A DNA stretch of 64,000 bases from a virus. The stretch is from IMG/VR virus record IMGVR_UViG_3300030012_001865, positions 1 to 64,000 of that record; one strand, written 5' to 3'. Made by a program: the position numbers and the translations under genes. Under the pieces are notes generated by a model. It saw only the letters and a program-made list of their open reading frames with translations. It had not been told where the DNA came from and did not search any database. This document shows, piece after piece, positions 1 through 64,000 of this stretch (its first letter is position 1; the number at the start of each line of letters is the position of its first letter).

Positions 1-1520
1 ATTTCATTTACAGATACTTGAGGAGAGTTACCAGATCCGACAGTGTTCCAATTATAAAATCTAATACCGCCAGACGCTCCATCCCCAACACCTGCTCCAC
101 CGACTAGCTCTAAATCACCACCAGTCAAGTTACTCGTACCACCACTTACTGCTCTTCCAGCTGTTATTCTTAATTGTCCACCTCCATTAGAACTGTCTCC
201 GTTTGTTCTAACAATCTCAGCTCTTCCGTTATCGCCGTTACCAATACTTAATAACTCACCACTACTAGAATAGGTAAGACTAGAAGTAGTTTCTACAGCA
301 GAAGTACCATTACCTATAAGTATATGTGTGTCAGCTAAAGAAGTTGCTCCAGTTCCTCCTTTAGCCACGGTAACTGTATCTGATAAAGTAGATCCTGCAG
401 CAGTAACTGTTATATCTGCAGTACCATCAAAGTTAACACCATTAATTGTTCTAGTTGTTTCTAGTGCAGTAGCCGTTGCAGCGTTACCTGTACAAGAACC
501 CGAAGACCCAGAAGCATTGCCAGTTAAATTACCCGTAACACTAGCGTTAAGAGTATTAGCTACAGTTGTATTACCTGAAGAATCAAATGTTATGCAAGTA
601 GTACCATCGTCATCTTTTATATCATTTCCTGTAACAGTAAGATCTCCAGCTATAGTTAAATTACCGTCTTTATCTAAAGTTGCTTTAACAGCAGCAGCAC
701 CTAAATCACCAGCTGTTCCTGTAGTAGTATTAGAAATAAATTCAAATTTACCACCTCCGCCGCTACCTTTACCGTAGCCTGCATAAAATTGTAAATCTCC
801 TCCAGCAGAATTATCTGCTCCCGCACTACCTGCAAATATCTGAAAGGTACCTCCTGCGCCATCACTGTGATTTGTTCTTCTAATGCTTACACTGCCATCA
901 TCATCATCTCCAATTGTTAAAATTTCTGAATCATATGTAAGACCACTTTCTGCTTGTATAGCACTAGTTCCATTACCTGTTAATATTGCATTACTTGTAA
1001 ATGTTGTAGCGCCAGTACCACCACTTCCAACAGCAAGTGTAGAAGATAATCCTGAAGCATTACCTGATAAGTTACCTGAGAAAGTTCCTGAAGTAGTACC
1101 AGCTATTGTAGTATTACCTGAGCTATCAAAGGTTATACACGTTGTTCCGTCATCATCTAGAATATCATTACCACTTATCATTAAATCTCCTGACACTAAA
1201 ACATTTCCACTTCCTAAAGCAGAAAGATACGCAGTGCCATTTTTGTCAAATAGTTTAGTAGTAACTAGTCCTCCATGGTGGTGAGTCTTGTAAAATACTC
1301 CATCAGAATCAACCTGTACAACATTATAACTAGTAACATTTGATGCGTCCAAAAGCTGAGTTGTCATTCCCTCTACTTTTATAGGATCAGCAGAATCTTT
1401 TACATGCAGTTTATTAGTAGGCACTTTTACTCCAATACCTACTTTAAATAAAGTAAACATGTCAGAAGACTGGCGTCTAACTTGCTTCCAAAAAGATATT
1501 ATGTTTTCTTTTATTGACAT
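1..1520 (-). CDS. Tail fibre-like protein, truncated at left window edge (not in ORF track)
   Basis: ATG at 1520 (MSIKENIISFWKQ...), open to position 3 with no stop. G/T/S/N-rich, with GIGVKVPTNKLHV and GGTGAT fibre motifs and a duplicated GND(I)xDDDGTTCITFDSSGNTT unit. The plus-strand ORFs 328-777 and 883-1284 are its antisense shadows. Confidence 0.8.
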   Translation of the reverse strand, partial: MSIKENIISFWKQVRRQSSDMFTLFKVGIGVKVPTNKLHVKDSADPIKVEGMTTQLLDASNVTSYNVVQVDSDGVFYKTHHHGGLVTTKLFDKNGTAYLSALGSGNVLVSGDLMISGNDILDDDGTTCITFDSSGNTTIAGTTSGTFSGNLSGNASGLSSTLAVGSGGTGATTFTSNAILTGNGTSAIQAESGLTYDSEILTIGDDDDGSVSIRRTNHSDGAGGTFQIFAGSAGADNSAGGDLQFYAGYGKGSGGGGKFEFISNTTTGTAGDLGAAAVKATLDKDGNLTIAGDLTVTGNDIKDDDGTTCITFDSSGNTTVANTLNASVTGNLTGNASGSSGSCTGNAATATALETTRTINGVNFDGTADITVTAAGSTLSDTVTVAKGGTGATSLADTHILIGNGTSAVETTSSLTYSSSGELLSIGNGDNGRAEIVRTNGDSSNGGGQLRITAGRAVSGGTSNLTGGDLELVGGAGVGDGASGGIRFYNWNTVGSGNSPQVSVNE

Positions 1521-1521
1521 A

Positions 1522-1854
1522 TTAACATTTCCAACGTCTTCTTGCTTGACGAATTCTTGAATTAGGATTATTTCTAGTTTTTGCACTACTTCTCTTTAGC
1601 TGTCCTAAAGATCTAGCGCAATAAGATTTTCTTCTTTTAGCTGCTTTACTACCTTTTTTAACTTTACCAGTTACAGCAGTTTTAAGTTTACTTCCAGGAT
1701 TAGCTTTTCTATAAGCTCTTACACCTTTAGCTGTCATACCAGCTCCAGATTTTGTAGATCTATAGTTAGCGCCTTTACCTTTAGTGGTTTTTCTTATAGG
1801 CTTTTCTTTCCTAACCTTACCACCTTTTTTCATTTTACCACAACCGCATCCCAT
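1522..1854 (-). CDS. Small very basic protein (K/R/G/A-rich)
   Basis: 110 aa, tightly packed in the operon; GAGMTAKGVRAYRKANPGSKLKTAVT...RRKSYCARS resembles a family common in aquatic phages. Confidence 0.75.
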   Translation of the reverse strand: MGCGCGKMKKGGKVRKEKPIRKTTKGKGANYRSTKSGAGMTAKGVRAYRKANPGSKLKTAVTGKVKKGSKAAKRRKSYCARSLGQLKRSSAKTRNNPNSRIRQARRRWKC

Positions 1855-1856
1855 AA

Positions 1857-2189
1857 TTAATATCCTCCTCCAGATGATGATCCACCACCAGAGTAACCAC
1901 CGCCACCACCAGTTGTTCTAGTGCCTCTGCCATAAACAGATCTAGTACGAGTAGGTGTAGAAGACGTGGTTCTAACGGTTCGTGTTGGTGTAGTAGTATT
2001 AACTGTTGCAGGTGTTACGCTGCTGCCTATGTGAGATTGTTTAACTTCTACTTCTAGAGCTAGGCTAGATGTATACTCTCCGTGTACGTGTGCTTTGTAC
2101 GATCCTGCAGTTTTCATTAAATAAAAATCTGTAGAATTTTTTATCATAAAATGATAGCCGATTGGTGCTTTAACTTTTTTGTTTGCCAT
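1857..2189 (-). CDS. Hypothetical protein with Thr/Arg-rich linker and Gly/Ser tail ending GGGY
   Basis: ORF track; operonic spacing of 1-2 nt to neighbours. Confidence 0.7.
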   Translation of the reverse strand: MANKKVKAPIGYHFMIKNSTDFYLMKTAGSYKAHVHGEYTSSLALEVEVKQSHIGSSVTPATVNTTTPTRTVRTTSSTPTRTRSVYGRGTRTTGGGGGYSGGGSSSGGGY

Positions 2190-2190
2190 G

Positions 2191-2655
2191 TTACATAAAA
2201 TAATCTAGTTCGCGTTCTTTATCTTTTAAAATACTAGCTAATCTTCTAGTATTAGTTCTTGTTGGTATAAAAGAATATGCTGTAATATTTTTAACTATTC
2301 CTTTAGTCCAATAAAATCTATACTTATATCCGCCAGTATGATCATTAAGATGATAAATCCTCTTCCCTAGCTTTTTACTTGCAGCCCAATCAACCTTCAA
2401 TTTATTTTTATCATCGTATTTCATTTTAGACTTTTTAATTCTAATTGTTCCTAATCTATAAGGCAATCTCATTTCTTCAGAACTTATTAAAATTTCGTCT
2501 ATAAATAACTTATTAAATTCGTCACATATTTTTCTATAAGTTTTTTTATCTACTTGTAATTCTTCTATAGTATTATTTTTATAATACTTATATGCATCTT
2601 CAGATCCATTATCTTTTTTATATGTTCCTAATCCTCGTTTAGTATTTGTAAACAT
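2191..2655 (-). CDS. HU/IHF-like DNA-binding protein (crAss-type)
   Basis: EEMRLPYRLGTIRIKK matches the HU/IHF beta-arm; lies next to a ring protein as in crAss-like phages. Confidence 0.7.
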   Translation of the reverse strand: MFTNTKRGLGTYKKDNGSEDAYKYYKNNTIEELQVDKKTYRKICDEFNKLFIDEILISSEEMRLPYRLGTIRIKKSKMKYDDKNKLKVDWAASKKLGKRIYHLNDHTGGYKYRFYWTKGIVKNITAYSFIPTRTNTRRLASILKDKERELDYFM

Positions 2656-3353
2656 TATCTTCTTTGATTAGGTTGGAAATCTGCAGTATCATTATTTGTG
2701 TGATCTGTAAAAGTCTCCGTAAAAGTTTTCATATTCTGTGCTAGCATCATACTTTTTATTGTATCTAGCATAGAAATAGATATAGGATAATCATCTTTCT
2801 CTGGGTCATACGCAAAATCTTCTGTAGAGTTTCCTGTAAACTGTGCTATCTCTCTAGGATTTTGAAACACACCTTCTACTTTAATATGATCTAACATTTC
2901 AGACTCTGGACCAAATATATATACAAAATTATCTAAAAGAAAAGCAAATGTCATTCTCTTAGTATATTTATTAGTTCCTGCCCAAGGAGCTCTATTGTAA
3001 GGTATCGTATGAAAGTTTACAGATAAAATTCCTGTAGGCCCTACTGCTGTAATTAAATCGCTGTGCGATGTTTCTATAGCATTAGGTATTTGATGAAGAG
3101 ACCTTACAATTTTTATGTCAGGGTGTAACCCACAAGTAGTTCCTGATACAGACTCTACATGTAATTTAGGTATTAACTGTTTTATATTATCAGATATGCT
3201 TCGCCTTTTATTTATATCTTGACGTATTAACTGAGCTCTTATAGAATTTATTTGAAATTCTATCTGACGATCAGATATAATTTCATCATCTGATTGTACA
3301 CCACCTCTAATAAGGTTTTTAATATCGTATACTATTTCTTTTATTGTTGCCAT
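2655..3353 (-). CDS. Tail ring / tail tubular protein (crAss-type)
   Basis: N-terminal EIVYDIKNLIRGG-xSDD-xISDRQI...RAQLIRQD and C-terminal VEGVFxNP...DYPI pattern of crAss ring proteins. Confidence 0.7.
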   Translation of the reverse strand: MATIKEIVYDIKNLIRGGVQSDDEIISDRQIEFQINSIRAQLIRQDINKRRSISDNIKQLIPKLHVESVSGTTCGLHPDIKIVRSLHQIPNAIETSHSDLITAVGPTGILSVNFHTIPYNRAPWAGTNKYTKRMTFAFLLDNFVYIFGPESEMLDHIKVEGVFQNPREIAQFTGNSTEDFAYDPEKDDYPISISMLDTIKSMMLAQNMKTFTETFTDHTNNDTADFQPNQRR

Positions 3354-4520
3354 TTATTTTAAATTAACTTGTAAATATCCTTCACATCCTGTTTCTTTAT
3401 TCCATATATAAGCTTGAGCTTCTCTAGGAGCATTGTACCCCATTGTTTTATGCCAAGCATCATTAGTACATATACTAGGTAAGAATCTTACTTTTATACC
3501 ATGATACGTATTAACTATCTCTCTATGCTGATGTCCGCAGTGCACCTCTCTATTAGGACACTCTGCAAACATAAGTGGCTGTTCTGTAGCCATAAGAAGC
3601 GGCATCTGTGCTGGCTTCTCTTTGTCTCCATGCGTAAACATTAGCATATTCTTTCCGTATCTGTAATATTTTCTTGAGTCATAACTGTTGTCTACTGTTA
3701 TAAACTCACAGTCTCTATACCAAGATTCTATTACTTCTCCTATATAAAACATACGTTCAAAGTCATGGTTACCTTGGATTACTATTACATCTACAGGTGC
3801 AAATGCAGATAGGTAATCTATTGCTGTAACTAATAACTTCCAGTATCCTCTAAAGGTCTGTTGCCATTCTTCAGCATCATGCTGTGGCGTGCCTTTAGTA
3901 GTAGCTCTACTATAACCTTCAGAGTTTAGCCCATCGTTACCAATAGGCAGTATAAACTTTTCTATGTTTAAACCTTTAGCTCTTCTGTGCAACTCTTTAA
4001 TAGTATTTAAAAAGTCTAGATTAGCCTGCTCTTGTGTTACAGAACCTATCTTACCATAATGAAAATCAGGTAAAGATATTTCGTAAGCTACAGGAGATCC
4101 CTCTTTAGCTGCATAGTTGGGTACAGCTACTTGCGGGATATACTGTTTCATTTCTTCAAAGAACTCTTTCTTAAACTCAGTAAGATCAGTTTTATTTTCT
4201 TTTGTTACAATAGAAAATCTGTATTCTCCTGAGCCTGACTGCCAGTGCTTTACTGACTGTACATCTTTTTTATCTATCCCTCGCTCTTTAAGATGCAAAT
4301 CGAGTTCGGGTATGTTAGGAACTATTTCTCCTACATCTTTAGTTTCATTAGTATTGCAATTAGTATCTACCCATTGATACCCTCCTGCATACTTTCTGCC
4401 TCCAAGACCTTTTATAACTTTATAGATATTACTTTTATCAATACCTAAAGCCATCGCAGCTTCGTGAGCAGTTGAGAATTCATCTACAAGATTTCCTTCT
4501 CTATCTAACTGTTGTATCAT
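3354..4520 (-). CDS. Calcineurin-like metallophosphoesterase with N-terminal NUMOD1-like DNA-binding domain
   Basis: Motifs DFHYG, GND, GNHD, HGD, GHQH; N-terminus QQLDREGNLVDEFSTAHEAAMALGI...KYAGGYQW. Confidence 0.85.
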   Translation of the reverse strand: MIQQLDREGNLVDEFSTAHEAAMALGIDKSNIYKVIKGLGGRKYAGGYQWVDTNCNTNETKDVGEIVPNIPELDLHLKERGIDKKDVQSVKHWQSGSGEYRFSIVTKENKTDLTEFKKEFFEEMKQYIPQVAVPNYAAKEGSPVAYEISLPDFHYGKIGSVTQEQANLDFLNTIKELHRRAKGLNIEKFILPIGNDGLNSEGYSRATTKGTPQHDAEEWQQTFRGYWKLLVTAIDYLSAFAPVDVIVIQGNHDFERMFYIGEVIESWYRDCEFITVDNSYDSRKYYRYGKNMLMFTHGDKEKPAQMPLLMATEQPLMFAECPNREVHCGHQHREIVNTYHGIKVRFLPSICTNDAWHKTMGYNAPREAQAYIWNKETGCEGYLQVNLK

Positions 4521-4903
4521 TTTTTTCTAATTTTTTCTATACTCCTTCCAGCAAAATACGCACCGTACACGGTGATTAATAGTGTCTGGTAGATAGGAAT
4601 ATAAGCTGGAGATATAACAAATTCTCCTAAATTCCCATCAAATATAGAAATAATTATGAACATTGCTGTTAAAAAGATACAAATCAATGGTCTAATATTC
4701 TTACTAAGCCAGTTGTCAGACTTCATGTCAGCCTCCCAACGACGTGTTACTTGTTCTTGCCCTTTAGCTTCTGCGTCTAATAAAATTTGTTTCATCATAC
4801 GCTTTGCTTCCATACGCTCTTCATCTGACGTACTTAGTTTATCTACTACGTCTCCAATCTTCTCAATGGTGTTACCACCTAAAAAACTTAATAACTTACT
4901 CAT
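4517..4903 (-). CDS. Holin (3TM/GTA-holin-like)
   Basis: RWEADMKSDNWLSKNIRPL followed by two hydrophobic helices and GAYFAGRSIEK; adjacent to the endolysin. Confidence 0.8.
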   Translation of the reverse strand: MSKLLSFLGGNTIEKIGDVVDKLSTSDEERMEAKRMMKQILLDAEAKGQEQVTRRWEADMKSDNWLSKNIRPLICIFLTAMFIIISIFDGNLGEFVISPAYIPIYQTLLITVYGAYFAGRSIEKIRKK

Positions 4904-5373
4904 TAAAGTGCTTTTATATTATCACTTGCATGTCTATAAGCTGTTTTACCTTGATCGTTTTTATAAGCTTCTAGTACTTGCTTTCTATTCTTACCTGGGC
5001 TTAATGATACATGTATCCAAGCAAAATCAAATTCATTTATTAATTGATCAAACTCTAATCCTGAGTCTAGTATCCAATCATACATGACTTTATTATTCAT
5101 TTGCCCCTCTTTCCAAAACTGCAAATCCATTGCTTGGCCTTTACAGTGTTGCGAGCGGCTGCTTCCTCCGATAGCACGATTAAGTTTCGGACTGCGATAA
5201 CCACTAGTAACACGGATAGGACCGATAGCATCCCGCATAGGCTGAATAAGCTCAGTAACGAGCGTTTGCAGATTCGCCAGATGTTCTTTTTCTGGTTCAT
5301 TACTTATTCCTTTTCTTCTTGCTGTATTGCTTCGAGTCATCTCAGACAATACAAAGTTTTTACTTAGTCTCAT
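4903..5373 (-). CDS. Endolysin, peptidase M15A family
   Basis: SGYRS..LN.AIGG...SQHCKGQAMD and WIHVS zinc-ligand motifs. Confidence 0.9.
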   Translation of the reverse strand: MRLSKNFVLSEMTRSNTARRKGISNEPEKEHLANLQTLVTELIQPMRDAIGPIRVTSGYRSPKLNRAIGGSSRSQHCKGQAMDLQFWKEGQMNNKVMYDWILDSGLEFDQLINEFDFAWIHVSLSPGKNRKQVLEAYKNDQGKTAYRHASDNIKAL

Positions 5374-5382
5374 AATTTAAAT

Positions 5383-5718
5383 TTAAAATGCTTCCATTAC
5401 AATTTCATCTATAGAGTTCTGAACTTCACTTTTAGTAGCCTCCATAGTCATCATAATATTTGCTTGAAATCTTTTTACTTCTTCGTTATTGTTAAATATT
5501 ACAATAGTAGGTACAACTACTATTTTGTATTCTTTAGACCATCTTGCATCTGCTGTTATATCAACTCTTTCTACTTCACAATCTGTAAGCTTAGGTAACC
5601 AAGCTACTTCGTTAGCTTTATTGAAACTAGCATTAAACTCAACTGCAACCATTCCGTCAGGAAAGTCTTGAGCTAAAGCACTAGTGCAAATACAAAATAA
5701 AACAAATAGTTTTTTCAT
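5383..5718 (-). CDS. Exported thioredoxin-fold protein lacking CxxC
   Basis: Signal peptide MKKLFVLFCICTSALA|QD; VAVEFNASFN where Trx has VxFxAxWC; EYKIVVVPTIVIFNNNEEVKRF cis-Pro strand. Confidence 0.7.
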   Translation of the reverse strand: MKKLFVLFCICTSALAQDFPDGMVAVEFNASFNKANEVAWLPKLTDCEVERVDITADARWSKEYKIVVVPTIVIFNNNEEVKRFQANIMMTMEATKSEVQNSIDEIVMEAF

Positions 5719-5724
5719 AAGATA

Positions 5725-6009
5725 TTATTTTAAGTCATCTATCTTTTCCTCAAGGCGTAGCATATGTCCTTTAATTTCTTTTACATCATCTTGTGTTGTC
5801 ATAATAGTTTGACGTATCAACTGATCTTTCATGTCATACTCCATACGAGTAATCTCTGGATCTGGCGGTTTAGGTAATTCTTTTGCCTCTGATATATCTG
5901 ATTGTAATGTAAACCACATACCTACAAGAGTAAAGATTAACACTGCTATGCCAGCTAATGTTTTTATACTCAGTTTTAGAGTTGTGTCTTCATTTATTTC
6001 TTTTGCCAT
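5725..6009 (-). CDS. Single-pass membrane protein with C-terminal coiled coil
   Basis: Hydrophobic LAGIAVLIFTLVGMWFTL, Pro-rich hinge, heptad DVKEIKGHMLRLEEKIDDLK. Confidence 0.75.
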   Translation of the reverse strand: MAKEINEDTTLKLSIKTLAGIAVLIFTLVGMWFTLQSDISEAKELPKPPDPEITRMEYDMKDQLIRQTIMTTQDDVKEIKGHMLRLEEKIDDLK

Positions 6010-6012
6010 CTG

Positions 6013-7050
6013 TTAAAATATTACATAGTTAATACCGACACTAAAGTTGTGCCATCGTCGGTTCCAATATTTATTATATCTACCTTCTACAAATACACCT
6101 AAACTTTTATTAAATCTGTATCCGTAAATAAGTCCTGCCGAGTAATCTAACCACTGTCCGTTATTAAACTTGTGGTAAGAGTATGTGTTATCTGTATCTA
6201 TATGATACGGCATAATGTTACCCCAGCTGTGAAACCAAAAGTCTTTTGTAAAATGATAGTAATCAAATCCTAATACTGCAGAGTACTCTACTATATTAGA
6301 TAGAGCACTTCTTTGTTTTTCTACATAGTCATCTATTACTTGAGGTATAACAACCTCTTCCCAAACTTCTTGACTAGTTGCTACTACCTCTCCACTGGGT
6401 GCTGAATACTGTCCATCTAATGTTATAGTGTATCCCTCTTGAAGTGCCAAGTATGTATAGTGTAATGTCCCATTGTCCAGCACCCAGTCTGCTAAAGGGT
6501 CAAAACCGTATGGTTCTGCAAGACGCTGTACTGCACCTACGTTTACAGATAGTTTACCTGTCTCACCTATTTGCAATCTAAATCTTTCTGATGCTTCAAA
6601 GTATTTTATATCTGCAAAACCATCTTCTAGATACTCTACTTTACTTACCCACTTATCAGCAACGTATCTTACAAAGTGATGTTGGTTAGTAAAGTTAACA
6701 CCTAAACGACGTACAAAATCAGCCTCGAATAAATACTCAAAGCCATCGACTCTACCAATGGTGGCAGCATCACTGTATGAATTTTCTGTACCATTATAAA
6801 AAGTAAGAGCCCTGTTTTCATAGCCAAATCGTTTTATTTTTCTTATACCTATAGATAATGTATAATCAAAAGGTGTTTCTATTGTTTGTTCTTCTAGTGT
6901 ACCAGATGTAACAGACCATATTTGATCATCACCTAATGATGTACCACCATTAACTGCAGCATAAAATGTAGAGTATTTAAATATTTTATGTAACCCTTGT
7001 GCATTTCCTAATAAAGGAATAAATAATAATAATATTAATAGTCTTTTCAT
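6013..7050 (-). CDS. Putative outer-membrane beta-barrel protein
   Basis: Signal peptide ...LLGNA|QG; many alternating aromatic amphipathic strands; C-terminal FSVGINYVIF resembles a BAM beta-signal. Confidence 0.75.
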   Translation of the reverse strand: MKRLLILLLFIPLLGNAQGLHKIFKYSTFYAAVNGGTSLGDDQIWSVTSGTLEEQTIETPFDYTLSIGIRKIKRFGYENRALTFYNGTENSYSDAATIGRVDGFEYLFEADFVRRLGVNFTNQHHFVRYVADKWVSKVEYLEDGFADIKYFEASERFRLQIGETGKLSVNVGAVQRLAEPYGFDPLADWVLDNGTLHYTYLALQEGYTITLDGQYSAPSGEVVATSQEVWEEVVIPQVIDDYVEKQRSALSNIVEYSAVLGFDYYHFTKDFWFHSWGNIMPYHIDTDNTYSYHKFNNGQWLDYSAGLIYGYRFNKSLGVFVEGRYNKYWNRRWHNFSVGINYVIF

Positions 7051-9281
7051 TTCTTTAATACTTTTGTAGTGCTTGTATTACCATCATATGTTACACTAAA
7101 ATTATATATACCTGCAGGTAGTAAACTTACATCTAATTGATTTAATCCTTTTGTAGTATGTTTTTCTTTAACTTGTATTACAAGTTTACCTGATATATCA
7201 TATACCTCTATACCTACAGGACCGTTTGTTAATATGTTTAACATATCACCCATAGGATTAGGATACATAACTATATTGTGCCCTCTTAGTAAATCTCTTG
7301 TATCTAATGGACTATCCCAAGAACAACTCCAATATATTTGTTGACATTTGTCATCCCATTCGTTATTACAACAATAAGGATCTATCATAATAACCCAAGC
7401 GTAACATGTATCATTTAGCCAGTATGGTATACCAGGTCCATCAATACAGCCTGCATCATATAAACACTCTGCTTCTGTATTAGCAAACACATCGTAGTTA
7501 TAAGCACTTGCATCCATACAACCTTCTACTATTAACTCACACTCATCTTCAGCATTAGCTAGTGGATCATAATTAAACGCTGTACTATCCATACAGCCAT
7601 ATATAAATGGTACACAACTAAAATCTTCTGTATTAGCCTCTTCATTATAGTTAAATGCTTCTGGGTCAGTACAACCTAGAACTGTAATAAAACAAGAACC
7701 ATTATCAACGTTAGCTATAGGATCATAGTTATCAGCTAAAGTATCCATACAACCAAAATACAAACAAGACCCGTCTTCTGTATTAGCAGCAAAGTTATAG
7801 TTCCATGCTATTTCATCCATGCAACCAACAACTACTGCTACACAACTTTCGTCATCTACATTAGCAAGTGAGTCATAGTTAAATGCGAAGGGTGAGGTAC
7901 AACCTTCTACTATTTCAATACAAGAACCGTCATCGGTGTTTGCGTCAGAGTTATAGTTCAAAGCTTGTTCATCCAAGCACCCGTATACTTTAGGTATGCA
8001 ATAATCTCCACAAAATGGAAGAGCATTGTACACATACCAAAACGGCGGCTTGTAAGGTTTAAGTGCTCCCTGCCCATTATTAGAAAATGGGAACACACCA
8101 CCTTGAAGTGTTACATCACCGTTTGAGTTAATAAGTCTAAATGAGTTATGCATAGTCTGGAATGCAACTTCTGCAGGAGGAGTTTGCGGACTAGCTATTT
8201 CAAAGTAATATACTTTAACAGGTTTATCTGTTTCTAGTGTTATACCAAACTCTTGTGAGTAAGAGCCAGGTCCCATAGTATATGTACCAAGAATACTATC
8301 TTCTTGTACTACACCTATGTAGCAATCACCCCAACCGTCACCACCATCATCTTCTATAACAAGAGTGTAGTTACATGTAGGTACAATTTCGTTTAGTGTA
8401 GCTTGTGGATTAAAGTTAAATGCATTAGGGTTTATACATCCTAGTGTGTGTAATGTTTCACAGCTGCCATCATCAAAGTTAGCGCCTGGGTTGAACTCTA
8501 TATATGTATTGTTAGTACAACCTTCTACTATAGGTAAATCACATTGCTCTAACCATATAGGGCCAGAGTATGCAGCGTTACCAAAACCTGGTTCTGGTAA
8601 AGCCCATAGTGTGTCTAAACTACCACATGGTTCTGCATCACCAAGTATAATAAAGTCTCCATCTGTACCACCGAACAAAGATCCTTCTAAACCGTCACCG
8701 TATGTATCACTTAGTATAAGTTCTACACCTGTTTCAGGTACACATAAATCATATATAATAGTTTGATTAGCTTCTTCATAAGAATACTCACCAGCTGTAA
8801 CACTTTCTACAGGTTGTCCGTTAGACAGATCTGTTAGTATCCAACCTGTCTCACCAGGGTATTGATCTAGTGTAAGTTTAAAAATCATTTTAGCTTCTCC
8901 GTCAGAGCAGCTTATACCTACACAGCTGTTGTCATCAACTTGCGCCCAAGGATTAAAGTTAGGCGCCTCTGGGTTAGTGCATCCAAATACAGGATACTCA
9001 CATGTACCATCATTAAAGTTTGCTTCAGGTACATAGTTTAAAGCCAACATGTCTGTACAGCCTGGTACAGTATCTATAGGTAATGGGCAGTCTTCTGCAT
9101 CATACCCAAACTCTTCACAGTTAAAATCTATTACGTTTCCGTTCCATGTGTATGAACCGTCATCGCAAAAACCATCACCTAACCAAGCAGTAGGTGCAAC
9201 TGTTCCAAAGCAATCTAGAATAGTATCTTGTGCTGTAACTGTTAGACTTAAAACTAGAAATAAATAAAGTAATTTTCTCAT
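7047..9281 (-). CDS. T9SS (type A CTD) secreted Cys-repeat surface protein
   Basis: Signal peptide ...LTVTA|QD; LNR/Notch-like module WLGDGFCDD...NCEEFGYDAEDC; ~11 GCxD/N..A.NY...A..DDGSC repeats; C-terminal YPNP...IEVYDISGKLV...LDVSLLPAGIY...KVLKK. Confidence 0.88.
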   Translation of the reverse strand: MRKLLYLFLVLSLTVTAQDTILDCFGTVAPTAWLGDGFCDDGSYTWNGNVIDFNCEEFGYDAEDCPLPIDTVPGCTDMLALNYVPEANFNDGTCEYPVFGCTNPEAPNFNPWAQVDDNSCVGISCSDGEAKMIFKLTLDQYPGETGWILTDLSNGQPVESVTAGEYSYEEANQTIIYDLCVPETGVELILSDTYGDGLEGSLFGGTDGDFIILGDAEPCGSLDTLWALPEPGFGNAAYSGPIWLEQCDLPIVEGCTNNTYIEFNPGANFDDGSCETLHTLGCINPNAFNFNPQATLNEIVPTCNYTLVIEDDGGDGWGDCYIGVVQEDSILGTYTMGPGSYSQEFGITLETDKPVKVYYFEIASPQTPPAEVAFQTMHNSFRLINSNGDVTLQGGVFPFSNNGQGALKPYKPPFWYVYNALPFCGDYCIPKVYGCLDEQALNYNSDANTDDGSCIEIVEGCTSPFAFNYDSLANVDDESCVAVVVGCMDEIAWNYNFAANTEDGSCLYFGCMDTLADNYDPIANVDNGSCFITVLGCTDPEAFNYNEEANTEDFSCVPFIYGCMDSTAFNYDPLANAEDECELIVEGCMDASAYNYDVFANTEAECLYDAGCIDGPGIPYWLNDTCYAWVIMIDPYCCNNEWDDKCQQIYWSCSWDSPLDTRDLLRGHNIVMYPNPMGDMLNILTNGPVGIEVYDISGKLVIQVKEKHTTKGLNQLDVSLLPAGIYNFSVTYDGNTSTTKVLKK
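7460..7985 (-). repeat. Tandem block of 7 GCxD..A.NY..AN.DDGSC coding repeats
   Basis: Visible in the translation; units about 24-26 aa, diverged at DNA level. Confidence 0.85.
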
Positions 9282-9463
9282 TTCTTTTTTCGTCTAGTAG
9301 TTCTTTTCTTTGCTGGTCTTTTCTTTGCAGTCTTTGCAGCACGTTTAAAGTTAGCCGCTGTAGGAGCTCCCTTGCTCCCAGGCTTTCTCATTTTTTCTCC
9401 ACTACCTGCTTTTATTCTTTTTCTTTTAGCGTGGATGTTTGCGTATAGTCCTCGTTTTGCCAT
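9278..9463 (-). CDS. Small very basic protein
   Basis: 61 aa, MAKRGLYANIHAKRKRIKAGSGEKMRKPGSKGAPT...; K/R-rich with almost no acidic residues. Confidence 0.75.
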   Translation of the reverse strand: MAKRGLYANIHAKRKRIKAGSGEKMRKPGSKGAPTAANFKRAAKTAKKRPAKKRTTRRKKK

Positions 9464-9467
9464 AATC

Positions 9468-9680
9468 TTATTTTTTAGCGAATTTTTCTACACCTGAGAT
9501 TCCAAAACAGCCAAGCACTACCCATACAAATGAATCATATACAAACTCATTTATTACAAGGTCAGCGCCTACCCATCCTGTTACTAGATCAGCTACCATA
9601 ATCATACACATAACCGCAAAGGCTATAAACCCTACGATAGCTTTTTCATTCCAGTTGTTGTTGTCTTTAAAAATTTCCAT
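9468..9680 (-). CDS. Small two-TM membrane protein (holin-like)
   Basis: 70 aa, two hydrophobic helices, ends GISGVEKFAKK. Confidence 0.7.
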   Translation of the reverse strand: MEIFKDNNNWNEKAIVGFIAFAVMCMIMVADLVTGWVGADLVINEFVYDSFVWVVLGCFGISGVEKFAKK

Positions 9681-9838
9681 TAATACTTTTTCTTAACCAT
9701 TTTAAGTCCTTTCTTAGCTTTTCTAGGTTTCATAACCTTGGCTCCTTTTTTAGCATATCCCATTTTGTTACGAACTGCTTTAGGTAATTTTCTTAAGCCT
9801 TTACCTTTCTTACCTGCTGGTGCTTTTTTCATTGCCAT
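9680..9838 (-). CDS. Small very basic protein, 52 aa (not in ORF track)
   Basis: MAMKKAPAGKKGKGLRKLPKAVRNKMGYAKKGAKVMKPRKAKKGLKMVKKKY*; stop overlaps the next ATG (TAATG). Confidence 0.75.
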   Translation of the reverse strand: MAMKKAPAGKKGKGLRKLPKAVRNKMGYAKKGAKVMKPRKAKKGLKMVKKKY

Positions 9839-9956
9839 AATCTTGTTGTTTTAATTTTTTACGATTGTACTTTTTTTTATTTTTCTGAACTTTTGGAGAT
9901 GTTTGTTCCCAGATCTCGTCAGGCGTCAGATTTACCCATTTATAATTCTTACTCAT
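9810..9956 (-). CDS. Small basic protein, 48 aa (not in ORF track)
   Basis: MSKNYKWVNLTPDEIWEQTSPKVQKNKKKYNRKKLKQQDYGNEKSTSR*; fills the operon gap and overlaps both neighbours. Confidence 0.6.
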   Translation of the reverse strand: MSKNYKWVNLTPDEIWEQTSPKVQKNKKKYNRKKLKQQDYGNEKSTSR

Positions 9957-10236
9957 AATACGCTAATACTGATCCACTATCTAATTCTATAGACTGAAAC
10001 TTTCCATATATTGTAGTTCCTGCTGTTATAGTAAAATCAGCGACATCTTCTATAAAAGACATGTCACATTCACTAGCATCTACCACTGCAGTAGTTAATG
10101 CAGTTATTGCACAGAAAGGTCCTGTATGCTCAACAGTGTCATCTATTAATATTACTTTAGTATTTGATCCCATAGTCCTAGAAAGCATTGTATGCAATCC
10201 AGCTATTTGTTTTGATAAATCTCTATTTCTATCCAT
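9949..10236 (-). CDS. Hypothetical small beta-rich (possibly structural) protein
   Basis: ORF track; ends AGTTIYGKFQSIELDSGSVLAY. Confidence 0.75.
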   Translation of the reverse strand: MDRNRDLSKQIAGLHTMLSRTMGSNTKVILIDDTVEHTGPFCAITALTTAVVDASECDMSFIEDVADFTITAGTTIYGKFQSIELDSGSVLAYYE

Positions 10237-10248
10237 TTTATTTTATTT

Positions 10249-13200
10249 TTAACATGTTCTACAATATTCAGCATTACATAAAGCTGATAATTTTTCTTTA
10301 TACTTTTCATATTTAGTTTGATTCATCTCTTCTTTAGAAGCTATCAATCCTTTATATAATGCATATATTTCTAAAGCTTCATCCGCTTGTTGGCTTTCAC
10401 AATTAGAGAGGTCTAATGCAAATAACTTTTCTTGTACACATTTTAAGAATACCCCTTCTACACAAGATCCATCATCAACTGTAGCTAATGGATTATAGTT
10501 AGAAGATGTTCTATCTGTACAGCCGTATACTTCGTTTTTAATCTGGAAAGGATAAGCTTTTATAGATGAAGTATTGTAAGGATAAGTTATTATTCTAGAG
10601 TATAAAATTATTCCGTTTTCATCTATAATTTCAAATTTATAAGAACCGTTTACTGTAGATCTAGTTGGTTGAGTGTTTCTACTTCCTACAACAAACTTGG
10701 ACATTAAAACATATCTATCATATCCTTTTACAATAATGTATTCGGTTGCAATTGAATCATCAACCAAATCGTCATTAGATATATCAGCAACTATTTTACT
10801 AGACTGCGCATCTACAATACGAATAGAATTACCTCCAGTTAAACTTAAAGTTTCGCCTGGCTCAGTTGAAATCTTAAACATAATTTTAGTACTTGCATCA
10901 TTATCTAAACTAGTTGCAATATTACATCTAGGAGAATCTACAAAAGTAATACCTTCTAATCCACATCCTACACTACAGTTTGGAGAGTTTGGATTAGTTG
11001 TAAAAGTATTATCAGACCCTAAGTTTAATAAAGTTCCTGTTCCTAGTCCAGTAGCTCCATAGTAAATACTGTGAAGTATATTAGTACCATTTCTAATATT
11101 GATAGTTACATTTTCAAATCTAGGATGTTGTTCAAATCCAATAGGTAAGAAATAGTAACATCCTGAACCTTCTAAAGTATCATAGTAAACTTTAGAATCA
11201 TCTTGTGTTTCCATATATTCACCTAGTGTAGGATCATACTGTCTAGATAAAACCACAAGGTTATCATGATTATATATAATCCATTCTTGAGGCATTATAG
11301 TTGAAGAGTAATTATTAAAATTATATCCATTAATTACACTGTCTCGATATATAGTCTCAATATTAAATCCTGTTTGAACCTCTGTTACAGGCTCTATACA
11401 TACTGTATTTGGATCAGTTAAGTACTGACAGTATTGACACTCAGGTGCTTCGTTTACATAACTTAAAGCTTGAGGGTCACAACATACTGGAGTCTCTACC
11501 ACATTAAAACAAGGAGGGAATTCGCATTCATATCCTGTAGAAGAACATTCTTGGCACGGTCCTAAATTTGCAGGATCTACACCATTTAAAGCTTCTGGGA
11601 AATCAGTGCTGCAACATACCTGCTCTAACTGAGGAGGACAGAACTCACACATATCTTCAGAAGGATAACAATCTAAAGTATCTTGAGGTGCTGACATGTC
11701 TAAAGTTTGTGTAGCAGGATCCCAGTTAGGACACTCTGATAGTTGTTGCAAATTATAGTTAAGAGCGTTAGGATTTGTACATACAGGTATACTTGGAATT
11801 TCTTCTTCATCACAAAGTCCATCACAATCAGCATCTCTATTACCGATACAGAATGCATTGGATACATCTATCTCAGTTGCTATTTGCACACCTGCCTCTG
11901 CAGTATTATATATAACATAATAAACAACTGATAAATGAACTCCATTAGGTTCAGCAGCCCATACGGAATGATCATCTACATGATAAACTGGTTCATATAA
12001 AGTTATACCAGGCAATGGGTAAACGTCCATATCGTAATTACCAGTGGTTTGATCATACTTTAATTCTCCTACTCTTCTCATCTCAAAGTTTAGTGCATTT
12101 GGACAACTTTCACCTGGTACATGAACATCTCCATAATTTGGATGCGCTGGATCTGGAATCATTGCTTCAGCACTTCTTGTTGAATGTATCATAAAGTTGA
12201 CACTTTCAGAAGTCCAACCAGTACCATCCGATATAGCTCTTTCTCCTGTTCTAGGATTTAAAATTATTAGACTTGTTGCTCCTGCAGGTAAATTAACTGC
12301 TGCTTGCTGGAACATAGTATGGACTGGATAACCTGATGCTCCTCCTCTAAATATTCCAAAGGATGGATTAAACTGGTCGTTCTGTTCCGTACTATAAAAC
12401 ATTCCATCTTCTCTTACTTCAAAAGCAACAACGTTGTTACTTGTAATATTATTACTAATAGCTCCATAAGTAGAAGAAGTTATTGTCTCGTCAATTTCAG
12501 ATCCATCAACTTCATAGTCATGGAAGTTATGAGCATAGAAAGGAGGATAGAAATAAATTCTTGTTTGAGATAGACCACCATTTATTTCTGGGAAAGGAGA
12601 TAGACGCTGAACCATTCCTTCAAAGTGATCAAACTTATTATATCTACCTACGTTACCACCAAAGATAAAGTAACCAGGAACAGGTAATACTTTATTAACA
12701 TCTTTTTCAATATCAAATACATTAACCATAAGATTAGTCCAAACATCAACATCGCTTCTAAACTCATTCCAACGGTACATGCTTCTAACTCCAAACATCC
12801 AATTCTTATTATTATCAATTCCCCAATCTTGAGGAAAGAAAACATCTACAGATCCGTCTACTAAACCATCTCCCCAATAAATAGCTGCGCCACATAGTGA
12901 GCTTCCACCATTATTATATACAAAATCATCGCATGTTGGCCACTCGCCTTCTACTTCATACTGACAAGAACCATCATCAACATTTGCCAAAGGGTTGTAA
13001 TTTAAAGCGTCTGGGTCCATACAACCTGGAATAGGCATAATACAAGAACCGTCATCTACGTTAGCTAGTGGATTGTAATTTATTGCCTCAGGATTTGTAC
13101 AACCATAGATAGGTTCAAAATCATTTTCACAAGAACAAGTATCTCCAACTACTGTTGGGAATAATTGATTACCAAATTCATCAAGACCACACTCTACTCC

Positions 13201-16200
13201 ACAACAAGGATCTAATTGCATACAGCCTCCATTACAAGAATTTGTACTTTGGTTTACACACGAAAAACATTCACCATATACGTGAGGACAAGCCTCAGCA
13301 TTAGTTAAATGTACTCCATCGACAATTACAGCTACTCCCTCATCATAGGCTAACTGTTGACAATATGAAGTATAGTCACATGAACCATCATTTATTGTAG
13401 CAGTAGGATCGTAGTTACATGCTGCTGGGTCTGTACATCCTGCACATGATTCGTAATCACACTCACACGGATGTCCTTGAATAGTAACAAAACTAGGAGT
13501 CTGAGGATGACCGCCATCACCAGGAGGAGTTCCTGGATTAATCACATACTGATTACATTCATAAGTGTGCGCTGGATCATAGTATTGACACGAGTTAGGG
13601 TCTGTACAACCATAACAAGAATAATCACAGCAAGAACCGTCTTCACATTTTACAGGAACAACCCCTTCAGGAATTACTACGTTATCACTTTGATAATAAT
13701 TACAAGCAAAAGAATCAAAACAAAAGCCTTGTTCGTTATATTCACAACAATCAGGATCGCAAGGAATAGTCGCATTAGGATCATAATTTGTTGCTAACGG
13801 ATCCATACAACCTTTACAATATCCCTCTTCTAAGCCTGTACCCCCTCCAACACATCCACATCCTTGCGGGTCGTCGTAAGCAGGTGTACCATTAAGATCA
13901 TTTACACAATCTCCATTACAGTCAAAGAAATAATCAAATTTATTACCATACTGATCTTCACCTCCACAATCACATTGTACTTGATCTTCCCAAGTTGTTA
14001 TACCTGGATAGAAAGTATTGTTTACTGCTATATAAGAATTATGCGCTACTTCCGAATTAACACATGCACCAGTACAATAGTCTAGGAAAGGCTGAGTATT
14101 GAACATACCTGGCGGTACATACGGACTATAACCCGCTCCTGCTGGATTGGTGTTTTGCCATTGAACACCTGTATTAGGATAACACTGTCCGTCACACCCT
14201 ATGATATGATTACAAGGATCGTATGATCCTGTTTGATTATTACCAATACAATAATCACATGGGTTAGGACCGTTTGGATCTGGCTCAAGAACATAGCACA
14301 TTGCTGGATATGAACAAGCTCCGTACTGAGTCCCTATAGAGCTTATTAGATTCGCCAGATATGGATGATCACAAAGAAATGTTGCCGTATCTGGATTTCC
14401 AAGACCATCTCCATTTGCATCTAAATAGAATGTCGATACTGTACAGTCAGCACAATACATTGGATCTCCAGGACATTTTCCTGCACAATCTTCTTCAGCC
14501 TCTGAACAGTTAACTTGTTTAAGTCCTGTAAGAGCAGAGTGATCTAATCGTCCCCATTTCTGTCCGCTTCTAGTATTGTCTGGTATAAGTATACCAGTAG
14601 TAGCGTCTTCATTGTAAGCACAGAAATATCTTGGTTCTGTAGACATTCTAAAAGCGTCTTCTGTTACATCACTATAAGTAATTTCTCCTGAATCGTTTAT
14701 AGAAGCTGTTTGATAAGTGTAGTCAAATATTTCATGGTACAATCTAAGTAAAGATGATGTTTGAGAAGGGTCTGTGTTAGTTGGAAGACTAACACCGCAA
14801 TCACAATAATATTGGCCCTCAGGTGATCCATTAACTTCACTATAAGAAACGCCCGAACTAGGAACTACAAAAGCTGGATCAATAGTTCCTTGTATAACTT
14901 CTATTGTTTCTCCGTCTATAGTATATATATCTGTTAAAGTTGTATCATAATTACATCCGCAAGGCGTACTTACATAGACTGCTCCTTCACAATCACAATA
15001 GACGCTTGCAAATTCTGGTTTAACATCAGTTGAATTACATTCACAATATGTAGGTTGTGGTGTTCCGTTGCAGTCGCAGTAACCTAACATAGGAGTGTTG
15101 TTTTGTGCTCCGTCGCATTCACACGTAGGTCCTTCTGGAGATTCACATAATGTCGCATCAAAAACAATAGTAGACCCTTCAGGTAACCCTTCTGGGGCAA
15201 CATAATTACAAGCAGCACTATCTCCACATAATCTAAATTGACATTTACTATTGTCAATAAGTGCAGCAGGAAAATCAGGATCTTCTACAGAACTATCATA
15301 ATTATGTGCTAATGTATGTCCGCAAACACTACATGAATAGTTCCATTCAGCACTGTCTGGTTTCATACAAACTCCACATAAATCTCTTCTGTTTCCTGTA
15401 CCACACCCACAGTCATCATAGTTATATACACAAGAGTTATCATCTATATCAGCTTGAGGATTATAATTACAGGTTAGGTATCCAGCATCTGGATTTCCAG
15501 GATCGGTACATCCATATATTATAATTTCTTGATTTGTTATCTCTCTTACATTATATACAACAGGATTAAAAAATTGCTGATAAACATTTATTTCTGGACT
15601 ACTTGTGTCCCCATCCCATCCAAAAAGAATGTCACCATTGTTTTGTTTATATGTATTCCAATCAGAAGCAAAAGTATAACTATTTAAATTATAGCCTTGA
15701 ACTGTTCTTGAAATACCTCTACCTATACTTCTTTCAGTTTCTATAATTTTTCCTAAAGTAGGAACATATCCTGCAGTTGAAGAAATTAGAATATCTCCAG
15801 CTGCATCTTTAAATATTCCAGAAACCCATATATTATTAAAGTCATTATTAAATGCATTAGTACTAGAATTTGCGTTAACGTTTAACCCAAAATAATTAGT
15901 TTCTTGGGTTGGGTCTATATCGTCTATAGCAAAATGCTGTCCAGCAATAGAACCAAGCTCATAGTCAGCCCCTCCTATATTAACAACTTCAGTAAGGTAA
16001 CAATATATACCAGTACCAGCTAATGTATTTGCCTCAATGTCTTCTATAAATGCAGTAAAATCAAATTTTAAAATTCTATTAGCTACAGGAATAGCGGCTT
16101 CCATTGTAATTGCTAAACTGTTCCCTGAAGAATTAGTATATTTTCTTCCTGAGTAAGTAGTTTCAACTAAAATTATATACTGACTACCGTCTTCTGCTAT

Positions 16201-19200
16201 TTTAGAAAATACAGCATCTGTATATAAAGCACTGTTGCCATAATTTGCACCTATAGTTGTAAGGTCATAATTTATACCGCAACTTCTAGTAGGTGTTACA
16301 TTGTGGTATATAAGTTCTCCAGCGTTTGTATTTTTATTACCGCCAGGATAACCTTGCATACCCCAATCACCATTACTTGCTATACCATTATTAAGATAAT
16401 CTATTTTATTATCATGTACACCTGGTGAAATATCACAAGCTTTATAATCATATAAAAGTTTTAAATTTGAAAATCCTGTTCGATCGAGAATTTCATGTAT
16501 AAATATTCTACCTTTCCAAATAGTAAACATATGTCTACTATCTTCACTAATAGTAGTAAAAGTATTTTGCATTTGGTTTTTATCCCACAATCTGTGAACT
16601 TCGCTCTCACTCCCTTCTAAGCGAGGAAAATTTAATCCGTCACTATATATAGGTCTTGAAGGATCTGAGAAAGGGACCATAATACCTGTTACAGTTCCGT
16701 TGTCAATGTAAAATACTTTTAATTGTAAAGTACCATTAAAACCTTCTATATACTTTTTACGACTTCCTCCACCATCGTTAAGACTTGCATACCGTTCTCC
16801 AGGGTAAGATCCTAAACAAAATGTTAGAGCTCCTACATAAGCTCCATCCGCAGCAGTTTTTGGAAAATTAAATACATTATAAAAGTCTTCATTTACAAAA
16901 CGATCTTCTCCTCCTTGAGCTTTAAGATCACGGCTAGGGCCTCCACCTAAACCTGTAAAATTACTACTTACTTTACTGTCGTCATTAGCTGGTGTAAAAT
17001 ATTTTTGGCCATCAGCTACTCCTGAAAGAAGTAAATTATTATTATTAAAAATACATTGGGTATCACTAACAGCGGTACCTTTCATAAAATCTATTTCAAC
17101 TGCTCTAAGTTGAGTTCTATTATAAGTATCCTGATTAAATCCTTCACCTCCGAACGTGTGTAGAAATATAACAACTCCTTTACTTGCTCTTGAGTCAAAT
17201 CCAAATGCAATATTTTGTTGGGTATTTCTTAAACCACTTATATATACTTGGTCCTCGCTAACATCAGCAATACTACCATTTATATATGTACTTGGGTCAT
17301 ATGCTATAGCAGGACTGTTAGGGTTCAAAGGCACCTTACTAGCCATAGATGTTCGATATATTTCGCTACCTGTTCTATCAAATATAACTAAGTCTCTACC
17401 GCCTCTTCCAGTAAAATCGTAAGCTGAATAAGTTAGTATATGATCAAATTCAGAGCTACCTAAACATGTTTCTGTTTCTTCACTAGGAACCGCAAGAGGA
17501 TCACAAATACGTTGCTCTTGAACTATAAACAGCCCATTACCCGCGTCATCTGTAAGTATTCCACTTTGTAGCATTTTTTCTCTATGCCCAAAAGCAGATA
17601 ACTCATTAGTTTTATTTATAGAGTACCCTGCTATTCCTGGCATACCATACTCATGAGTAATATTACTTAATGGAGTAAATGATTTAAAAGAGTATTCACT
17701 ATCAGTGTGATCTATACGTTCTACAAGTTTATCAGGGAAAACAAATTTATTAACTCTTCCGTAGGCACTAAAAGTTGTAACTACGTCAAATAAATTTGGA
17801 AGTTGGAATTCTGGATCTAGCAGCAGTACATTTTCTAATAAAGGAAGTTCTACTTTATTTTGTATAGCTTTTAAATCTAAATTAACTCCAGTAGAATTAT
17901 ATAATAAAGATACAGTAGAATCTAATAACGTTGCACTTAAAGTACTATTCATAGAAGCAGCTACTAAAGCATTTCCTTTCATAAAAAAGTTAGGTTCTAC
18001 ACCAGCACTATTAGAAAGTTCTATAATACTTTCAAGTATATTGTCTATAGGTAATATTTGATTACCTTCTTTAATTGTATACTTATATACTTTATTAAAC
18101 TCATCTACTGGGTCATATGCAATTACAAACATATATTGACCGCTTCTAGAAAATTCAATATCTATCGGGCTTCTATCGATTCCATCAGTACCTAAGCCGA
18201 CAGGAAGATGTTCTAAATATCCTAAATGTGTATCTCCTATAGAGTTTTCTGCATAATTACTATCAAAAGTATTAGGAACAAAAGTACACTGTACCCTATC
18301 CCATTCCATAAGAATAATACCCCATTGAGTAGTCATAGCTACTAAACCAAATCTAGAAAGCTCATCTTGTATAATAAATTTTGTAAAAACAGCACCATCT
18401 ATACCTTCTTGAGCTACATTAGTATCTAAAAGTTTAGTTGTAGGGTTCCATTTTTTAGTTTGTATATCAGATATTTGAGTAAACCCTTTATCTCCTGTAA
18501 AAGGAAATTCATATATACCCCAAGAGTTATCAAATGTTGCAGAGTTATCACTATCTGGATAAGCATCTTTATCTCCACTAGAAGTTACTTGGTAATTTTC
18601 ATACTGTTCTACAGTCAAAGAATCTATCTCAGCATTTCCACCGTATAATGGAAGTTGTTCAGAAATATCTAAATTACCAGAAATATTCATAATTACTAAC
18701 TCTTTCCTATTGTTAATAATTACTGCAGAATATCCTGTATTTACAAAAGAGTGATGTTTAAAAGTTACAAAAGCAATGTTAGAATTAGTTGCGACAGCTG
18801 CAGAGTTTTGATCTTTTCCTTCTATATTTAAAGAAAGCTCTGTGTCATCTAACTTATAAGAACTAAATTCAGAAAAATTACCAGAAGCAGATCCAAGAGC
18901 GTCATCACAGGGTTGTATAACTTCTCCATTATCTAAATAATTATCGCGCTCTGTAGATAATTTAAATATTCCTAAATTAGGAAGTTCGTTAGTATTAGAA
19001 TAATAAGTACTTATTACTAAAAATTCTTTATCATTTAACTTAGCTCCAACTAAATCTTTTGAAACTAAGTCAGAAGTATATGTAAATTGTTCTCCATAAC
19101 TATGAGGAGTTCCTGTAAATGTAGGTATAGATGTGTAACTACTATTAAGTTTATAACCAAGAACATCAGTAAAAACTAGTCGTTCTGTATTAGTTTTATA

Positions 19201-20163
19201 AATATAAAATTTAGGACCTGCTGAATTTAAAATCATACTGTTAGTATAAACTTCTTCTTCAAGTCCATTTGTAACTACACCAGATATAAAGGTTTGAGGT
19301 TTTATAAATCTTCTTTCTTGAACATTTAATAAACCTCCTAAATTTAATATACATAAAGTATTGTATCTAGAAAAAGTAGAATACTGATCTGCTGCTGATC
19401 CTGACGCTAGTTCAGCTATAGCAATAAGATTCTCCTCGTCTATCTCATCTCCTAGCCCCCAGTTGCCTGTAGTAACATCAGTGTCGGTAAGATCTTCGTT
19501 AGATAAATCACCATGAACTACTATAAATCCGTCTCTACCATATATACATTCTAACTGTATATTTAAATAGTGATCTTCACTAAGATATGATCTTGTAAAA
19601 ACACCGTTATTTAAATGCGCATTATAGAGTTTTATAAAAGGAGTGTTTAAATTTGATAAAGACATTAAAGAATTAATACCTGTTGCAAGATCTCTAAATC
19701 CTAACTGTACTCCAATATTATATAAGAGTCTTGTAAATAACGGAGATGCTGCACATGCCGATTGTGATAATTTACACCACGAGTACTTACCTGAAATAAA
19801 ATGCGTCCCATCGTTAAATAGAACTTCTGGAAGCTCTTTATTATCATTAATATTAAAAATAAACTCAGCTTCTTCAGCACTAAAAACTTCTACAACAGTT
19901 ACTCTTAAGTTAGCTGCAAATCCATTTGAAGTTTTATACTTAGTTGAAAACAATAAAGCCCATTGATTAACAGCTTGTTGAATTTCTAAATTAATGTAAG
20001 AAGAATCTACATATTCATTCTCATTAACACTATGATCTATAAAATATGAGAATATGTATTCGCCATCTTCTCCATTTTGAACTGTGTGTATCTTATCTAA
20101 TAAAGGTATTAATACTCCAAAAGAATTAGCTTTACACTCTATTATAGGATTTCTTTTTGCCAT
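10249..20163 (-). CDS. Giant 3,304-aa putative virion appendage protein: degenerate matrixin-like N-terminus, propeller-like region, Cys-rich repeats, C-terminal Cys/helical domain
   Basis: Single uninterrupted ORF with no signal peptide; YNIGVQLG...SLM...IQLECIYG; about 10 GCTD..A.NYNP.A..DDGSC-type repeats plus DCxG repeats; ends LCNAEYCRTC. Confidence 0.8.
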   Translation of the reverse strand: MAKRNPIIECKANSFGVLIPLLDKIHTVQNGEDGEYIFSYFIDHSVNENEYVDSSYINLEIQQAVNQWALLFSTKYKTSNGFAANLRVTVVEVFSAEEAEFIFNINDNKELPEVLFNDGTHFISGKYSWCKLSQSACAASPLFTRLLYNIGVQLGFRDLATGINSLMSLSNLNTPFIKLYNAHLNNGVFTRSYLSEDHYLNIQLECIYGRDGFIVVHGDLSNEDLTDTDVTTGNWGLGDEIDEENLIAIAELASGSAADQYSTFSRYNTLCILNLGGLLNVQERRFIKPQTFISGVVTNGLEEEVYTNSMILNSAGPKFYIYKTNTERLVFTDVLGYKLNSSYTSIPTFTGTPHSYGEQFTYTSDLVSKDLVGAKLNDKEFLVISTYYSNTNELPNLGIFKLSTERDNYLDNGEVIQPCDDALGSASGNFSEFSSYKLDDTELSLNIEGKDQNSAAVATNSNIAFVTFKHHSFVNTGYSAVIINNRKELVIMNISGNLDISEQLPLYGGNAEIDSLTVEQYENYQVTSSGDKDAYPDSDNSATFDNSWGIYEFPFTGDKGFTQISDIQTKKWNPTTKLLDTNVAQEGIDGAVFTKFIIQDELSRFGLVAMTTQWGIILMEWDRVQCTFVPNTFDSNYAENSIGDTHLGYLEHLPVGLGTDGIDRSPIDIEFSRSGQYMFVIAYDPVDEFNKVYKYTIKEGNQILPIDNILESIIELSNSAGVEPNFFMKGNALVAASMNSTLSATLLDSTVSLLYNSTGVNLDLKAIQNKVELPLLENVLLLDPEFQLPNLFDVVTTFSAYGRVNKFVFPDKLVERIDHTDSEYSFKSFTPLSNITHEYGMPGIAGYSINKTNELSAFGHREKMLQSGILTDDAGNGLFIVQEQRICDPLAVPSEETETCLGSSEFDHILTYSAYDFTGRGGRDLVIFDRTGSEIYRTSMASKVPLNPNSPAIAYDPSTYINGSIADVSEDQVYISGLRNTQQNIAFGFDSRASKGVVIFLHTFGGEGFNQDTYNRTQLRAVEIDFMKGTAVSDTQCIFNNNNLLLSGVADGQKYFTPANDDSKVSSNFTGLGGGPSRDLKAQGGEDRFVNEDFYNVFNFPKTAADGAYVGALTFCLGSYPGERYASLNDGGGSRKKYIEGFNGTLQLKVFYIDNGTVTGIMVPFSDPSRPIYSDGLNFPRLEGSESEVHRLWDKNQMQNTFTTISEDSRHMFTIWKGRIFIHEILDRTGFSNLKLLYDYKACDISPGVHDNKIDYLNNGIASNGDWGMQGYPGGNKNTNAGELIYHNVTPTRSCGINYDLTTIGANYGNSALYTDAVFSKIAEDGSQYIILVETTYSGRKYTNSSGNSLAITMEAAIPVANRILKFDFTAFIEDIEANTLAGTGIYCYLTEVVNIGGADYELGSIAGQHFAIDDIDPTQETNYFGLNVNANSSTNAFNNDFNNIWVSGIFKDAAGDILISSTAGYVPTLGKIIETERSIGRGISRTVQGYNLNSYTFASDWNTYKQNNGDILFGWDGDTSSPEINVYQQFFNPVVYNVREITNQEIIIYGCTDPGNPDAGYLTCNYNPQADIDDNSCVYNYDDCGCGTGNRRDLCGVCMKPDSAEWNYSCSVCGHTLAHNYDSSVEDPDFPAALIDNSKCQFRLCGDSAACNYVAPEGLPEGSTIVFDATLCESPEGPTCECDGAQNNTPMLGYCDCNGTPQPTYCECNSTDVKPEFASVYCDCEGAVYVSTPCGCNYDTTLTDIYTIDGETIEVIQGTIDPAFVVPSSGVSYSEVNGSPEGQYYCDCGVSLPTNTDPSQTSSLLRLYHEIFDYTYQTASINDSGEITYSDVTEDAFRMSTEPRYFCAYNEDATTGILIPDNTRSGQKWGRLDHSALTGLKQVNCSEAEEDCAGKCPGDPMYCADCTVSTFYLDANGDGLGNPDTATFLCDHPYLANLISSIGTQYGACSYPAMCYVLEPDPNGPNPCDYCIGNNQTGSYDPCNHIIGCDGQCYPNTGVQWQNTNPAGAGYSPYVPPGMFNTQPFLDYCTGACVNSEVAHNSYIAVNNTFYPGITTWEDQVQCDCGGEDQYGNKFDYFFDCNGDCVNDLNGTPAYDDPQGCGCVGGGTGLEEGYCKGCMDPLATNYDPNATIPCDPDCCEYNEQGFCFDSFACNYYQSDNVVIPEGVVPVKCEDGSCCDYSCYGCTDPNSCQYYDPAHTYECNQYVINPGTPPGDGGHPQTPSFVTIQGHPCECDYESCAGCTDPAACNYDPTATINDGSCDYTSYCQQLAYDEGVAVIVDGVHLTNAEACPHVYGECFSCVNQSTNSCNGGCMQLDPCCGVECGLDEFGNQLFPTVVGDTCSCENDFEPIYGCTNPEAINYNPLANVDDGSCIMPIPGCMDPDALNYNPLANVDDGSCQYEVEGEWPTCDDFVYNNGGSSLCGAAIYWGDGLVDGSVDVFFPQDWGIDNNKNWMFGVRSMYRWNEFRSDVDVWTNLMVNVFDIEKDVNKVLPVPGYFIFGGNVGRYNKFDHFEGMVQRLSPFPEINGGLSQTRIYFYPPFYAHNFHDYEVDGSEIDETITSSTYGAISNNITSNNVVAFEVREDGMFYSTEQNDQFNPSFGIFRGGASGYPVHTMFQQAAVNLPAGATSLIILNPRTGERAISDGTGWTSESVNFMIHSTRSAEAMIPDPAHPNYGDVHVPGESCPNALNFEMRRVGELKYDQTTGNYDMDVYPLPGITLYEPVYHVDDHSVWAAEPNGVHLSVVYYVIYNTAEAGVQIATEIDVSNAFCIGNRDADCDGLCDEEEIPSIPVCTNPNALNYNLQQLSECPNWDPATQTLDMSAPQDTLDCYPSEDMCEFCPPQLEQVCCSTDFPEALNGVDPANLGPCQECSSTGYECEFPPCFNVVETPVCCDPQALSYVNEAPECQYCQYLTDPNTVCIEPVTEVQTGFNIETIYRDSVINGYNFNNYSSTIMPQEWIIYNHDNLVVLSRQYDPTLGEYMETQDDSKVYYDTLEGSGCYYFLPIGFEQHPRFENVTINIRNGTNILHSIYYGATGLGTGTLLNLGSDNTFTTNPNSPNCSVGCGLEGITFVDSPRCNIATSLDNDASTKIMFKISTEPGETLSLTGGNSIRIVDAQSSKIVADISNDDLVDDSIATEYIIVKGYDRYVLMSKFVVGSRNTQPTRSTVNGSYKFEIIDENGIILYSRIITYPYNTSSIKAYPFQIKNEVYGCTDRTSSNYNPLATVDDGSCVEGVFLKCVQEKLFALDLSNCESQQADEALEIYALYKGLIASKEEMNQTKYEKYKEKLSALCNAEYCRTC

Positions 20164-20175
20164 TACTGTGCCTTA

Positions 20176-21720
20176 TTAATTTTTTATGCGTTCTAAAATA
20201 AATGCAACTGTTGATATATCTCCTGAGTCAGAGTTATCTGTTAAAATTTTGATTTCACCAGCTGGCTCCTTCCAGTCTAGAGTAAACACATTATTTACAT
20301 ATATATCTGGAGCTACTCCATCAAAAGTAATATGTCCAAAAACAACAGCAGGAATACCACCTTTATCTTGAGATCTTAAAACTGTAGCCTCAAGAATCCA
20401 TGATTTACTAGTAGGAGAACCTGTAGTTGTATTTGTAACAGAAGTAGATCCTAATAAATCAAGTTTTATTGTTTTTGACGCACTGTTACTTCCTACACTA
20501 CCTGTTGCATATATCTTAAATCCTTCACCTGGAGCATACTGACTAAGATCTTCTATTAATGTTTTAGCCGCTACTTCACTAGTAGATGTTGTACCAAACA
20601 ATCGAGCATCAGTTGTATATCTTTTAATACCTGTTCCCGATGAAGTAGTAGAAGACTGGCTTCCACCTCCACCTATTGTATACCAAAATCCATCGTTATT
20701 ATAAATCTCTACTGTACCTCCATCTGTATTTATAACATAAGTTTTTGCACCATCTATACTATCTAAAGAAGATGTGTCTATAGTAATATTGTTAGTGCCT
20801 GCAGTATTTGATTCATCTTTAATAATGTATTTACAAAATTTAGGAAGATTTAATGTAGAAATAGCAGGAAGAGTTAGAGTAACTGCAGATGTTGCAGTAT
20901 CTACACCTATAATACCTTTATGTTTTTCTTCTAATAGTTGTGCAGTACTACTAATTCTAATATGATTGTATGTAGCACTTTGCTCCTTTTCTACTTTAAG
21001 ATCTGAAGGAGTAATAGCTGATAAAGAATTGTCATAGTTTAATATATCAGAAGCACTTGATTTATAAAATAATCCCGCACTTTCTTCAGTTGCAAAACCA
21101 ATATTTGTATTTAATATTACAAAATCTGAAGATGCTGTTTGCCCTCCAGCAGAAGTATTAGTGCATATAATCATATCTCCAGGAGTAACTTCTACTCCTG
21201 TGTTAGAAAAATTAGCATAACTTTCAGTTAATAAAAAAGTATCTCCTTCTGATGCAGCAGGAAAAGAGTTTGTACTATGTTCCGATAATACTTTTAAAGT
21301 TTTAGCTACTTGTGTGTCTACATAATGTTTATGTACAATCTCAAAAGCATCAGTAATAGTATCTTGTAAATTACTACTGTATTTTAAAATGTTACTTATT
21401 TGAGTGCCTTTAATATCTTTAACTGCACCACGAAGCTGGCCATCTACATACTGTTTAGTTGTTAAATGATCATCAAGTTTAGGTTCTTTGCCGCTGACGG
21501 CAGTGCTAAACTTTGCTGATCTTTTTTTAACAGTTGATTTTTGAACTAGCTGCTGCAGGTTTGAAAATTTGTCACTTAAATTTCCAAGATCTTGCACTAA
21601 GCTTCTTATAAAATCATTTTTACTAATAGTCTTTGTAACATTGTTTTGGACTATTAGTAATAAATCGCCGTTATTGCTAGCGCGACTTCTTTCTAAATTA
21701 GTAATTTTTACGTTTGCCAT
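20176..21720 (-). CDS. Tail fibre/spike-like protein
   Basis: N-terminal KITNL...DLLLIVQNNVTKTI fibre-attachment-type motif; TTKQYVD/HKHYVD repeats; beta-rich C-terminus. Confidence 0.7.
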   Translation of the reverse strand: MANVKITNLERSRASNNGDLLLIVQNNVTKTISKNDFIRSLVQDLGNLSDKFSNLQQLVQKSTVKKRSAKFSTAVSGKEPKLDDHLTTKQYVDGQLRGAVKDIKGTQISNILKYSSNLQDTITDAFEIVHKHYVDTQVAKTLKVLSEHSTNSFPAASEGDTFLLTESYANFSNTGVEVTPGDMIICTNTSAGGQTASSDFVILNTNIGFATEESAGLFYKSSASDILNYDNSLSAITPSDLKVEKEQSATYNHIRISSTAQLLEEKHKGIIGVDTATSAVTLTLPAISTLNLPKFCKYIIKDESNTAGTNNITIDTSSLDSIDGAKTYVINTDGGTVEIYNNDGFWYTIGGGGSQSSTTSSGTGIKRYTTDARLFGTTSTSEVAAKTLIEDLSQYAPGEGFKIYATGSVGSNSASKTIKLDLLGSTSVTNTTTGSPTSKSWILEATVLRSQDKGGIPAVVFGHITFDGVAPDIYVNNVFTLDWKEPAGEIKILTDNSDSGDISTVAFILERIKN

Positions 21721-21722
21721 TA

Positions 21723-22688
21723 TTAATAAGTTTGAGTTGTTGTTGATGTTTGAGTGTTCGTACTAGCATTCTTAATACCTCCGCTGCCTATGTCTAATAA
21801 GTTTCCTTTGTTGTCTAACAATCTAAGGCCGTCATTTAAAAGTAAAGAAACGCCTTGATTACTAGTGTAATCTATTTCAGTAATATCTTCCTCTCCCACA
21901 AGATTTAATATGTTTTGATACTTTATTGCTTTTTTATATTTAAAGTTTAATGCTATTGCAATCTTATCAAAAATAGAAGTTAAATTAACTGTAGTCATCA
22001 TTATATAGTTAGCCATATTTAATCTAGAAACTCCATATTCAAATTTATTAGAAGCTGAAAAAGATAATATAGGTACACTATCATTGTCAACATTAGATAT
22101 TATTTTACCTCCATTATATTCAGCAGACATAGGAGCATGTATTTGTAAACTTGTATTATCAATTACAGATATTGTAAATCCATATCTTGGAGCAGTGTTT
22201 GCCATTTCTTTTAAGAGTTTATATTTAAATGCCTCCAATCCCCAAGTGTTCCATACAGAAGGCCACGAACTAGGATTCTGTTGATGTGTTATAGATATAA
22301 GCTGTCTAATTGTATTATTAGATACACTGCAAACAATATGAGTTTCTCCTGTAGGAAGTTGAACTTTTAAAACTATTGAAAGATTTTTAAAAAGAGGGTA
22401 AATACCAGGTTCTATTAGGTACCAACCTGTATATGAAGATTGAACCCACGGATTCCATTGTATATTACTAAGTGTTATAGGAGTGGGTTCTTTAGGTAAT
22501 TGAATAGTTTCTTGTATTGAAACTTGTTTTAAAAATCGAAGTAAAATATTTAACACATTATACTTACGAATACTTTGCAAAGACTTAATACCTGCGCCAA
22601 GTTTTCCCACAAAAGACCTAGAAAAAGCCCTAACCTGTTCCTTAGCTTTTCTGTATTTTAATATAAATATAGTATTAGAACTTAACAT
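21723..22688 (-). CDS. Hypothetical protein (tail hub region)
   Basis: ORF track; co-oriented within the tail gene cluster. Confidence 0.65.
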   Translation of the reverse strand: MLSSNTIFILKYRKAKEQVRAFSRSFVGKLGAGIKSLQSIRKYNVLNILLRFLKQVSIQETIQLPKEPTPITLSNIQWNPWVQSSYTGWYLIEPGIYPLFKNLSIVLKVQLPTGETHIVCSVSNNTIRQLISITHQQNPSSWPSVWNTWGLEAFKYKLLKEMANTAPRYGFTISVIDNTSLQIHAPMSAEYNGGKIISNVDNDSVPILSFSASNKFEYGVSRLNMANYIMMTTVNLTSIFDKIAIALNFKYKKAIKYQNILNLVGEEDITEIDYTSNQGVSLLLNDGLRLLDNKGNLLDIGSGGIKNASTNTQTSTTTQTY

Positions 22689-22697
22689 AGTTTAAAA

Positions 22698-25600
22698 TTA
22701 ATTTGTAAAATTAATAATTTTATTGTATAAACCTTTAAAATTTAACATTTTTTCAGATATAACTGGAATCTTATCTAAAGATACAATTCCTTTTTGAACA
22801 GCTGATGCCATAGAATATAAAGGATTGTTATTAGAATCAGTTAACTCTCCACTAATTCTATGGTACGAAAACTGTCCTACATATGGATCTCCATTTCTTT
22901 GAACTAGATCAACTCCTAACGAATAAGAAACTAACGTAAGTCCTGACACAGCTTCTTGAGAAGTAGTTAAATAAGTATGGTAAGGATCTTCAGGAACTAC
23001 ACCTAAAATACATATATCTTCATCATAAACTTGTGCTTCAAAAGGCCATCCATGCTGCTCTCGTAACTGCTCTCCAAAAGCTTTTGTCATGCTAAATCCA
23101 AAATCTCCATTATCAAATAAGTATTCCATTCTTAATAGCTGATAAGGACTAAATACAATTCTAGAAATATTTTGACTTCCAAACGATTCGTTAGGATGTA
23201 AGGCACTTGTAGCTCTAAAAAGTTCTGTAACACCACCGTATACAAAAACATATTCACTTTGCCCATAGTTCATAAAATTATATAAACTAGAGTAACTTTG
23301 TTTGGTGTACCCTGAACTAGTGAGAGGGTTTAATTTTGCAACTCGACTTCTAGTTTGTTTATATGATGTATCAAATACACCAGCAGCGTTATACCAGTCG
23401 TCGTCGGGATCGTCATATCTAGAATTTATCCCTCCTGGGTTTTCAAAAAGATCCATAAATGACCATGCAACAAAGTCTTTATTATATCTTAAAAGATGTC
23501 CTAGTCTTTGAACTGAACACTCCGAATCTTGATCGTACCAATTTCCTGGTATTAAATTATAACCACCATAATAAGCTAAGTAAGAAGGGTCGTTTTTACC
23601 CATTAATCCTGCAAGTTTTGATATATCTTGAAAATAAAATTCAACAGGTAATTGTCCCCACAGTGCTCTATGAAACACATTAGATGTATGCCTTTGCCCA
23701 ACACCGTTATGGTATCTATCTAAAACTTCAAGTTCTTCACCTTGTTTTGATTTTGTTCTATATAAATCATCTCCTTCAATTAAATAATGGCTTGGACTAT
23801 AAAAAGACTTATAGACACTAGTCGTGTCTGGATAATCTATAAAGTAACTAGAGTTTTGAAACTTATGCCACTCACTAGGATCACGTAAAATATTTATAAC
23901 ATCTGACCTTTGTATTTGCATTTCCATTTTCCTATACCCCCATAGACTATCTACAAGCATATTTCCTTTTAGCGTTGCTCCACTTGATGTATCTACAGAG
24001 TACACAAATCTATTATAACCTCTAGTCCAAGGATCATATGTTTTTTCTATTGTCCAATAAGATCGTATTGTCATACTACGTCTTGGATTCTCCTGCAGAA
24101 TAGTAGGGCCTTCAGTGTCAAATAACACAAAACCAGATGCTTCAGCTTCAGTAAAACAAAGTTCATAACATTCGTCATATAACACACCCTCAGATTCGCC
24201 TGTAGAATCTATACAAGAAGATCTACATGCTCTTTCTTCTCTTTCTTGAAGCCATGCCGAAGGTCCTCCTACCATATCTTCTGTAACATCTCCAATATAA
24301 ACATTCTGATCAATGTGTAGACAAGGGCAGTTTGTTGGACTATAAGCTTGAGATGCAGGACCTACATATTGAGGATAATCTCCTGAATTACCATTTGGTA
24401 AAGTGTAACTACTGCTAGGTTTTAAACCTCTATACAGTGCCCCTTCCTCAGTCAAACTAAAAGTTTGCCATGTGTCGGGAGCATCATCGTATGGAATAAA
24501 AGTTAAAGGATTTAATTTAGTGTTGTCTTCAGGATTACAAACTGCTAAATAAGCAACTGTAACTATATTCTCGAAATCGTCAATGTTTCTTTTCTTATCC
24601 TGCTCTGGGTGTATTGGCATCATATAATCTTGCACAGGATACCCCGTTAAAGTCTCAAAATTATTAAATTTTTGAGTGTTACCTCGCATAAATAATCTAT
24701 AATGTGCATCTAATTCAGGAAGGTAATTAAGATCATTTGGATTTCTAGATTTATTATATATCTCAAAATTACTAACAATAGCTGTTGCGTCCCAATTGTA
24801 TGTATTATTTCTTACAGTAATAAGTTCTGGATGATTTGGTAAATTATCAAAAGCATCATCTGTCCCACTTTTACCATCTAACACTTGTTTTCTTTTTGCT
24901 ATTTCACCCCACTTATCATATAACCACTGCGCTTCAAAAGCAGCACCACTATTAGCATGATGATGATTATGCCACAACCCTAAAGTGTGCCCAAGCTCAT
25001 GAATAAATGTTGAATAAAACCCAGCAGTAAATCTATCGTTTTGAACTTCAGCATGGTAAATACCTCTTGCATACGAACTAGTGAAAAATCCTTTTGATTT
25101 AACATTAGTAATATTGTTATTCTGAGTGCTAGGTGGGAATTGACCTACACCAAGTAAACCTCCTTCATATGGGCCTACATTAGCATGAATATATTTATTG
25201 TGATCTGTTCCTATACCTGTACCGTTAGAATTTTGCTCAGCCTGATCTATACCACTCTCATCGTATGAAGTAGTTGCTCCATGTCTAAGTTTTCTAGTAT
25301 TATTTATATGCCCAATACCACCACTGCTTTTTATCATGCCTTCACAGTTAAGCCATATTTCATCAGCAGTAGCTGTAGGAACTATTCCATAAACTGCTAA
25401 TTCGTCTTCTAAACACAATGGTAAATGCTCTGGTTTAGTTCTAAACGCATCTAACATAGGCCTTAGAATAACAGCATCTTCTACCATATTTTGGCCTGTA
25501 ACATCTAACGGTCCAAAAGCAAATCTTATTTTACTAGCTACACCATGCTCAGGATGATTAATAGGAGCAATAAAATCTTCATCATCTAACCACTCAAGAC

Positions 25601-26081
25601 CTAAATTATATAAGTCCTGTCCACCCCCAACAAACTCTCCTGCAAATACTAAATTTACTAAATTTATAAGATCGTAAAAATATTCTTTTTTAGGAATAGT
25701 TCCTATACCCCAACCGTAAGGCTCTCCTGTTTCAGGGTCACAATCTGCAGGTAAAGCAAAGTACGTCAATGTCATTGGAATCCAAACTATATCGTCTCCC
25801 TCAGCTCTTAGTCCTCCATTAGCTTTTCTATCTGCAACAATCTGCCGCTGCACTGCATAAAGATCTTCTATAGTATCACAGCCAACATAATCAGGAGGTT
25901 GCTGCGCTCTAGTACTAGATCTAATACTAGAAACTTTATCATTTTCTAAAGAATCTTGCTCTGAAGAAGACAGATAAAAATTGTTTTCTTCAGCATCTGC
26001 TGACAAAGATGAGTTAAAACTACTTTGACATGCTAGGTGATTGTCTGCTCTTTTATTATATAAATTTTTAGATCTAGCCAT
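22698..26081 (-). CDS. Metzincin (M43/pappalysin-like) zinc metalloprotease with large insertion
   Basis: HELGHTLGLWH at aa 361-371; GLLGVGQFP; NFMNY...FSPYQLLRM Met-turn-like segment at aa ~937; no signal peptide. Confidence 0.8.
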   Translation of the reverse strand: MARSKNLYNKRADNHLACQSSFNSSLSADAEENNFYLSSSEQDSLENDKVSSIRSSTRAQQPPDYVGCDTIEDLYAVQRQIVADRKANGGLRAEGDDIVWIPMTLTYFALPADCDPETGEPYGWGIGTIPKKEYFYDLINLVNLVFAGEFVGGGQDLYNLGLEWLDDEDFIAPINHPEHGVASKIRFAFGPLDVTGQNMVEDAVILRPMLDAFRTKPEHLPLCLEDELAVYGIVPTATADEIWLNCEGMIKSSGGIGHINNTRKLRHGATTSYDESGIDQAEQNSNGTGIGTDHNKYIHANVGPYEGGLLGVGQFPPSTQNNNITNVKSKGFFTSSYARGIYHAEVQNDRFTAGFYSTFIHELGHTLGLWHNHHHANSGAAFEAQWLYDKWGEIAKRKQVLDGKSGTDDAFDNLPNHPELITVRNNTYNWDATAIVSNFEIYNKSRNPNDLNYLPELDAHYRLFMRGNTQKFNNFETLTGYPVQDYMMPIHPEQDKKRNIDDFENIVTVAYLAVCNPEDNTKLNPLTFIPYDDAPDTWQTFSLTEEGALYRGLKPSSSYTLPNGNSGDYPQYVGPASQAYSPTNCPCLHIDQNVYIGDVTEDMVGGPSAWLQEREERACRSSCIDSTGESEGVLYDECYELCFTEAEASGFVLFDTEGPTILQENPRRSMTIRSYWTIEKTYDPWTRGYNRFVYSVDTSSGATLKGNMLVDSLWGYRKMEMQIQRSDVINILRDPSEWHKFQNSSYFIDYPDTTSVYKSFYSPSHYLIEGDDLYRTKSKQGEELEVLDRYHNGVGQRHTSNVFHRALWGQLPVEFYFQDISKLAGLMGKNDPSYLAYYGGYNLIPGNWYDQDSECSVQRLGHLLRYNKDFVAWSFMDLFENPGGINSRYDDPDDDWYNAAGVFDTSYKQTRSRVAKLNPLTSSGYTKQSYSSLYNFMNYGQSEYVFVYGGVTELFRATSALHPNESFGSQNISRIVFSPYQLLRMEYLFDNGDFGFSMTKAFGEQLREQHGWPFEAQVYDEDICILGVVPEDPYHTYLTTSQEAVSGLTLVSYSLGVDLVQRNGDPYVGQFSYHRISGELTDSNNNPLYSMASAVQKGIVSLDKIPVISEKMLNFKGLYNKIINFTN

Positions 26082-26082
26082 A

Positions 26083-29028
26083 TTAGATATTATGTTGCAG
26101 AGAATTTAAATTTTTTCTAAAGTTTTTATTTTTGTTATTATAAGAAGTAACAAACATTTGAGATCTAGAAGAAACTCTTATGTCGTCAAGTGTTTTTTCA
26201 AATGTAATTTGAGAAGTATTTTTATATTTTTCTGAATCTATAATTGTATCATATTCTGTTAACAATCCTCCAGAGTCACATCCTATACCATTGTATACAT
26301 TTGAACCTACTAAATTACTTAACACATAGCTAATTGCAAATGCTGATCTAATATATGTAAGTTCTGCAGAATTCAATTCTTTAATATCAAAAGAAAGAAA
26401 ACTGTGGTGCATAGGGTGATTAATTGTGCTATCAAAAGGTTGAAATTCCTCTGCTACAAAATTAGTCTTATATGTTATATTATCTAATCTTAGTTTATTG
26501 TCTTTTACTAAAGAAACTGTGTAAGAAACATCAATGCTTTTTACTGTAAATTCATCATTCCCGACTTGATCTATTGCACTTTCTATAAAATTATTGTGTT
26601 TAGCATTAATAGTCCCATATCTACTTTGATTTTGAGCAACTGCCCTTGAGCGAGATCTTGAACTCATTTGAGATTGATAAACACTTAAAGGTAATCTTTT
26701 TACAAACAGTCTGTGTACAAAAGGAAGTGGCTCATCCCCTTTTACTACAAAAAAGTTGTAATCATCCTGTACACCAAAATGGTCCTGAAATAGTTCTGGA
26801 TATCTTATATAAGATAGAGCTGTCATATCATCGTACACAGCAAATGTTGTATCAACTAAAAGATTATTAGGATTTACAGCTAAAGCATACGTTGTTGCAT
26901 CCATAGAATTATTTCTATTTTTAACAAAATAAGTAACTTTTTCAAAATTACTCGACCAGTTGTCCTGTCGCGGATCTACATACCAAATATCATTATAACC
27001 TTGTGGATTACCTCCCTCCCCATAAATACCGTCTGGATCTATAGAAGATCCTAAATTAACATTATTATAAAGAATAGCACCACTTGGTCCAACATTTGCC
27101 ATAGCTACTTGCAATTCATTTATCCAAGGTAAATCCCACTGCCCTGAAACATCTATTACTCCAAAATGATTAGGATTAAAAATTCTTAAAGATTGATAAT
27201 GTTGTTGGGCTAAAGTAGTATCATCTAAATTATATAAAACACTTATTTGCTCTTCACTCATATTTAACCACGGCAAGTGATTGTATTTTATAGAATATCC
27301 ATTAGTATACTTTGGAATATTACTAACACGTGAAGGTGCTGTGTAAGATGGGTAATTATGTGTATACCCTCTAGCGTTACCTCTAATACCTACCATAGGG
27401 CTATTTTCCATGGTAGCACCATAATCATTAACTTTATTTTTAACAGCACATATTAACAAATAAGGCTCATTAATAGATCCGTGAGTATGTTCAGTCTCAT
27501 AAAAAAAATCATTTGGTGGGGCATTAAGCTGTGGGTTAGGATCTACTGCTGCTGTGTCTGGAGTTATCAACCCCATGTAAATACCCCCTAAAGTAGAATC
27601 TCCTATTTCAGGAAGTGGTACTTCTTCTGGAGGAGTAGGATCAACAACAATACCATCATCATCTACAGGCATAGGCTCCATACTTAAAAAGATAAACTCT
27701 TCTGCAGGATTTAAAATGTTTTTGATTTTATCTGGATCAGTTATTGTATATCTTATTTCATCTCCTGCATTTAAAACATAGTTACCTATTTCTACATCTC
27801 TAAATATTAGTTTTTCTGTAGGTTTAAATTCTATATAAAAATTTCCTCTATCATTATTGTATTCAACAACGTCAGGATTAATGTTACCTGGTGTTAAAAA
27901 TATATTAGATGCAGCCTGCGAATCTACGTAGTCTACTTTTTCTAGTAAACAAGTATTAATAGCTTTAGGGTCTTCTATATATCTATTCTTGTAACTTACA
28001 GGTATTTCTGAAAGACTTCCTCCCTTCTGGATACTAGTATATATTTCACCATCAACTGCAGGACATCCGCCATCTGCTGAAGGAAAGTGTAAATCTATAA
28101 GACCAAAACAATGTAGTATATTATGCAGTAAAGCATTTCCTTCTAGTTTATTTACAGTTTCAAAATATTTCCCTTCCTCTTTTCCTCCATAAGTAACCTT
28201 TGATAAAACTTCTTTTCCATTAGCTACATAATTAAATACTAAACCTCTTGTATGACGAATACCTAAAGATTTTATAGGAAAAACAATACCAAATAAATCA
28301 TCTTGTCCTATGTGTTCATTAATAAAAGGAGGTGTAGATGACCCATAAAGTGTTTGAATATCCTTTGAAGGTTTATCGTTTAAACAGTTAACTAAATATA
28401 TATTAAAAAATCTATTTGTGTCCCATCCAAATCTGTCTTTTATTTCTGTCTCAGGTATGCCTGGAACAGGAATATCCGATCTAAACTGTCTGTGAGACAC
28501 ACCTTCTCTAACATAATCTCTACTGCTAACAGAATCTTCTATAGGATTATAAACGTTATAAGTTAAGTCAGAACCATCAATTCTATTTAATCCAGGCTCT
28601 GTTAATATATTTTTATTTTCGTCTATTCTTGCAGGTAAAAAATGAATATTTAAAGAAGGTTTATTTCCGTGAGAACTTTCGGATACTTCTCCAGTTTTAT
28701 TAATTTTATTATTAAGTATACCTAAAATAAAAGGTACAAAATCATAATCTAGATTCATTCCTGTACCTATTTTCTCCCCCATATGTATTAAATGAAATAC
28801 AACAGGAACTCTAATTTTAGAATTGTAAGCAGTTTTGTCAGCGTTTAAAGTTGTTAAAATACTTTCTGTATCTAATCCATGCGCATATTTTATAATTGCA
28901 TCTCTCCAACCACTTAATACATCTTGAGCTTCTTCTTCATATCTATTAAACCATGCATACATATCCTCTACGTGAGGACAGTAAGCATCTGTCTGTGGTA
29001 TGTACGAATTATGCTTCGCCATTCTCAC
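26083..29028 (-). CDS. Catalytically degenerate M43-like protein (probable start 29022)
   Basis: IRVPVVFHLIHMGEKIGTGMNL, PGLNRIDG and WDTNRFFNIYLV are typical M43 segments; the zinc motif reads HNILHCFGLID (catalytic Glu replaced by Asn). Confidence 0.75.
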   Translation of the reverse strand: MRMAKHNSYIPQTDAYCPHVEDMYAWFNRYEEEAQDVLSGWRDAIIKYAHGLDTESILTTLNADKTAYNSKIRVPVVFHLIHMGEKIGTGMNLDYDFVPFILGILNNKINKTGEVSESSHGNKPSLNIHFLPARIDENKNILTEPGLNRIDGSDLTYNVYNPIEDSVSSRDYVREGVSHRQFRSDIPVPGIPETEIKDRFGWDTNRFFNIYLVNCLNDKPSKDIQTLYGSSTPPFINEHIGQDDLFGIVFPIKSLGIRHTRGLVFNYVANGKEVLSKVTYGGKEEGKYFETVNKLEGNALLHNILHCFGLIDLHFPSADGGCPAVDGEIYTSIQKGGSLSEIPVSYKNRYIEDPKAINTCLLEKVDYVDSQAASNIFLTPGNINPDVVEYNNDRGNFYIEFKPTEKLIFRDVEIGNYVLNAGDEIRYTITDPDKIKNILNPAEEFIFLSMEPMPVDDDGIVVDPTPPEEVPLPEIGDSTLGGIYMGLITPDTAAVDPNPQLNAPPNDFFYETEHTHGSINEPYLLICAVKNKVNDYGATMENSPMVGIRGNARGYTHNYPSYTAPSRVSNIPKYTNGYSIKYNHLPWLNMSEEQISVLYNLDDTTLAQQHYQSLRIFNPNHFGVIDVSGQWDLPWINELQVAMANVGPSGAILYNNVNLGSSIDPDGIYGEGGNPQGYNDIWYVDPRQDNWSSNFEKVTYFVKNRNNSMDATTYALAVNPNNLLVDTTFAVYDDMTALSYIRYPELFQDHFGVQDDYNFFVVKGDEPLPFVHRLFVKRLPLSVYQSQMSSRSRSRAVAQNQSRYGTINAKHNNFIESAIDQVGNDEFTVKSIDVSYTVSLVKDNKLRLDNITYKTNFVAEEFQPFDSTINHPMHHSFLSFDIKELNSAELTYIRSAFAISYVLSNLVGSNVYNGIGCDSGGLLTEYDTIIDSEKYKNTSQITFEKTLDDIRVSSRSQMFVTSYNNKNKNFRKNLNSLQHNI

Positions 29029-29662
29029 AACTATTTTTTAGTTCTTCTAATAAAGATTCTGCTAACAAAGCAGCTTCTACATCTGCTCTATCGCAGTCTT
29101 CACAAAATACATCTATAGAAGAATACATTAAATCCACCTCTTCTTGTATTGTACAAGTATTTGCAAAACAAAAATCAAATTCATTTATAATTTCATTATT
29201 GTCCGCATTAGTTATATTAATTTTTACTTGATAAACATTATCTATAAAAATCTCTTCATTAAGTTGAATTGGAGATCCAGAAGAATCTACAATAAGATTA
29301 GATGCTAAATAAGAATTTAACATTGGTAAAAAATCTCGCATATCAATTTTAAATATAAAATCGTCTATACGATTAGGCCCGTCAAACTCCCAAAAATCAT
29401 TAGAGTATACTCCTCCTACTGTGCTTTCTACATAAGTATCTTCGGTTAAAGGAAAACTTATAGGAATTGGTATAAGATCCTCTCCGTCAATAATAGGGTA
29501 AATAATAGTTAAAACTAAATTAATCTTAGCTAGATCAGGAGAAGCGTTTTGTCCTCCCCAACCATTTATATTTGCGCTAGATCTAGGTTTAGTTATGTCT
29601 GTGATTACTAAAGTTTTGCAATCGTTCTCTGTATGTATTGTTGTTTTTAAATCTAAGGCCAT
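29009..29662 (-). CDS. Putative tail hub / structural protein
   Basis: DCKTLVITDIT...NGWGG N-terminus and C-terminal C...CxxC helical segment; first gene after the capsid block. Confidence 0.6.
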   Translation of the reverse strand: MALDLKTTIHTENDCKTLVITDITKPRSSANINGWGGQNASPDLAKINLVLTIIYPIIDGEDLIPIPISFPLTEDTYVESTVGGVYSNDFWEFDGPNRIDDFIFKIDMRDFLPMLNSYLASNLIVDSSGSPIQLNEEIFIDNVYQVKINITNADNNEIINEFDFCFANTCTIQEEVDLMYSSIDVFCEDCDRADVEAALLAESLLEELKNSCENGEA

Positions 29663-29673
29663 GGACAGTAATT

Positions 29674-29706
29674 AAAAAAGGGCAGACAGAAAGCTGCCTG
29701 CCCTTT
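29674..29706 (-). terminator. Rho-independent terminator after the capsid genes
   Basis: AAAGGGCAGGCAG-CTTT-CTGTCTGCCCTTT followed by a T run on the minus strand. Confidence 0.85.
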
Positions 29707-29728
29707 AATTATATAATAAAATTATTTA

Positions 29729-31021
29729 TTAGCTAGCTGCTAAAATATCTGTAATTCCATCAATGTTAACAACAAGATCATTTAAGTGATCTTGTAAACT
29801 GTCAGCATCTCCAGGAAGAGCCATTACAACAGTACCTTTGATTGGTCCGCCTGCTGCAATTGCATTACTGTCATTTCCAGGTAACACATAATCAAAACTA
29901 ATAAGATCATATGGTTGAGCTACATCAGCTTTTAATTCAGCATAAGATTCTACTGAAGGGAAACCATTACCAGTCCAAGTACCAGATCCTGGAGAGTTTT
30001 TAGAAAGGCCAAACCATTCTAAATCTGAAATTGCTTCTCCAGCAGTATTAGATTTTGCTGCTGCAGTACTTGTGTCAGAAACAGTATCACCCCACCCATC
30101 TAGCTGGAAATCAAATACAACTTTGTGGTAAGGGTATAAACCTGCTTTATAATATGCATCTAAACCTGTTAATTTAATACCACAATTAGAAGCATTCATA
30201 ACTGCAGCTGTAAGAGATTTAGAATCTGCTCCAGAAGCACCAGCTTCTTGAGAAGGTATATCTAAAGTAATGTTAGAACCATTAACTTCTTTAATTCTGT
30301 ATACAGGAACACCTGCACCAGAAGTTTGACGAAGATACATACCTGCACTTAATTCGTGATCAGATGCAGATGCAACTACTTGATCAGAACCACGAGTCCA
30401 AGTTAAAGTTGTAGAGTTAGCAGTATCTGCCTCACTAGTAGCTGCTGAGAAACGTTGAACTGCTATCTTAGCTCTGTTTTGACCAATTGTAGAACCGTCT
30501 GCAAAATCCATAGCTCCTATTTTTTGAACAATACCATTTGCAATTTCAATTTGACTTGCATCTGCGTCAGATACATACTCAAAGAAATATTGATCTTTTT
30601 GTTCAGAATATAACTCGCTGTCATTAATAAAGTTTAATCGTAAAGTATAACGATTAGAGTTTATTGCGTCAATTGAGTTTCCAGTATTAACATCAGTGTA
30701 CCCAATGTTAGAAATCTGCTCTGCCTCTGCAATAGCACCTGCACCATTTGAAGCATCACCATGCTCAACAACTGCGCCTTTTCTAATATCATCAAATTTG
30801 ATAAAAGGAGAAGCTTTTAAAGAGCCATCAGTATTAAGTTGTACAACTCTAAATACATCACCTGTAGTTAAAGCTGTAGTGTTTGCTAATAAACCAGATT
30901 CTAGTTCAATTGCAAACTCACTAGTGTCTGTAGTTGCAGCAGTTAAATCTGCTACAGTTTTAGACGAACCGTGAAAGAATTTTCCGATAAATACATCGAA
31001 ATTATGTCCGTAAATTGCCAT
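29729..31021 (-). CDS. Auxiliary capsid protein (crAss-type)
   Basis: 430 aa, A/S/T/D-rich, downstream of MCP and ring gene, followed by a terminator; CGIKLTG and ISDLEWF segments. Confidence 0.65.
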   Translation of the reverse strand: MAIYGHNFDVFIGKFFHGSSKTVADLTAATTDTSEFAIELESGLLANTTALTTGDVFRVVQLNTDGSLKASPFIKFDDIRKGAVVEHGDASNGAGAIAEAEQISNIGYTDVNTGNSIDAINSNRYTLRLNFINDSELYSEQKDQYFFEYVSDADASQIEIANGIVQKIGAMDFADGSTIGQNRAKIAVQRFSAATSEADTANSTTLTWTRGSDQVVASASDHELSAGMYLRQTSGAGVPVYRIKEVNGSNITLDIPSQEAGASGADSKSLTAAVMNASNCGIKLTGLDAYYKAGLYPYHKVVFDFQLDGWGDTVSDTSTAAAKSNTAGEAISDLEWFGLSKNSPGSGTWTGNGFPSVESYAELKADVAQPYDLISFDYVLPGNDSNAIAAGGPIKGTVVMALPGDADSLQDHLNDLVVNIDGITDILAAS

Positions 31022-31047
31022 TTGTTTTCTATTTTAAAAATTAACTA

Positions 31048-31584
31048 TTAATTGTCTAATGTAATATCTGCTACATTAGTGCAGAATGCTTTCACAAACC
31101 ATGAAGTACCATCAGATACTAGAGATACTCTATCTCCTTTCATAGCTGAAGTTGCGAAAGTAATCTTTGTATTTGCAGCCACACCAGTGTCACCATCAGT
31201 AGCTGCAGCTTCGTGCTCAGAAGTAAAAACATGACCAAAGAAATCTTCCGACGCAGCAGCTTGAACAATAGTACAAGCAGTTGTTGAATTGTCTGATGTT
31301 AGAATGATTTCAAAGTTAAGTCCTTCTTCGCAAGAAGGTAAAGTAATATCAACTCCTGTAGGTCCCATAAGAATTATTTTACCAGAGTCACTTGATAGTA
31401 AAGTAGCGTCTGCAGTAACTGTTTTAGTTGCTACAACACCCATTCTACTAGCAGCAGTCTGACTAACATAATCCCCAACAAGATCATTAAAATCTTGTAC
31501 TCGAACTGGAGTGTTACCAACTAGTCCTCCTTTATTAAAAGAAGGAGCTACATTGGCATTCGTTATTTTTGCTGTTCTTGCCAT
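31048..31584 (-). CDS. Putative head decoration/fibre protein
   Basis: TLLSSDSGK...ITLP..EEGLNFEII...GDRVSLVSDGTSWFV beta-sandwich pattern. Confidence 0.6.
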   Translation of the reverse strand: MARTAKITNANVAPSFNKGGLVGNTPVRVQDFNDLVGDYVSQTAASRMGVVATKTVTADATLLSSDSGKIILMGPTGVDITLPSCEEGLNFEIILTSDNSTTACTIVQAAASEDFFGHVFTSEHEAAATDGDTGVAANTKITFATSAMKGDRVSLVSDGTSWFVKAFCTNVADITLDN

Positions 31585-31585
31585 T

Positions 31586-32359
31586 TTATTCTATTTCGTT
31601 AAGTTCTATTTTACTTGATTGGTATCTTGGTTGCTCTACATTTTCTAAAGCATCTAAGACAGCCATCCTTACAATCTCTCTATGTGTATGTTTAGCCAAA
31701 TCACACTCTTGCCCAAGATCATCTCCTTGGGGAAGTTTTACAGCGTTAGCTGCTCGAATATATCTTATATTATAATCTTTTAATACTACGTCTGGGTGAT
31801 GTATCAGCTCTACTCGTTGTTGGCCCCCACCTTCACCTTCTGTAGTACCTCTATAATCTAATCTATACACAGTAGTAAGATCTGGTTTATTAAAAGGATC
31901 ATTTATAACTTTATTGTATCTATCGTAAGTTAGAGGAGTTACATTTATAATACTTAAATTTTTATTATTAATGTTTTCGCTCTCATAAATATTAGAAGCA
32001 ACAATCCCTGTAAAACTAGGATGTTCTGCTATAACAAACTCAGATACCATGTGTCTATAATTTGCAGGTAAAGTTGCAAAGTTACCGTTTGGTAAACTTC
32101 CATCATCTTCACCTAATTCGTCTGAAAGAACAACAATACGTTTATTCGTAATTAAATTACGAAGATCATCTCTACGTTTTGCGTCTTCTTCAAAACCTGT
32201 TCGATGTACATTAGCGCCATACATTCTTTTTGTAATAAATTTAGCAATTGCCATGTTAAGAAACATATCAACTTCTTCATCTAAAAACGAAGGAGCGTCA
32301 AAAGAATCTCCTTTGTCTAGCAATAATCTAAATTCTTCATGCATTTGCGCTACTGTCAT
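31586..32359 (-). CDS. Head-tail adaptor / ring protein (crAss-type)
   Basis: MTVAQMHEEFRLLLDK...EVDMFLN.A; GFEEDAKRRDDLRNLI; C-terminal CDL.KHTHREIVRMAV. Confidence 0.75.
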   Translation of the reverse strand: MTVAQMHEEFRLLLDKGDSFDAPSFLDEEVDMFLNMAIAKFITKRMYGANVHRTGFEEDAKRRDDLRNLITNKRIVVLSDELGEDDGSLPNGNFATLPANYRHMVSEFVIAEHPSFTGIVASNIYESENINNKNLSIINVTPLTYDRYNKVINDPFNKPDLTTVYRLDYRGTTEGEGGGQQRVELIHHPDVVLKDYNIRYIRAANAVKLPQGDDLGQECDLAKHTHREIVRMAVLDALENVEQPRYQSSKIELNEIE

Positions 32360-32360
32360 A

Positions 32361-33227
32361 CTACTTACTTATAGATAATTTTCCTTTTAAATCTAAATAC
32401 ACTTCCTGATTGTCAGGATTTTGTAAATATTCAATCGTCTGCTCAAGTGTATACCCTACAATATCTCCGCCAGGAAGTTGGTATTTAGTACCATTCTTAA
32501 CAAGAACTCTAGATGATAAACAATCATCAATAAATGCTCTCATTTTAAATGTTGGGTCATCTACAGTATTTAAAAATTCTTGAGGATTATCAGTTACAAT
32601 TTTATCAAGTTGAGCCTCAACAAAATCTACAGAAGCATTTTCTCCTGCTCTTTTACCCATAACCTTAAGAACATCTTTCATTTCTGAAGTAGACATATTA
32701 CTAAATACTTTGTAAGCTTTACGCTTAAGTTTAGATTTTTGGTTTTCTACTTTAGCTTCTTGCTCATCAGATGTCATTACATATTCTGCAAATGGTGTGT
32801 CAAAACGTTCCATTTCTGAATTAGCAACTCTCTGGTGAGCTTTTAAAACAAAGTATTTAACCTCATCTTCTGGATTGTTTAAATCTAAAACAACACCTTC
32901 TTTAGGTACATCAATTTTAAAAGTTGCCCAATAATCTCTATTGTACTTTGACAATGTACCTGGAGACATATGCATTTTAGTTTCAAGACGAACTTCGTCG
33001 TCTTCAGTCATTCCAGTATTAAGGATACCCGTGCCTTTTGCTGCCTGAACAGTTAAACGCTCAAAACATTTAGAGTAACGGAGGCTCCCGTCATGATCGT
33101 CGGGAAGCCATCCGTGTCTCTTTATAGGTTTAAGTGTAACCTTATCTTTTACAACACGTTCTTTCTTCACTGGTGCAGTCTCTACTACTTCTGGAGTAGC
33201 TTCTTGTTTAACTACTTTTTTTGCCAT
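32361..33227 (-). CDS. Conserved crAss-like protein downstream of MCP
   Basis: LDLNNPEDEVKYFVLK motif; position between MCP and ring gene. Confidence 0.7.
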   Translation of the reverse strand: MAKKVVKQEATPEVVETAPVKKERVVKDKVTLKPIKRHGWLPDDHDGSLRYSKCFERLTVQAAKGTGILNTGMTEDDEVRLETKMHMSPGTLSKYNRDYWATFKIDVPKEGVVLDLNNPEDEVKYFVLKAHQRVANSEMERFDTPFAEYVMTSDEQEAKVENQKSKLKRKAYKVFSNMSTSEMKDVLKVMGKRAGENASVDFVEAQLDKIVTDNPQEFLNTVDDPTFKMRAFIDDCLSSRVLVKNGTKYQLPGGDIVGYTLEQTIEYLQNPDNQEVYLDLKGKLSISK

Positions 33228-33262
33228 CTTCTTTTGTGTTTATATTAATTTATTTTATTCCA

Positions 33263-34714
33263 TTATACTGCAGAAGAGTAAATCAATTCAGCACAAGACA
33301 TTGGGTTCTGAATAAGAACACCTTGTTGAGCTTGAGCAAATAATTGGTAACCATCTACAGGAGACGAAGAACCTGATGAGAACGAAGTGTTAGGTCCTAA
33401 CGGTGAAGTTGAACCAGCAACGTGCCACATTAATTCTTTACGTCCTTTAGGATATACTCGTCGGATATTGTTTTCTCCACCAGAAGTACCCATGTTAAGG
33501 ATAGTGTATCGGTAAGACTCAGTGTATCCACCTTTTGGATGTGGTACACGGTTACGGATTTCATCATCATACAATGGTAAGTGAACTAGAGTAAACTTGA
33601 TACCTTGTGGTCCCATGTATTCTCTGTACTGACCTTGGAATGATAAGTTTTGTCCTGAACCACCAATACGCTTAGAGTCTAATGGTTGGAATCTTGCAGC
33701 GTGGTTTTCAAGAGCTCTGTGGAATTGTACCATACCTCTTTCACCTGTAAACGCTACAAAGTGACGTTGATCTTCTGGAAGTAAGTTAATTGATAAGTTC
33801 AATAAAACATCTTCTAAATAATCAATTGTAAAGTCTGTATAGTGGAACTTGTAAGATGGAGAAATTTGCTCACGTAAACCTGCACCTTCAACAATAGCAG
33901 ATCCAGAAGCACCCATCATATCATAAGTACCATTAACTTGTTTGTTAGACTTAGAGAACCAAAGCATACGCTCTTTCTCTTTCATCCACTGACACATGAA
34001 TTCGTATTCAGCATACTGAGTCCAGATCTTTGTAGTCTTATTAGATTTAGGATCCATCATCTCAATAACTAAAGGACGTTGGTGCATGTTACCAGGAATA
34101 GTGTAAGTCTTAGATAAGAAAGACATTGCATTACGCATTTTGAATGGAGAACTGTAATGAGTTTCACCGTAAGTTCTATTCAAAGTTCTTTCTTGTGGAG
34201 AGTATTCTTTACTTGCACGTGCTCCAGCAGAAATTAAACTTGGAGGAATAAAATCTGCAGCATTTGAAGTCATCAAAGAACAAGGGTATACATAAATAGA
34301 CCCTTCCATGTAAGGCTCTTGCATTACACGAACAGAAGTTTCACCGTCATCTAAAACTAGTTTATCAGACATAGCGAAATATTTTTCTGCCATTCTAATG
34401 TTTACGATAGCTCCGTATTGTCCAGGTTTAGCAGAAAGTCCGCCTCCACTATAACCTTGTATAACAACTGCTTTTTCGTCGTCCCCTTTTAGGTACCACT
34501 CAAAATCGTTGTCTGTGTCAAGCTCTTGCTCTCCACCACCTACAGATAGGAAGTAATCCATACCTGCATACTGATTCATACCGAATACTCTACTGATGAT
34601 ATTAGATACCAAAGTAGGCTCGGCAGCGAATACGCTTCCTAGGTGGTTCTCAGTTGTTAAGCCAGACCAGCTCTTAGGAGCGTACAATTGTAATGAACTA
34701 ATTGTGTTTGCCAT
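33263..34714 (-). CDS. Major capsid protein
   Basis: 483 aa; WSGLTTENHLG, GAGLREQI, FVAFTGERGMVQFH, HPKGGYTESYRY are crAss MCP-type motifs. Confidence 0.9.
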   Translation of the reverse strand: MANTISSLQLYAPKSWSGLTTENHLGSVFAAEPTLVSNIISRVFGMNQYAGMDYFLSVGGGEQELDTDNDFEWYLKGDDEKAVVIQGYSGGGLSAKPGQYGAIVNIRMAEKYFAMSDKLVLDDGETSVRVMQEPYMEGSIYVYPCSLMTSNAADFIPPSLISAGARASKEYSPQERTLNRTYGETHYSSPFKMRNAMSFLSKTYTIPGNMHQRPLVIEMMDPKSNKTTKIWTQYAEYEFMCQWMKEKERMLWFSKSNKQVNGTYDMMGASGSAIVEGAGLREQISPSYKFHYTDFTIDYLEDVLLNLSINLLPEDQRHFVAFTGERGMVQFHRALENHAARFQPLDSKRIGGSGQNLSFQGQYREYMGPQGIKFTLVHLPLYDDEIRNRVPHPKGGYTESYRYTILNMGTSGGENNIRRVYPKGRKELMWHVAGSTSPLGPNTSFSSGSSSPVDGYQLFAQAQQGVLIQNPMSCAELIYSSAV

Positions 34715-34758
34715 TTTTAATTAATTTAATTATTACTTGTTGTTTATATAAATAGCTC

Positions 34759-35910
34759 CTATCGTAGAGATTTTCTCATAGTGTCAAAATTAACAGCTTT
34801 AGAGGTACCTCTACTTGGTCTGGAACCAGTTTTTTTCGTACTCTTAATTGCGTTGGCCAACTTCCGTGTTGATTTAGTTGTTGACTGACGTTCAAATGCT
34901 GAAAAATCCCACTTAAGGACTGTTGCTAAATATGCTATTTTTAAGTCAAACTCAGGATCTTTTTCTCTCATTCTCATGATTTCATTTTTTCCGTTCTTAT
35001 CTAACTTAGTTATACCTTTGTATAAATTATCTTTATCTTTTGGTGATAATTTAAACCCAGGTAAAATTTCTTCTTTTTTTCCTATATGATCTTTAAGATC
35101 TCCTAACCACTGTTCGTGTGCTTGGATTCTTTGTTTTTGCTCTTCTTTCTGCTGCTTAATAAGATTAGCTTTTTCTGCTTTTTGTATCTCTTTTAAAGAT
35201 GCTAAAGCTTCTTCTGCCTCTTCTTTTAATACACCAGAATCTTCGTAACGATTTAACTTACGTGTAATTCGTTCTTCAGACCAACCGCTTTTAACTAGTA
35301 AATCTCTTACTAGCATTTTTTGTAGAGATAAATTATCTTCTAAACTTTCTTCTGCAATTGTAGCATATGACTGCTCACTAGCGCTTGCATTAATTAGATC
35401 ATATATATTTACACCTGCTTCATAATTATCTAAAAGATATTTAATCTCTTCAGGCATGTTTTCTTTATATTCAGTTACTTTAGAATCAATAGTATCTTGT
35501 ACTTTGTTTAGTAACCAATCTTCAGAATCTTCAAACTCTTCATCGTTAAAATCAATTAAGCCCTGATCTCTTTGCATTTCTGCAAATACTCGAAGTGGGT
35601 TATCACCTTCTTCTTCAACAGATTCTTCAGTTTCGCTTGCTTCAGTTGTTTCTGAAACTTGCTCCGCTGTATCCTCTTCAGTATTTGATTCTTCAGGCTC
35701 ATCAGTAGTTTGCGGTTCTTCAGTTCTTTCTGGCAGCTCATCAACCTCTTGTATCTTTAACTCTGGGTTAAAAATACCAGGCTCGTTTTCTTCAGTTTTA
35801 GTTTCTTCACCTTCAGCTTTTGGCTGCTCTTTCTTCTCTTCTGGACTCGTTGTTAGATTATCCAACACACTTAAGTCCAATCCATCTAAAATGTTATCTT
35901 CTATTGCCAT
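34759..35910 (-). CDS. Putative capsid scaffolding protein (acidic, coiled coil)
   Basis: Very Glu-rich, between portal and MCP; ATG at 35910 preferred because the track's TTG start lies inside the promoter. Confidence 0.7.
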   Translation of the reverse strand: MAIEDNILDGLDLSVLDNLTTSPEEKKEQPKAEGEETKTEENEPGIFNPELKIQEVDELPERTEEPQTTDEPEESNTEEDTAEQVSETTEASETEESVEEEGDNPLRVFAEMQRDQGLIDFNDEEFEDSEDWLLNKVQDTIDSKVTEYKENMPEEIKYLLDNYEAGVNIYDLINASASEQSYATIAEESLEDNLSLQKMLVRDLLVKSGWSEERITRKLNRYEDSGVLKEEAEEALASLKEIQKAEKANLIKQQKEEQKQRIQAHEQWLGDLKDHIGKKEEILPGFKLSPKDKDNLYKGITKLDKNGKNEIMRMREKDPEFDLKIAYLATVLKWDFSAFERQSTTKSTRKLANAIKSTKKTGSRPSRGTSKAVNFDTMRKSLR

Positions 35911-35931
35911 AGAGTTTTGTTTATTAAGTGA

Positions 35932-35961
35932 CAAAAATAATTATTTTAATATTCTGTGCAA
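35932..35961 (-). promoter_or_regulatory. Bacteroidota housekeeping-sigma promoter for scaffold/MCP
   Basis: TTG-N19-TATTTTTG, an exact fit to the -33/-7 (TTG/TAnnTTTG) consensus. Confidence 0.8.
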
Positions 35962-36025
35962 TACCTTGTCACTTGAGTATTGCGTAAAAATTTTATTTTT
36001 TATAGCTAAAATATAATTTTATAGA

Positions 36026-38464
36026 TTATACTTTTTTATTTTGTTTAGCTATTTTTGCTTTTTCTATTCTTTCTTTAGATGCTAACTGCTCTTTTTCTAA
36101 TTGCATTTTTTGTCTTTGCAGTTCACCATCTTGAGCTACTTTAGCTCTTTCAATATCTAGTTTAGCTAGATCCACACTATCTCTAACACCATTGTCGTTC
36201 ATATCTTGATCCACAGCTTTACCCATAAGATTCATTCTTGCAATCTGAACTTTGGTTTGATTATCTTCAGAGTTTCTTTGATCTTCACGATTCTCTTTCT
36301 CAATTTCTAATTGCAGCTTTTGTTGCTCTATTTGCTGCTGTTGTTGCATTTGCACTTCTTGCATTTGCAGTTGTTGTTGTTGAGTTTGTTGCGCTCGCTG
36401 CTGAGCTTCAGCTTCAGAACGTTTAAGATTTTGTCGTAAATCTGATATAGAGCTTGCATTATATATTTGTACCACATCTGATAAAGTCATTTGTTCGTTT
36501 TGTAGCGCAGCGTGCGTTAATTGTTTTAATGCTTCTATTGCCATATTATCTTTTGCAGAATTAGAAACAAACAATCCGTATTCAGACTGTGCAAACTGAT
36601 CTCCATTTAATTTAAAGAATACGTTAGCTAAATCGTCAGTCATGTAAGTTATGCGTTTAGAGTCTCCTTTGTATACATCTCTTGATACATTTAACAAACT
36701 TTCTAAAACTCTAACTTTAGTTTGGTTATGAACTTCATACCATTTTTCTGTAATATGCGATGACTGAACAACAGCTCTTTCTGTATTACCTACTAACTCA
36801 GATGTAGATATAGCACCCATTCTTTGCGGTGTAACACCTGATAAAGTATATATTTTTTGCTCTACAAAGTCTAAAAGCTGCACATGTTGTTGGATATAAT
36901 TACCAGTTTCCATATCTAACACTTTATTTTGTGTAGATATATTACCAGCAAGTTTACCAGTGGACTGTCCTTTTTTACCTTCGTTAAAAGAATCAACAAA
37001 ACCAAACTTCATTGATTGTGCATAGTACATCCACTTTTCTACTTCCCATCCATCAGGAATTAGTGACAAATCTATTAATGATATTTTACCTTGGTTAGAC
37101 GCTATAGCTAACTCTAACCTATACCACATAGTTATGTACATGTAAACCCAAGGCACTAATCTGTCCATCAAAGATACAGATTGTGAATTGTTTGCATTGT
37201 ATATTGTTCCTACGTAACCAGAACTACACAAAGATAAATTATCCATGTGTCTAAATTGTTGAGGTCTAACTCTAATATTTATGTAAGTATTTTCTCCAAT
37301 TTTGGTTCCTTCCCAATATTCGTTTACCCACATATACTCTATAGACTCACCAATACTTTCATTTATTTTGTAAGTTTCTCCTACAATAGTTTCTTGCGGA
37401 AGACCTTGCTCATCAATATAAGTTAACTTGCCTATCTTACGCATAGATTTCCAAACTACTTTTGTAACACGTATGTTACCATCTTGATCATAGTAGTTAA
37501 AAATATTAGAGTCGTGATCTGTTCCTTCTCTATTCTCTATATAAAGTTTTTCCTGATTAGGAAAATTTAAAAGACTTTGACTATCTACAGAACCTCTGTG
37601 GCCTTGCTCTTTTTCTAATTTATCTATCTGAGCAGGGGTAAGATCTTCGTAAAAATTATCAATAACTGTATTAATAGACATAAATGTATCTTCTACAATT
37701 ACGTCTGCATTATCTACATAGTCTTCATTGTGAGGTAGTAGAACATAAAACTCTAAAGGATTAACTCTACGAACTGTAGGTTCGTTAGACACTTCTTCTA
37801 TACAGTATATTTCTTCTCCTACTAGTAGTGCATCCTCCCACCCTTTTGCAAATTTTGTTTTTAATTTCTGCTCTCTTTCTAAATAATTAAGAAGTTTGTT
37901 AGCAGTAGATTCATTCGTATCTTGAAAGTCGTAATCAAAATATTTCTGAACTCTTTTTAAATGCTCAGGTATACTAGCTTGTGCTTGCTGCATAAACTGT
38001 TGGGCCTCTTCTTGAGAAGTTGGTTGGCCCATAGATTGTAAAAACTGTTCTGTAGTTTGTTGTATTATAGTTTGAAATATACCTACAACTTGTTTTTTCT
38101 TTTCCTCTTCTTTAGAAGATATAGATTCTTCATTAATAGATCTAACTACATAAGAAAAAGCTCTTTTAGCTTCTTCACCAAAAAGTAAATTGAATATAGG
38201 CGATACTACATCATAGTATTGCAAGGTAGCAGGAAGCTCTAGCGAACCACCTAACCCTAGAGGATCAGTTACATACTCTAGATCTTGCTTGTCAAACTTA
38301 CCATTATAAAGATCGTAGTTCCGCTTTTTCTTAAAGCGAGAACTACGTCTTGTATTATCGTAAACACCTACTAAGCCTAATCCAGCTTCTATGCATTCTT
38401 CTCCCCACTTCTGAGTCTTTTTCCTCCGACTCAGTTTTTGTCTAGGAAAATCTAATCGAGGCAT
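36026..38464 (-). CDS. Portal protein
   Basis: 812 aa; FPRQKL...KTQKW, NYDLYNG, WVNEYWEGTKIG, SGVTPQRMG; Gln-rich C-terminal barrel helix. Confidence 0.9.
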   Translation of the reverse strand: MPRLDFPRQKLSRRKKTQKWGEECIEAGLGLVGVYDNTRRSSRFKKKRNYDLYNGKFDKQDLEYVTDPLGLGGSLELPATLQYYDVVSPIFNLLFGEEAKRAFSYVVRSINEESISSKEEEKKKQVVGIFQTIIQQTTEQFLQSMGQPTSQEEAQQFMQQAQASIPEHLKRVQKYFDYDFQDTNESTANKLLNYLEREQKLKTKFAKGWEDALLVGEEIYCIEEVSNEPTVRRVNPLEFYVLLPHNEDYVDNADVIVEDTFMSINTVIDNFYEDLTPAQIDKLEKEQGHRGSVDSQSLLNFPNQEKLYIENREGTDHDSNIFNYYDQDGNIRVTKVVWKSMRKIGKLTYIDEQGLPQETIVGETYKINESIGESIEYMWVNEYWEGTKIGENTYINIRVRPQQFRHMDNLSLCSSGYVGTIYNANNSQSVSLMDRLVPWVYMYITMWYRLELAIASNQGKISLIDLSLIPDGWEVEKWMYYAQSMKFGFVDSFNEGKKGQSTGKLAGNISTQNKVLDMETGNYIQQHVQLLDFVEQKIYTLSGVTPQRMGAISTSELVGNTERAVVQSSHITEKWYEVHNQTKVRVLESLLNVSRDVYKGDSKRITYMTDDLANVFFKLNGDQFAQSEYGLFVSNSAKDNMAIEALKQLTHAALQNEQMTLSDVVQIYNASSISDLRQNLKRSEAEAQQRAQQTQQQQLQMQEVQMQQQQQIEQQKLQLEIEKENREDQRNSEDNQTKVQIARMNLMGKAVDQDMNDNGVRDSVDLAKLDIERAKVAQDGELQRQKMQLEKEQLASKERIEKAKIAKQNKKV

Positions 38465-38473
38465 AAATTATTT

Positions 38474-38863
38474 TTAGTCTACTTCTAGTAATAAAAATTC
38501 TACTGTAGGAGTATTAGCTGATGATTTAACTTGTATTTTAGTATTATCTGCTGTTGGGTAAAAGAAAAATTCTCCTGGAGATAAACGAGCAAAAATTTGA
38601 TCCCCGTCATCTGCAAAGATTAAATCATCTGTTGCGTCTGTATTTTTTGCATATACATATGCTTTTTTACCACCATCTGTTGATCCTGCTAAAGCATTCA
38701 CGTTTATATCATCGTAAGATGTACTAGTTACCATAGTAGTTAAACCCTGACGGTTATCACCATTAATAGTTAGTGCATCTGTAACTGTTTTGTTTAAAGA
38801 TATTGTATTAAACAAATCAGTACTAGATATACTGAAAGTTACGTTTAAAGTTGCGTTTGCCAT
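38474..38863 (-). CDS. Small beta-rich putative structural protein (paralogue A)
   Basis: AYVYAKN.D...FARLSPGEFFFYP...VEF shared with the neighbouring gene. Confidence 0.75.
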   Translation of the reverse strand: MANATLNVTFSISSTDLFNTISLNKTVTDALTINGDNRQGLTTMVTSTSYDDINVNALAGSTDGGKKAYVYAKNTDATDDLIFADDGDQIFARLSPGEFFFYPTADNTKIQVKSSANTPTVEFLLLEVD

Positions 38864-38881
38864 TTTGTTATAATTTTAAGA

Positions 38882-39292
38882 TTAAGCTGCTTTTTCCATT
38901 AATACATATTCAACTACAGGATTACCTGCAGCTGCTTCAATATCTATATCCTGCATATCAGAGATAGGCATAAACATAAACTCGCCAGGGCCTAAAACTG
39001 CAAACCAGTCACCTGCTCCTGAGTCTGTACCATGAGTTGCGCATAATCCAATTTTAACGTATTCACCAGATGTAACACTTAAATTATGTAAAAATACATA
39101 AGCTAAATCATTTGTTCCATCTAAAGCTTTTAATGCTATATTATCTTCTGTTCCTGAGCCTGTAGTTACTAATCGGCCTACAAGCATTTGATCTCCTGCA
39201 GGAGAGAGTGCGTCTGTTTCTGTGAAACTTAAAGTTTGCTTTGCAAACAAGTCTGTGCTAGAAAGAGACAGTGTTACATTTACTGTTGCCAT
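38882..39292 (-). CDS. Small beta-rich putative structural protein (paralogue B)
   Basis: AYVFLHN...FAVLGPGEFMFMP...VEY. Confidence 0.75.
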   Translation of the reverse strand: MATVNVTLSLSSTDLFAKQTLSFTETDALSPAGDQMLVGRLVTTGSGTEDNIALKALDGTNDLAYVFLHNLSVTSGEYVKIGLCATHGTDSGAGDWFAVLGPGEFMFMPISDMQDIDIEAAAGNPVVEYVLMEKAA

Positions 39293-39327
39293 ATTTATAT
39301 TATTTTTAAAATTCGCGAATTAAAGGA

Positions 39328-39357
39328 CAAAAATATAAATTTTAGTATTTTGTGCAA
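39328..39357 (-). promoter_or_regulatory. Bacteroidota housekeeping-sigma promoter for the portal block
   Basis: TTG-N19-TATTTTTG, nearly identical to 35932-35961. Confidence 0.8.
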
Positions 39358-39400
39358 ATAATAATCTGCGAAATTAGATTTTTAGTTTTTACGTTTATAG

Positions 39401-41518
39401 CTAAAAACGAGTTTTCTTTTTCTTAAATAAAGACTTATTCCAAAAACTCTGATCATATATAGTAGTAGTTTTGGTTTCTTTCTCTACTTTTATTTTTTTA
39501 ACTTCTTCTAGATGATACATTACCATCATTAGTGCCATGACCCTATCAAAGTTTCCTACATCATTGTAAGATATAAGTTCTTTCAATAATGCTACACTTC
39601 TTATTTTATGCAGGTTTAGCAACCCTTCATTCTCATACGGATCTAGTAACCACATCTTGATTAACTCTTCACCGTACATTTTTAAAGGCTTTGACATGTG
39701 CATACCTTTTTGACGCTGCACTTTACTATGTTGTATTACATCTTTTATAATTTCAGGTTGATCTGAAAGTAAATATGTTTCGTGTTTATGTTCTAAATAC
39801 TGAAACAATCCTTTACGTTCGTTCTCATACAAACACTTTGCGTTGTAGAACTTTAACAATCTTCTTACATTTTCATAATATTGGTTTGCTGTATCAGGTC
39901 TACCTGTGTACTCAGCTACAATACGATTTGTAAGTTTGTTTAATATAAACGTAGATCCTAAAGAAGAGGTGGTAGATTCATCATGATCATAAGGGTCAGT
40001 ACCTGCAAGATACATGCCATAAGGTATTTGGCCATCTCTATCTTCATAAGGCATCTCGTATATAATTACACATCCTGCTATGTTATCATTACCTCTAATT
40101 GGAAACTCATAGATTGGTTGTAGCTTTGCATTAGGCTTCCAGTTTACTTTACCTGAGTCTGCATCTATATACAACTCTCCAATATAATCATGATTGCGTT
40201 CTCTGTTAGATGCCTCTAACTCAGCAAGTCTTGTAAGTAAATCTGCCACTGGAAATAAGTTACCTGTACGTGTAAGAAATACTTCTGATGGTACAAGTGG
40301 TCTGTTTTGTAGCTCTGCATCTAGCGCACTCCTAGCATTTTTACCTTCTTTTAGTTTTTCTCTAAATTTATCTAGGTAATCTCTTGCAGGCTGCTCTTGT
40401 GTATTACCATTATCGTCTTTAAACTGATTCAGCCCTCTGTATGCAGGAACAAAATAAGATATTTTACCTTTGTCTTCCCACTCATCGTCAAAAGAAATCA
40501 TATCATAGACGTCAGGATTGTAAAACATATCTCTTGCATCTACAGTACCACCGCCTTCCATGTCACCACCTGTGCCAAGATACATACAGCTACCAAATTT
40601 GTAAGCCCCGTTTTTCATACATTCTACAGATGCTTCGTGTGACGCCTTTAGATTGTTAAACATACCAATCTCTTCCATAACCATCACGGCAGGACGCGTA
40701 CCATTGGCTGCAAATGGGTTATCTTTAAATGTTCTATGCTTAATTTTAGATTTAGAACCCATAACTTTCCAGGTTCCACCAAGTTTTTTCTTGTATTCTG
40801 CAATAATTTCTTTACCAGAGTACCAACTACCGCCATATTGCTTGGCAAAAGGTGAGGGAAAGAATTTATTTCCAATTTCTATGCCACCAGGCAAGTTATC
40901 TAGCCCAAATTGCGTCTTTTTTAGTATATCACCTGAATATTTAGCGTCACCTGCGCCTACAACTATCTCTGTAGAGGGTGGATTTTTTATAAGCTCAGGA
41001 TCATAAGACTTCATGCCGTCAAATACAAACTCGTGTCCTGCTACGCCACCTGCTACAGAGTATGACTTACCAAATCCACGGCTACCCATCATCATAAAGT
41101 TCTTAGCTTCGTTTTCCCATAAAGGTTTTCCTAAGCTTTTTTTGTGTGTCCTACGCATATATTCTGCAGCAGGTACATAATTATCTTGTCCTATAAACTC
41201 TCTGTTACATGTAAACTCTTTATCATCTTCAAATCCAGAAAATCCGCGTGCTTCTACCCAATTGTAAAAGAATTCCCACTCAAGATCTCGAAGAAATGGT
41301 TTACCAGGTGTTTTAGTTTTAGAATGTTGGGTTTTGTTAAGAAGTATTGTCCAAAAATTGACATAAAAATAAAGGTTACCTGGCATCCATACTCCGCCCA
41401 CCCAGTAACCTTCTATACAACGCTTTTTTTCTTCTCTCCAAAACAGTAAATATTCTTCACTGGCTGGATGAAGTTGAGGTATCTCTTTTAGTAAAAAAGC
41501 ATCTTTGTTAATAATCAT
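39401..41518 (-). CDS. terL: Terminase large subunit
   Basis: Walker A GSRGFGKS, Walker B VMVMEEIG, GTGG, nuclease GTDPY and NFDRVMA. Confidence 0.93.
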   Translation of the reverse strand: MIINKDAFLLKEIPQLHPASEEYLLFWREEKKRCIEGYWVGGVWMPGNLYFYVNFWTILLNKTQHSKTKTPGKPFLRDLEWEFFYNWVEARGFSGFEDDKEFTCNREFIGQDNYVPAAEYMRRTHKKSLGKPLWENEAKNFMMMGSRGFGKSYSVAGGVAGHEFVFDGMKSYDPELIKNPPSTEIVVGAGDAKYSGDILKKTQFGLDNLPGGIEIGNKFFPSPFAKQYGGSWYSGKEIIAEYKKKLGGTWKVMGSKSKIKHRTFKDNPFAANGTRPAVMVMEEIGMFNNLKASHEASVECMKNGAYKFGSCMYLGTGGDMEGGGTVDARDMFYNPDVYDMISFDDEWEDKGKISYFVPAYRGLNQFKDDNGNTQEQPARDYLDKFREKLKEGKNARSALDAELQNRPLVPSEVFLTRTGNLFPVADLLTRLAELEASNRERNHDYIGELYIDADSGKVNWKPNAKLQPIYEFPIRGNDNIAGCVIIYEMPYEDRDGQIPYGMYLAGTDPYDHDESTTSSLGSTFILNKLTNRIVAEYTGRPDTANQYYENVRRLLKFYNAKCLYENERKGLFQYLEHKHETYLLSDQPEIIKDVIQHSKVQRQKGMHMSKPLKMYGEELIKMWLLDPYENEGLLNLHKIRSVALLKELISYNDVGNFDRVMALMMVMYHLEEVKKIKVEKETKTTTIYDQSFWNKSLFKKKKTRF

Positions 41519-42036
41519 ATTAATCCTTTCTCGGACGCTGACTCTTCTGCTCCACCCTTTGTAGAACCTTCGTTAGTTTCTTTATCCACGAGTTTAAGAA
41601 GACGTTCATAATCCTCAAACAATTTAACATTTGTTTTAAGTAATCCTTCGATAGTGTCTGCATTATCTTCATAAGTAAGCGTATCTAAGTATAACGTTTT
41701 TTCGTCCATCTTTTTATTCCACACCATTAGCTGTCTTTTAGCAGGAGTAACTAAAGTTGTTTCATAAAAATGGATTGCCTCTCTATACTGATCCCAATCA
41801 AACTTTGTGTCTTTTAAATAATCTTTTGCTATCATATCCTTACGTGTATTGTAAGATATGTTAGAAAATTTAGAATCAGGATCTGCTAAAAGAGCAATAG
41901 CCCACATTATCTGTGAGCTTTTGCTTTTAGTTTTGCTTTTATCTTTTTCTAAGATAGAAGCAAAGGGGAGGGGGACTTTAAGTTGTGGATGTAACTTCCA
42001 AAAGTTTACATCTGTGTTAAATCCTTCTAATATCAT
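41515..42036 (-). CDS. Putative terminase small subunit
   Basis: Helical 173-aa protein overlapping the terL start, ending ...KGGAEES; assignment mainly positional. Confidence 0.5.
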   Translation of the reverse strand: MILEGFNTDVNFWKLHPQLKVPLPFASILEKDKSKTKSKSSQIMWAIALLADPDSKFSNISYNTRKDMIAKDYLKDTKFDWDQYREAIHFYETTLVTPAKRQLMVWNKKMDEKTLYLDTLTYEDNADTIEGLLKTNVKLFEDYERLLKLVDKETNEGSTKGGAEESASEKGLI

Positions 42037-42308
42037 TTTACAATGCCTAAAACATCAAACATGTTCATTTGAAAATATTCTATACCGTCTACATTAACCA
42101 TAAATCCTTGGCCTTTTGGTATTACAACATCTCCAACTTTTACATCTTTAACATCTTTACTGACTGCTACTACTTTAGCATGCCCATCTCTTTTTTCTGC
42201 TTCTTCTTTTAACATAGACTCGGATTTAATAATTCCGCTCTCTGTTTCCTTCGCCACTTCTGGCATTTCAACAACAATATGTTGTCCTAAAGGTTCGTAA
42301 TTAATCAT
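42033..42308 (-). CDS. groES: Co-chaperonin GroES-like
   Basis: EPLGQHIVVE...ETESGII (mobile loop)...KVVAV...VKVGDVV. Confidence 0.85.
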   Translation of the reverse strand: MINYEPLGQHIVVEMPEVAKETESGIIKSESMLKEEAEKRDGHAKVVAVSKDVKDVKVGDVVIPKGQGFMVNVDGIEYFQMNMFDVLGIVK

Positions 42309-42310
42309 TG

Positions 42311-42538
42311 TTACCATTTTTTAAGTGGGCAGTGTGATTGCATAGATCTTGTTTTAGCAACCAAAGGACACCCACATTGTTTACATCTATTTCTAACATT
42401 GTGTTCGCACTCTCCACATATTTCAACTCTAGCTTTTGCTATTTTCTCTACGTGTGGATTTGGAAACACTACATTCTTCCAACCGTTAAATATTTCAGCA
42501 ACTTTACTCGCTGGACTTCTTTTGTCGTCTTGGGCCAT
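42311..42538 (-). CDS. Small Cys-rich zinc-binding protein
   Basis: R..ICGECEH....CKQCGCPL.AK......CPLKKW. Confidence 0.8.
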   Translation of the reverse strand: MAQDDKRSPASKVAEIFNGWKNVVFPNPHVEKIAKARVEICGECEHNVRNRCKQCGCPLVAKTRSMQSHCPLKKW

Positions 42539-42722
42539 TTTTATAATAATTTAATCTATTTTTCTTTACTGTAAACATCCCTAGATGTTTTAATCTTGTC
42601 GATTTAAAATCTCCCTCTTCTATAGTGTTTTTTAAAAGACTAAATTGGGATTTAACAATAAGTTCTATTTTAAACTCACTTAACTTATGTTTTTTTGCTA
42701 GCTTTTTAATTATTTTGTCCAC
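42504..42722 (-). CDS. HU/IHF-like DNA-binding protein
   Basis: Two helices followed by STRLKHLGMFTVK. Confidence 0.7.
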   Translation of the reverse strand: MDKIIKKLAKKHKLSEFKIELIVKSQFSLLKNTIEEGDFKSTRLKHLGMFTVKKNRLNYYKNGPRRQKKSSE

Positions 42723-43057
42723 GCTAATTTATAAGTTACTTCTATCCCATCTTCTTTTATACCATTCAAAATTGTAGGGTTTATAGATTTATCTACAATC
42801 ATTTTCTTCTTTCTAAGCATTGTAATATGATTATTAAAAGAAGCTTCTGACATACCTATTTGTTTTCTAACTAATTTTCTAACAGGAGTAGAAAACAGCA
42901 TTTTGTTTAGCCCCTCTTTATCTCTGTTAGATTGCCATATAGATAAAAAACTAGAAAGCACTTCTATCTCTTTGTCTTTTAATTTTAACAAAGGATTTAG
43001 TATTTGAAGATATGCCTTCATAGATTTTGGTATGTCTCCTTTTATTGGTATTATCAT
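42710..43057 (-). CDS. Winged-helix DNA-binding protein
   Basis: RKLVRKQIGMSEASFNNHITMLRKKKMI HTH; INP wing. Confidence 0.65.
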   Translation of the reverse strand: MIIPIKGDIPKSMKAYLQILNPLLKLKDKEIEVLSSFLSIWQSNRDKEGLNKMLFSTPVRKLVRKQIGMSEASFNNHITMLRKKKMIVDKSINPTILNGIKEDGIEVTYKLAWTK

Positions 43058-43061
43058 GCGT

Positions 43062-43069
43062 CAAATATA
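43062..43069 (-). promoter_or_regulatory. Possible -7 promoter element TATATTTG
   Basis: TAnnTTTG immediately upstream of 43057; no clear -33 TTG. Confidence 0.4.
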
Positions 43070-43075
43070 ATAAAA

Positions 43076-43819
43076 TTAATTATAATTTAACATGTCGATA
43101 ATTTCTTTTCGATAATCTGCACACTTTATAAGTTTATAAGTGTCATTTTTTTCGTTGAACCAAACTATAAAACAATCTTTGATTCTAAGGTTTGTTTCGT
43201 ACTCAATTATATATCTGTAAAGTGAAAGTTGTAAAGAGTATGTAGAAAATTCACACTCGTCTAGGTGAGATACAGGCCCAAGCATCTTTTTTTGGTACCT
43301 GCTTTTGTAAGTCATTCTTTTGTTCGTTTTCCAGTCAAATATGACAAGCCCATCAAGAGTATTTGAATAGTAGAGCTGGTCAACCATACCGCATATCCCA
43401 AGATCGCGAGAACCAACGCACAACTCAGAGCGAACAGGTATAAGATTTTCTTTCGATTCTTCATAAAATTCTAAAAAGTAGGATTCAATTTTGTCGTACG
43501 CTTCTTTATCTAAATCAAAGTCATACATTACATTAGTGAGCACCTTATTATTTATGTAGTTTTCCGCAAATGCGTGAAACTTACTACCTTTATTACATGC
43601 GCGTAAACTAATCGAATCCCACCTATCTAGAATGTCCTGCAGTTTTACATTTTCTTTTTCTGCAGAACGTGCTGCCCAAAAGTCTCTCTCAAAAGTTTCT
43701 TTGAATTGTCCAATGAATGTGGTTACAGATATAGCTTCCTGCCCCCCGACAGTATACGTGTGTCCCTTCTCCGTAAATACCACATCATTGAACTTGTTTA
43801 ATTCTGTGTATAAAAACAT
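43076..43819 (-). CDS. PD-(D/E)XK nuclease (Cas4/RecB-like exonuclease); track start 43852, ATG 43819 preferred
   Basis: SVTT, GSKFH, SE..V...ICGMVDQL...IFDWKTN, YSLQLSLY. Confidence 0.85.
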   Translation of the reverse strand: MFLYTELNKFNDVVFTEKGHTYTVGGQEAISVTTFIGQFKETFERDFWAARSAEKENVKLQDILDRWDSISLRACNKGSKFHAFAENYINNKVLTNVMYDFDLDKEAYDKIESYFLEFYEESKENLIPVRSELCVGSRDLGICGMVDQLYYSNTLDGLVIFDWKTNKRMTYKSRYQKKMLGPVSHLDECEFSTYSLQLSLYRYIIEYETNLRIKDCFIVWFNEKNDTYKLIKCADYRKEIIDMLNYN

Positions 43820-43823
43820 AATA

Positions 43824-43931
43824 TCAATCTTCTTCTCCTTCTCCTTCTTCATAAACGGTTTCTTCCTCTATAGTAGAATCCGTTATCCAAGATTCCCATA
43901 TTATCTTTGCTTGTTCTTTTGGATCTGTCAT
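43824..43931 (-). CDS. Small acidic protein, 35 aa
   Basis: MTDPKEQAKIIWESWITDSTIEEETVYEEGEGED; the upstream extension in the track overlaps a structured RNA. Confidence 0.5.
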   Translation of the reverse strand: MTDPKEQAKIIWESWITDSTIEEETVYEEGEGEED

Positions 43932-43972
43932 ATCACACTTAATTATTAAAACAAAAGTGGCCAAAAGAAAAC

Positions 43973-44102
43973 CAAACTGAAATGCCACTAACTTTTCAAT
44001 CGGGAGAGTCATTGCTGGTTCAACTCTCAAACATCAAACGAAGATACTTGTCTGTTCCAACAATCGTCTCTGATTGAAGTGCTAGTTCGGTAACTCAGTT
44101 TG
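43973..44102 (-). ncRNA. Candidate structured RNA / leader (~130 nt)
   Basis: Nested helices CAAACTGAG/TTCAGTTTG, ACTAGC/GTTAGT, TTCAATC/GATTGAA, then GAGAGTT/GACTCTC or ATTGTTGG/CCAGCAAT; G-U pairs only work on the minus strand; begins just after TACGTTTG. Confidence 0.6.
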
Positions 44103-44110
44103 CAAACGTA
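44103..44110 (-). promoter_or_regulatory. -7 promoter element TACGTTTG at the head of the minus-strand arm
   Basis: TAnnTTTG preceded by a nearly pure A/T tract (44111-44140). Confidence 0.6.
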
Positions 44111-44253
44111 AAAAAAAATTTTTTATAAAAAAAATATTTTCTGAGAAAATGAAAGAGTGGACCACCTATATCACGGCACCCCTTCTATCTTTTGCGGGCT
44201 AACACCCCCACAGTTGCAAATTATAAATTTATCAATCCTAAAAACAAGTTTTT

Positions 44254-44601
44254 ATGCTTACTAAATTCACAATTTACAAAGTGTCGCTTTCCGAAAAGAA
44301 TAACACCACTATCGTCCTAAAGGCCGACAGTGCCGTATCCTTCGGAAATATGCGCCTACAGTCAGTCGTTATGAATAACTCCTTCTGTTGGCACACTTTC
44401 CGCGGAAAGCTTGACACGGAGTTTACTCAACTCCAACAACAGCAAGCTGTCATTGAAGTTGACAACCCCCAAATTTCCGTCGCTGACGCTGACGGAAAAG
44501 GTGGTGGTAAACTCCTGCTCACACCTAACTCACACCTAAAGGTGTTCGTTAATGGTGTCGAGCAAACTGCTACGGTTGCTCCGCAACCTGCACAGTCGTA
44601 A
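44254..44601 (+). CDS. First early gene, hypothetical
   Basis: ORF track; C-rich codon usage differs from neighbours; has its own terminator. Confidence 0.75.
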   Translation: MLTKFTIYKVSLSEKNNTTIVLKADSAVSFGNMRLQSVVMNNSFCWHTFRGKLDTEFTQLQQQQAVIEVDNPQISVADADGKGGGKLLLTPNSHLKVFVNGVEQTATVAPQPAQS

Positions 44602-44602
44602 T

Positions 44603-44631
44603 AAGAGCCCTAACGGGCTCTTTATTTTTTT
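44603..44631 (+). terminator. Rho-independent terminator
   Basis: AAGAGCCC-TAAC-GGGCTCTT then TATTTTTTT. Confidence 0.85.
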
Positions 44632-44746
44632 GGTTGATCTGTTTACACTTGGTTACGTGATCTTTCGTGCACCAGTTAACATTCCCACTTATTCCCTTAT
44701 AATTTACTTACACACTAATCCACTACATTATAACATATAGCTAATT

Positions 44747-45049
44747 ATGGACATTAACGACGAATTAAAGAAAGCTCAATTAGATAAAGATTGGGATAGT
44801 ATCAAAAGAATATTTGATAAGATAAACGACATCTGCCAACAAGAAGCAGACATGAATGTACTTGAGTTCTTAAAGTATAGAGATAATACTTCAGAGTCTT
44901 GTAGATATTATTCTTTACACTCTAAGACTAAGATAGGACCGTATAAAAATAAACCTAATTGGAATCCAATAACTGTAAAGTATAAAACAAGTATTGAACG
45001 CAGATTTCAAGAAGATGCAATAAATGATATGGACATGGGAGAGCAGTAA
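44747..45049 (+). CDS. Hypothetical protein
   Basis: ORF track; sense strand of the early arm. Confidence 0.65.
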   Translation: MDINDELKKAQLDKDWDSIKRIFDKINDICQQEADMNVLEFLKYRDNTSESCRYYSLHSKTKIGPYKNKPNWNPITVKYKTSIERRFQEDAINDMDMGEQ

Positions 45050-45075
45050 TATGCTCTCCTTTAATATAAATAGTT

Positions 45076-45264
45076 ATGAAAAACGCTACACTTACAGAAT
45101 ACTTACAAGCAAGGATACAAACGCTTGAGACAGAAAATAAAAAGCTTAGAAAAGATAACATTACTCTAAGTAATAATAATTCAACTCTACTATGGAAATG
45201 TAGTGAGTTAGAACAACAAGTTGCTAACCTAAAACGAGAAAAGGTTGCAATGCAAACACGATAA
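45076..45264 (+). CDS. Small coiled-coil protein
   Basis: Heptad pattern LQARIQTLETENKKLRKDN. Confidence 0.65.
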   Translation: MKNATLTEYLQARIQTLETENKKLRKDNITLSNNNSTLLWKCSELEQQVANLKREKVAMQTR

Positions 45265-45329
45265 AGCATATGGTACAAGCACACTTATGTAATGGTGCTT
45301 GGCAGGTTCGATTCCTGCATGCTTTACTA
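45263..45329 (+). ncRNA. tRNA-like structure lacking a D-stem (tRNA mimic or degenerate tRNA)
   Basis: Acceptor AAAGCAT/ATGCTTT + A-CTA; T-arm GCAGG-TTCGATT-CCTGC; middle helix CAAGCAC/GTGCTTG with 12-nt loop; 6-nt ATGGTA in place of the D-arm. Confidence 0.65.
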
Positions 45330-45385
45330 TGCGTAAGCATAATCAACAACAATTATTTATTAATCAGTTAAAATTTAAAAGAAAA

Positions 45386-46081
45386 ATGGCTGAACAAACT
45401 CAAACAACAGCAGTAGCTCAAGAAGTTACAAATGCAACACCAGTAAAGATTCATGGTATTGTACCAACAGTTAACCCATCAGTGTTCCAACTTATCTTAC
45501 GTTCAGAGAACACAAAGCCTTCGGCAGCAGGTAGCGGACCAGAAGGATTCTCTATGTTCATGAGTACATATGCTCAAAATAATGTAGAGAAGAGAGTTAA
45601 GTATCACTCTGTAGATGCTAACTTCTTAGAAGCGTATGGTCTTGCTGAAGTTACACGTGACAACAATGGTAAACTAAAGAATGTAGAACTAAATGATGTT
45701 GACCCTGTATCAGGTGAGATGATTAGTGGTGCAGTAGAACTAAATAGTTTACTAAGAGTTAAGGATATTAAAAATCCTATCAATGGTAATTCTATTGTAC
45801 CTGAGAAATTACCTGAACACAAACTAGTTGTTACCGAGACATTTACACAGAAGTTTAACAAAGATGGTAATGGTATAGTTACATGGTCTCAAAAGCCTAA
45901 GCAGAATCCTTCTACTAAAGAAGTATTGTGTAATCAAGGCAAGCCAATTTATCGCAATGTAGATCTTACATTTGATATGTCAAGAGAAGATGTATACATC
46001 AAGCATGATGGTACAGAACCTATGACACCAACTAGTAATGATCCATTTGCTAACGGTACTCCAGATGGATTGATGGGGTAA
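45386..46081 (+). CDS. Conserved crAss-like early protein, possibly ssDNA-binding (start 45386 rather than 45299)
   Basis: PKQNPSTKEVLCNQGKPIYRN motif; A-rich leader before ATG 45386; flexible acidic tail. Confidence 0.65.
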   Translation: MAEQTQTTAVAQEVTNATPVKIHGIVPTVNPSVFQLILRSENTKPSAAGSGPEGFSMFMSTYAQNNVEKRVKYHSVDANFLEAYGLAEVTRDNNGKLKNVELNDVDPVSGEMISGAVELNSLLRVKDIKNPINGNSIVPEKLPEHKLVVTETFTQKFNKDGNGIVTWSQKPKQNPSTKEVLCNQGKPIYRNVDLTFDMSREDVYIKHDGTEPMTPTSNDPFANGTPDGLMG

Positions 46082-46093
46082 TTTGCAACTGAT

Positions 46094-46124
46094 AGACAGA
46101 GAGAGTAACATCTCTCTGTCTTTC
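46094..46124 (+). terminator. Terminator-like hairpin
   Basis: AGACAGAGAGA-GTAACA-TCTCTCTGTCT followed by TTC. Confidence 0.65.
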
Positions 46125-46138
46125 TAAAGCGATAAGTT

Positions 46139-46333
46139 ATGGCAAGTAGAATTAATATATCAATAGATGAGCTTACATCAATAAAAGCTCACACAGACGA
46201 AGATGGTGAAATCAAAAACTTTGACAACTTTATAGAGTGTCAATCACATTTTAGTAATGATATACTATCACAGTCTGAGTTAGATGAAATCGATAAATTT
46301 TATAAAGAATCTATTAAAGAAGATAAACAATGA
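46139..46333 (+). CDS. Hypothetical acidic protein
   Basis: ORF track; ATGA overlap with the next gene. Confidence 0.65.
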   Translation: MASRINISIDELTSIKAHTDEDGEIKNFDNFIECQSHFSNDILSQSELDEIDKFYKESIKEDKQ

Positions 46334-46572
46334 ACACATTTTTAATAATTGCAATTATGATATTGACTATTGTCAATATATTTATATCAAGTAAACTTAA
46401 AAGAGACTATCGTTTACATGAAATGAACATCACTAGTCTACAATCTGCAGAGTCATATGTTAGGACAAGACTAAACAAACTCGAGCAAGATGTATTTGAG
46501 TGTCAAACTAATCAGCTAAAGTTGACACCTGTGAAGAAGAAGCGTGGTAGACCAAGAAAAGATGGAAAGTAA
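46330..46572 (+). CDS. Small membrane-anchored protein with C-terminal AT-hook-like motif
   Basis: N-terminal TM helix; KKKRGRPRK. Confidence 0.7.
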   Translation: MNTFLIIAIMILTIVNIFISSKLKRDYRLHEMNITSLQSAESYVRTRLNKLEQDVFECQTNQLKLTPVKKKRGRPRKDGK

Positions 46573-46885
46573 TAAAGAGTTTATAACTCGTATGATGCTG
46601 TTTATCAACGAGTTACCACAAGATAAGAGGCGTGATATGTTCACGCTTCTTTCTTTTCTTGACTTTCAATTAACTATGCGAGATAACTTGTTTATTACAG
46701 AATTATTTGATAAACTTGACCTCCATTTACTAAATAAAATCGATTGGTATGGTAGAGCAAAACTCAAACAAGAAATTAGACAAGCGCTTAGAGATTTCTG
46801 TAAGACAAGTCAATATTCTTTCACGTTTCATGACAGTAACGAAAAACAAATGCAACAAGTTATGGGCAGTAGAGAAGATAAATGA
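46562..46885 (+). CDS. Hypothetical protein
   Basis: ORF track (ATG 46562 preferred over GTG 46544). Confidence 0.6.
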   Translation: MESNKEFITRMMLFINELPQDKRRDMFTLLSFLDFQLTMRDNLFITELFDKLDLHLLNKIDWYGRAKLKQEIRQALRDFCKTSQYSFTFHDSNEKQMQQVMGSREDK

Positions 46886-46914
46886 CATATTAAAAATACT
46901 AAATAAAGATCTAA

Positions 46915-48783
46915 ATGATAAAGTTCGTAGGAAATCCAAAACTTCTTGATTGTTGCGAAGTTGTAACAATACAAGACGTAGTAGACTATTGCAATAGTAT
47001 AGATATTATTGCTGTAGATACAGAAACAACGGGTCTTAATCATATAGATGATAGTATGATTATGTTACAGATTGGCGATGACGAGCAACAGTTTGTTATT
47101 GACACCAGATGTGTAGATATAGAACCACTTAGAGATATACTAGAAGGTTATACGCTTAAGATACTACACAATGTTAAGTTCGATTATAAGTTCTTACGAC
47201 AATATAATATCAGACTTAATAATGTGTGGGATACTATGCTAACATCACAAGTTATACATTGTGGTAAAGAGTTATCACATAGTTTATCTAATGTATTATC
47301 TAGGGAGCTTGGTATAGAGATGGACAAGAGTGTAAGAACTAATTTTATCTCTAAAGGTAGTGATGAGTTTACAGAATCTGAGATAGTATATGGTGCTAGA
47401 GATATAGAACATCTTATACAACTGTATAATAATCAACAAATTACAGTTACAAAGCACAATCTTACAAACACTGCACAGCTTGAGAACAGAGCTGCGCTAG
47501 CATATGCAGATATAGAATATAATGGTATTGGATTAGATAAAGATAACTGGCTTAGACTTGCAAAGCAAGCAGCATATAAAGTTACAAGTATGTGTGATAT
47601 ACTTGACACATTTATAGAATCTAATCCAAAGCTTAATAAGTTTGTAGATGACTATGTGCAAGGTGATTTGTTTATGGATGTATCACAGTTGAGAAAAGTA
47701 AATGTAAAATGGTCATCACCAAAACAAGTGCTAGATGTATTTAAAACATATGGGCTTGACATAACAGATGTGAATGCTAAGAACTTAAATGTGCATAGCA
47801 AGAATGATTTTGTCAAAACATATATTAAATACAAAGAGCAGGCCAAACTAGCTACTAGTTATGGTGATAAGTTCCTTGAGAATGTAGATAGTGACGGTAG
47901 AATCCGTACAAGTTTTAAACAAATACTAAATACAGGTAGGGTTGCATCAGGTAAACCTAACATGCAGCAGATACCTGCAGACAATGATTATCGTAACTGC
48001 TTTGTTAGTGGTGAAGATGATTATGTATTTGTATCAGGCGACTACAGCTCACAGGAGTTATGTATTATAGCCACAGGGAGTAAAGATCCTGTGTGGATTA
48101 AGGCGTTAGAAGATGGAGAAGATCTTCATAGCGTGTGTGCAGATTTAGTTTATGGTAAAGAATGGCAAGATGCAGCAGAGCCTGACTGTGCTTACATGCA
48201 GTCAAAAGCTAAATGCAATTGCAGTAAACACAAGAAGCTGCGCACAAATGTAAAGAGTATAAACTTCGGTTTAGCCTATGGTATGGGCCCACACAAACTA
48301 GCTGACACATTGCTTATCAGTATCAAAGAAGCAGAGAGATTAATTGCAAAATACTTTACAGCATTTCCTGCAATCAAAAACTTTCTTGAGTCTCTTGGTA
48401 ATTATGGTAAGCAGAATGGGCATATCAAAACATATGCACCATATCGTCGTATCAGATGGTTTGATGCGTGGGATGGTGACAAGACAGACAAAGCTATGAT
48501 GGGTAAGATAGAGCGTGCTAGCAAGAACACACCTATACAGGGTAGTGGTGCTGACATGTGTAAGTCTGCGCTTATTATGGTGCGTGATCACATTTATGAG
48601 AACGATTTGCCTGTTAAACTAGTTATGACTGTTCACGATCAGATCGACACTATTGTACATGAGAGCTATGCTCACACATGGTGCAAAGAGTTGCGTGAGA
48701 TTATGGAGAAGTCTACACTAGATATTATACCATCAGGGCTACTAAAAGCAGAAACAGAAATATCAACAGTATGGAAAAAGTAA
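46915..48783 (+). CDS. polA: DNA polymerase family A with 3'-5' exonuclease (no 5'-3' exo domain)
   Basis: DTET, HNVKFD, YGARD exo motifs; TGRVAS..PNMQQIP; DYSSQE; RTNVKSINFGLAYG; NTPIQGSGAD; VHD. Confidence 0.95.
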   Translation: MIKFVGNPKLLDCCEVVTIQDVVDYCNSIDIIAVDTETTGLNHIDDSMIMLQIGDDEQQFVIDTRCVDIEPLRDILEGYTLKILHNVKFDYKFLRQYNIRLNNVWDTMLTSQVIHCGKELSHSLSNVLSRELGIEMDKSVRTNFISKGSDEFTESEIVYGARDIEHLIQLYNNQQITVTKHNLTNTAQLENRAALAYADIEYNGIGLDKDNWLRLAKQAAYKVTSMCDILDTFIESNPKLNKFVDDYVQGDLFMDVSQLRKVNVKWSSPKQVLDVFKTYGLDITDVNAKNLNVHSKNDFVKTYIKYKEQAKLATSYGDKFLENVDSDGRIRTSFKQILNTGRVASGKPNMQQIPADNDYRNCFVSGEDDYVFVSGDYSSQELCIIATGSKDPVWIKALEDGEDLHSVCADLVYGKEWQDAAEPDCAYMQSKAKCNCSKHKKLRTNVKSINFGLAYGMGPHKLADTLLISIKEAERLIAKYFTAFPAIKNFLESLGNYGKQNGHIKTYAPYRRIRWFDAWDGDKTDKAMMGKIERASKNTPIQGSGADMCKSALIMVRDHIYENDLPVKLVMTVHDQIDTIVHESYAHTWCKELREIMEKSTLDIIPSGLLKAETEISTVWKK

Positions 48784-49949
48784 GTAGTAGGACAGAGAGG
48801 CAGCTTGAGATAGTTCAAAAGTTTGCTGATAACAAAGGTAGAGGTACATTGCTAGCAGCTACAGGCTTCGGTAAGACATTTACAGCAATCATGGTTATTA
48901 TACGATTGCTAAAGTCTAGACCAGAAGGCAAGGTTGTTATTGTTGTGCCTACAATTAACCTCAAGAATCAGTGGAAGAAAGAACTTAAGAAAAGCAAGGT
49001 GCACAAGAACTGTGATGTTATTGTAATTAATACTGCATACAAAACTAAGCAGTCATGTGATCTACTAATATGTGACGAGATACATGCGTACGGTGCGGAA
49101 CAGTTTATCAAGGTGTTTGACAAGATTACATATGATTATATCTTCGGCCTCACAGCTACGATAGAGCGTTCAGATGGTATGCACGAGGTGCTACTACAGT
49201 ATGCACCTGTTATTGACGAGGTAGCTATTGACGAGTGTCATGCAAATGGCTGGGTTAGTGATTACCTTGTGTATAATCTAGCCGTGCCTATGTATGATGA
49301 CGAGCAAGAAGACTATGACAAAGCCAATAAGCAGTTTAGATATGCTGCAGGTAGGCTAGGTTTTGGCGGCGCGCAGTCATTTAACAATGCACGTAAGTAT
49401 CTACAAGATAAAAGTGCAGACCCAGCAATGCGTGCTGTCGCAGCTGTATATTATAATTCCATGCGTAAGCGTGGTGATATATGTAAGAACTCTCAAGCAA
49501 AGATACCTGTTATTAAACAGTTGCTTGAGAAGTTTGACGATCGCAAGGCTCTATTGTTCAGTGCATCTACAGATTTTGCAGATGCTGTACAAGAAGAGCT
49601 AGGTGAGATGTGTTTGAGTTTCCATAGCAAGCGAACCAAGAAACAACAGGTAGAAATCCTCAAGAAATTTAAGGATGGACGTACAAAACAACGTGTAATC
49701 AGCAGTGTCAAAGCTCTGAATGCAGGTTTTGATGTACCTGATTGTTCTCTTGGTATCGTGGCTGCAGGTAATTCTAAGAAACTAGATAACATACAGCGTA
49801 CAGGTCGTATCATTCGTTATGTACCAGGCAAGACAGCAGTTATTATTAATCTCTATGCACCTAACACGCAGGAAGTCTCGTGGCTTAACAAGCGACAAGA
49901 AGGACAGAATGTAGTGTGGGCTGAGAGCATAGAAGAAATTACAGTATAA
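48771..49949 (+). CDS. Superfamily 2 helicase
   Basis: ATGFGKT, DEIH, GLTAT, GFDVP, QRTGRIIR. Confidence 0.92.
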   Translation: MEKVSSRTERQLEIVQKFADNKGRGTLLAATGFGKTFTAIMVIIRLLKSRPEGKVVIVVPTINLKNQWKKELKKSKVHKNCDVIVINTAYKTKQSCDLLICDEIHAYGAEQFIKVFDKITYDYIFGLTATIERSDGMHEVLLQYAPVIDEVAIDECHANGWVSDYLVYNLAVPMYDDEQEDYDKANKQFRYAAGRLGFGGAQSFNNARKYLQDKSADPAMRAVAAVYYNSMRKRGDICKNSQAKIPVIKQLLEKFDDRKALLFSASTDFADAVQEELGEMCLSFHSKRTKKQQVEILKKFKDGRTKQRVISSVKALNAGFDVPDCSLGIVAAGNSKKLDNIQRTGRIIRYVPGKTAVIINLYAPNTQEVSWLNKRQEGQNVVWAESIEEITV

Positions 49950-50092
49950 TGGAGGATAAATTAAAAGTGCTAATTAAAATTGTAGATGCCCAGCAGAAAC
50001 AATTAGAAATAAATCAGCAGCAGATAAGTGCAATGACAAAAGAATATGTCAAGCTTGCTGCTTTAATAGATAAATTAGGCAAGAGTGATTAA
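49949..50092 (+). CDS. Small coiled-coil protein, 47 aa (not in ORF track)
   Basis: MEDKLKVLIKIVDAQQKQLEINQQQISAMTKEYVKLAALIDKLGKSD*; TAATG overlap with the helicase stop. Confidence 0.6.
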   Translation: MEDKLKVLIKIVDAQQKQLEINQQQISAMTKEYVKLAALIDKLGKSD

Positions 50093-50277
50093 CGGTTAAA
50101 CTCAGATAATCCCAGTTACCGAGCGTAAGACTTCGATACCAAACCTGGGAGCCTATTTTAATACGTGAGCAAGCTACGTGAACGCTGCATCGTGTTCTGA
50201 TTAGGGGAGTAAAGGTTTTTAAACAAATCGTCTGAGGTTATACTTTGCTCCTCTAATCATTAACTAAACCATATATC

Positions 50278-50457
50278 ATGGAAGTATTTATAGGAGTATT
50301 ATGTGTCATATTATTATATGTGGCATACGAAACATTAAAATTAAAGCAAAAACAAAAAGAAAATGAGCGTAGAAGAAAACAAAGAAAGACTGGATCGCCA
50401 CGAAAAGGTAATCGAAAAACTAATCGATCAAATAGCAAAGCTGCAAATAGCAAATAA
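50278..50457 (+). CDS. Small membrane-anchored protein, 59 aa (not in ORF track)
   Basis: MEVFIGVLCVILLYVAYETLKLK...; N-terminal TM helix. Confidence 0.5.
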   Translation: MEVFIGVLCVILLYVAYETLKLKQKQKENERRRKQRKTGSPRKGNRKTNRSNSKAANSK

Positions 50458-50533
50458 TATACAAAACTTTCTCAACGATGTTAATTCAAAAGACACAGAG
50501 AAAGACATTTCTGATACGTCCCTCAGGTCGTAG
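50363..50533 (+). CDS. Small coiled-coil protein, 56 aa (not in ORF track)
   Basis: MSVEENKERLDRHEKVIEKLIDQIAKLQIANN...; overlaps both neighbours. Confidence 0.45.
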   Translation: MSVEENKERLDRHEKVIEKLIDQIAKLQIANNIQNFLNDVNSKDTEKDISDTSLRS

Positions 50534-51335
50534 CACAGATTTTATCTCCCCTTCCTTTGGCTATGGCTGCTTATATAATTGCTCATATTGTTATATGAAG
50601 CGCCATAAGCCTGAAGGGTTGAGTGTAGCAACAAACATACATGATATACTTACAGAGCTTAACAACCATGCATACTTCACACCAGTGGAGAAACCCAACC
50701 AGACACATGCAGACTACACTACGTACGACATCAGTTGTAACGAAGACTTTGCACTGCATGCTAAATATTATGATTGGGAAAGGATCTTTGAGTTTTTTAG
50801 AGATCATCCTATTGCAATGGGTAGTTTTGCTACTAAGTATGTCAACCCTAAATTACTAAACTTTGATCCGCAAGGTAAAGTACGAGTTAGATTTAGTTTG
50901 ATGCCACAGTATATGTCAACATTGCACGAGCCAGGCACATCTAAGATCATAGATAGAATCAAAGCTATCAATGCATTTATAGAAGCAGGCTATGATGTGC
51001 ATGTTAACTTTAGTCCTGTTATCGTAGAAGATAACTGGCTAGAGGATTACGAAGAACTGTTTAATATGCTCAACGATTATGTTGAGTATAAAGATCAGGT
51101 ATTAGCAGAAGTAATATTTTTAACACATAATGAAAAGAAACATGAAGCGAATTTAGAAAAACACCCTGAAACAGAAGTACACCTATGGAATCCTGTAATA
51201 CAGGAAGAGAAAATCTCGCAATACGGTGGAACAAACGTAAGGTATGCTAGACATGTAAAGCATTTGTACATAGATGCATTTAAAGCTTTACATGACAAGA
51301 TTATACCTTGGAACACAATAAGATATATATTTTAG
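50478..51335 (+). CDS. splB: Spore photoproduct lyase-like radical SAM enzyme
   Basis: GCLYNCSYCY (CxxxCxxC), YDISCNED (equivalent of SplB FEASCTSD with the H-donor Cys), FATK, RVRFSL, EPGTS...RI.A. Confidence 0.85.
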   Translation: MLIQKTQRKTFLIRPSGRSTDFISPSFGYGCLYNCSYCYMKRHKPEGLSVATNIHDILTELNNHAYFTPVEKPNQTHADYTTYDISCNEDFALHAKYYDWERIFEFFRDHPIAMGSFATKYVNPKLLNFDPQGKVRVRFSLMPQYMSTLHEPGTSKIIDRIKAINAFIEAGYDVHVNFSPVIVEDNWLEDYEELFNMLNDYVEYKDQVLAEVIFLTHNEKKHEANLEKHPETEVHLWNPVIQEEKISQYGGTNVRYARHVKHLYIDAFKALHDKIIPWNTIRYIF

Positions 51336-51336
51336 T

Positions 51337-51549
51337 ATGAAGAAAGGATACCACGAGTATACTCCTGTAGTTAAAGAGGAGAAAGTTAAGAAAAAAGAGA
51401 AGGATACAACAGGATTAGTTACAACAGACGTATTCCAACTCCAGTTTGGGTTTGAATATCCAAAAGTAGCACCAAAATATAGTTACGTTAAAACAATTAG
51501 ATACCCTAAAACAGACGGAAGCAATGGCAAAATTAGTAGATTTCGCTGA
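51337..51549 (+). CDS. Hypothetical basic protein
   Basis: ORF track; operonic. Confidence 0.6.
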   Translation: MKKGYHEYTPVVKEEKVKKKEKDTTGLVTTDVFQLQFGFEYPKVAPKYSYVKTIRYPKTDGSNGKISRFR

Positions 51550-52276
51550 TCTGGGCCACATAAAGGTACCAGAGAGAACAGAGACTTACATACCAGTAAG
51601 TCATCAAGAATTAGTAACAAAAATTAAAGAAGCAGGTACAAAGCATTACAATACTGCACCTTTTGAAGAGAAGCTAGAGGTAAATCATAGAGGCCAACAG
51701 ATGTTTGGTAGTATGACATTCCATGATGGCTCTAATCTAAGGGCAGATGGTAGTGGTATGAATAGAAGTATTGGCTTTCGTAATTCTTATGACAAGACAT
51801 TACCTATAGGTGTATGTGGCGGAGCATCAGTATATGTATGCTCTAACCTTATGTTTACAGGTGATATTATTAAGATGCGTAAACACACGCAGAATGTAGA
51901 AGAAGATTTAGATATTCTTATACAAAAGTTATTTGATGACGTAGATAGACGTTATAACGAAGCTATTGCAGCTAGAGAGACTATGTCAGAGATACATTTT
52001 AGCGATATAGACGCAGGTAATTATTTTGGACAATTATTCGTAAATCAAGGTGTTTTGAATGGTTCACAGCTAAACAAAGCAACTAAAGAATGGTTTAAAT
52101 CCCCTGTGTTTACTGAGCGTACAGCGTGGTCTGCATATAATGCATGTACAGAAGCACTCAAAGCTGCGCACCCTATGAATGCTTTGGAAAAGTATACCAA
52201 ATTACATACATTTACAGAAGAATTTACGATAGACCCTTATCTTGAGATGTTAAATCACCAGAGTCTACCGTTCTAA
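51524..52276 (+). CDS. DUF932-family protein
   Basis: YIPVSH, IGFRNSYD, VYVCSN, MRKHT, TAWSAYNACTE. Confidence 0.8.
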   Translation: MAKLVDFADLGHIKVPERTETYIPVSHQELVTKIKEAGTKHYNTAPFEEKLEVNHRGQQMFGSMTFHDGSNLRADGSGMNRSIGFRNSYDKTLPIGVCGGASVYVCSNLMFTGDIIKMRKHTQNVEEDLDILIQKLFDDVDRRYNEAIAARETMSEIHFSDIDAGNYFGQLFVNQGVLNGSQLNKATKEWFKSPVFTERTAWSAYNACTEALKAAHPMNALEKYTKLHTFTEEFTIDPYLEMLNHQSLPF

Positions 52277-52285
52277 TATAAATGT

Positions 52286-52513
52286 ATGAAGAAAAGTCCT
52301 TATAATGGTAAGCACGTAAATCTTAATGAAATAAGACATTTATACAACGTGTTAAAATTTTATTATGATGACTTAGAATCTCTTAATATTGATGCAGTTA
52401 CAGATATAATGCGTATGGAATTTGGTTGCAAAGTCAGCAGAAATGACGTATATTTATATCTTGTTACTGCGCAATATTGGGATGATGACGGCAATTTATT
52501 ATGTCATGAGTAA
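52286..52513 (+). CDS. Hypothetical protein
   Basis: ORF track. Confidence 0.6.
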   Translation: MKKSPYNGKHVNLNEIRHLYNVLKFYYDDLESLNIDAVTDIMRMEFGCKVSRNDVYLYLVTAQYWDDDGNLLCHE

Positions 52514-52682
52514 CTGTATTGAGTGTAATAACGAATTAAGATGTTTATCAGATGATGTGCTGATGAATTTAACTGAAGAGGAACTAGATAAATATTTAAA
52601 CTGCGATGAAAGTGTCTTTAAACTTGACAAAGTTGAAGGGCAACAAACTGACTCCAAGCGAGTTTGTTTACATGTTAATTAA
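52506..52682 (+). CDS. Small hypothetical protein (MSNCIECNNELRC...)
   Basis: Internal ATG of track ORF 52422-52682; fills the operon gap. Confidence 0.45.
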   Translation: MSNCIECNNELRCLSDDVLMNLTEEELDKYLNCDESVFKLDKVEGQQTDSKRVCLHVN

Positions 52683-53145
52683 AAGCGAAAGCGGTAAACA
52701 ACTCGAAAAATACCTAGAAATCCTACCTATAGACGAGAACAAATTAGAGAAGCGTGGCTTTGTTAAGATAATGCCCGATAACTCTCTTACGCTCCGTCAA
52801 AAAGCGTTGGATCTATTTAAGGTACGAGGATGTGAAGATTGTTGGAATCAATTTGCATTGGCCTACCCACGCAAGGACCAAGGCCGTCCACTACACAATG
52901 ATATGAAGCGCAACAAGCTTAAGTACATAGCATTGATAGAGCGTAATCCAGATCTGCATGATACTATAATTAAAGCTATAGAAGCTGAACTAGAAGATAG
53001 AAAGCGTGCTAGTTGGTCTGGTGAATTCCGTCCTAGATGGAAGATGATGTCATCATACCTAAACCAAGAAGCTTGGACTATGTATGAGAATGTTGAAATA
53101 GAGAAACCTAAAACAGATAATAACTATGGAGAAGACTTAATATGA
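52606..53145 (+). CDS. Putative replication initiator / helicase loader
   Basis: wHTH-like N-terminus, W..F..AYP, SYLNQEAW; directly upstream of DnaB. Confidence 0.6.
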   Translation: MKVSLNLTKLKGNKLTPSEFVYMLIKSESGKQLEKYLEILPIDENKLEKRGFVKIMPDNSLTLRQKALDLFKVRGCEDCWNQFALAYPRKDQGRPLHNDMKRNKLKYIALIERNPDLHDTIIKAIEAELEDRKRASWSGEFRPRWKMMSSYLNQEAWTMYENVEIEKPKTDNNYGEDLI

Positions 53146-54134
53146 GCGAAGAACACAAACCATTACCATGGAGACATATATCAAAAGCATCTAATGCAGC
53201 ACTGCGCTACATAGATGGTAGACGTAAAGGTGAAATTAAATCTTTAACCACGCCGTGGAAGAAGTTTAATAACATATCTATGGGTGGTATAGAATGGCAG
53301 ACTATCACAACTATTGCTGGTATGTCTGGTAGCGGTAAGACTGCAATACTCGGTCAGCTTGAGACAGGACTAAAAGACCTGAATCAAGAAGACGATTTTG
53401 CAATACTATCATTTAATTTCGAGATGTTATCCTCACGGCTGATTGGCCGTAAGCTTAGTAATAAGATGAATATTACTACACAGCAGCTGTATAGTGCGTC
53501 AGAGACATTTAAACTCAATGACAATTACTATATGAATGCAGTACAGGAAGCTCGTAAATTAAATAAGTATGATATAAACTATGTAGATATACCAGGTAGT
53601 GTCAAATCTCTAGAAGCTACAATACTAGCTTTTGCAAAAGAGAAAGACAAGCCTGTTATAATTATGCTAGATCATACTCTACTTGTAAAGAAGGCAGGTG
53701 GTGCACAAGACAGAGATCTGTTGTACGATTTGATGGCTATGTTCAATGGCCTCAAAAAGATTATTAGAGTTGCATTTATTCTAATATCACAGATGAATCG
53801 TAACATAGAAGCGTCAGAGCGCATACAAAACCCTGATTTACACTACCCTAAGAAACAAGACATTTTCGGTGCAGATGCATGCTATATGTATTCTGACATT
53901 GTTGTGGTAACACACAGGCCAGAGATGTTAGGTATTAGGGCATACGGACCAAAGCGTTGGCCTACAGATAATGCTATATTTTGGCACTATCTAAAGGTAC
54001 GCGAGGGTGAGCCATGCATTGCTCTTATGGAGAATGACTTGGCACACAATCAAATACTAGATGCTAAACCACCAAATTACTCGAGCAATGAAAGTAAAGA
54101 AGTACGAGAAGATAGTATCAAAGATACTACTTAA
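53142..54134 (+). CDS. dnaB: Replicative DnaB-like (SF4) helicase
   Basis: GMSGSGKT, FNFEM, IMLDH, ISQMNR, KVREG. Confidence 0.88.
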   Translation: MSEEHKPLPWRHISKASNAALRYIDGRRKGEIKSLTTPWKKFNNISMGGIEWQTITTIAGMSGSGKTAILGQLETGLKDLNQEDDFAILSFNFEMLSSRLIGRKLSNKMNITTQQLYSASETFKLNDNYYMNAVQEARKLNKYDINYVDIPGSVKSLEATILAFAKEKDKPVIIMLDHTLLVKKAGGAQDRDLLYDLMAMFNGLKKIIRVAFILISQMNRNIEASERIQNPDLHYPKKQDIFGADACYMYSDIVVVTHRPEMLGIRAYGPKRWPTDNAIFWHYLKVREGEPCIALMENDLAHNQILDAKPPNYSSNESKEVREDSIKDTT

Positions 54135-54384
54135 CAAGTTTACTGCTAGAAATAGCGATTACGTTCTTTACGCATTTGTATTACTAGAGTATGGTGTCGA
54201 CATTGACACGCTAAGCACTAAAGATTTTCTAAAAGGTTTGAATAACAAAACATACCCATCTTTCGAGGGCATAGGACGTTGTCGCCGTAAACTACAAGAA
54301 AATCATCCAGAGTTTAGAGGTACAAAATGGCATGCAAGGCACGCAGAACAAGAAAAAGTTAAAAACGATTTAAATTTATTCTAA
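54088..54384 (+). CDS. Hypothetical protein
   Basis: ARNSD..L...PSFEGIGRCRRKLQE.HPEFRG pattern seen in phage proteins; ATG 54088 preferred. Confidence 0.7.
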   Translation: MKVKKYEKIVSKILLNKFTARNSDYVLYAFVLLEYGVDIDTLSTKDFLKGLNNKTYPSFEGIGRCRRKLQENHPEFRGTKWHARHAEQEKVKNDLNLF

Positions 54385-54560
54385 TGGAAGAACAAGAAAC
54401 CATTAAGTGGGGATTCTTTGATGGACACCCCCAATCAATTAGAAGTAAAGAGCATCAAGAGTATCTTATAAAAGAATACAACAAGAATAAGCCTCTTGAA
54501 GAACAAGTAGATAATATTACAGAATTTTTATTAGCTATAAAACAAGAAAAAGAAGATTAA
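54384..54560 (+). CDS. Small hypothetical protein, 58 aa (not in ORF track)
   Basis: MEEQETIKWGFFDGHPQSIRSKEHQEYLIKEYNK...; TAATG overlaps at both ends. Confidence 0.65.
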   Translation: MEEQETIKWGFFDGHPQSIRSKEHQEYLIKEYNKNKPLEEQVDNITEFLLAIKQEKED

Positions 54561-55240
54561 TGGCACAAGAATTATTAGTAGTTGGCGCAAGTGGTACAGG
54601 GAAATCCACTTCAATAGAAAACTTAAACCCTGAGTCTACATTTATTGTTAACGTGGCGCGTAAAGCACTACCGTTCAAAGGATGGAAGACTAAATATCCT
54701 ACATTCAACAAAGAGAACCCGCAAGGTAGATTTCATTCTAGCGATGTACCTGGTGAGATTCTTAAATGTTTGAATTACATCAATGAACAACGTCCTGAGA
54801 TCAAGACGATTGTCATCGATGACTATCAATACACAATGGCAAACGAGTATATGCGTAGAGCTAACGAGACTGGTTTCAAAAAGTTTACTGAGATTGCTCA
54901 GAATGCTTGGTCGATAATCAATGCCGTTAAATCTATGCGTGACGATTTGCTTGTAGTATTCATGATGCACTCCGAGGTTACATTCGACGCACACGGTAAC
55001 AAAGTAACTAAAGCAAAGACGATCGGTAAGATGATGGACAATGTGGTTACCCTCGAAGGTATGTTTACTATTGTATTGTACACAGATGTCACAAAGAGTG
55101 AGACAGGTATGACGTACTCGTTTATTACACAAAACGACGGTACTAATACAGGTAAAACTCCAAAAGACATGTTTGGATCTGTTAAAATACCAAACGATTT
55201 AGCGTTGGTAGCACAAGCTATCGAAGAGTATAATAATTAA
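54560..55240 (+). CDS. AAA_24 / Sak4-like ATPase (recombinase)
   Basis: GASGTGKS, IVIDD, KTIGKM.D, KTPKDMF; followed by an SSB-like gene. Confidence 0.82.
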   Translation: MAQELLVVGASGTGKSTSIENLNPESTFIVNVARKALPFKGWKTKYPTFNKENPQGRFHSSDVPGEILKCLNYINEQRPEIKTIVIDDYQYTMANEYMRRANETGFKKFTEIAQNAWSIINAVKSMRDDLLVVFMMHSEVTFDAHGNKVTKAKTIGKMMDNVVTLEGMFTIVLYTDVTKSETGMTYSFITQNDGTNTGKTPKDMFGSVKIPNDLALVAQAIEEYNN

Positions 55241-55257
55241 TTTTAAAAGAGAGAAAA

Positions 55258-55812
55258 ATGTACGGAAGTAACGTAGAAAGTAACAGTACTGGCGGTGTAA
55301 TGCCAGAAGTAGGTATCGTAGAGAACTGCGAGCTAACAAGTGTAACAATGAACACAGACAAAGGTGGTAGACTTGACTTCGAGTTTAAGCAGCCTAATGG
55401 TGCAACAGTAAAACATGCCGAGTTCCCTGCCAATCCAGACTATGGTGATGTAGAGAAACAAGCTACAGATGTATCACGTCGTGTAAAACATATTGCTACT
55501 AAATTTATGCCTGAGTCAGAGTTTGTGATTACAGATGTAAATAGTTTTGAAGAGTATGGCCACAAGGTTACAAATTTGTTTGGTCAGAAATATGCTGGTA
55601 AAAAGTTTAGAATGTTATTTATCTACAAAGGTAAATATGTGTCTCTGCCTAAGTATCCTAACTTTATCGAAGGTATGGAGACACCTGCAGAGAAGACTAA
55701 TATCTATATTTCAGACTACAACAAGAAGAAACTTGTTAAGCCTGAACCAGATGCGGCTCCAGTAACACCAGAAACAGTAATGAGTACAGGTGGTGCTGAA
55801 ATGCCGTTCTAA
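55258..55812 (+). CDS. Putative single-stranded DNA-binding protein
   Basis: Downstream of the Sak4-like ATPase; C-terminal ...AEMPF tail. Confidence 0.65.
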   Translation: MYGSNVESNSTGGVMPEVGIVENCELTSVTMNTDKGGRLDFEFKQPNGATVKHAEFPANPDYGDVEKQATDVSRRVKHIATKFMPESEFVITDVNSFEEYGHKVTNLFGQKYAGKKFRMLFIYKGKYVSLPKYPNFIEGMETPAEKTNIYISDYNKKKLVKPEPDAAPVTPETVMSTGGAEMPF

Positions 55813-56885
55813 TGTACGGTAGCCGTGTAGTAGAACTTAGTGATGAGGAGATTCTAAGCAGGATTAGCTGCTTAGACATCTTCTCTTACTATATAGGTAA
55901 AGATTTTAAATATGGTAGAGCTATATGTTCTCCACTCCGTAAGGATAAATCACCTTCTTTTACTATCTTTAAGCACAATAGTGGTAAGTATTTTTTCAAG
56001 GATTTTAGTACAGGTGAATCAGGCGACTGTTTTACTTTTCTTACTAAGCTCTTTGGTTTGAGACGATTTGATACATACAGACTTGTAGATAATGACTTTC
56101 AGCTTGGAATATCTACTACAAACTTTAATACGCCTACCAGACAATATGTAGGTGAGCGTATGAAAGAGTTGCAGAATATAGAACCATCTACTACTACTAT
56201 ACAAATTAAATCACGCCCTTGGAATGGGCAGGAGGATAAAAATTTCTGGTCTAAATATGGAATATGTTGTAACATCCTTAATAGATTTCACGTCAGACCC
56301 GCAGAACACGTGTGGGTTAATGATCGCCTCATTGTTAGCGCTAATAGGTACAATCCTATATATTCGTATGATTTTGGGGAAGGAAAAATGAAAATATACC
56401 AGCCATATGGCAAATACAAATGGCTTAGTAACACTAGTGCGTCGGACCTACAAGGTTTGAGCCAACTGCCTGATAGCGGAGACACACTAGTGATTACTAA
56501 ATCATTGAAAGATGTTATGTGTTTGAGTATATGGGATATACCTGCAGTGGCACCCTCGTCAGAAAGTTGTGTCATTCCTGCAGATGTTGTCAAGAATTTA
56601 TATGACAGATTTGCACGAATATACATATTATATGACTTTGACCGCACTGGCGTAGCTTTTGCTAATCAACATAGAAAGAGGTATGGATTTATACCATTAT
56701 TTTTTACTAATGGAAAATTTAATACCTTTGACTACGGAGCGAAGGATTTGTCAGACTTTATAGCTAACAAAAGTCTTAGACATGCTGCAGAATTAATAGA
56801 ACACACATGCCAAGAGGGATATTCATACCAGGAAACGTACCGTCAAGTAAGAACGGTAGAAGATGGACAGGAAGGTACTTTATAG
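55812..56885 (+). CDS. DNA primase (DnaG-like, crAss-type)
   Basis: SPLRKDKSPSF, FKDFSTGESGDCF, TOPRIM ITKSLKDVM, YDFD.TG, AKDLSDF. Confidence 0.85.
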   Translation: MYGSRVVELSDEEILSRISCLDIFSYYIGKDFKYGRAICSPLRKDKSPSFTIFKHNSGKYFFKDFSTGESGDCFTFLTKLFGLRRFDTYRLVDNDFQLGISTTNFNTPTRQYVGERMKELQNIEPSTTTIQIKSRPWNGQEDKNFWSKYGICCNILNRFHVRPAEHVWVNDRLIVSANRYNPIYSYDFGEGKMKIYQPYGKYKWLSNTSASDLQGLSQLPDSGDTLVITKSLKDVMCLSIWDIPAVAPSSESCVIPADVVKNLYDRFARIYILYDFDRTGVAFANQHRKRYGFIPLFFTNGKFNTFDYGAKDLSDFIANKSLRHAAELIEHTCQEGYSYQETYRQVRTVEDGQEGTL

Positions 56886-57193
56886 TTTCTAAACAAACTC
56901 AACGATACTACAAGAATAGTAAAAAGTATTGGGTCGAGTATAAGAAAGAATTCAAAAAATTATTAAAGGGAAAAGATTCACAAAACAAAGCGCCGTATCG
57001 AATTACGTTTAAGTTTGTACGCAAGAGTAGACATAAGTTTGACTACATAAATCCTGCACAGACTGTACAAGATCAGATGGTAAAATTCGGGTGGATAACT
57101 GATGATAATGCAGAAGAAATGATTCCTATATTCTTAGAGTTTGAATACAATAAAGATAACCCAGGAGTTTATATTAACGTTTTAAAATCATAA
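56807..57193 (+). CDS. Holliday junction resolvase (RusA-like)
   Basis: PGNVPSSKN, KFDYINP.QTVQD, DDN. Confidence 0.75.
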   Translation: MPRGIFIPGNVPSSKNGRRWTGRYFIVSKQTQRYYKNSKKYWVEYKKEFKKLLKGKDSQNKAPYRITFKFVRKSRHKFDYINPAQTVQDQMVKFGWITDDNAEEMIPIFLEFEYNKDNPGVYINVLKS

Positions 57194-57195
57194 TT

Positions 57196-57501
57196 ATGAC
57201 AATACAATACACAGAAGAGTTTAAGACAAAGTGCTTTAACTATCTTAGACACTTCATGGATATTAGGTTACTGATGTCTGCTATAGATAATAGCAGAGAT
57301 AGCGTTGTAAGATATTATCTCGAGAGAGCACTAGATGATCCAGAACTGTACGTGGATCATATGGCTGACGACGGAGATCGTATGGTTGCAAATGCTAAAA
57401 TACATGCTCATGCACAGCGGCAAGAGCTATACAATGAATACATGGAATTATTAACTAAAACACTAGACAAACAAAATGTCCGAAGAAAATTACTACGGTA
57501 G
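57196..57501 (+). CDS. Hypothetical protein
   Basis: ORF track. Confidence 0.65.
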   Translation: MTIQYTEEFKTKCFNYLRHFMDIRLLMSAIDNSRDSVVRYYLERALDDPELYVDHMADDGDRMVANAKIHAHAQRQELYNEYMELLTKTLDKQNVRRKLLR

Positions 57502-58468
57502 AGAAGAAATCTCTAACAGCGATTTAAATGAGTTAAAAGTATCTCCTCGCAGATTTGTTATGCGAAAACAAAGAGAGATGCAAACAAAAAGTGCCGCTTT
57601 AGAACTTGGTACTCTTATTCATAGATTTACGCTAGAACCTGACACATTTATACTAGCAGACGTAGAGCCTGTTGGAGGTAAAATGGGTGAGTATATTAAA
57701 TCTTATTATGAGTTAGAGAAAGTTGGTACGCCAGAAGATAAAATAGCTGAGATGGCGTATCAGATGTCTGGTTATAAACCATCTCATTCTAAACCAGAAA
57801 CTATTCTTAAAAGCTTTAAAAACAAAGAAGAAAATGTAAAGTTTTATGAGTTTCTAAAAAATGCAGAAGGAAAAATAGCGCTTACACCAAAAGATAAGCA
57901 AATTGTAGAAGGATGTCTAACATCTTTACGCGGTCATGTAGTATCTAATAAGTTATTATTTACAGAGTATAATGAAGAATCAAACACAGAAGCTTTTAAC
58001 GAGCGAGAGATATTCTTTAAACAATATGATGTAGATTGTAAATCTAAATTAGATAGAATTATTGTAGATCACGATAATAAAACAGTGACTATTGTAGATC
58101 TTAAAACTACTAGTAGCCAAGTTTATGGTACATGCGAACCATTGCCAAAAAAGCTTAGAACTGGTGTACTAATTAGAGATTGGCACGTTACAGGTTTTAT
58201 GTATGCCTGCATAAACTACTCTTATTATAGACAACTAGCATTTTATATAAACGCTGCTATTGCTGAATACCCAGACTATGGGGTAGAAGCTTTTATTGTT
58301 GCTGTAGATACAAAAGGTTCGTATGATGTAGCAGTATATAAATTACCTCAAGAATGGCTTGATGAAGGTAATGAAGAGATAAAATGTCTTTTAACCGAGT
58401 TAAAACATTATAAAGAAGCAAATAACTTTAGTGTAAAACAAGGATACGAAGAGGTTGTATCATATTAA
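57476..58468 (+). CDS. PD-(D/E)XK exonuclease (RecE/ExoVIII-like)
   Basis: ISNSDL, LGTLIH..TLEP, KSKLDR, IVDLKTT, YYRQLAFY. Confidence 0.85.
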   Translation: MSEENYYGREEISNSDLNELKVSPRRFVMRKQREMQTKSAALELGTLIHRFTLEPDTFILADVEPVGGKMGEYIKSYYELEKVGTPEDKIAEMAYQMSGYKPSHSKPETILKSFKNKEENVKFYEFLKNAEGKIALTPKDKQIVEGCLTSLRGHVVSNKLLFTEYNEESNTEAFNEREIFFKQYDVDCKSKLDRIIVDHDNKTVTIVDLKTTSSQVYGTCEPLPKKLRTGVLIRDWHVTGFMYACINYSYYRQLAFYINAAIAEYPDYGVEAFIVAVDTKGSYDVAVYKLPQEWLDEGNEEIKCLLTELKHYKEANNFSVKQGYEEVVSY

Positions 58469-58475
58469 GTAGATT

Positions 58476-59051
58476 GTGATGGGGAAGATTGATATTGTGC
58501 CGAAACAAATGCTTAACAAGAGCTATACCTACATTCTTCCTATGCTCAGCACAAAACTAGATGTTGTTAAACAGAATCTTATCAATGCTTATATAGGCGC
58601 TGATGAGTATTCTGGATACGACAATCATATTTTTTTGCTGTATAGATATGTAGGTAATCCAAGATTTATAGAATACGAAGATTACTTAGAACATACTGTA
58701 TTGTTTAAAGCTAAATACGATCCTGATAAATATCATGTAATGTTTATTTTTGATGTTCCTAAAGATTATCAGAGAGAGTATGATTTATTTAAAAAAGGCA
58801 AATATTCTAAGTTTTCTCAAGAATATAAAATCTTGATATTTAAATTTCATCAAATTTTAGACGAAAATCATAAGGTGGCTAAAGTTCTTTATAGACATCC
58901 AGATCTTAGAGAAGAGATAGAAGACAGATTAGATACTGTACTTCCTGAAGACTCTGAGCTATCTTCTGTACCTGATCTTTCTATAGAGATGTATACAGAA
59001 GAGATGAAAATAACAGACCCTTTAGTTCCACCAGAAAATCCATTTGAATAA
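58476..59051 (+). CDS. Conserved hypothetical protein
   Basis: ORF track; YILPML...FKKGKYSKFS pattern. Confidence 0.7.
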   Translation: MMGKIDIVPKQMLNKSYTYILPMLSTKLDVVKQNLINAYIGADEYSGYDNHIFLLYRYVGNPRFIEYEDYLEHTVLFKAKYDPDKYHVMFIFDVPKDYQREYDLFKKGKYSKFSQEYKILIFKFHQILDENHKVAKVLYRHPDLREEIEDRLDTVLPEDSELSSVPDLSIEMYTEEMKITDPLVPPENPFE

Positions 59052-61460
59052 ATGAAACTACAACAACAACACCACGTCGACGAAGTTATCGGCGTACAGA
59101 AACAACACAAGTTCAAGATCACGGACGGTTCACAGGCTATCATTATGGATAGCCTGATTAATTTATACTCGGATCCTATTGGTTCGATTGTCCGTGAGAT
59201 CACTTCTAATTGTATCGACGCAAATCGTGAGCGCGATCTTAAACTAGCTAAGAAGATTCCTATGGAATCCGAAGACGACACTAGTTTCTGGTCTGATAAG
59301 CAAACGGTTTGCATCGAATACATTACGAAGAACACCATCCTAGGCGTGGATGAGTGTATGATGTTCCACGATTATGGCTGCGGTCTATCTCAGAAGCGTG
59401 TGCAAGATGTATTTACTACATTCGGCGCATCTACAAAGAGAGACAACAACTATGAGATCGGTGGTTTCGGCCTCGGTGCAAAGTCACCTTTGGCTTATGC
59501 AGATACCTTCTATGTATCTAGTAGACACAATGGTACTGAAACATATTATATGATTTATCGTAACAACGATAACGTTCCACATATGGATCAGGTATATCAG
59601 GCATCTACAGATCAGCAGAATGGTACTACTATTATTGTACCTATTAAACATCGATATGATGCTTCTGACTTTAGAGATGCTATTAGTAATCAGCTTGCAT
59701 ACTTTGACAATATTGTACTAAAGAATGTTGAAGAAGGTATAGGTGCAGTTCGTAACTATTATCATCATAAAAGTGTAATAGAAGAAACAGATTCTTATAT
59801 TATTACTAATGAAGGTTCAGACCCATGTCTTCTTGTAGGTAGAGTTAGGTATCCTATTAACTGGGATTTACTAAAAGGTGTAGACAAGTATGATTACAAT
59901 GCTAGTGTAGCTTTTAAGTTCCAGATTGGTGTGCTTGATCTTGTACCTTCTCGCGAAGAGATACGATACACTCCTAAAACTATTACACTTATTCAGACAG
60001 CTCTTAATAATGTGAGAAAACAGTTTAAGGACGATTTATCAAATAGGTACTCTGATCTTACAGACTATATTGAATATCTACTTGCTATATCTAATATAGG
60101 TAATGGTGGTTATCGATATTCATGTCTTACAAGTAGTGATCCATCAGCTGTAAAAGCTAGTATGGCACAACTAACAGCTTATGATGTACCGTACAAGCCT
60201 AATGAAGATCTTACTCCTGGTGCTCAGTACAATGGTGGTAATGCCTTTCATCAAATCTTTGATGGTATATCTGTCTACCACTGTAAGAAAACTAGTAACT
60301 CTTCTGCTATAGGCGGCGAGACTATATACAACAAAGAGATATTTGACTGGCCTACTTTCTTTAATGCTATGAAAGAGGTGGAGCATATGTATTATGTACA
60401 AGGTAACTTTAATAAACTTAAAAGTTATGGTATTATAAATGATAGAGAAGAGGGATCTTTTGTAGCATTTAAAGCAGACGTACATAAGATAGGTGCTAAA
60501 CTTGATGCTAAATCTCACAATCTTAGCGACTCTCGTACTGCAGATGTAAAACGTATGGTATTTAATATTGTGACTAGAGCCCTTGGCAGGTCTAAGTTTA
60601 AATTATCATATGATGATGTAGAAGATGCAGTGCTTGATGCGGCCCATGGTGATGTGGTTGATAACAAGACCCGTCGTAAGATAAACAAGATGGTGTTTGC
60701 TCGCGATGCTTATGTTAAAAATACTGGTTATGAGGTAGGCATTAAGCATTCTAATAACGAGTATAAGATTTCTGATCTCCAGGAGAAGCTGCAGGCAGAA
60801 AATCCTACTTTAAAAGCTGTTGTCTATGCTGAAACTAAAGATATATGTGAACTTGATAAGGTTACTAAGATACTTAGCAGTGATCAAAATAATATCCACA
60901 ATGCATATGGTGGTTATGATCAGTACTTCACTAAAGGACCTTACAGAGTTCTAAAAGTATCTAAAGATGTAGCAAAAGAGTTTAAAGATTTAGAAGGATT
61001 TATAACAGCACATGAGTTTATGAAAAGCCCAAAACACCTGCAGAGATTTATTACTGCACAGCAAATCGGTAAGTATATAGAAAGTTTTAAATTCTTATCT
61101 AACTATAAAGAGTATGATGGACCATTGTATGGTTTATATTGTTCTCTTAATAAGTATCATAATGACAATACCAACAGTTGTTGGCGTTGTGACGATGATA
61201 TGAAACCTATAGTTAAAGAGATTATGAAACTAGATATACCAGACGATGTTAGGTATAGTATGAAGATGATAAATAAGCTAGAAGAAGTGATAGAATACTC
61301 ACAAGGTTTAGACCTTTTGAATCATGTAGACTTTGTTCCAAAAGCTAGGAAATCTATAGAAGATTTCTTATCTTTAAAGGATAAAATGCCTGACAATCAA
61401 CAAGTTAAATTAACATTAACAGCTAAAAATCAAAATGAAAATGAACTACTTAGTAGCTAA
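59052..61460 (+). CDS. rIIA: rIIA-like protein (N-terminal GHKL ATPase)
   Basis: LYSDPIGSIVREITSNCIDA, DYGCGL, ASTKRDNN..IGGFGLGAKSP.AY, PSREE; paired with rIIB. Confidence 0.88.
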   Translation: MKLQQQHHVDEVIGVQKQHKFKITDGSQAIIMDSLINLYSDPIGSIVREITSNCIDANRERDLKLAKKIPMESEDDTSFWSDKQTVCIEYITKNTILGVDECMMFHDYGCGLSQKRVQDVFTTFGASTKRDNNYEIGGFGLGAKSPLAYADTFYVSSRHNGTETYYMIYRNNDNVPHMDQVYQASTDQQNGTTIIVPIKHRYDASDFRDAISNQLAYFDNIVLKNVEEGIGAVRNYYHHKSVIEETDSYIITNEGSDPCLLVGRVRYPINWDLLKGVDKYDYNASVAFKFQIGVLDLVPSREEIRYTPKTITLIQTALNNVRKQFKDDLSNRYSDLTDYIEYLLAISNIGNGGYRYSCLTSSDPSAVKASMAQLTAYDVPYKPNEDLTPGAQYNGGNAFHQIFDGISVYHCKKTSNSSAIGGETIYNKEIFDWPTFFNAMKEVEHMYYVQGNFNKLKSYGIINDREEGSFVAFKADVHKIGAKLDAKSHNLSDSRTADVKRMVFNIVTRALGRSKFKLSYDDVEDAVLDAAHGDVVDNKTRRKINKMVFARDAYVKNTGYEVGIKHSNNEYKISDLQEKLQAENPTLKAVVYAETKDICELDKVTKILSSDQNNIHNAYGGYDQYFTKGPYRVLKVSKDVAKEFKDLEGFITAHEFMKSPKHLQRFITAQQIGKYIESFKFLSNYKEYDGPLYGLYCSLNKYHNDNTNSCWRCDDDMKPIVKEIMKLDIPDDVRYSMKMINKLEEVIEYSQGLDLLNHVDFVPKARKSIEDFLSLKDKMPDNQQVKLTLTAKNQNENELLSS

Positions 61461-62448
61461 AGTAACACCTAGTGATGTTACAGTAATTATTGATGGAAAG
61501 CACAAGAGAATCCGAAAGGATTCTCCTGATGCTGAATTGGTTATTGCTCTCGTAAAGCAATACAATTCTTGTAAATTTCTTGAAGAGAGACAAGATATTA
61601 TTACAAAGATAGAAGAACTTTGCAATCCTGCAAAGAAAATCGAATTTAATTCTGATGGTAGATTTGAATTCGATGGTAATTCAGCTATGTATCTTAAAGG
61701 TACAAGCGATCCGATACCTGAGTTTCTTGCTAAAAAGCTTTTGGAGTATATCGACAAAGGTTTGAATGTAGAAGCTCTGGTTAACTTCTGGAAGAACACT
61801 TTGCTTAACCCTGATAAAGGTGTTAGACAACAGTTGTTCAGCTTCTTAGAACATAATGGTCATCCTATTACAGACAAAGGTTATTTCTTGGCATACAAAG
61901 CTGTTGCTGTCAAACGTAAGTTTGATGTAGAAACAGGTGAGGAGATAATTAATGTTCGTTATGATGAAGAGACAGGTGAACGTGTAGAAGAGAAACTATC
62001 TCAGTCTATGACGTTCAAGCCTTTTCATTCTGGCTCACACGGTATGACTATTAAAGTCGGCACGCCTATAACAATGCCGAGAGAAGAGTGTGACTCTGAT
62101 CCTGATGTAACATGTTCAGCAGGTCTACACGTAGGTTCTATGGCGTATGTTCACGATTTTGGACATAGTGATAGAGTAGTATTGGAGGTTTTAGTTAGTC
62201 CTCGTAATGTTGTAGCGGTGCCATCTGACTACAATAATACGAAGATGCGTACTTGTGAGTACTATCCTATTGCTATTACAAATGGTGAGAATGAGAACAT
62301 TTATCTCGAATCTGATTATGCTGCCCATGATCATGAAACTATGCAAGACGACATCGTTAAATACGAGGAGTCTAAGAGAGATGTAATCAAGGAAATCGAG
62401 CGAGAGCTTGCAGAACGGAAAGCAATAGCTGAAGAATTGGTATCATGA
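61435..62448 (+). CDS. rIIB: rIIB-like protein
   Basis: NP...VRQQLFSFLEH, ITDKGYFLAYK, MPREECD.DP..TCSAGLHVG, VVAVPSDYNN.KMRTCEY. Confidence 0.9.
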   Translation: MKMNYLVAKVTPSDVTVIIDGKHKRIRKDSPDAELVIALVKQYNSCKFLEERQDIITKIEELCNPAKKIEFNSDGRFEFDGNSAMYLKGTSDPIPEFLAKKLLEYIDKGLNVEALVNFWKNTLLNPDKGVRQQLFSFLEHNGHPITDKGYFLAYKAVAVKRKFDVETGEEIINVRYDEETGERVEEKLSQSMTFKPFHSGSHGMTIKVGTPITMPREECDSDPDVTCSAGLHVGSMAYVHDFGHSDRVVLEVLVSPRNVVAVPSDYNNTKMRTCEYYPIAITNGENENIYLESDYAAHDHETMQDDIVKYEESKRDVIKEIERELAERKAIAEELVS

Positions 62449-63125
62449 GCCACACTGCAACTGATATGATTAATACTCGTAACATTGCAGTGGATACTAT
62501 TGGTGAATCCTGGGCCCAGCATTTGGGCTCAGAATTCTCCAAAGAATATATGAAGATATTATCTGCAACTCTTAAACGAGAAAGAATGACGCATACTATA
62601 TATCCTGAACAACAGGATGTATTCAATGCATACATTCATACTCCTTACGACAAAGTTCGTGTCGTAATACTGGGCCAGGATCCGTATCACAATGGTGCGG
62701 CGGATGGTCTAGCATTTAGTAGTAAGAAGCCTGATTTTGTGCCTCAGTCACTACGTAATATATTTAAAGAGATCGGTTATGAAACTAAATATCCTAGTCT
62801 AGAGAGATGGGCAAAACAAGGTGTGTTATTACTTAACACTTGTCTTACAGTTCGTAAAGGTTTGCCTAACTCGCATTCTAAAATAGGATGGCAGAATTTT
62901 ACTTTTAAAACTATACAATCTTTAAATGATAAAGATCATGTAATATTTATGTTATGGGGTGCACATGCTCAGAAATATGATGAGTATATCGATCCTAAAC
63001 ATACCGTATTAAAATGTGCGCACCCATCACCATTCTCCGCTCACAGAGGGTTTTTGGGTAGCGGACATTTTAAATGGATAAATGAATATTATAAACAAAC
63101 AAACCAGCCTACTATAGACTGGTAA
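62445..63125 (+). CDS. ung: Uracil-DNA glycosylase, family 1
   Basis: GQDPYH, GLAFS, GVLLLN, HPSPFS. Confidence 0.95.
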   Translation: MSHTATDMINTRNIAVDTIGESWAQHLGSEFSKEYMKILSATLKRERMTHTIYPEQQDVFNAYIHTPYDKVRVVILGQDPYHNGAADGLAFSSKKPDFVPQSLRNIFKEIGYETKYPSLERWAKQGVLLLNTCLTVRKGLPNSHSKIGWQNFTFKTIQSLNDKDHVIFMLWGAHAQKYDEYIDPKHTVLKCAHPSPFSAHRGFLGSGHFKWINEYYKQTNQPTIDW

Positions 63126-63170
63126 AAATCTAGCGTGTGTTGTTGATTACTTGTTGTTGTTGTGCTAGAT

Positions 63171-63202
63171 GTAGGAAAGGGGCCTTGTGCCCCTTTTTCT
63201 AC
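63171..63202. terminator. Bidirectional terminator between convergent arms
   Basis: GTAGGAAAGGGGC-CTTGT-GCCCCTTTTTCTAC. Confidence 0.8.
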
Positions 63203-63648
63203 TAATCTTGACAAGCTACAAATACTTCAATTTGTATTGTACCACTACTAGATTTTGCAGATATAACATCTATATTAGCTAAACTTTCTCCTGTACCAAG
63301 AGCAGTATCGCCGTCTTCGTGCCCATCCATCATGTTATTTCCTAGTAAGAAATGATCTTCTGATTCTAATTTTACAAAATATTCTGAATCTGACTGACTT
63401 ACTCTTAATGTAATGTCTGCAGATCCATCTAAGTTTGTAATACGTAAGTATTGCACAGAGTTATCTTTAAATGTGCCTGCAGATGCAGCCGAATCAAATT
63501 TAACTACGTCTACATATGCTGTACCTACATCCATAATTCTATGTGATACCTCGTTTACAGTTTCAGTGTGTGTATTTGTTGTACCTCTATCAGTACTACC
63601 ATCTCCCATAGAGACAGTTTCAGTCAGTGTTATCGTTAAGTTTGCCAT
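63202..63648 (-). CDS. Small beta-rich putative structural protein (distant paralogue of 38474-39292)
   Basis: MANLTITL...YLRITNLD...FVKLESEDHFLL...IEVF. Confidence 0.7.
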   Translation of the reverse strand: MANLTITLTETVSMGDGSTDRGTTNTHTETVNEVSHRIMDVGTAYVDVVKFDSAASAGTFKDNSVQYLRITNLDGSADITLRVSQSDSEYFVKLESEDHFLLGNNMMDGHEDGDTALGTGESLANIDVISAKSSSGTIQIEVFVACQD

Positions 63649-63784
63649 TGTCTATAATTATATAAATTTGTATTAATCCTAAAAAAAATTGTACCTCATA
63701 ATAAGGTGCATACTCTTCTGGTTGGAAGTGTCTTACTCCAAATAATAATCCTTTTGCCCAATTTATTCCAAAAGCGAATTTCAT
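63620..63784 (-). CDS. Small hypothetical protein, 54 aa (not in ORF track)
   Basis: MKFAFGINWAKGLLFGVRHFQPEEYAPYYEVQFFLGLIQIYIII...; TAATG overlap with the upstream stop. Confidence 0.6.
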   Translation of the reverse strand: MKFAFGINWAKGLLFGVRHFQPEEYAPYYEVQFFLGLIQIYIIIDNGKLNDNTD

Positions 63785-64000
63785 TAATTGTTGTTACCGT
63801 ATAAAAATTTAAGAGAGTTTTCTACATCTCTATCGAACTGTTTAAATATAGGTAGTATGTCTCTAAGTTCTTTACCTATCTTTGTTCTACCTTTTCTTTT
63901 ACCTCTAGTATAAGTTTCAAAACCTCTTCCAGTTGCTAGTCTCGGTATCTCCTTTCCAAAAAATCTTAAAAATAATTCTATTGCATTCTCAAGCATGCTT
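63784..64000 (-). CDS. C-terminus of a longer protein entering from the right edge (possibly a large virion cargo/RNA polymerase-region protein)
   Basis: Frame is open to the window edge; ETYTRGKRKGRTK...ILPI resembles ends of crAss cargo proteins; only ~70 aa visible. Confidence 0.45.
   Translation of the reverse strand, partial: SMLENAIELFLRFFGKEIPRLATGRGFETYTRGKRKGRTKIGKELRDILPIFKQFDRDVENSLKFLYGNNN

Follow-up and report, generated by a model that had tools for sequence, protein, structure and literature searches.

The outer-membrane step of lysis in other Gram-negative phages is the work of the Rz/Rz1 spanin pair: in lambda, one partner is a small type-II protein of the inner membrane whose periplasmic domain is helical; its gene belongs to the lysis cassette, and its outer-membrane partner is a small lipoprotein. 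Typical spanins evolve fast, and we know of no lysis device whose outer-membrane partner is a beta-barrel. Outer-membrane barrels also belong to the T9SS (PorV, PorP/SprF), SprF-like genes adjoining their type B cargo; to our knowledge, no barrel gene of its own is required by type A cargo in known systems. A spanin substitute is known in disruptin (phiKT gp28), a single small cationic peptide (bioRxiv 10.1101/515445). Finally, type A T9SS cargo encoded by phages has already been reported, among the variable genes of the 'Cryophage' (Bellas et al. 2020, PMC7468147), and ORFs with T9SS domains occur in gut crAss-like phages (de Jonge et al. 2019, PMC6949934).

Here, we analyse a phage locus in which a T9SS cargo gene adjoins genes for an outer-membrane beta-barrel, a small membrane protein and an exported thioredoxin-fold protein. 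The cargo is of the kind that PMC7468147 and PMC6949934 describe: a highly variable gene of a Bacteroidota phage, with a Sec signal and a type A domain, presumed to be exported by the T9SS. The Cryophage cargoes presented there are enzymes or PA14 proteins, whereas this one is non-enzymatic and built of Cys repeats and beta-sandwich modules. As far as they were read, the two papers do not describe a linked barrel/membrane-protein/thioredoxin trio; what is new here is the trio and not the phage T9SS cargo itself.

Organization of the locus

The window, the whole stretch of 64,000 nucleotides that was analysed, belongs to the 94-kb genome of a marine phage that has not been cultured and is crAss-like by its capsid protein, which shows 34% identity over 99% of its length. 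The capsid protein, the sorting domain of the cargo and the Q-rule at the signal peptides all point to a Bacteroidota host, likewise uncultured. The first-pass annotation singled out four contiguous, co-oriented genes with tight junctions; an ORF check found all four on the minus strand at the coordinates it gave. The cargo gene overlaps the barrel gene by 4 nt, 3 nt separate the barrel gene from the 94-aa gene, and 6 nt separate the 94-aa gene from the 111-aa gene. In order of transcription, the features are:

9468..9680, minus strand: 70-aa small membrane protein, two hydrophobic segments by hydropathy, holin-like size
7047..9281, minus strand: 744-aa T9SS cargo, Sec signal peptide at nt 9231-9281, PF18962 and TIGR04183 matches
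7050..7268, minus strand: type A T9SS sorting domain, cargo residues 672-744 (PF18962, TIGR04183)
6013..7050, minus strand: 345-aa outer-membrane beta-barrel, signal peptide at nt 7000-7050 (AlphaFold2 model, structural matches)
5725..6009, minus strand: 94-aa single-pass membrane protein, transmembrane segment at about residues 17-35 (nt 5905-5961) by hydropathy
5383..5718, minus strand: 111-aa exported thioredoxin-fold protein, signal peptide at nt 5671-5718 (profile matches)
4903..5373, minus strand: 156-aa Peptidase_M15_3 endolysin (PF08291, 65.8 bits; phrog_894 endolysin, E 8.6e-38)
4517..4903, minus strand: 128-aa holin (phrog_3427 holin, E 1.7e-27; PF11351 GTA_holin_3TM, 27.5 bits)

The endolysin and holin genes lie just outside the four-gene segment, yet in the same tightly packed gene run: the endolysin gene begins 9 nt past the end of the 111-aa gene, the start of the holin gene overlaps its end, and junctions are tight throughout, from the cargo gene to the holin. 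The 70-aa gene, also outside the segment, is a frequent neighbour of the module.

Predicted structure and destination of the proteins

Three of the four proteins had been proposed to carry Sec signal peptides followed by Gln. Called by a hydropathy rule, the N-termini of the cargo, the barrel and the 111-aa protein do show a basic start, a hydrophobic core and a small-x-small|Q site, with predicted cleavage at TA|Q (residue 18), NA|Q (residue 18) and LA|Q (residue 17), respectively. A large majority of the homologues in each of the three families keep the +1 Gln, and by the same rule these are the only convincing signal-peptide ORFs among the 151 of the whole 94-kb genome. The predicted targeting signals are thus in line with the proposed addressing to host Sec, BAM and T9SS.

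The 345-aa protein was modelled by AlphaFold2 (pLDDT 78, pTM 0.70) as 14 strands with a variable helical insert (about residues 185-250). Outer-membrane barrels head the list of its structural matches (CymA, Z 11.0; EstA, 10.3; OmpG, 9.7; NanC, Foldseek E 1.7e-5), and the family alignment ends in G-x-N-Y-x-[IF]-F, so that the model, the matches and this C-terminal pattern all agree with the predicted outer-membrane barrel and its beta-signal-like end. The most conserved motif of the family, G-[VIL]-R-K-[IL]-A-R-F-x-Y-E (residues 68-78), sits at the predicted periplasmic end of a strand in the model, and a long predicted external loop differs in length across the family. PorV chains are found among the matches (6h3i_F, Z 7.8; 8gl6_F, Foldseek rank 19), but this Z score is below that of several unrelated barrels and the resemblance is no better than to other 12-14-strand barrels.

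The 111-aa protein had been described as an exported Trx-fold protein, and both its signal peptide and the fold were recovered. As a single sequence it scores 22.4 bits against Pfam Thioredoxin, just below the 23.5 cut-off, and a profile of 17 homologues matches PDB thioredoxins with E-values of 1.3e-10 to 1e-5. The CxxC is absent: the W-C-x-x-C site reads F/W-N-x-x-N, in which N33-x-x-N36 hardly varies. The protein retains the cis-Pro loop V-V-P-T. No conserved Cys was found in the family, including near the cleavage site, so the protein is not a lipoprotein. Judged from its residues, it is a thioredoxin-fold pseudo-enzyme, predicted to be redox-inactive. Like known redox-inactive thioredoxin-fold proteins, it has kept the fold and the cis-Pro loop and lost the CxxC; unlike them, it has a Q-rule signal peptide and a conserved NxxN, is restricted to phages and invariably has the 94-aa membrane protein as its partner.

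For this 94-aa partner, the earlier description as a membrane coiled coil holds in part. After a single hydrophobic segment come a conserved LP.P..P linker and a helical, probably periplasmic, C-terminal domain; the coiled coil is plausible, the matches of this type to the C-terminal 59 residues being non-significant (E 0.07-0.3). The protein belongs to no Pfam family and weakly matches phrog_736 (E 0.004), but its mean column identity is 62% across loci whose barrels share only about 35%. As for the 70-aa protein, no Pfam or PHROG family was found; its gene lies within 4.5 kb of the barrel gene in 42/52 eligible loci, occurs in the cargo-less clade too, and has a median identity of 88%.

A conserved trio and a separable cargo

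The barrel family counts at least 3460 metagenomic relatives, none of which has a name; all are on phage-sized contigs, and the family was found on no isolate chromosome. A search of 185,579 species genomes returned matches in only 13 contigs, all of them from MAGs. The taxa to which these belong by assignment are unrelated (Pelagibacter, Nitrosopelagicus, Woesearchaeota and others), and we read the contigs as mis-binned phage DNA. In the clade of the window, both the 94-aa and the 111-aa gene lie close to the barrel gene in 76/76 eligible loci, and a CTD protein is encoded within 5 kb in 43/44; the pair is also near the barrel gene in three further clades. Such wide co-occurrence in the synteny survey, together with the phage-only family, shows that the genes are not a recent passive capture from a host, the possibility that the first-pass annotation had named as refuting its proposal.

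In a second large clade, which comprises 96 viral contigs with P0013-like barrels, the barrel, 94-aa and 111-aa genes are retained and a CTD protein is found in 0/41 eligible loci. The barrel is there accompanied in 46/46 by another exported protein of 180-266 aa, and the two such neighbours examined have no Pfam CTD. The cargo gene itself changes sides: in close relatives it is upstream of the barrel gene, whereas in distant relatives it follows the 111-aa gene. It also evolves faster than the other members, with a median identity of 67% versus 80-84% for the trio (and 70% for the endolysin). By gene content and order, then, the four-gene set is composed of a conserved trio core and a separate T9SS cargo.

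This bears directly on the original proposal that all four proteins form one multi-layer envelope complex. In the form considered here, the complex would be built around the T9SS cargo and display a phage protein on the infected cell. The barrel would anchor or shuttle the cargo at the surface like PorP/SprF or PorV, the thioredoxin-fold protein would chaperone its Cys-rich domains in the periplasm and the 94-aa protein would tie the set to the inner membrane. The near-constant presence of all four genes in the clade of the window, the overlap of the cargo stop with the barrel start, the PorV chains among the structural matches and the suggestive vicinity of a Cys-rich cargo and a thioredoxin-fold protein speak for it, and the exported protein beside each cargo-less barrel could mean that the trio is a general export platform. 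We nevertheless consider such a complex unlikely, because (i), the trio exists without any CTD protein throughout the eligible P0013-like loci; (ii), the cargo moves relative to the trio; (iii), the barrel has no match to PorP_SprF (PF11751) or any other Pfam family at E <= 0.1, and its PorV likeness (7.8 versus 11.0 for CymA) is generic; (iv), the 111-aa protein lacks the cysteines required for disulfide chemistry; and (v), known type A cargo does without a dedicated barrel gene. Thus, the locus resembles PorV and PorP/SprF in having a similar-sized barrel encoded beside a T9SS cargo gene, but the cargo here is type A and the barrel is also found in clades without cargo. A functional tie between cargo and barrel in the clade of the window is possible all the same: the cargo is almost always present there and, by the 4-nt overlap, translationally coupled to the barrel gene.

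At the other extreme, the genes could be unrelated accessory genes (morons) with no joint function, held together by a shared position in a variable region. The gap between tail and lysis genes does take other inserts in relatives, namely SNase-type nuclease genes and small repeated proteins. However, the trio stays intact down to about 35% barrel identity, in four gene orders and about 170 loci, and its members are more conserved than the endolysin, which makes this explanation very improbable.

The T9SS cargo

The type A CTD of the 744-aa protein, recognized in the initial annotation as canonical, passes the curated cut-offs of both TIGR04183 (46.3 bits, cut-off 23) and PF18962 (48.2 bits, cut-off 27), at the extreme C-terminus; PF18962 is also passed by 6/8 homologues tested. 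Homologues are 641-1325 aa long. In the window, the signal peptide is followed by a Cys-rich domain, repeats, two beta-sandwich domains, a Cys-rich block and the sorting domain, and no catalytic domain was found. The repeat, of about 21 aa (GC.D...NY....[ND]..D.SC), is present in at least 8 copies (8 by the strict pattern), and the protein has 39 Cys, roughly 38 of them in the mature chain. Residues 18-450 were modelled by AlphaFold2 with a pLDDT of 76. The beta-sandwiches match Ca-dependent CBM, C2 and PLAT domains only weakly (Z 5-6.7), and one homologue reaches 27.3 bits against AMPK1_CBM (cut-off 26.8). The variability of the cargo and its non-enzymatic repeat/sandwich build fit a surface-exposed binding protein under diversifying pressure.

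A surface protein of this kind could serve superinfection exclusion or receptor masking: the exported proteins would alter or cover the host surface and block the adsorption of further phages, or of progeny virions that meet cell debris. The Cys repeat is shared with a signal-less 3304-aa virion protein (two canonical copies, aa 2354-2400), and the cargo's rank as the most variable gene, its weak likeness to carbohydrate-binding modules and the variable external loop of the barrel agree with such a role. Exclusion genes usually act early, however, and these are late by position, at the end of the structural operon; no PADLOC match was found; and neither the persistent adjacency to three kinds of endolysin nor the strong conservation of the members in the inner membrane and periplasm is accounted for. 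Exclusion or masking thus seems quite unlikely. Adhesion of infected cells and T9SS jamming are other possible roles, and the results favour none of the three.

Association of the trio with lysis genes

In 90/108 loci the trio has a lysis-type gene no more than 3 kb away, against a chance expectation that we estimate at about 10% for a 6-kb neighbourhood in a 60-95 kb genome. In the other 18/108, no recognised lysis gene is present at that distance. A peptidoglycan-hydrolase-like gene is within 300 bp in 64/108. The adjacency is kept across three peptidoglycan-hydrolase families, persisting where the M15 peptidase is replaced by PG_binding_1+Amidase_2 (locus L085) or by DUF5675, a candidate lysin (bioRxiv 10.64898/2026.04.11.717860), and across four orders: barrel-94-111-endolysin, endolysin-barrel-94-111 (L086), 94-111-barrel-endolysin-holin (L177) and dispersed. 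A scan of the whole 94-kb genome for a lipoprotein spanin found no ORF with a plausible lipobox, and the genome offers no other candidate for the outer-membrane lysis step.

One way to read this neighbourhood is that the 94-aa protein, perhaps with the 70-aa protein, is an antiholin- or releasin-like regulator of lysis timing, to which the barrel and the thioredoxin-fold protein feed envelope signals. Small single-pass and 2-TM proteins beside a holin are typical of lysis regulators; an ESM Atlas match of the 94-aa protein to DUF2730 (score 0.83) is a weak lead and is used as a lead only, and the strong conservation of the protein is expected if it binds a conserved partner. Yet there is no significant sequence or profile match to known regulators and the outer-membrane barrel is left without a role, and we regard a timing device as improbable.

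The explanation that we favour, while rating it somewhat short of probable, gives the trio a role in the envelope step of lysis and makes the cargo a variable, lectin-like, clade-specific surface accessory; what ties the trio to lysis is its gene neighbourhood. Produced late, like the lysis proteins encoded in this tightly packed run, the trio would be distributed between the inner membrane (94-aa protein), the periplasm (111-aa protein) and the outer membrane (barrel). Once holin and endolysin have removed the peptidoglycan, it would break through the outer membrane, destabilise it or regulate this step, with the 111-aa protein possibly serving as a non-catalytic adaptor through its retained cis-Pro peptide-binding loop and the barrel motif at residues 68-78 as a docking site. 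The cargo would be exported by Sec and fold in the periplasm, its cysteines presumably in disulfides, before its type A sorting domain directs it into the host T9SS for delivery to the cell surface or release into the medium.

Several points count against a lysis function. Accessory genes in general collect at the end of the structural operon, so that the adjacency could reflect shared late timing rather than function. The 18 loci with no recognised lysis gene nearby and the unprecedented use of a barrel as outer-membrane partner weigh in the same direction. The periplasmic part of the 94-aa protein, about 59 residues, is much shorter than that of Rz, too short to span the periplasm alone, and the trio is more conserved than typical spanins.

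It is more doubtful, though conceivable, that the trio is specifically a three-part, lipoprotein-free spanin substitute, composed of a BAM-inserted barrel, a catalytically dead thioredoxin and the small membrane protein, and of a kind unknown until now. Like Rz/Rz1, the system would have a small type-II protein in the inner membrane, helical in its periplasmic part, a place in the lysis cassette and an outer-membrane partner. It differs in that this partner is a 14-strand barrel and not a small lipoprotein, in its third, soluble thioredoxin-fold member and in being better conserved than the neighbouring endolysin; no sequence similarity to two-component spanins was found in the trio. As with disruptin, a spanin-less phage would rely on a different protein for disrupting the outer membrane, but here on a set spread over three compartments instead of a single peptide. 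If true, the trio would be the spanin substitute of a large and abundant group of marine Bacteroidota phages, crAss-like ones included, and would explain how lysis is completed in at least these apparently spanin-less phages.

A late gene run leading into the lysis cassette

The source record (94,285 bp, rated complete; its first 64 kb form the window) belongs to a tailed phage, for which terminase, portal and major head protein were all found. The major head protein (33263-34714, minus strand) shares 33-35% identity, over 99% of its length, with the capsid proteins of crAss-like phages; Flavobacterium and Cellulophaga phages give weaker matches. The capsid likeness places this 94-kb marine phage near the Crassvirales, and on the strength of these matches we take it to be a crAss-like marine phage with a Bacteroidota host. 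The genes considered here lie in a late run, which reads in order:

10249-20163 (-), 3304-aa giant virion protein
9468-9680 (-), 70-aa protein with two transmembrane segments, among other small genes
9278-9463 (-), 61-aa very basic protein (phrog_16028, E 2.7e-31)
7047-9281 (-), 744-aa T9SS type A protein (the cargo)
6013-7050 (-), 345-aa barrel protein
5725-6009 (-), 94-aa membrane protein
5383-5718 (-), 111-aa thioredoxin-fold protein
4903-5373 (-), M15 endolysin
4517-4903 (-), holin, followed by more genes

The endolysin gene starts 9 nt past the end of the 111-aa gene and the holin gene begins before the endolysin gene has ended; the four genes from the cargo to the 111-aa protein therefore form the upstream portion of a gene run leading directly into the lysis cassette. 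The 61-aa basic gene occupies its position between the 70-aa and cargo genes in only one related locus and so looks like a mobile small insert. SNase-type genes (22 hits among the loci; PF00565, checked in L123) lie within or beside the module in several relatives (e.g. L078:9002-9361, L083:2277-2630, L104:9016-9369 and L123:10759-11175), one of them interrupting the pair of barrel and 94-aa genes. Many relatives also carry, beside the module and sometimes in tandem, paralogous small proteins, some 120-135 aa long, that start with MA(T/K)..T.T..S... (L003:9685-10053, L078:13176-13580, L097:11975-12343 and others); the one checked had no Pfam family.

A conserved trio and a variable cargo

In the window's clade, the 94-aa and 111-aa genes are found near the barrel gene in 76/76 eligible loci, the gap between the barrel and 94-aa genes being usually 3 nt, and we regard it as highly improbable that these are unrelated accessory genes. 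A protein with a T9SS C-terminal sorting domain (CTD) lies within 5 kb of the barrel in 43 of the 44 eligible loci; close relatives have it upstream of the barrel, more distant ones behind the 111-aa gene. The barrel, 94-aa, 111-aa and 70-aa genes all recur in a second, P0013-like clade of barrel loci, where a CTD protein was found in none of the 41 eligible loci and an unrelated exported protein of 180-266 aa adjoins the barrel in all 46. This protein follows the barrel (loci L095-L174, e.g. L097:8056-8775) and has a signal peptide obeying the Q-rule and a C-L-x-C motif near its N-terminus; the two copies checked had no Pfam domain. In this cargo-less clade it may stand in functionally for the cargo or be a fourth member of the core.

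Median identity to the window's own proteins in the close clade
70-aa two-TM protein: 88%
Barrel (345 aa): 84%
111-aa protein: 84%
94-aa protein: 80%
Holin: 77%
Endolysin: 70%
Cargo (744 aa): 67%

Taken with the length range of the cargo homologues (641-1325 aa) and the clade distribution, these identities make the barrel, 94-aa and 111-aa proteins (hereafter the trio) the conserved core and the cargo a variable, clade-specific addition. This bears on the first-pass annotation, which had proposed that the four genes encode one T9SS-centred envelope complex. All the elements that it named were found in the sequence, and the phage specificity of the set (see below) and its targeting signals support the proposal, but the split into trio and cargo speaks against a single unit; that the cargo is the centre of a display complex is, in our judgement, unlikely.

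The exported proteins

The type A CTD was recovered at residues 672-744 of the cargo by both PF18962 (48.2 bits, cut-off 27) and TIGR04183 (46.3, cut-off 23). In the three exported proteins, as in the great majority of the homologues of each, the first residue after the predicted cleavage site is Gln, a pattern that fits the Bacteroidota Q-rule as it is cited in PMC10367356 (its reference 46). The corresponding ORFs are the only ones in the whole genome with a convincing signal peptide.

The cargo consists of a Cys-rich N-terminal domain, at least eight copies of a Cys-bounded repeat of about 21 aa, two beta-sandwich domains (model pLDDT 76), a further Cys-rich block and the sorting domain. 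The sandwich domains show a weak resemblance to Ca-dependent carbohydrate-binding modules and C2/PLAT domains; since no match above Z 6.7 came from fold searches with the central domains, "lectin-like" is a weak label for this protein. One homologue had a borderline AMPK1_CBM match, and no catalytic domain was found in the cargo. The 3304-aa virion protein, which lacks a signal peptide and contains 129 Cys, carries two canonical copies of the cargo repeat (GC.D...NY...DDGSC, aa 2354-2400). The same module is thus used inside the cell, in the virion, and also in the exported cargo, which would fit a binding or spacer module shared by the two proteins. T9SS cargo has already been described in the phage "Cryophage" (PMC7468147) and in gut crAss-like contigs (PMC6949934), and the 744-aa protein belongs to this known kind.

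The 345-aa protein, which has no Pfam, NCBIfam or PHROG family, was modelled, with 29 relatives aligned, as a barrel of 14 strands that carries a helical insert (pLDDT 78, pTM 0.70), and outer-membrane barrels led both structure searches with no single family standing out, in agreement with the barrel first predicted for it. Reading the topology from the strand order of the model, with the N- and C-termini assumed to be periplasmic as usual, the most conserved family motif (G-[VIL]-R-K-[IL]-A-R-F-x-Y-E, residues 68-78) would lie at the periplasmic end of strand 4, ahead of a poorly modelled 30-residue loop. The helical insert (185-250), where the large length differences of the family alignment fall, would be extracellular. 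The model thereby points to an interface conserved on the periplasmic side and to an exposed face that varies. We considered that the barrel may be an enzyme: OMPLA-, LpxR- and PagL-like barrels are among the structure matches (Z 6.6-9.3) and S257, H274 and N341 are nearly invariant; judged by strand position, Ser257 and His274 sit on adjacent strands, at opposite ends.

The 94-aa protein contains a single TM segment; Pfam, PHROG, profile and ESM Atlas searches yielded no relative of known structure or family for it. The 111-aa protein adopts a thioredoxin fold (profile search, E 1e-10) in which a nearly invariant NxxN occupies the CxxC position and the cis-Pro loop VVPT is retained. Its assignment as a lipoprotein was rejected, Cys9 and Cys11 of the window copy not being conserved in the family. 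ESM Atlas searches turned up only viral, unnamed clusters.

Distribution

A search of 50%-identity cluster representatives with the barrel gave 331 relatives at E <= 0.001, and a larger collection holds at least 3460, all on contigs of at most 154 kb, none of them named or with a Pfam domain. Close relatives occur on at least 120 IMG/VR contigs and those of the P0013-like clade on at least 96 more. A scan of 185,579 species genomes for close relatives found nothing; a motif scan of them gave 13 loci, all on short MAG contigs under unrelated taxa (Pelagibacter, Nitrosopelagicus, Woesearchaeota, Rickettsiales and others), which we read as phage contigs mis-binned into MAGs. The labels of the GTDB MAGs whose contigs carry the module in L082-L091 (Pelagibacter, Nitrosopelagicus, Parvibaculum, Woesearchaeota, Rickettsiales, Maricaulis) are probably binning errors as well, so that host assignments taken from them would mislead. 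This phage-only spread indicates that the genes are phage-specific and old, and not the recent passive capture from a host that the first-pass annotation had raised against its own proposal. The three core genes are missing from all cultured phages in INPHARED; neither the DNA, the barrel nor the 94-aa protein has a relative there, the 111-aa protein matches generic thioredoxins only and the cargo gives one weak match in its repeat region. PADLOC matched none of the six proteins searched, and a role of the genes in exclusion or masking seems to us rather improbable.

A possible link to lysis

We counted lysis-type genes (M15 peptidase, Amidase_2 endolysin, DUF5675 or 3-TM holin) around the span of the trio in the 108 loci with 3 kb of flank on both sides. 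Such a gene lies within 3 kb in 90 loci, and a hydrolase-like gene within 300 bp in 64, for a chance expectation of about 10%, a rough estimate that takes one lysis locus per 60-95 kb genome. The adjacency outlasts changes of gene order and of hydrolase family: the neighbour is an M15 endolysin in the window, a PG_binding_1+Amidase_2 protein in L085 and L180, and a DUF5675 protein in 15 of the 108 loci, which lack the M15 endolysin (e.g. L017:11504-11986, L123:11843-12313 and L130:6166-6645). DUF5675 was proposed on structural grounds only to be a C82-like lysin in a 2026 preprint (bioRxiv 10.64898/2026.04.11.717860); should it be one, the trio would have a third type of endolysin as its neighbour. 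The genome contains no ORF with a plausible lipoprotein signal and therefore lacks a canonical o-spanin; a recognisable spanin is absent from about 15% of phages (bioRxiv 10.1101/515445).

From the adjacency across hydrolase families and gene orders, the missing o-spanin and the predicted topology, we infer that the trio may act at, or control, the envelope step of lysis. The reading is weakened by the short periplasmic domain of the 94-aa protein, by the unusually high conservation of the trio and by the 18 loci without a lysis-type gene nearby; moreover, to our knowledge, no known lysis device has a barrel as its outer-membrane partner. A lysis-linked envelope trio, accompanied by an accessory surface protein exported by the T9SS, is the most likely of the readings weighed and is held tentatively; that the genes control the timing of lysis is improbable.

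In the literature we found no paper describing the trio and no description of the outer-membrane lysis step in marine Bacteroidota phages. Recurring in at least 170 viral contigs examined, phage-only and beside three kinds of endolysin (counting DUF5675), the trio is a concrete and abundant candidate for that step. Even if the lysis reading is wrong, it is a conserved case of a virulent-type phage that, late in infection, equips the outer membrane of its host with a beta-barrel of its own, something of which we found no earlier description. The T9SS cargo, with dozens of variants, is a well-populated example that joins the few published phage uses of type IX secretion, and in marine viromes it could be used to mark the host of Bacteroidota phages.

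Follow-up and report, generated by a model that had tools for sequence, protein, structure and literature searches.

A conserved structured RNA between the leftward and rightward arms of a marine crAss-like phage genome, a candidate leader of the late arm

crAss-like phages are among the most abundant phages known, and in outline their early genes are read by a virion polymerase and the rest by the host polymerase. In phage lambda, the late leader begins at PR' and gives a 194-nt '6S' transcript that ends at tR', with read-through in the presence of the Q protein. The put RNAs of phage HK022 and the nut sites of lambda, both of them promoter-proximal RNA modules, render RNA polymerase resistant to terminators, and the pyrBI leader of E. 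coli operates by translation-coupled, UTP-sensitive attenuation; we know of no pyrBI-type mechanism shown in Bacteroidetes phages. In phi14:2, a crAss-like phage, it is host RNA polymerase that transcribes the leftward middle and late genes, using sigma-70-like promoters (bioRxiv 10.1101/2020.03.07.982082).

The element described here belongs to a 94,285-bp marine crAss-like phage genome and is numbered along the window, that is, the whole stretch of 64,000 nt of DNA that was analyzed (positions 1 to 64,000 of IMG/VR record IMGVR_UViG_3300030012_001865); its features are collected in Table 1. As at lambda PR'-tR', a host-polymerase promoter is followed by a short leader and a terminator-like end just before the first late-arm gene, so that, with the predicted termination here, a long late arm would need read-through to be expressed. 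Unlike lambda, the 94-kb genome gave no match to the Q-type families PF06530 and PF03589 (distant or unrelated antiterminators would escape this search), and the lambda leader lacks a conserved array of hairpins with alternative pairing. The element also resembles terminator/antiterminator attenuators (riboswitch platforms, RAT/BglG-SacY leaders) in being promoter-proximal and in having an early hairpin, R2:R3, that shares sequence with a stabler hairpin plus U-run, the transient hairpin being supported by covariation; it differs in that the terminator loop is 22 nt long and invariant, the helices may form a pseudoknot, and no Rfam family was matched. A short hairpin and a conserved single strand near the start of a very long operon, conserved across phages with differing downstream sequence, are shared with HK022 put and lambda nut, although there is no similarity in sequence or structure to put or boxA/boxB and a terminator-like element is built into the leader. 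Finally, like the pyrBI leader, it is ~150 nt long, has U-rich tracts and carries a small ORF running through the terminator ~20 nt before the first gene; unlike in pyrBI, this ORF is lost in 19 of 66 family members.

Table 1. Coordinates of the element and its surroundings, numbered along the window
Feature	Position	Strand	Basis or remark
Whole element, promoter box to U-run	43945..44110	minus	R1 score 195 bits
A/T tract	44111..44140	minus	Abuts -7 box upstream; conserved as AAAAAATTTTTT-like sequence; A/T inverted repeat
-7 box TACGTTTG	44103..44110	minus	Fits Bacteroidetes sigma-A consensus TAnnTTTG
P0 AGUU[ACCG]AACU	44084..44095	minus	5'-terminal hairpin, 'type A' members
Core module: ACUU, P2, invariant single-stranded UUGGAACAGACAA	44048..44080	minus	Alignment and covariation
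P2 CAAUC[AGAGAC]GAUUG	44076-44061	minus	Covariation
Invariant single-stranded UUGGAACAGACAA, family form UUGGAACAGRYAA	44060-44048	minus	Alignment
H3 GAGAGUUG[AACCAGCAA]UGACUCUC	44004..44028	minus	100% paired, two compensatory pairs
R2:R3 CCGAUUGAAA ... UUUCAGUUUGG	43972..44003	minus	99.5% paired
Terminator-like helix AGUGGC (43989-43984)/GCCACU (43961-43956) with lower stem AAAAG/CUUUU	43948..43989	minus	99% paired, invariant
U-run UUUUGUUUU	43956-43948	minus	Ends terminator-like region
First gene of arm, 35-aa acidic protein MTDPKEQAKIIWESW...	43824..43931	minus	ORF comparison across loci
Leftward-arm genes: PD-(D/E)XK exonuclease, HU/IHF-like, GroES-like, TerL, portal, MCP, 3,304-aa protein		minus	
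Large terminase (TerL)	39401-41518	minus	Minus arm
Rightward-arm genes: DNA polymerase, helicases, rIIA		plus	
Element-covering RNA contigs	43874-44092; 43933-44076; 43967-44134		
Fourth-library RNA contig	43618-43818		Exonuclease gene only

With the neighbouring exonuclease as query, 63 viral loci were retrieved. The RNA stretch was 76-100% identical in 33 of them (L001-L036 and L039), and this identity held where the exonuclease protein is only 62-75% identical or where extra genes intervene. A pattern search with the 3' part matched 34 viral contigs and 82 marine metagenome contigs with zero false matches. After removal of duplicates, 66 distinct sequences from marine viral and metagenome contigs were aligned (alignment A2). 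All 66 have a TAnnTTTG box, a leader of ~150 nt, and then a hairpin and U-run, with the first gene of the leftward middle/late arm beginning 14-25 nt further on. Median identity to the window was 94% in the 3' 90 columns of A2 (59 of 90 invariant) and 72% in the 5' 100 columns; roughly 100 nt of the element are nearly invariant, loops included.

BLAST with the region and with its core against 50,697 phage records (cultured phages) gave zero matches, and distant relatives of the exonuclease, searched as loci and as whole records, had no match to R1, the model built from A2, although these are larger, different phages and so little informative. The Rfam comparison proposed with the original prediction was run (Rfam 15, with 6S, pRNA, riboswitches and self-cleaving ribozymes among its families; sensitive cmscan of 43000-45000, both strands) and gave no match between 43945 and 44110 at E<=10. 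ARAGORN detected neither tRNA nor tmRNA genes in the window. The absence of an Rfam match, the conservation and the covariation described below all support the earlier claim of an undescribed structured phage RNA encoded on the minus strand.

When 44110..43945 was folded as minus-strand RNA, RNAfold returned the extended rod of the original prediction at -43.5 kcal/mol (z = -2.2 against shuffles), which is weak evidence because the plus strand folds about equally well (z = -2.5). The original prediction had described an RNA of two states, a long closing stem capped by either a three-way junction or a rod, and every pairing that it listed is present in the window sequence. Across the family, however, this two-state model was not kept. 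The three-way-junction form was 82% paired overall on A2, and the closing stem CAAACTGAG/TTCAGTTTG was 72% paired, with its three central pairs unpaired in more than half of the sequences. Single pairs were kept in 35-97% of sequences in the AGACGA/TCGTTT arm and in 31-97% in the AGAG/CTCT arm of the rod (61% paired over the three pairs outside the gap), and most pairs of these two arms were broken in a quarter to two thirds of the sequences. Support for ACTAGC/GTTAGT was mixed (~83% paired). For ATTGTTGG/CCAGCAAT, a 6-bp core, TGTTGG/CCARCA, was kept, but without covariation and with one pair in just 22 of 66 sequences; P2 uses the TG of this core, and the compatible remainder is UUGG/CCAR. 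By the alignment, only the window's subgroup has the AGACGA/TCGTTT arm, the rod and the long closing stem.

These results bear on two functions that had been suggested, a 6S-like RNA polymerase decoy and a packaging RNA like phi29 pRNA. The size of ~150 nt, the long rod into which the window can fold and UGUUGG/CCAGCA, which could pair between molecules, are all in keeping with them. Both are nevertheless highly improbable, given that the rod and closing stem are not conserved and that the conserved structure is a row of short hairpins; neither reading has an Rfam match, a 6S-like RNA would call for a conserved long rod with closing stem and central bubble, and a pRNA-like one for a phi29-like packaging system dependent on an RNA ring, where the phage has a TerL and portal of crAss type.

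An unbiased scan of A2 for stacked, conserved and covarying columns returned two hairpins, P0 and P2, both missed by the original prediction. P0 (A2 columns 17-20/29-32) was 94.6% paired, with a closing pair that is AU in 16, GU in 22 and GC in 8 sequences. P2 (family form CARUC/GAYUG) was 96.6% paired; its third pair is AU in 22 and GC in 43 of the 66 sequences and broken in one, and its loop varies in length, with an insertion of 25-30 nt in 'type B' members. The predicted TTCAAT/ATTGAA core was itself ~95% paired, but it is with the P2 partner that its variable base covaries perfectly, in the counts and with the one exception just given. H3, which had been predicted as GAGAGTT/GACTCTC, was confirmed throughout the 66 sequences, with compensatory changes at two pairs (9 and 5 sequences) and variants in several lineages (GAGAGU/ACUCUC, GAAGGU/ACCUUC, GAAAGU/ACUUUC). 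Its loop has CCAGCA, complementary to UGUUGG of the core module, and its 3' strand buries an AUG at 44012-44010. R2:R3 has two pairs with double changes and three with changes of the G-U type.

Taken together, the four hairpins (P0, P2, H3, R2:R3) were 98.4% paired, and 9 pairs were changed on both sides, a number reached in 1 of 500 shuffles. The covariation score was 0.181, against 0.106 for shuffled partners and <=0.058 for slid controls. RNAalifold, run independently, returned P2, H3 and the AGUGGC/GCCACU stem. Covariation, which the original prediction had proposed to look for in related genomes, is present, and the conserved fold is, H3 apart, other than the one drawn. In the conserved helices, 199 G-U cells stand against 8 A-C cells, which confirms the strand polarity that had been read from G-U pairs and identifies the structured molecule as the minus-strand RNA. 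In 'type B' members, the 5' domain is closed by a further strong stem, P1 (-7.4 to -17 kcal/mol; p<=0.07), for which several variants are compensatory. P1 was rejected as a family-wide stem, being absent from the window's subgroup. A CUGU/ACAG mini-hairpin was also dropped, as it overlaps P2 and has one-sided changes only.

At the 3' end, the 6-bp AGUGGC/GCCACU pairing and the UUUUNUUUU that follows it are invariant across the family. The predicted terminator of AGTGGC/GCCACT and U-run thus stood as a conserved pairing, but as an invariant one it carries no covariation information. The standard terminator scan did not call the helix, whose 22-nt loop exceeds 8 nt. With its lower stem, the terminator-like helix has a free energy of -10.9 to -11.2 kcal/mol and is the predicted winner at full length; R2:R3 (-7.3 to -7.7 kcal/mol) is, together with H3, the predicted fold before GCCACU is made. 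Of the two strands of the hairpin, R2 comes before AGUGGC and R3 lies inside the loop of the helix. The loop of R2:R3 encloses the AGUGGC strand, and R2:R3 is complete at least 16 nt ahead of the 3' strand of the terminator. The earlier claim that another pairing rivals the terminator was borne out in that the terminator-like 3' end has a competitor; as to its identity, the competitor that covariation supports is R2:R3, not the closing stem. In the folding model, the layout of R2:R3 and helix is the arrangement of a kinetic attenuator, with R2:R3 as candidate antiterminator or as candidate stem 1 of an H-type pseudoknot; modelled in the latter way (loops of 3-4, 1 and 10 nt), the two helices could coexist. 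Features of an attenuator found here are a promoter-proximal leader (box at 44110-44103, first AUG at 43931) and the covarying alternative pairing R2:R3.

The promoter that had been placed directly before the RNA was borne out. The primary sigma factor of Bacteroidetes has TAnnTTTG as its -7 consensus, which was also confirmed in Flavobacterium (PMC7366714). The box of the element, TACGTTTG, matches it; T, A, T, T, T and G are kept in all 66 sequences, and both n positions vary. The A/T tract beyond it is presumed to be an upstream promoter element. With a box centred around -7, the probable start of transcription is a few bases past 44103; in that case, the first bases of the predicted closing stem may be absent from the RNA. 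Just upstream of the promoter A/T tract, several close relatives (e.g., L003:2698-2740) have a perfect hairpin of the GATCCCTCT-A7-AGAGGGATC type, which may be a terminator, possibly bidirectional, that insulates both arms; the window sequence is unrelated there. An RNA contig (X19) with a loose end past window position 44134 was noted alongside this hairpin.

The element sits in a 400-bp gap that separates the leftward and rightward arms, the sole divergence point of the genome, and is present in a single copy. All ORFs >=150 aa to its left are on the minus strand, and those to its right are on the plus strand except for one overlapping 154-aa frame, an arm layout that agrees with the claim that the RNA heads the packaging/late arm. 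An identical divergent layout was found in all 10 of the long related loci mapped, with the upstream genes on the opposite strand and, downstream, the small acidic protein first, 14-25 nt past the U-run. Between the promoter of the element and the first plus-strand gene, the region 44120-44252 is ~84% conserved in distant members (L019, L026-L029) and may be an early-arm promoter or operator site; a 32-nt imperfect inverted repeat lies across the start of the plus-strand gene (44214-44279). Two proteins encoded early in the minus arm parallel the IHF-like middle gene of phi14:2: a 72-aa HU/IHF-like DNA-binding protein (42504-42722; 24.7 bits to Pfam Bac_DNA_binding) and one of 115 aa that weakly matches a winged helix (42710-43057; RP-C N-terminal).

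Weak matches to R1 (25-26 bits) came from contigs with a TerL only 44-50% identical; all lay 2.4-3.9 kb upstream of that gene and on its strand. What they share is the 5' module, that is, ACUU, P2 and UUGGAWCAGRYAA. A pattern of this module matched 72 viral loci, of which ~30 were new and convincing and usually lay just downstream of a TAnnTTTG-like box. Over 60 distinct cores, other phages included, the third pair of P2 was AU in 28, GC in 31, GU in 1 and AC in 0, in a pattern that allowed all combinations. In two near-complete crAss-like genomes, the module is at the GC-skew minimum and heads an arm that encodes GroEL or a tail protein along with TerL, portal and MCP, and it lies upstream of TerL or heads the late arm in at least 3 further crAss-like lineages. 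Neither the motif nor a model match was found in phi14:2. Among bacterial genomes, 8 pattern matches were obtained, of which one was real (L332, a phage-like contig binned in a Bacteroidetes MAG); the seven others were unrelated, coding-like sequence (frames unchecked) and about as many as expected by chance. In crAss-like contigs with a TerL ~47% identical (L286:13128-13400 on the minus strand, L279, L290, L308 and L317), a hairpin looped by UUUUAA comes after the module and, later on, ACUUAC..CAGCAG, complementary to GAYUGUUG..GUAAGU of the module, a long-range pairing that corresponds to UGUUGG:CCAGCA of the window family. That very different Bacteroidetes phages have the 5' module in common suggests a general device and not a quirk of one lineage.

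Because of its position, its promoter, its terminator-like end with a covarying competitor and the recurrence of the module at this point, we favour, tentatively and with somewhat less than even confidence, a cis-acting leader of ~150 nt that would serve as a co-transcriptional attenuation or antitermination gate for the host RNA polymerase at the late arm. Host polymerase would start at the Bacteroidetes-type promoter (-7 box at 44110-44103), and the local hairpins P0, P2, H3 and R2:R3 would form in the nascent RNA. R2:R3, formed first, would hold the 5' strand of the terminator-like helix in its loop; left alone, it would be displaced by AGUGGC/GCCACU and AAAAG/CUUUU by the U-run, and transcription would stop 14-25 nt before the first gene. 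Read-through would be sustained by an earlier-made factor, or by a nut- or put-like action of the conserved 5' module on the polymerase. Termination at the U-run, its opposition by R2:R3 and the deciding part of a factor in trans or of the 5' module are what we infer; the 5' module is likely to be the recognition site of the leader. Counting against this explanation, the most stable fold in the window's own subgroup is the rod, which blocks the terminator without any factor; the uncalled helix with its 22-nt loop, the pseudoknot that may hold both helices, the lack of matches to the two Q-type families and the antisense or co-directional settings of the module in other phages also weigh against it. 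By analogy with put, the 5' module could instead be a previously unknown RNA device of Bacteroidetes phages that, from its place at the front of the 40-kb late arm, by itself makes host polymerase resistant to termination, with no protein dedicated to the task, the family-specific 3' domain being merely the first terminator to pass; we consider this distinctly unlikely.

Polypyrimidine mirror repeats were observed 20-40 nt past the core in several of the other phages (L283:5773-5960, L277, L278, L280, L281, L287, L293, L302, L304), for example with the arms T3CT4CT5CT6 and T6CT5CT4CT3 around GTCC. Relatives differ by symmetric indels in both arms, and scores were 16-26 against <=13 for shuffled sequences. 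A purine partner was searched for on the RNA strand and none was found; because the RNA has no matching purine tract, the DNA strand would serve as partner, in H-DNA or in an RNA-DNA triplex. In the window family, the mirror repeat has arms of 9 nt, UUUUCUUUU and UUUUNUUUU around GGCCAC, which is imperfect in the window (C vs G).

Such tracts would have a place in an origin-associated transcript, in which the promoter, the structured RNA and the pyrimidine tracts mark or prime a replication origin at the arm junction. The cumulative GC-skew minimum at ~44-46 kb coincides with the element, as it does with the module in G015 and in G013, where the minimum is at 50.5 kb and the module at 51.7 kb. 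The element is flanked by an A/T-rich tract, and in other phages the complementary DNA strand is the only exact partner of the mirror repeats. GC skew also follows the direction of transcription, however, and hence does not separate the readings; in G014, moreover, the module is not at a skew extreme. Given also that the mirror arms of the window family are short and imperfect in the window, that no direct repeats or iterons were found in the intergenic region, and that U-rich RNA forms weak hybrids with DNA, an origin function is very unlikely.

Contigs on the stretch are present in four public RNA libraries from four studies, and three of these cover the element. Assembled contigs speak for presence only: they do not show transcript ends, DNA carry-over is possible, and uncovered parts do not indicate absence. 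Stacks of 31-mers at 44110-44140 in one oligo-dT library were A/T-rich low-complexity matches and were disregarded. In two libraries, the sole contig covers the element, as might be expected of a stand-alone sRNA gene of ~150 nt that has its own promoter, ends at the hairpin and U-run and acts in trans, for instance by titrating a host protein or by pairing host or phage mRNAs via UUGGAACAGRYAA, its late-arm site being secondary. The element is indeed bounded by a promoter and a terminator-like end, and ~100 nearly invariant nucleotides, loops included, would fit binding to a conserved partner. In other contigs, the module is antisense to its neighbours or between co-directional genes, or lies in large intergenic gaps (antisense or gap contexts: L285, L306, L275, L287, G014), and the antisense and co-directional contexts fit an independent RNA gene better than a leader. 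We nonetheless regard a stand-alone sRNA as fairly unlikely. The U-run is just 14-25 nt from the first AUG with no second promoter between, and the first genes must therefore be read through the element; two RNA contigs (43874-44092 and 43933-44076) extend past the U-run; and no target or partner was found. A mimic of the 16S rRNA 3' end was rejected, the 3' end of a Flavobacteriaceae 16S gene sharing only the 7 nt UGGAACA with the core.

The preferred cis-acting leader has also to be weighed against translation of the leader itself. The 68-aa ORF that spans the element is a local accident confined to this genome and near relatives: here and in L010, a 2-nt difference joins a small upstream ORF, which opens at the AUG at 44012, in frame to the first gene. 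In other members, the small ORF measures 28-56 aa. Protein-level conservation of the 68-aa ORF had been named in the original prediction as the outcome that would speak against an RNA, and on this point the evidence is mixed. The small ORF is intact in 47 of the 66 sequences, cut to 7 codons by a 1-nt deletion in 16 and frameshifted by indels in 3, and the downstream nucleotides are as conserved in the disrupted copies as in the intact ones (2 variable columns vs 5), which argues that constraint acts on the RNA. Yet in the intact copies, synonymous and non-synonymous codon variants number 7/6 in the reading frame, the other two frames giving 2/11 and 1/12, and the variable columns fall 4/1/6 on codon positions 1/2/3. 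Because of this codon bias, translation of a leader peptide was retained as a rival.

On that account, the ORF from AUG 44012 (MTLPIEKLVAFQFGFLLATF...), which runs across R2, the terminator-like helix and the U-rich tracts, would be a leader peptide, with a trailing ribosome that blocks hairpin formation as in pyrBI, or a small membrane-peptide gene whose hydrophobic product is what matters. An AUG buried in H3 would offer control of initiation, and the ORF, besides spanning the terminator, often overlaps the start of the next gene (ATGA). The compensatory changes in H3, however, alter the peptide (L to F) and keep the pairing; the peptide is variable at its C-terminus and in its length of 7-62 aa; U-rich RNA yields Phe/Leu-rich peptides in any open frame; and no conserved ORF lies beside the module in other lineages. 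With the 19 disrupted copies added, a peptide function is unlikely.

The AUG of the first gene (43931) is 14 nt past the element, and its relatives encode proteins of 35-56 aa, most of which end in C-x6-C-x2-CGS; in the acidic protein of the window, the Cys-rich tail has been lost. A small acidic protein adjoins the module downstream in the window family and upstream in two unrelated contigs (L277, L283), and also in L093 and L077; it is a possible partner of the RNA.

The element would add an uncatalogued RNA family, and its 66 distinct variants and ~30 distant cores suffice for mutational design. A conserved RNA where the host polymerase enters the packaging and structural arm would offer a concrete, testable handle on the early-to-late switch of crAss-like phages.
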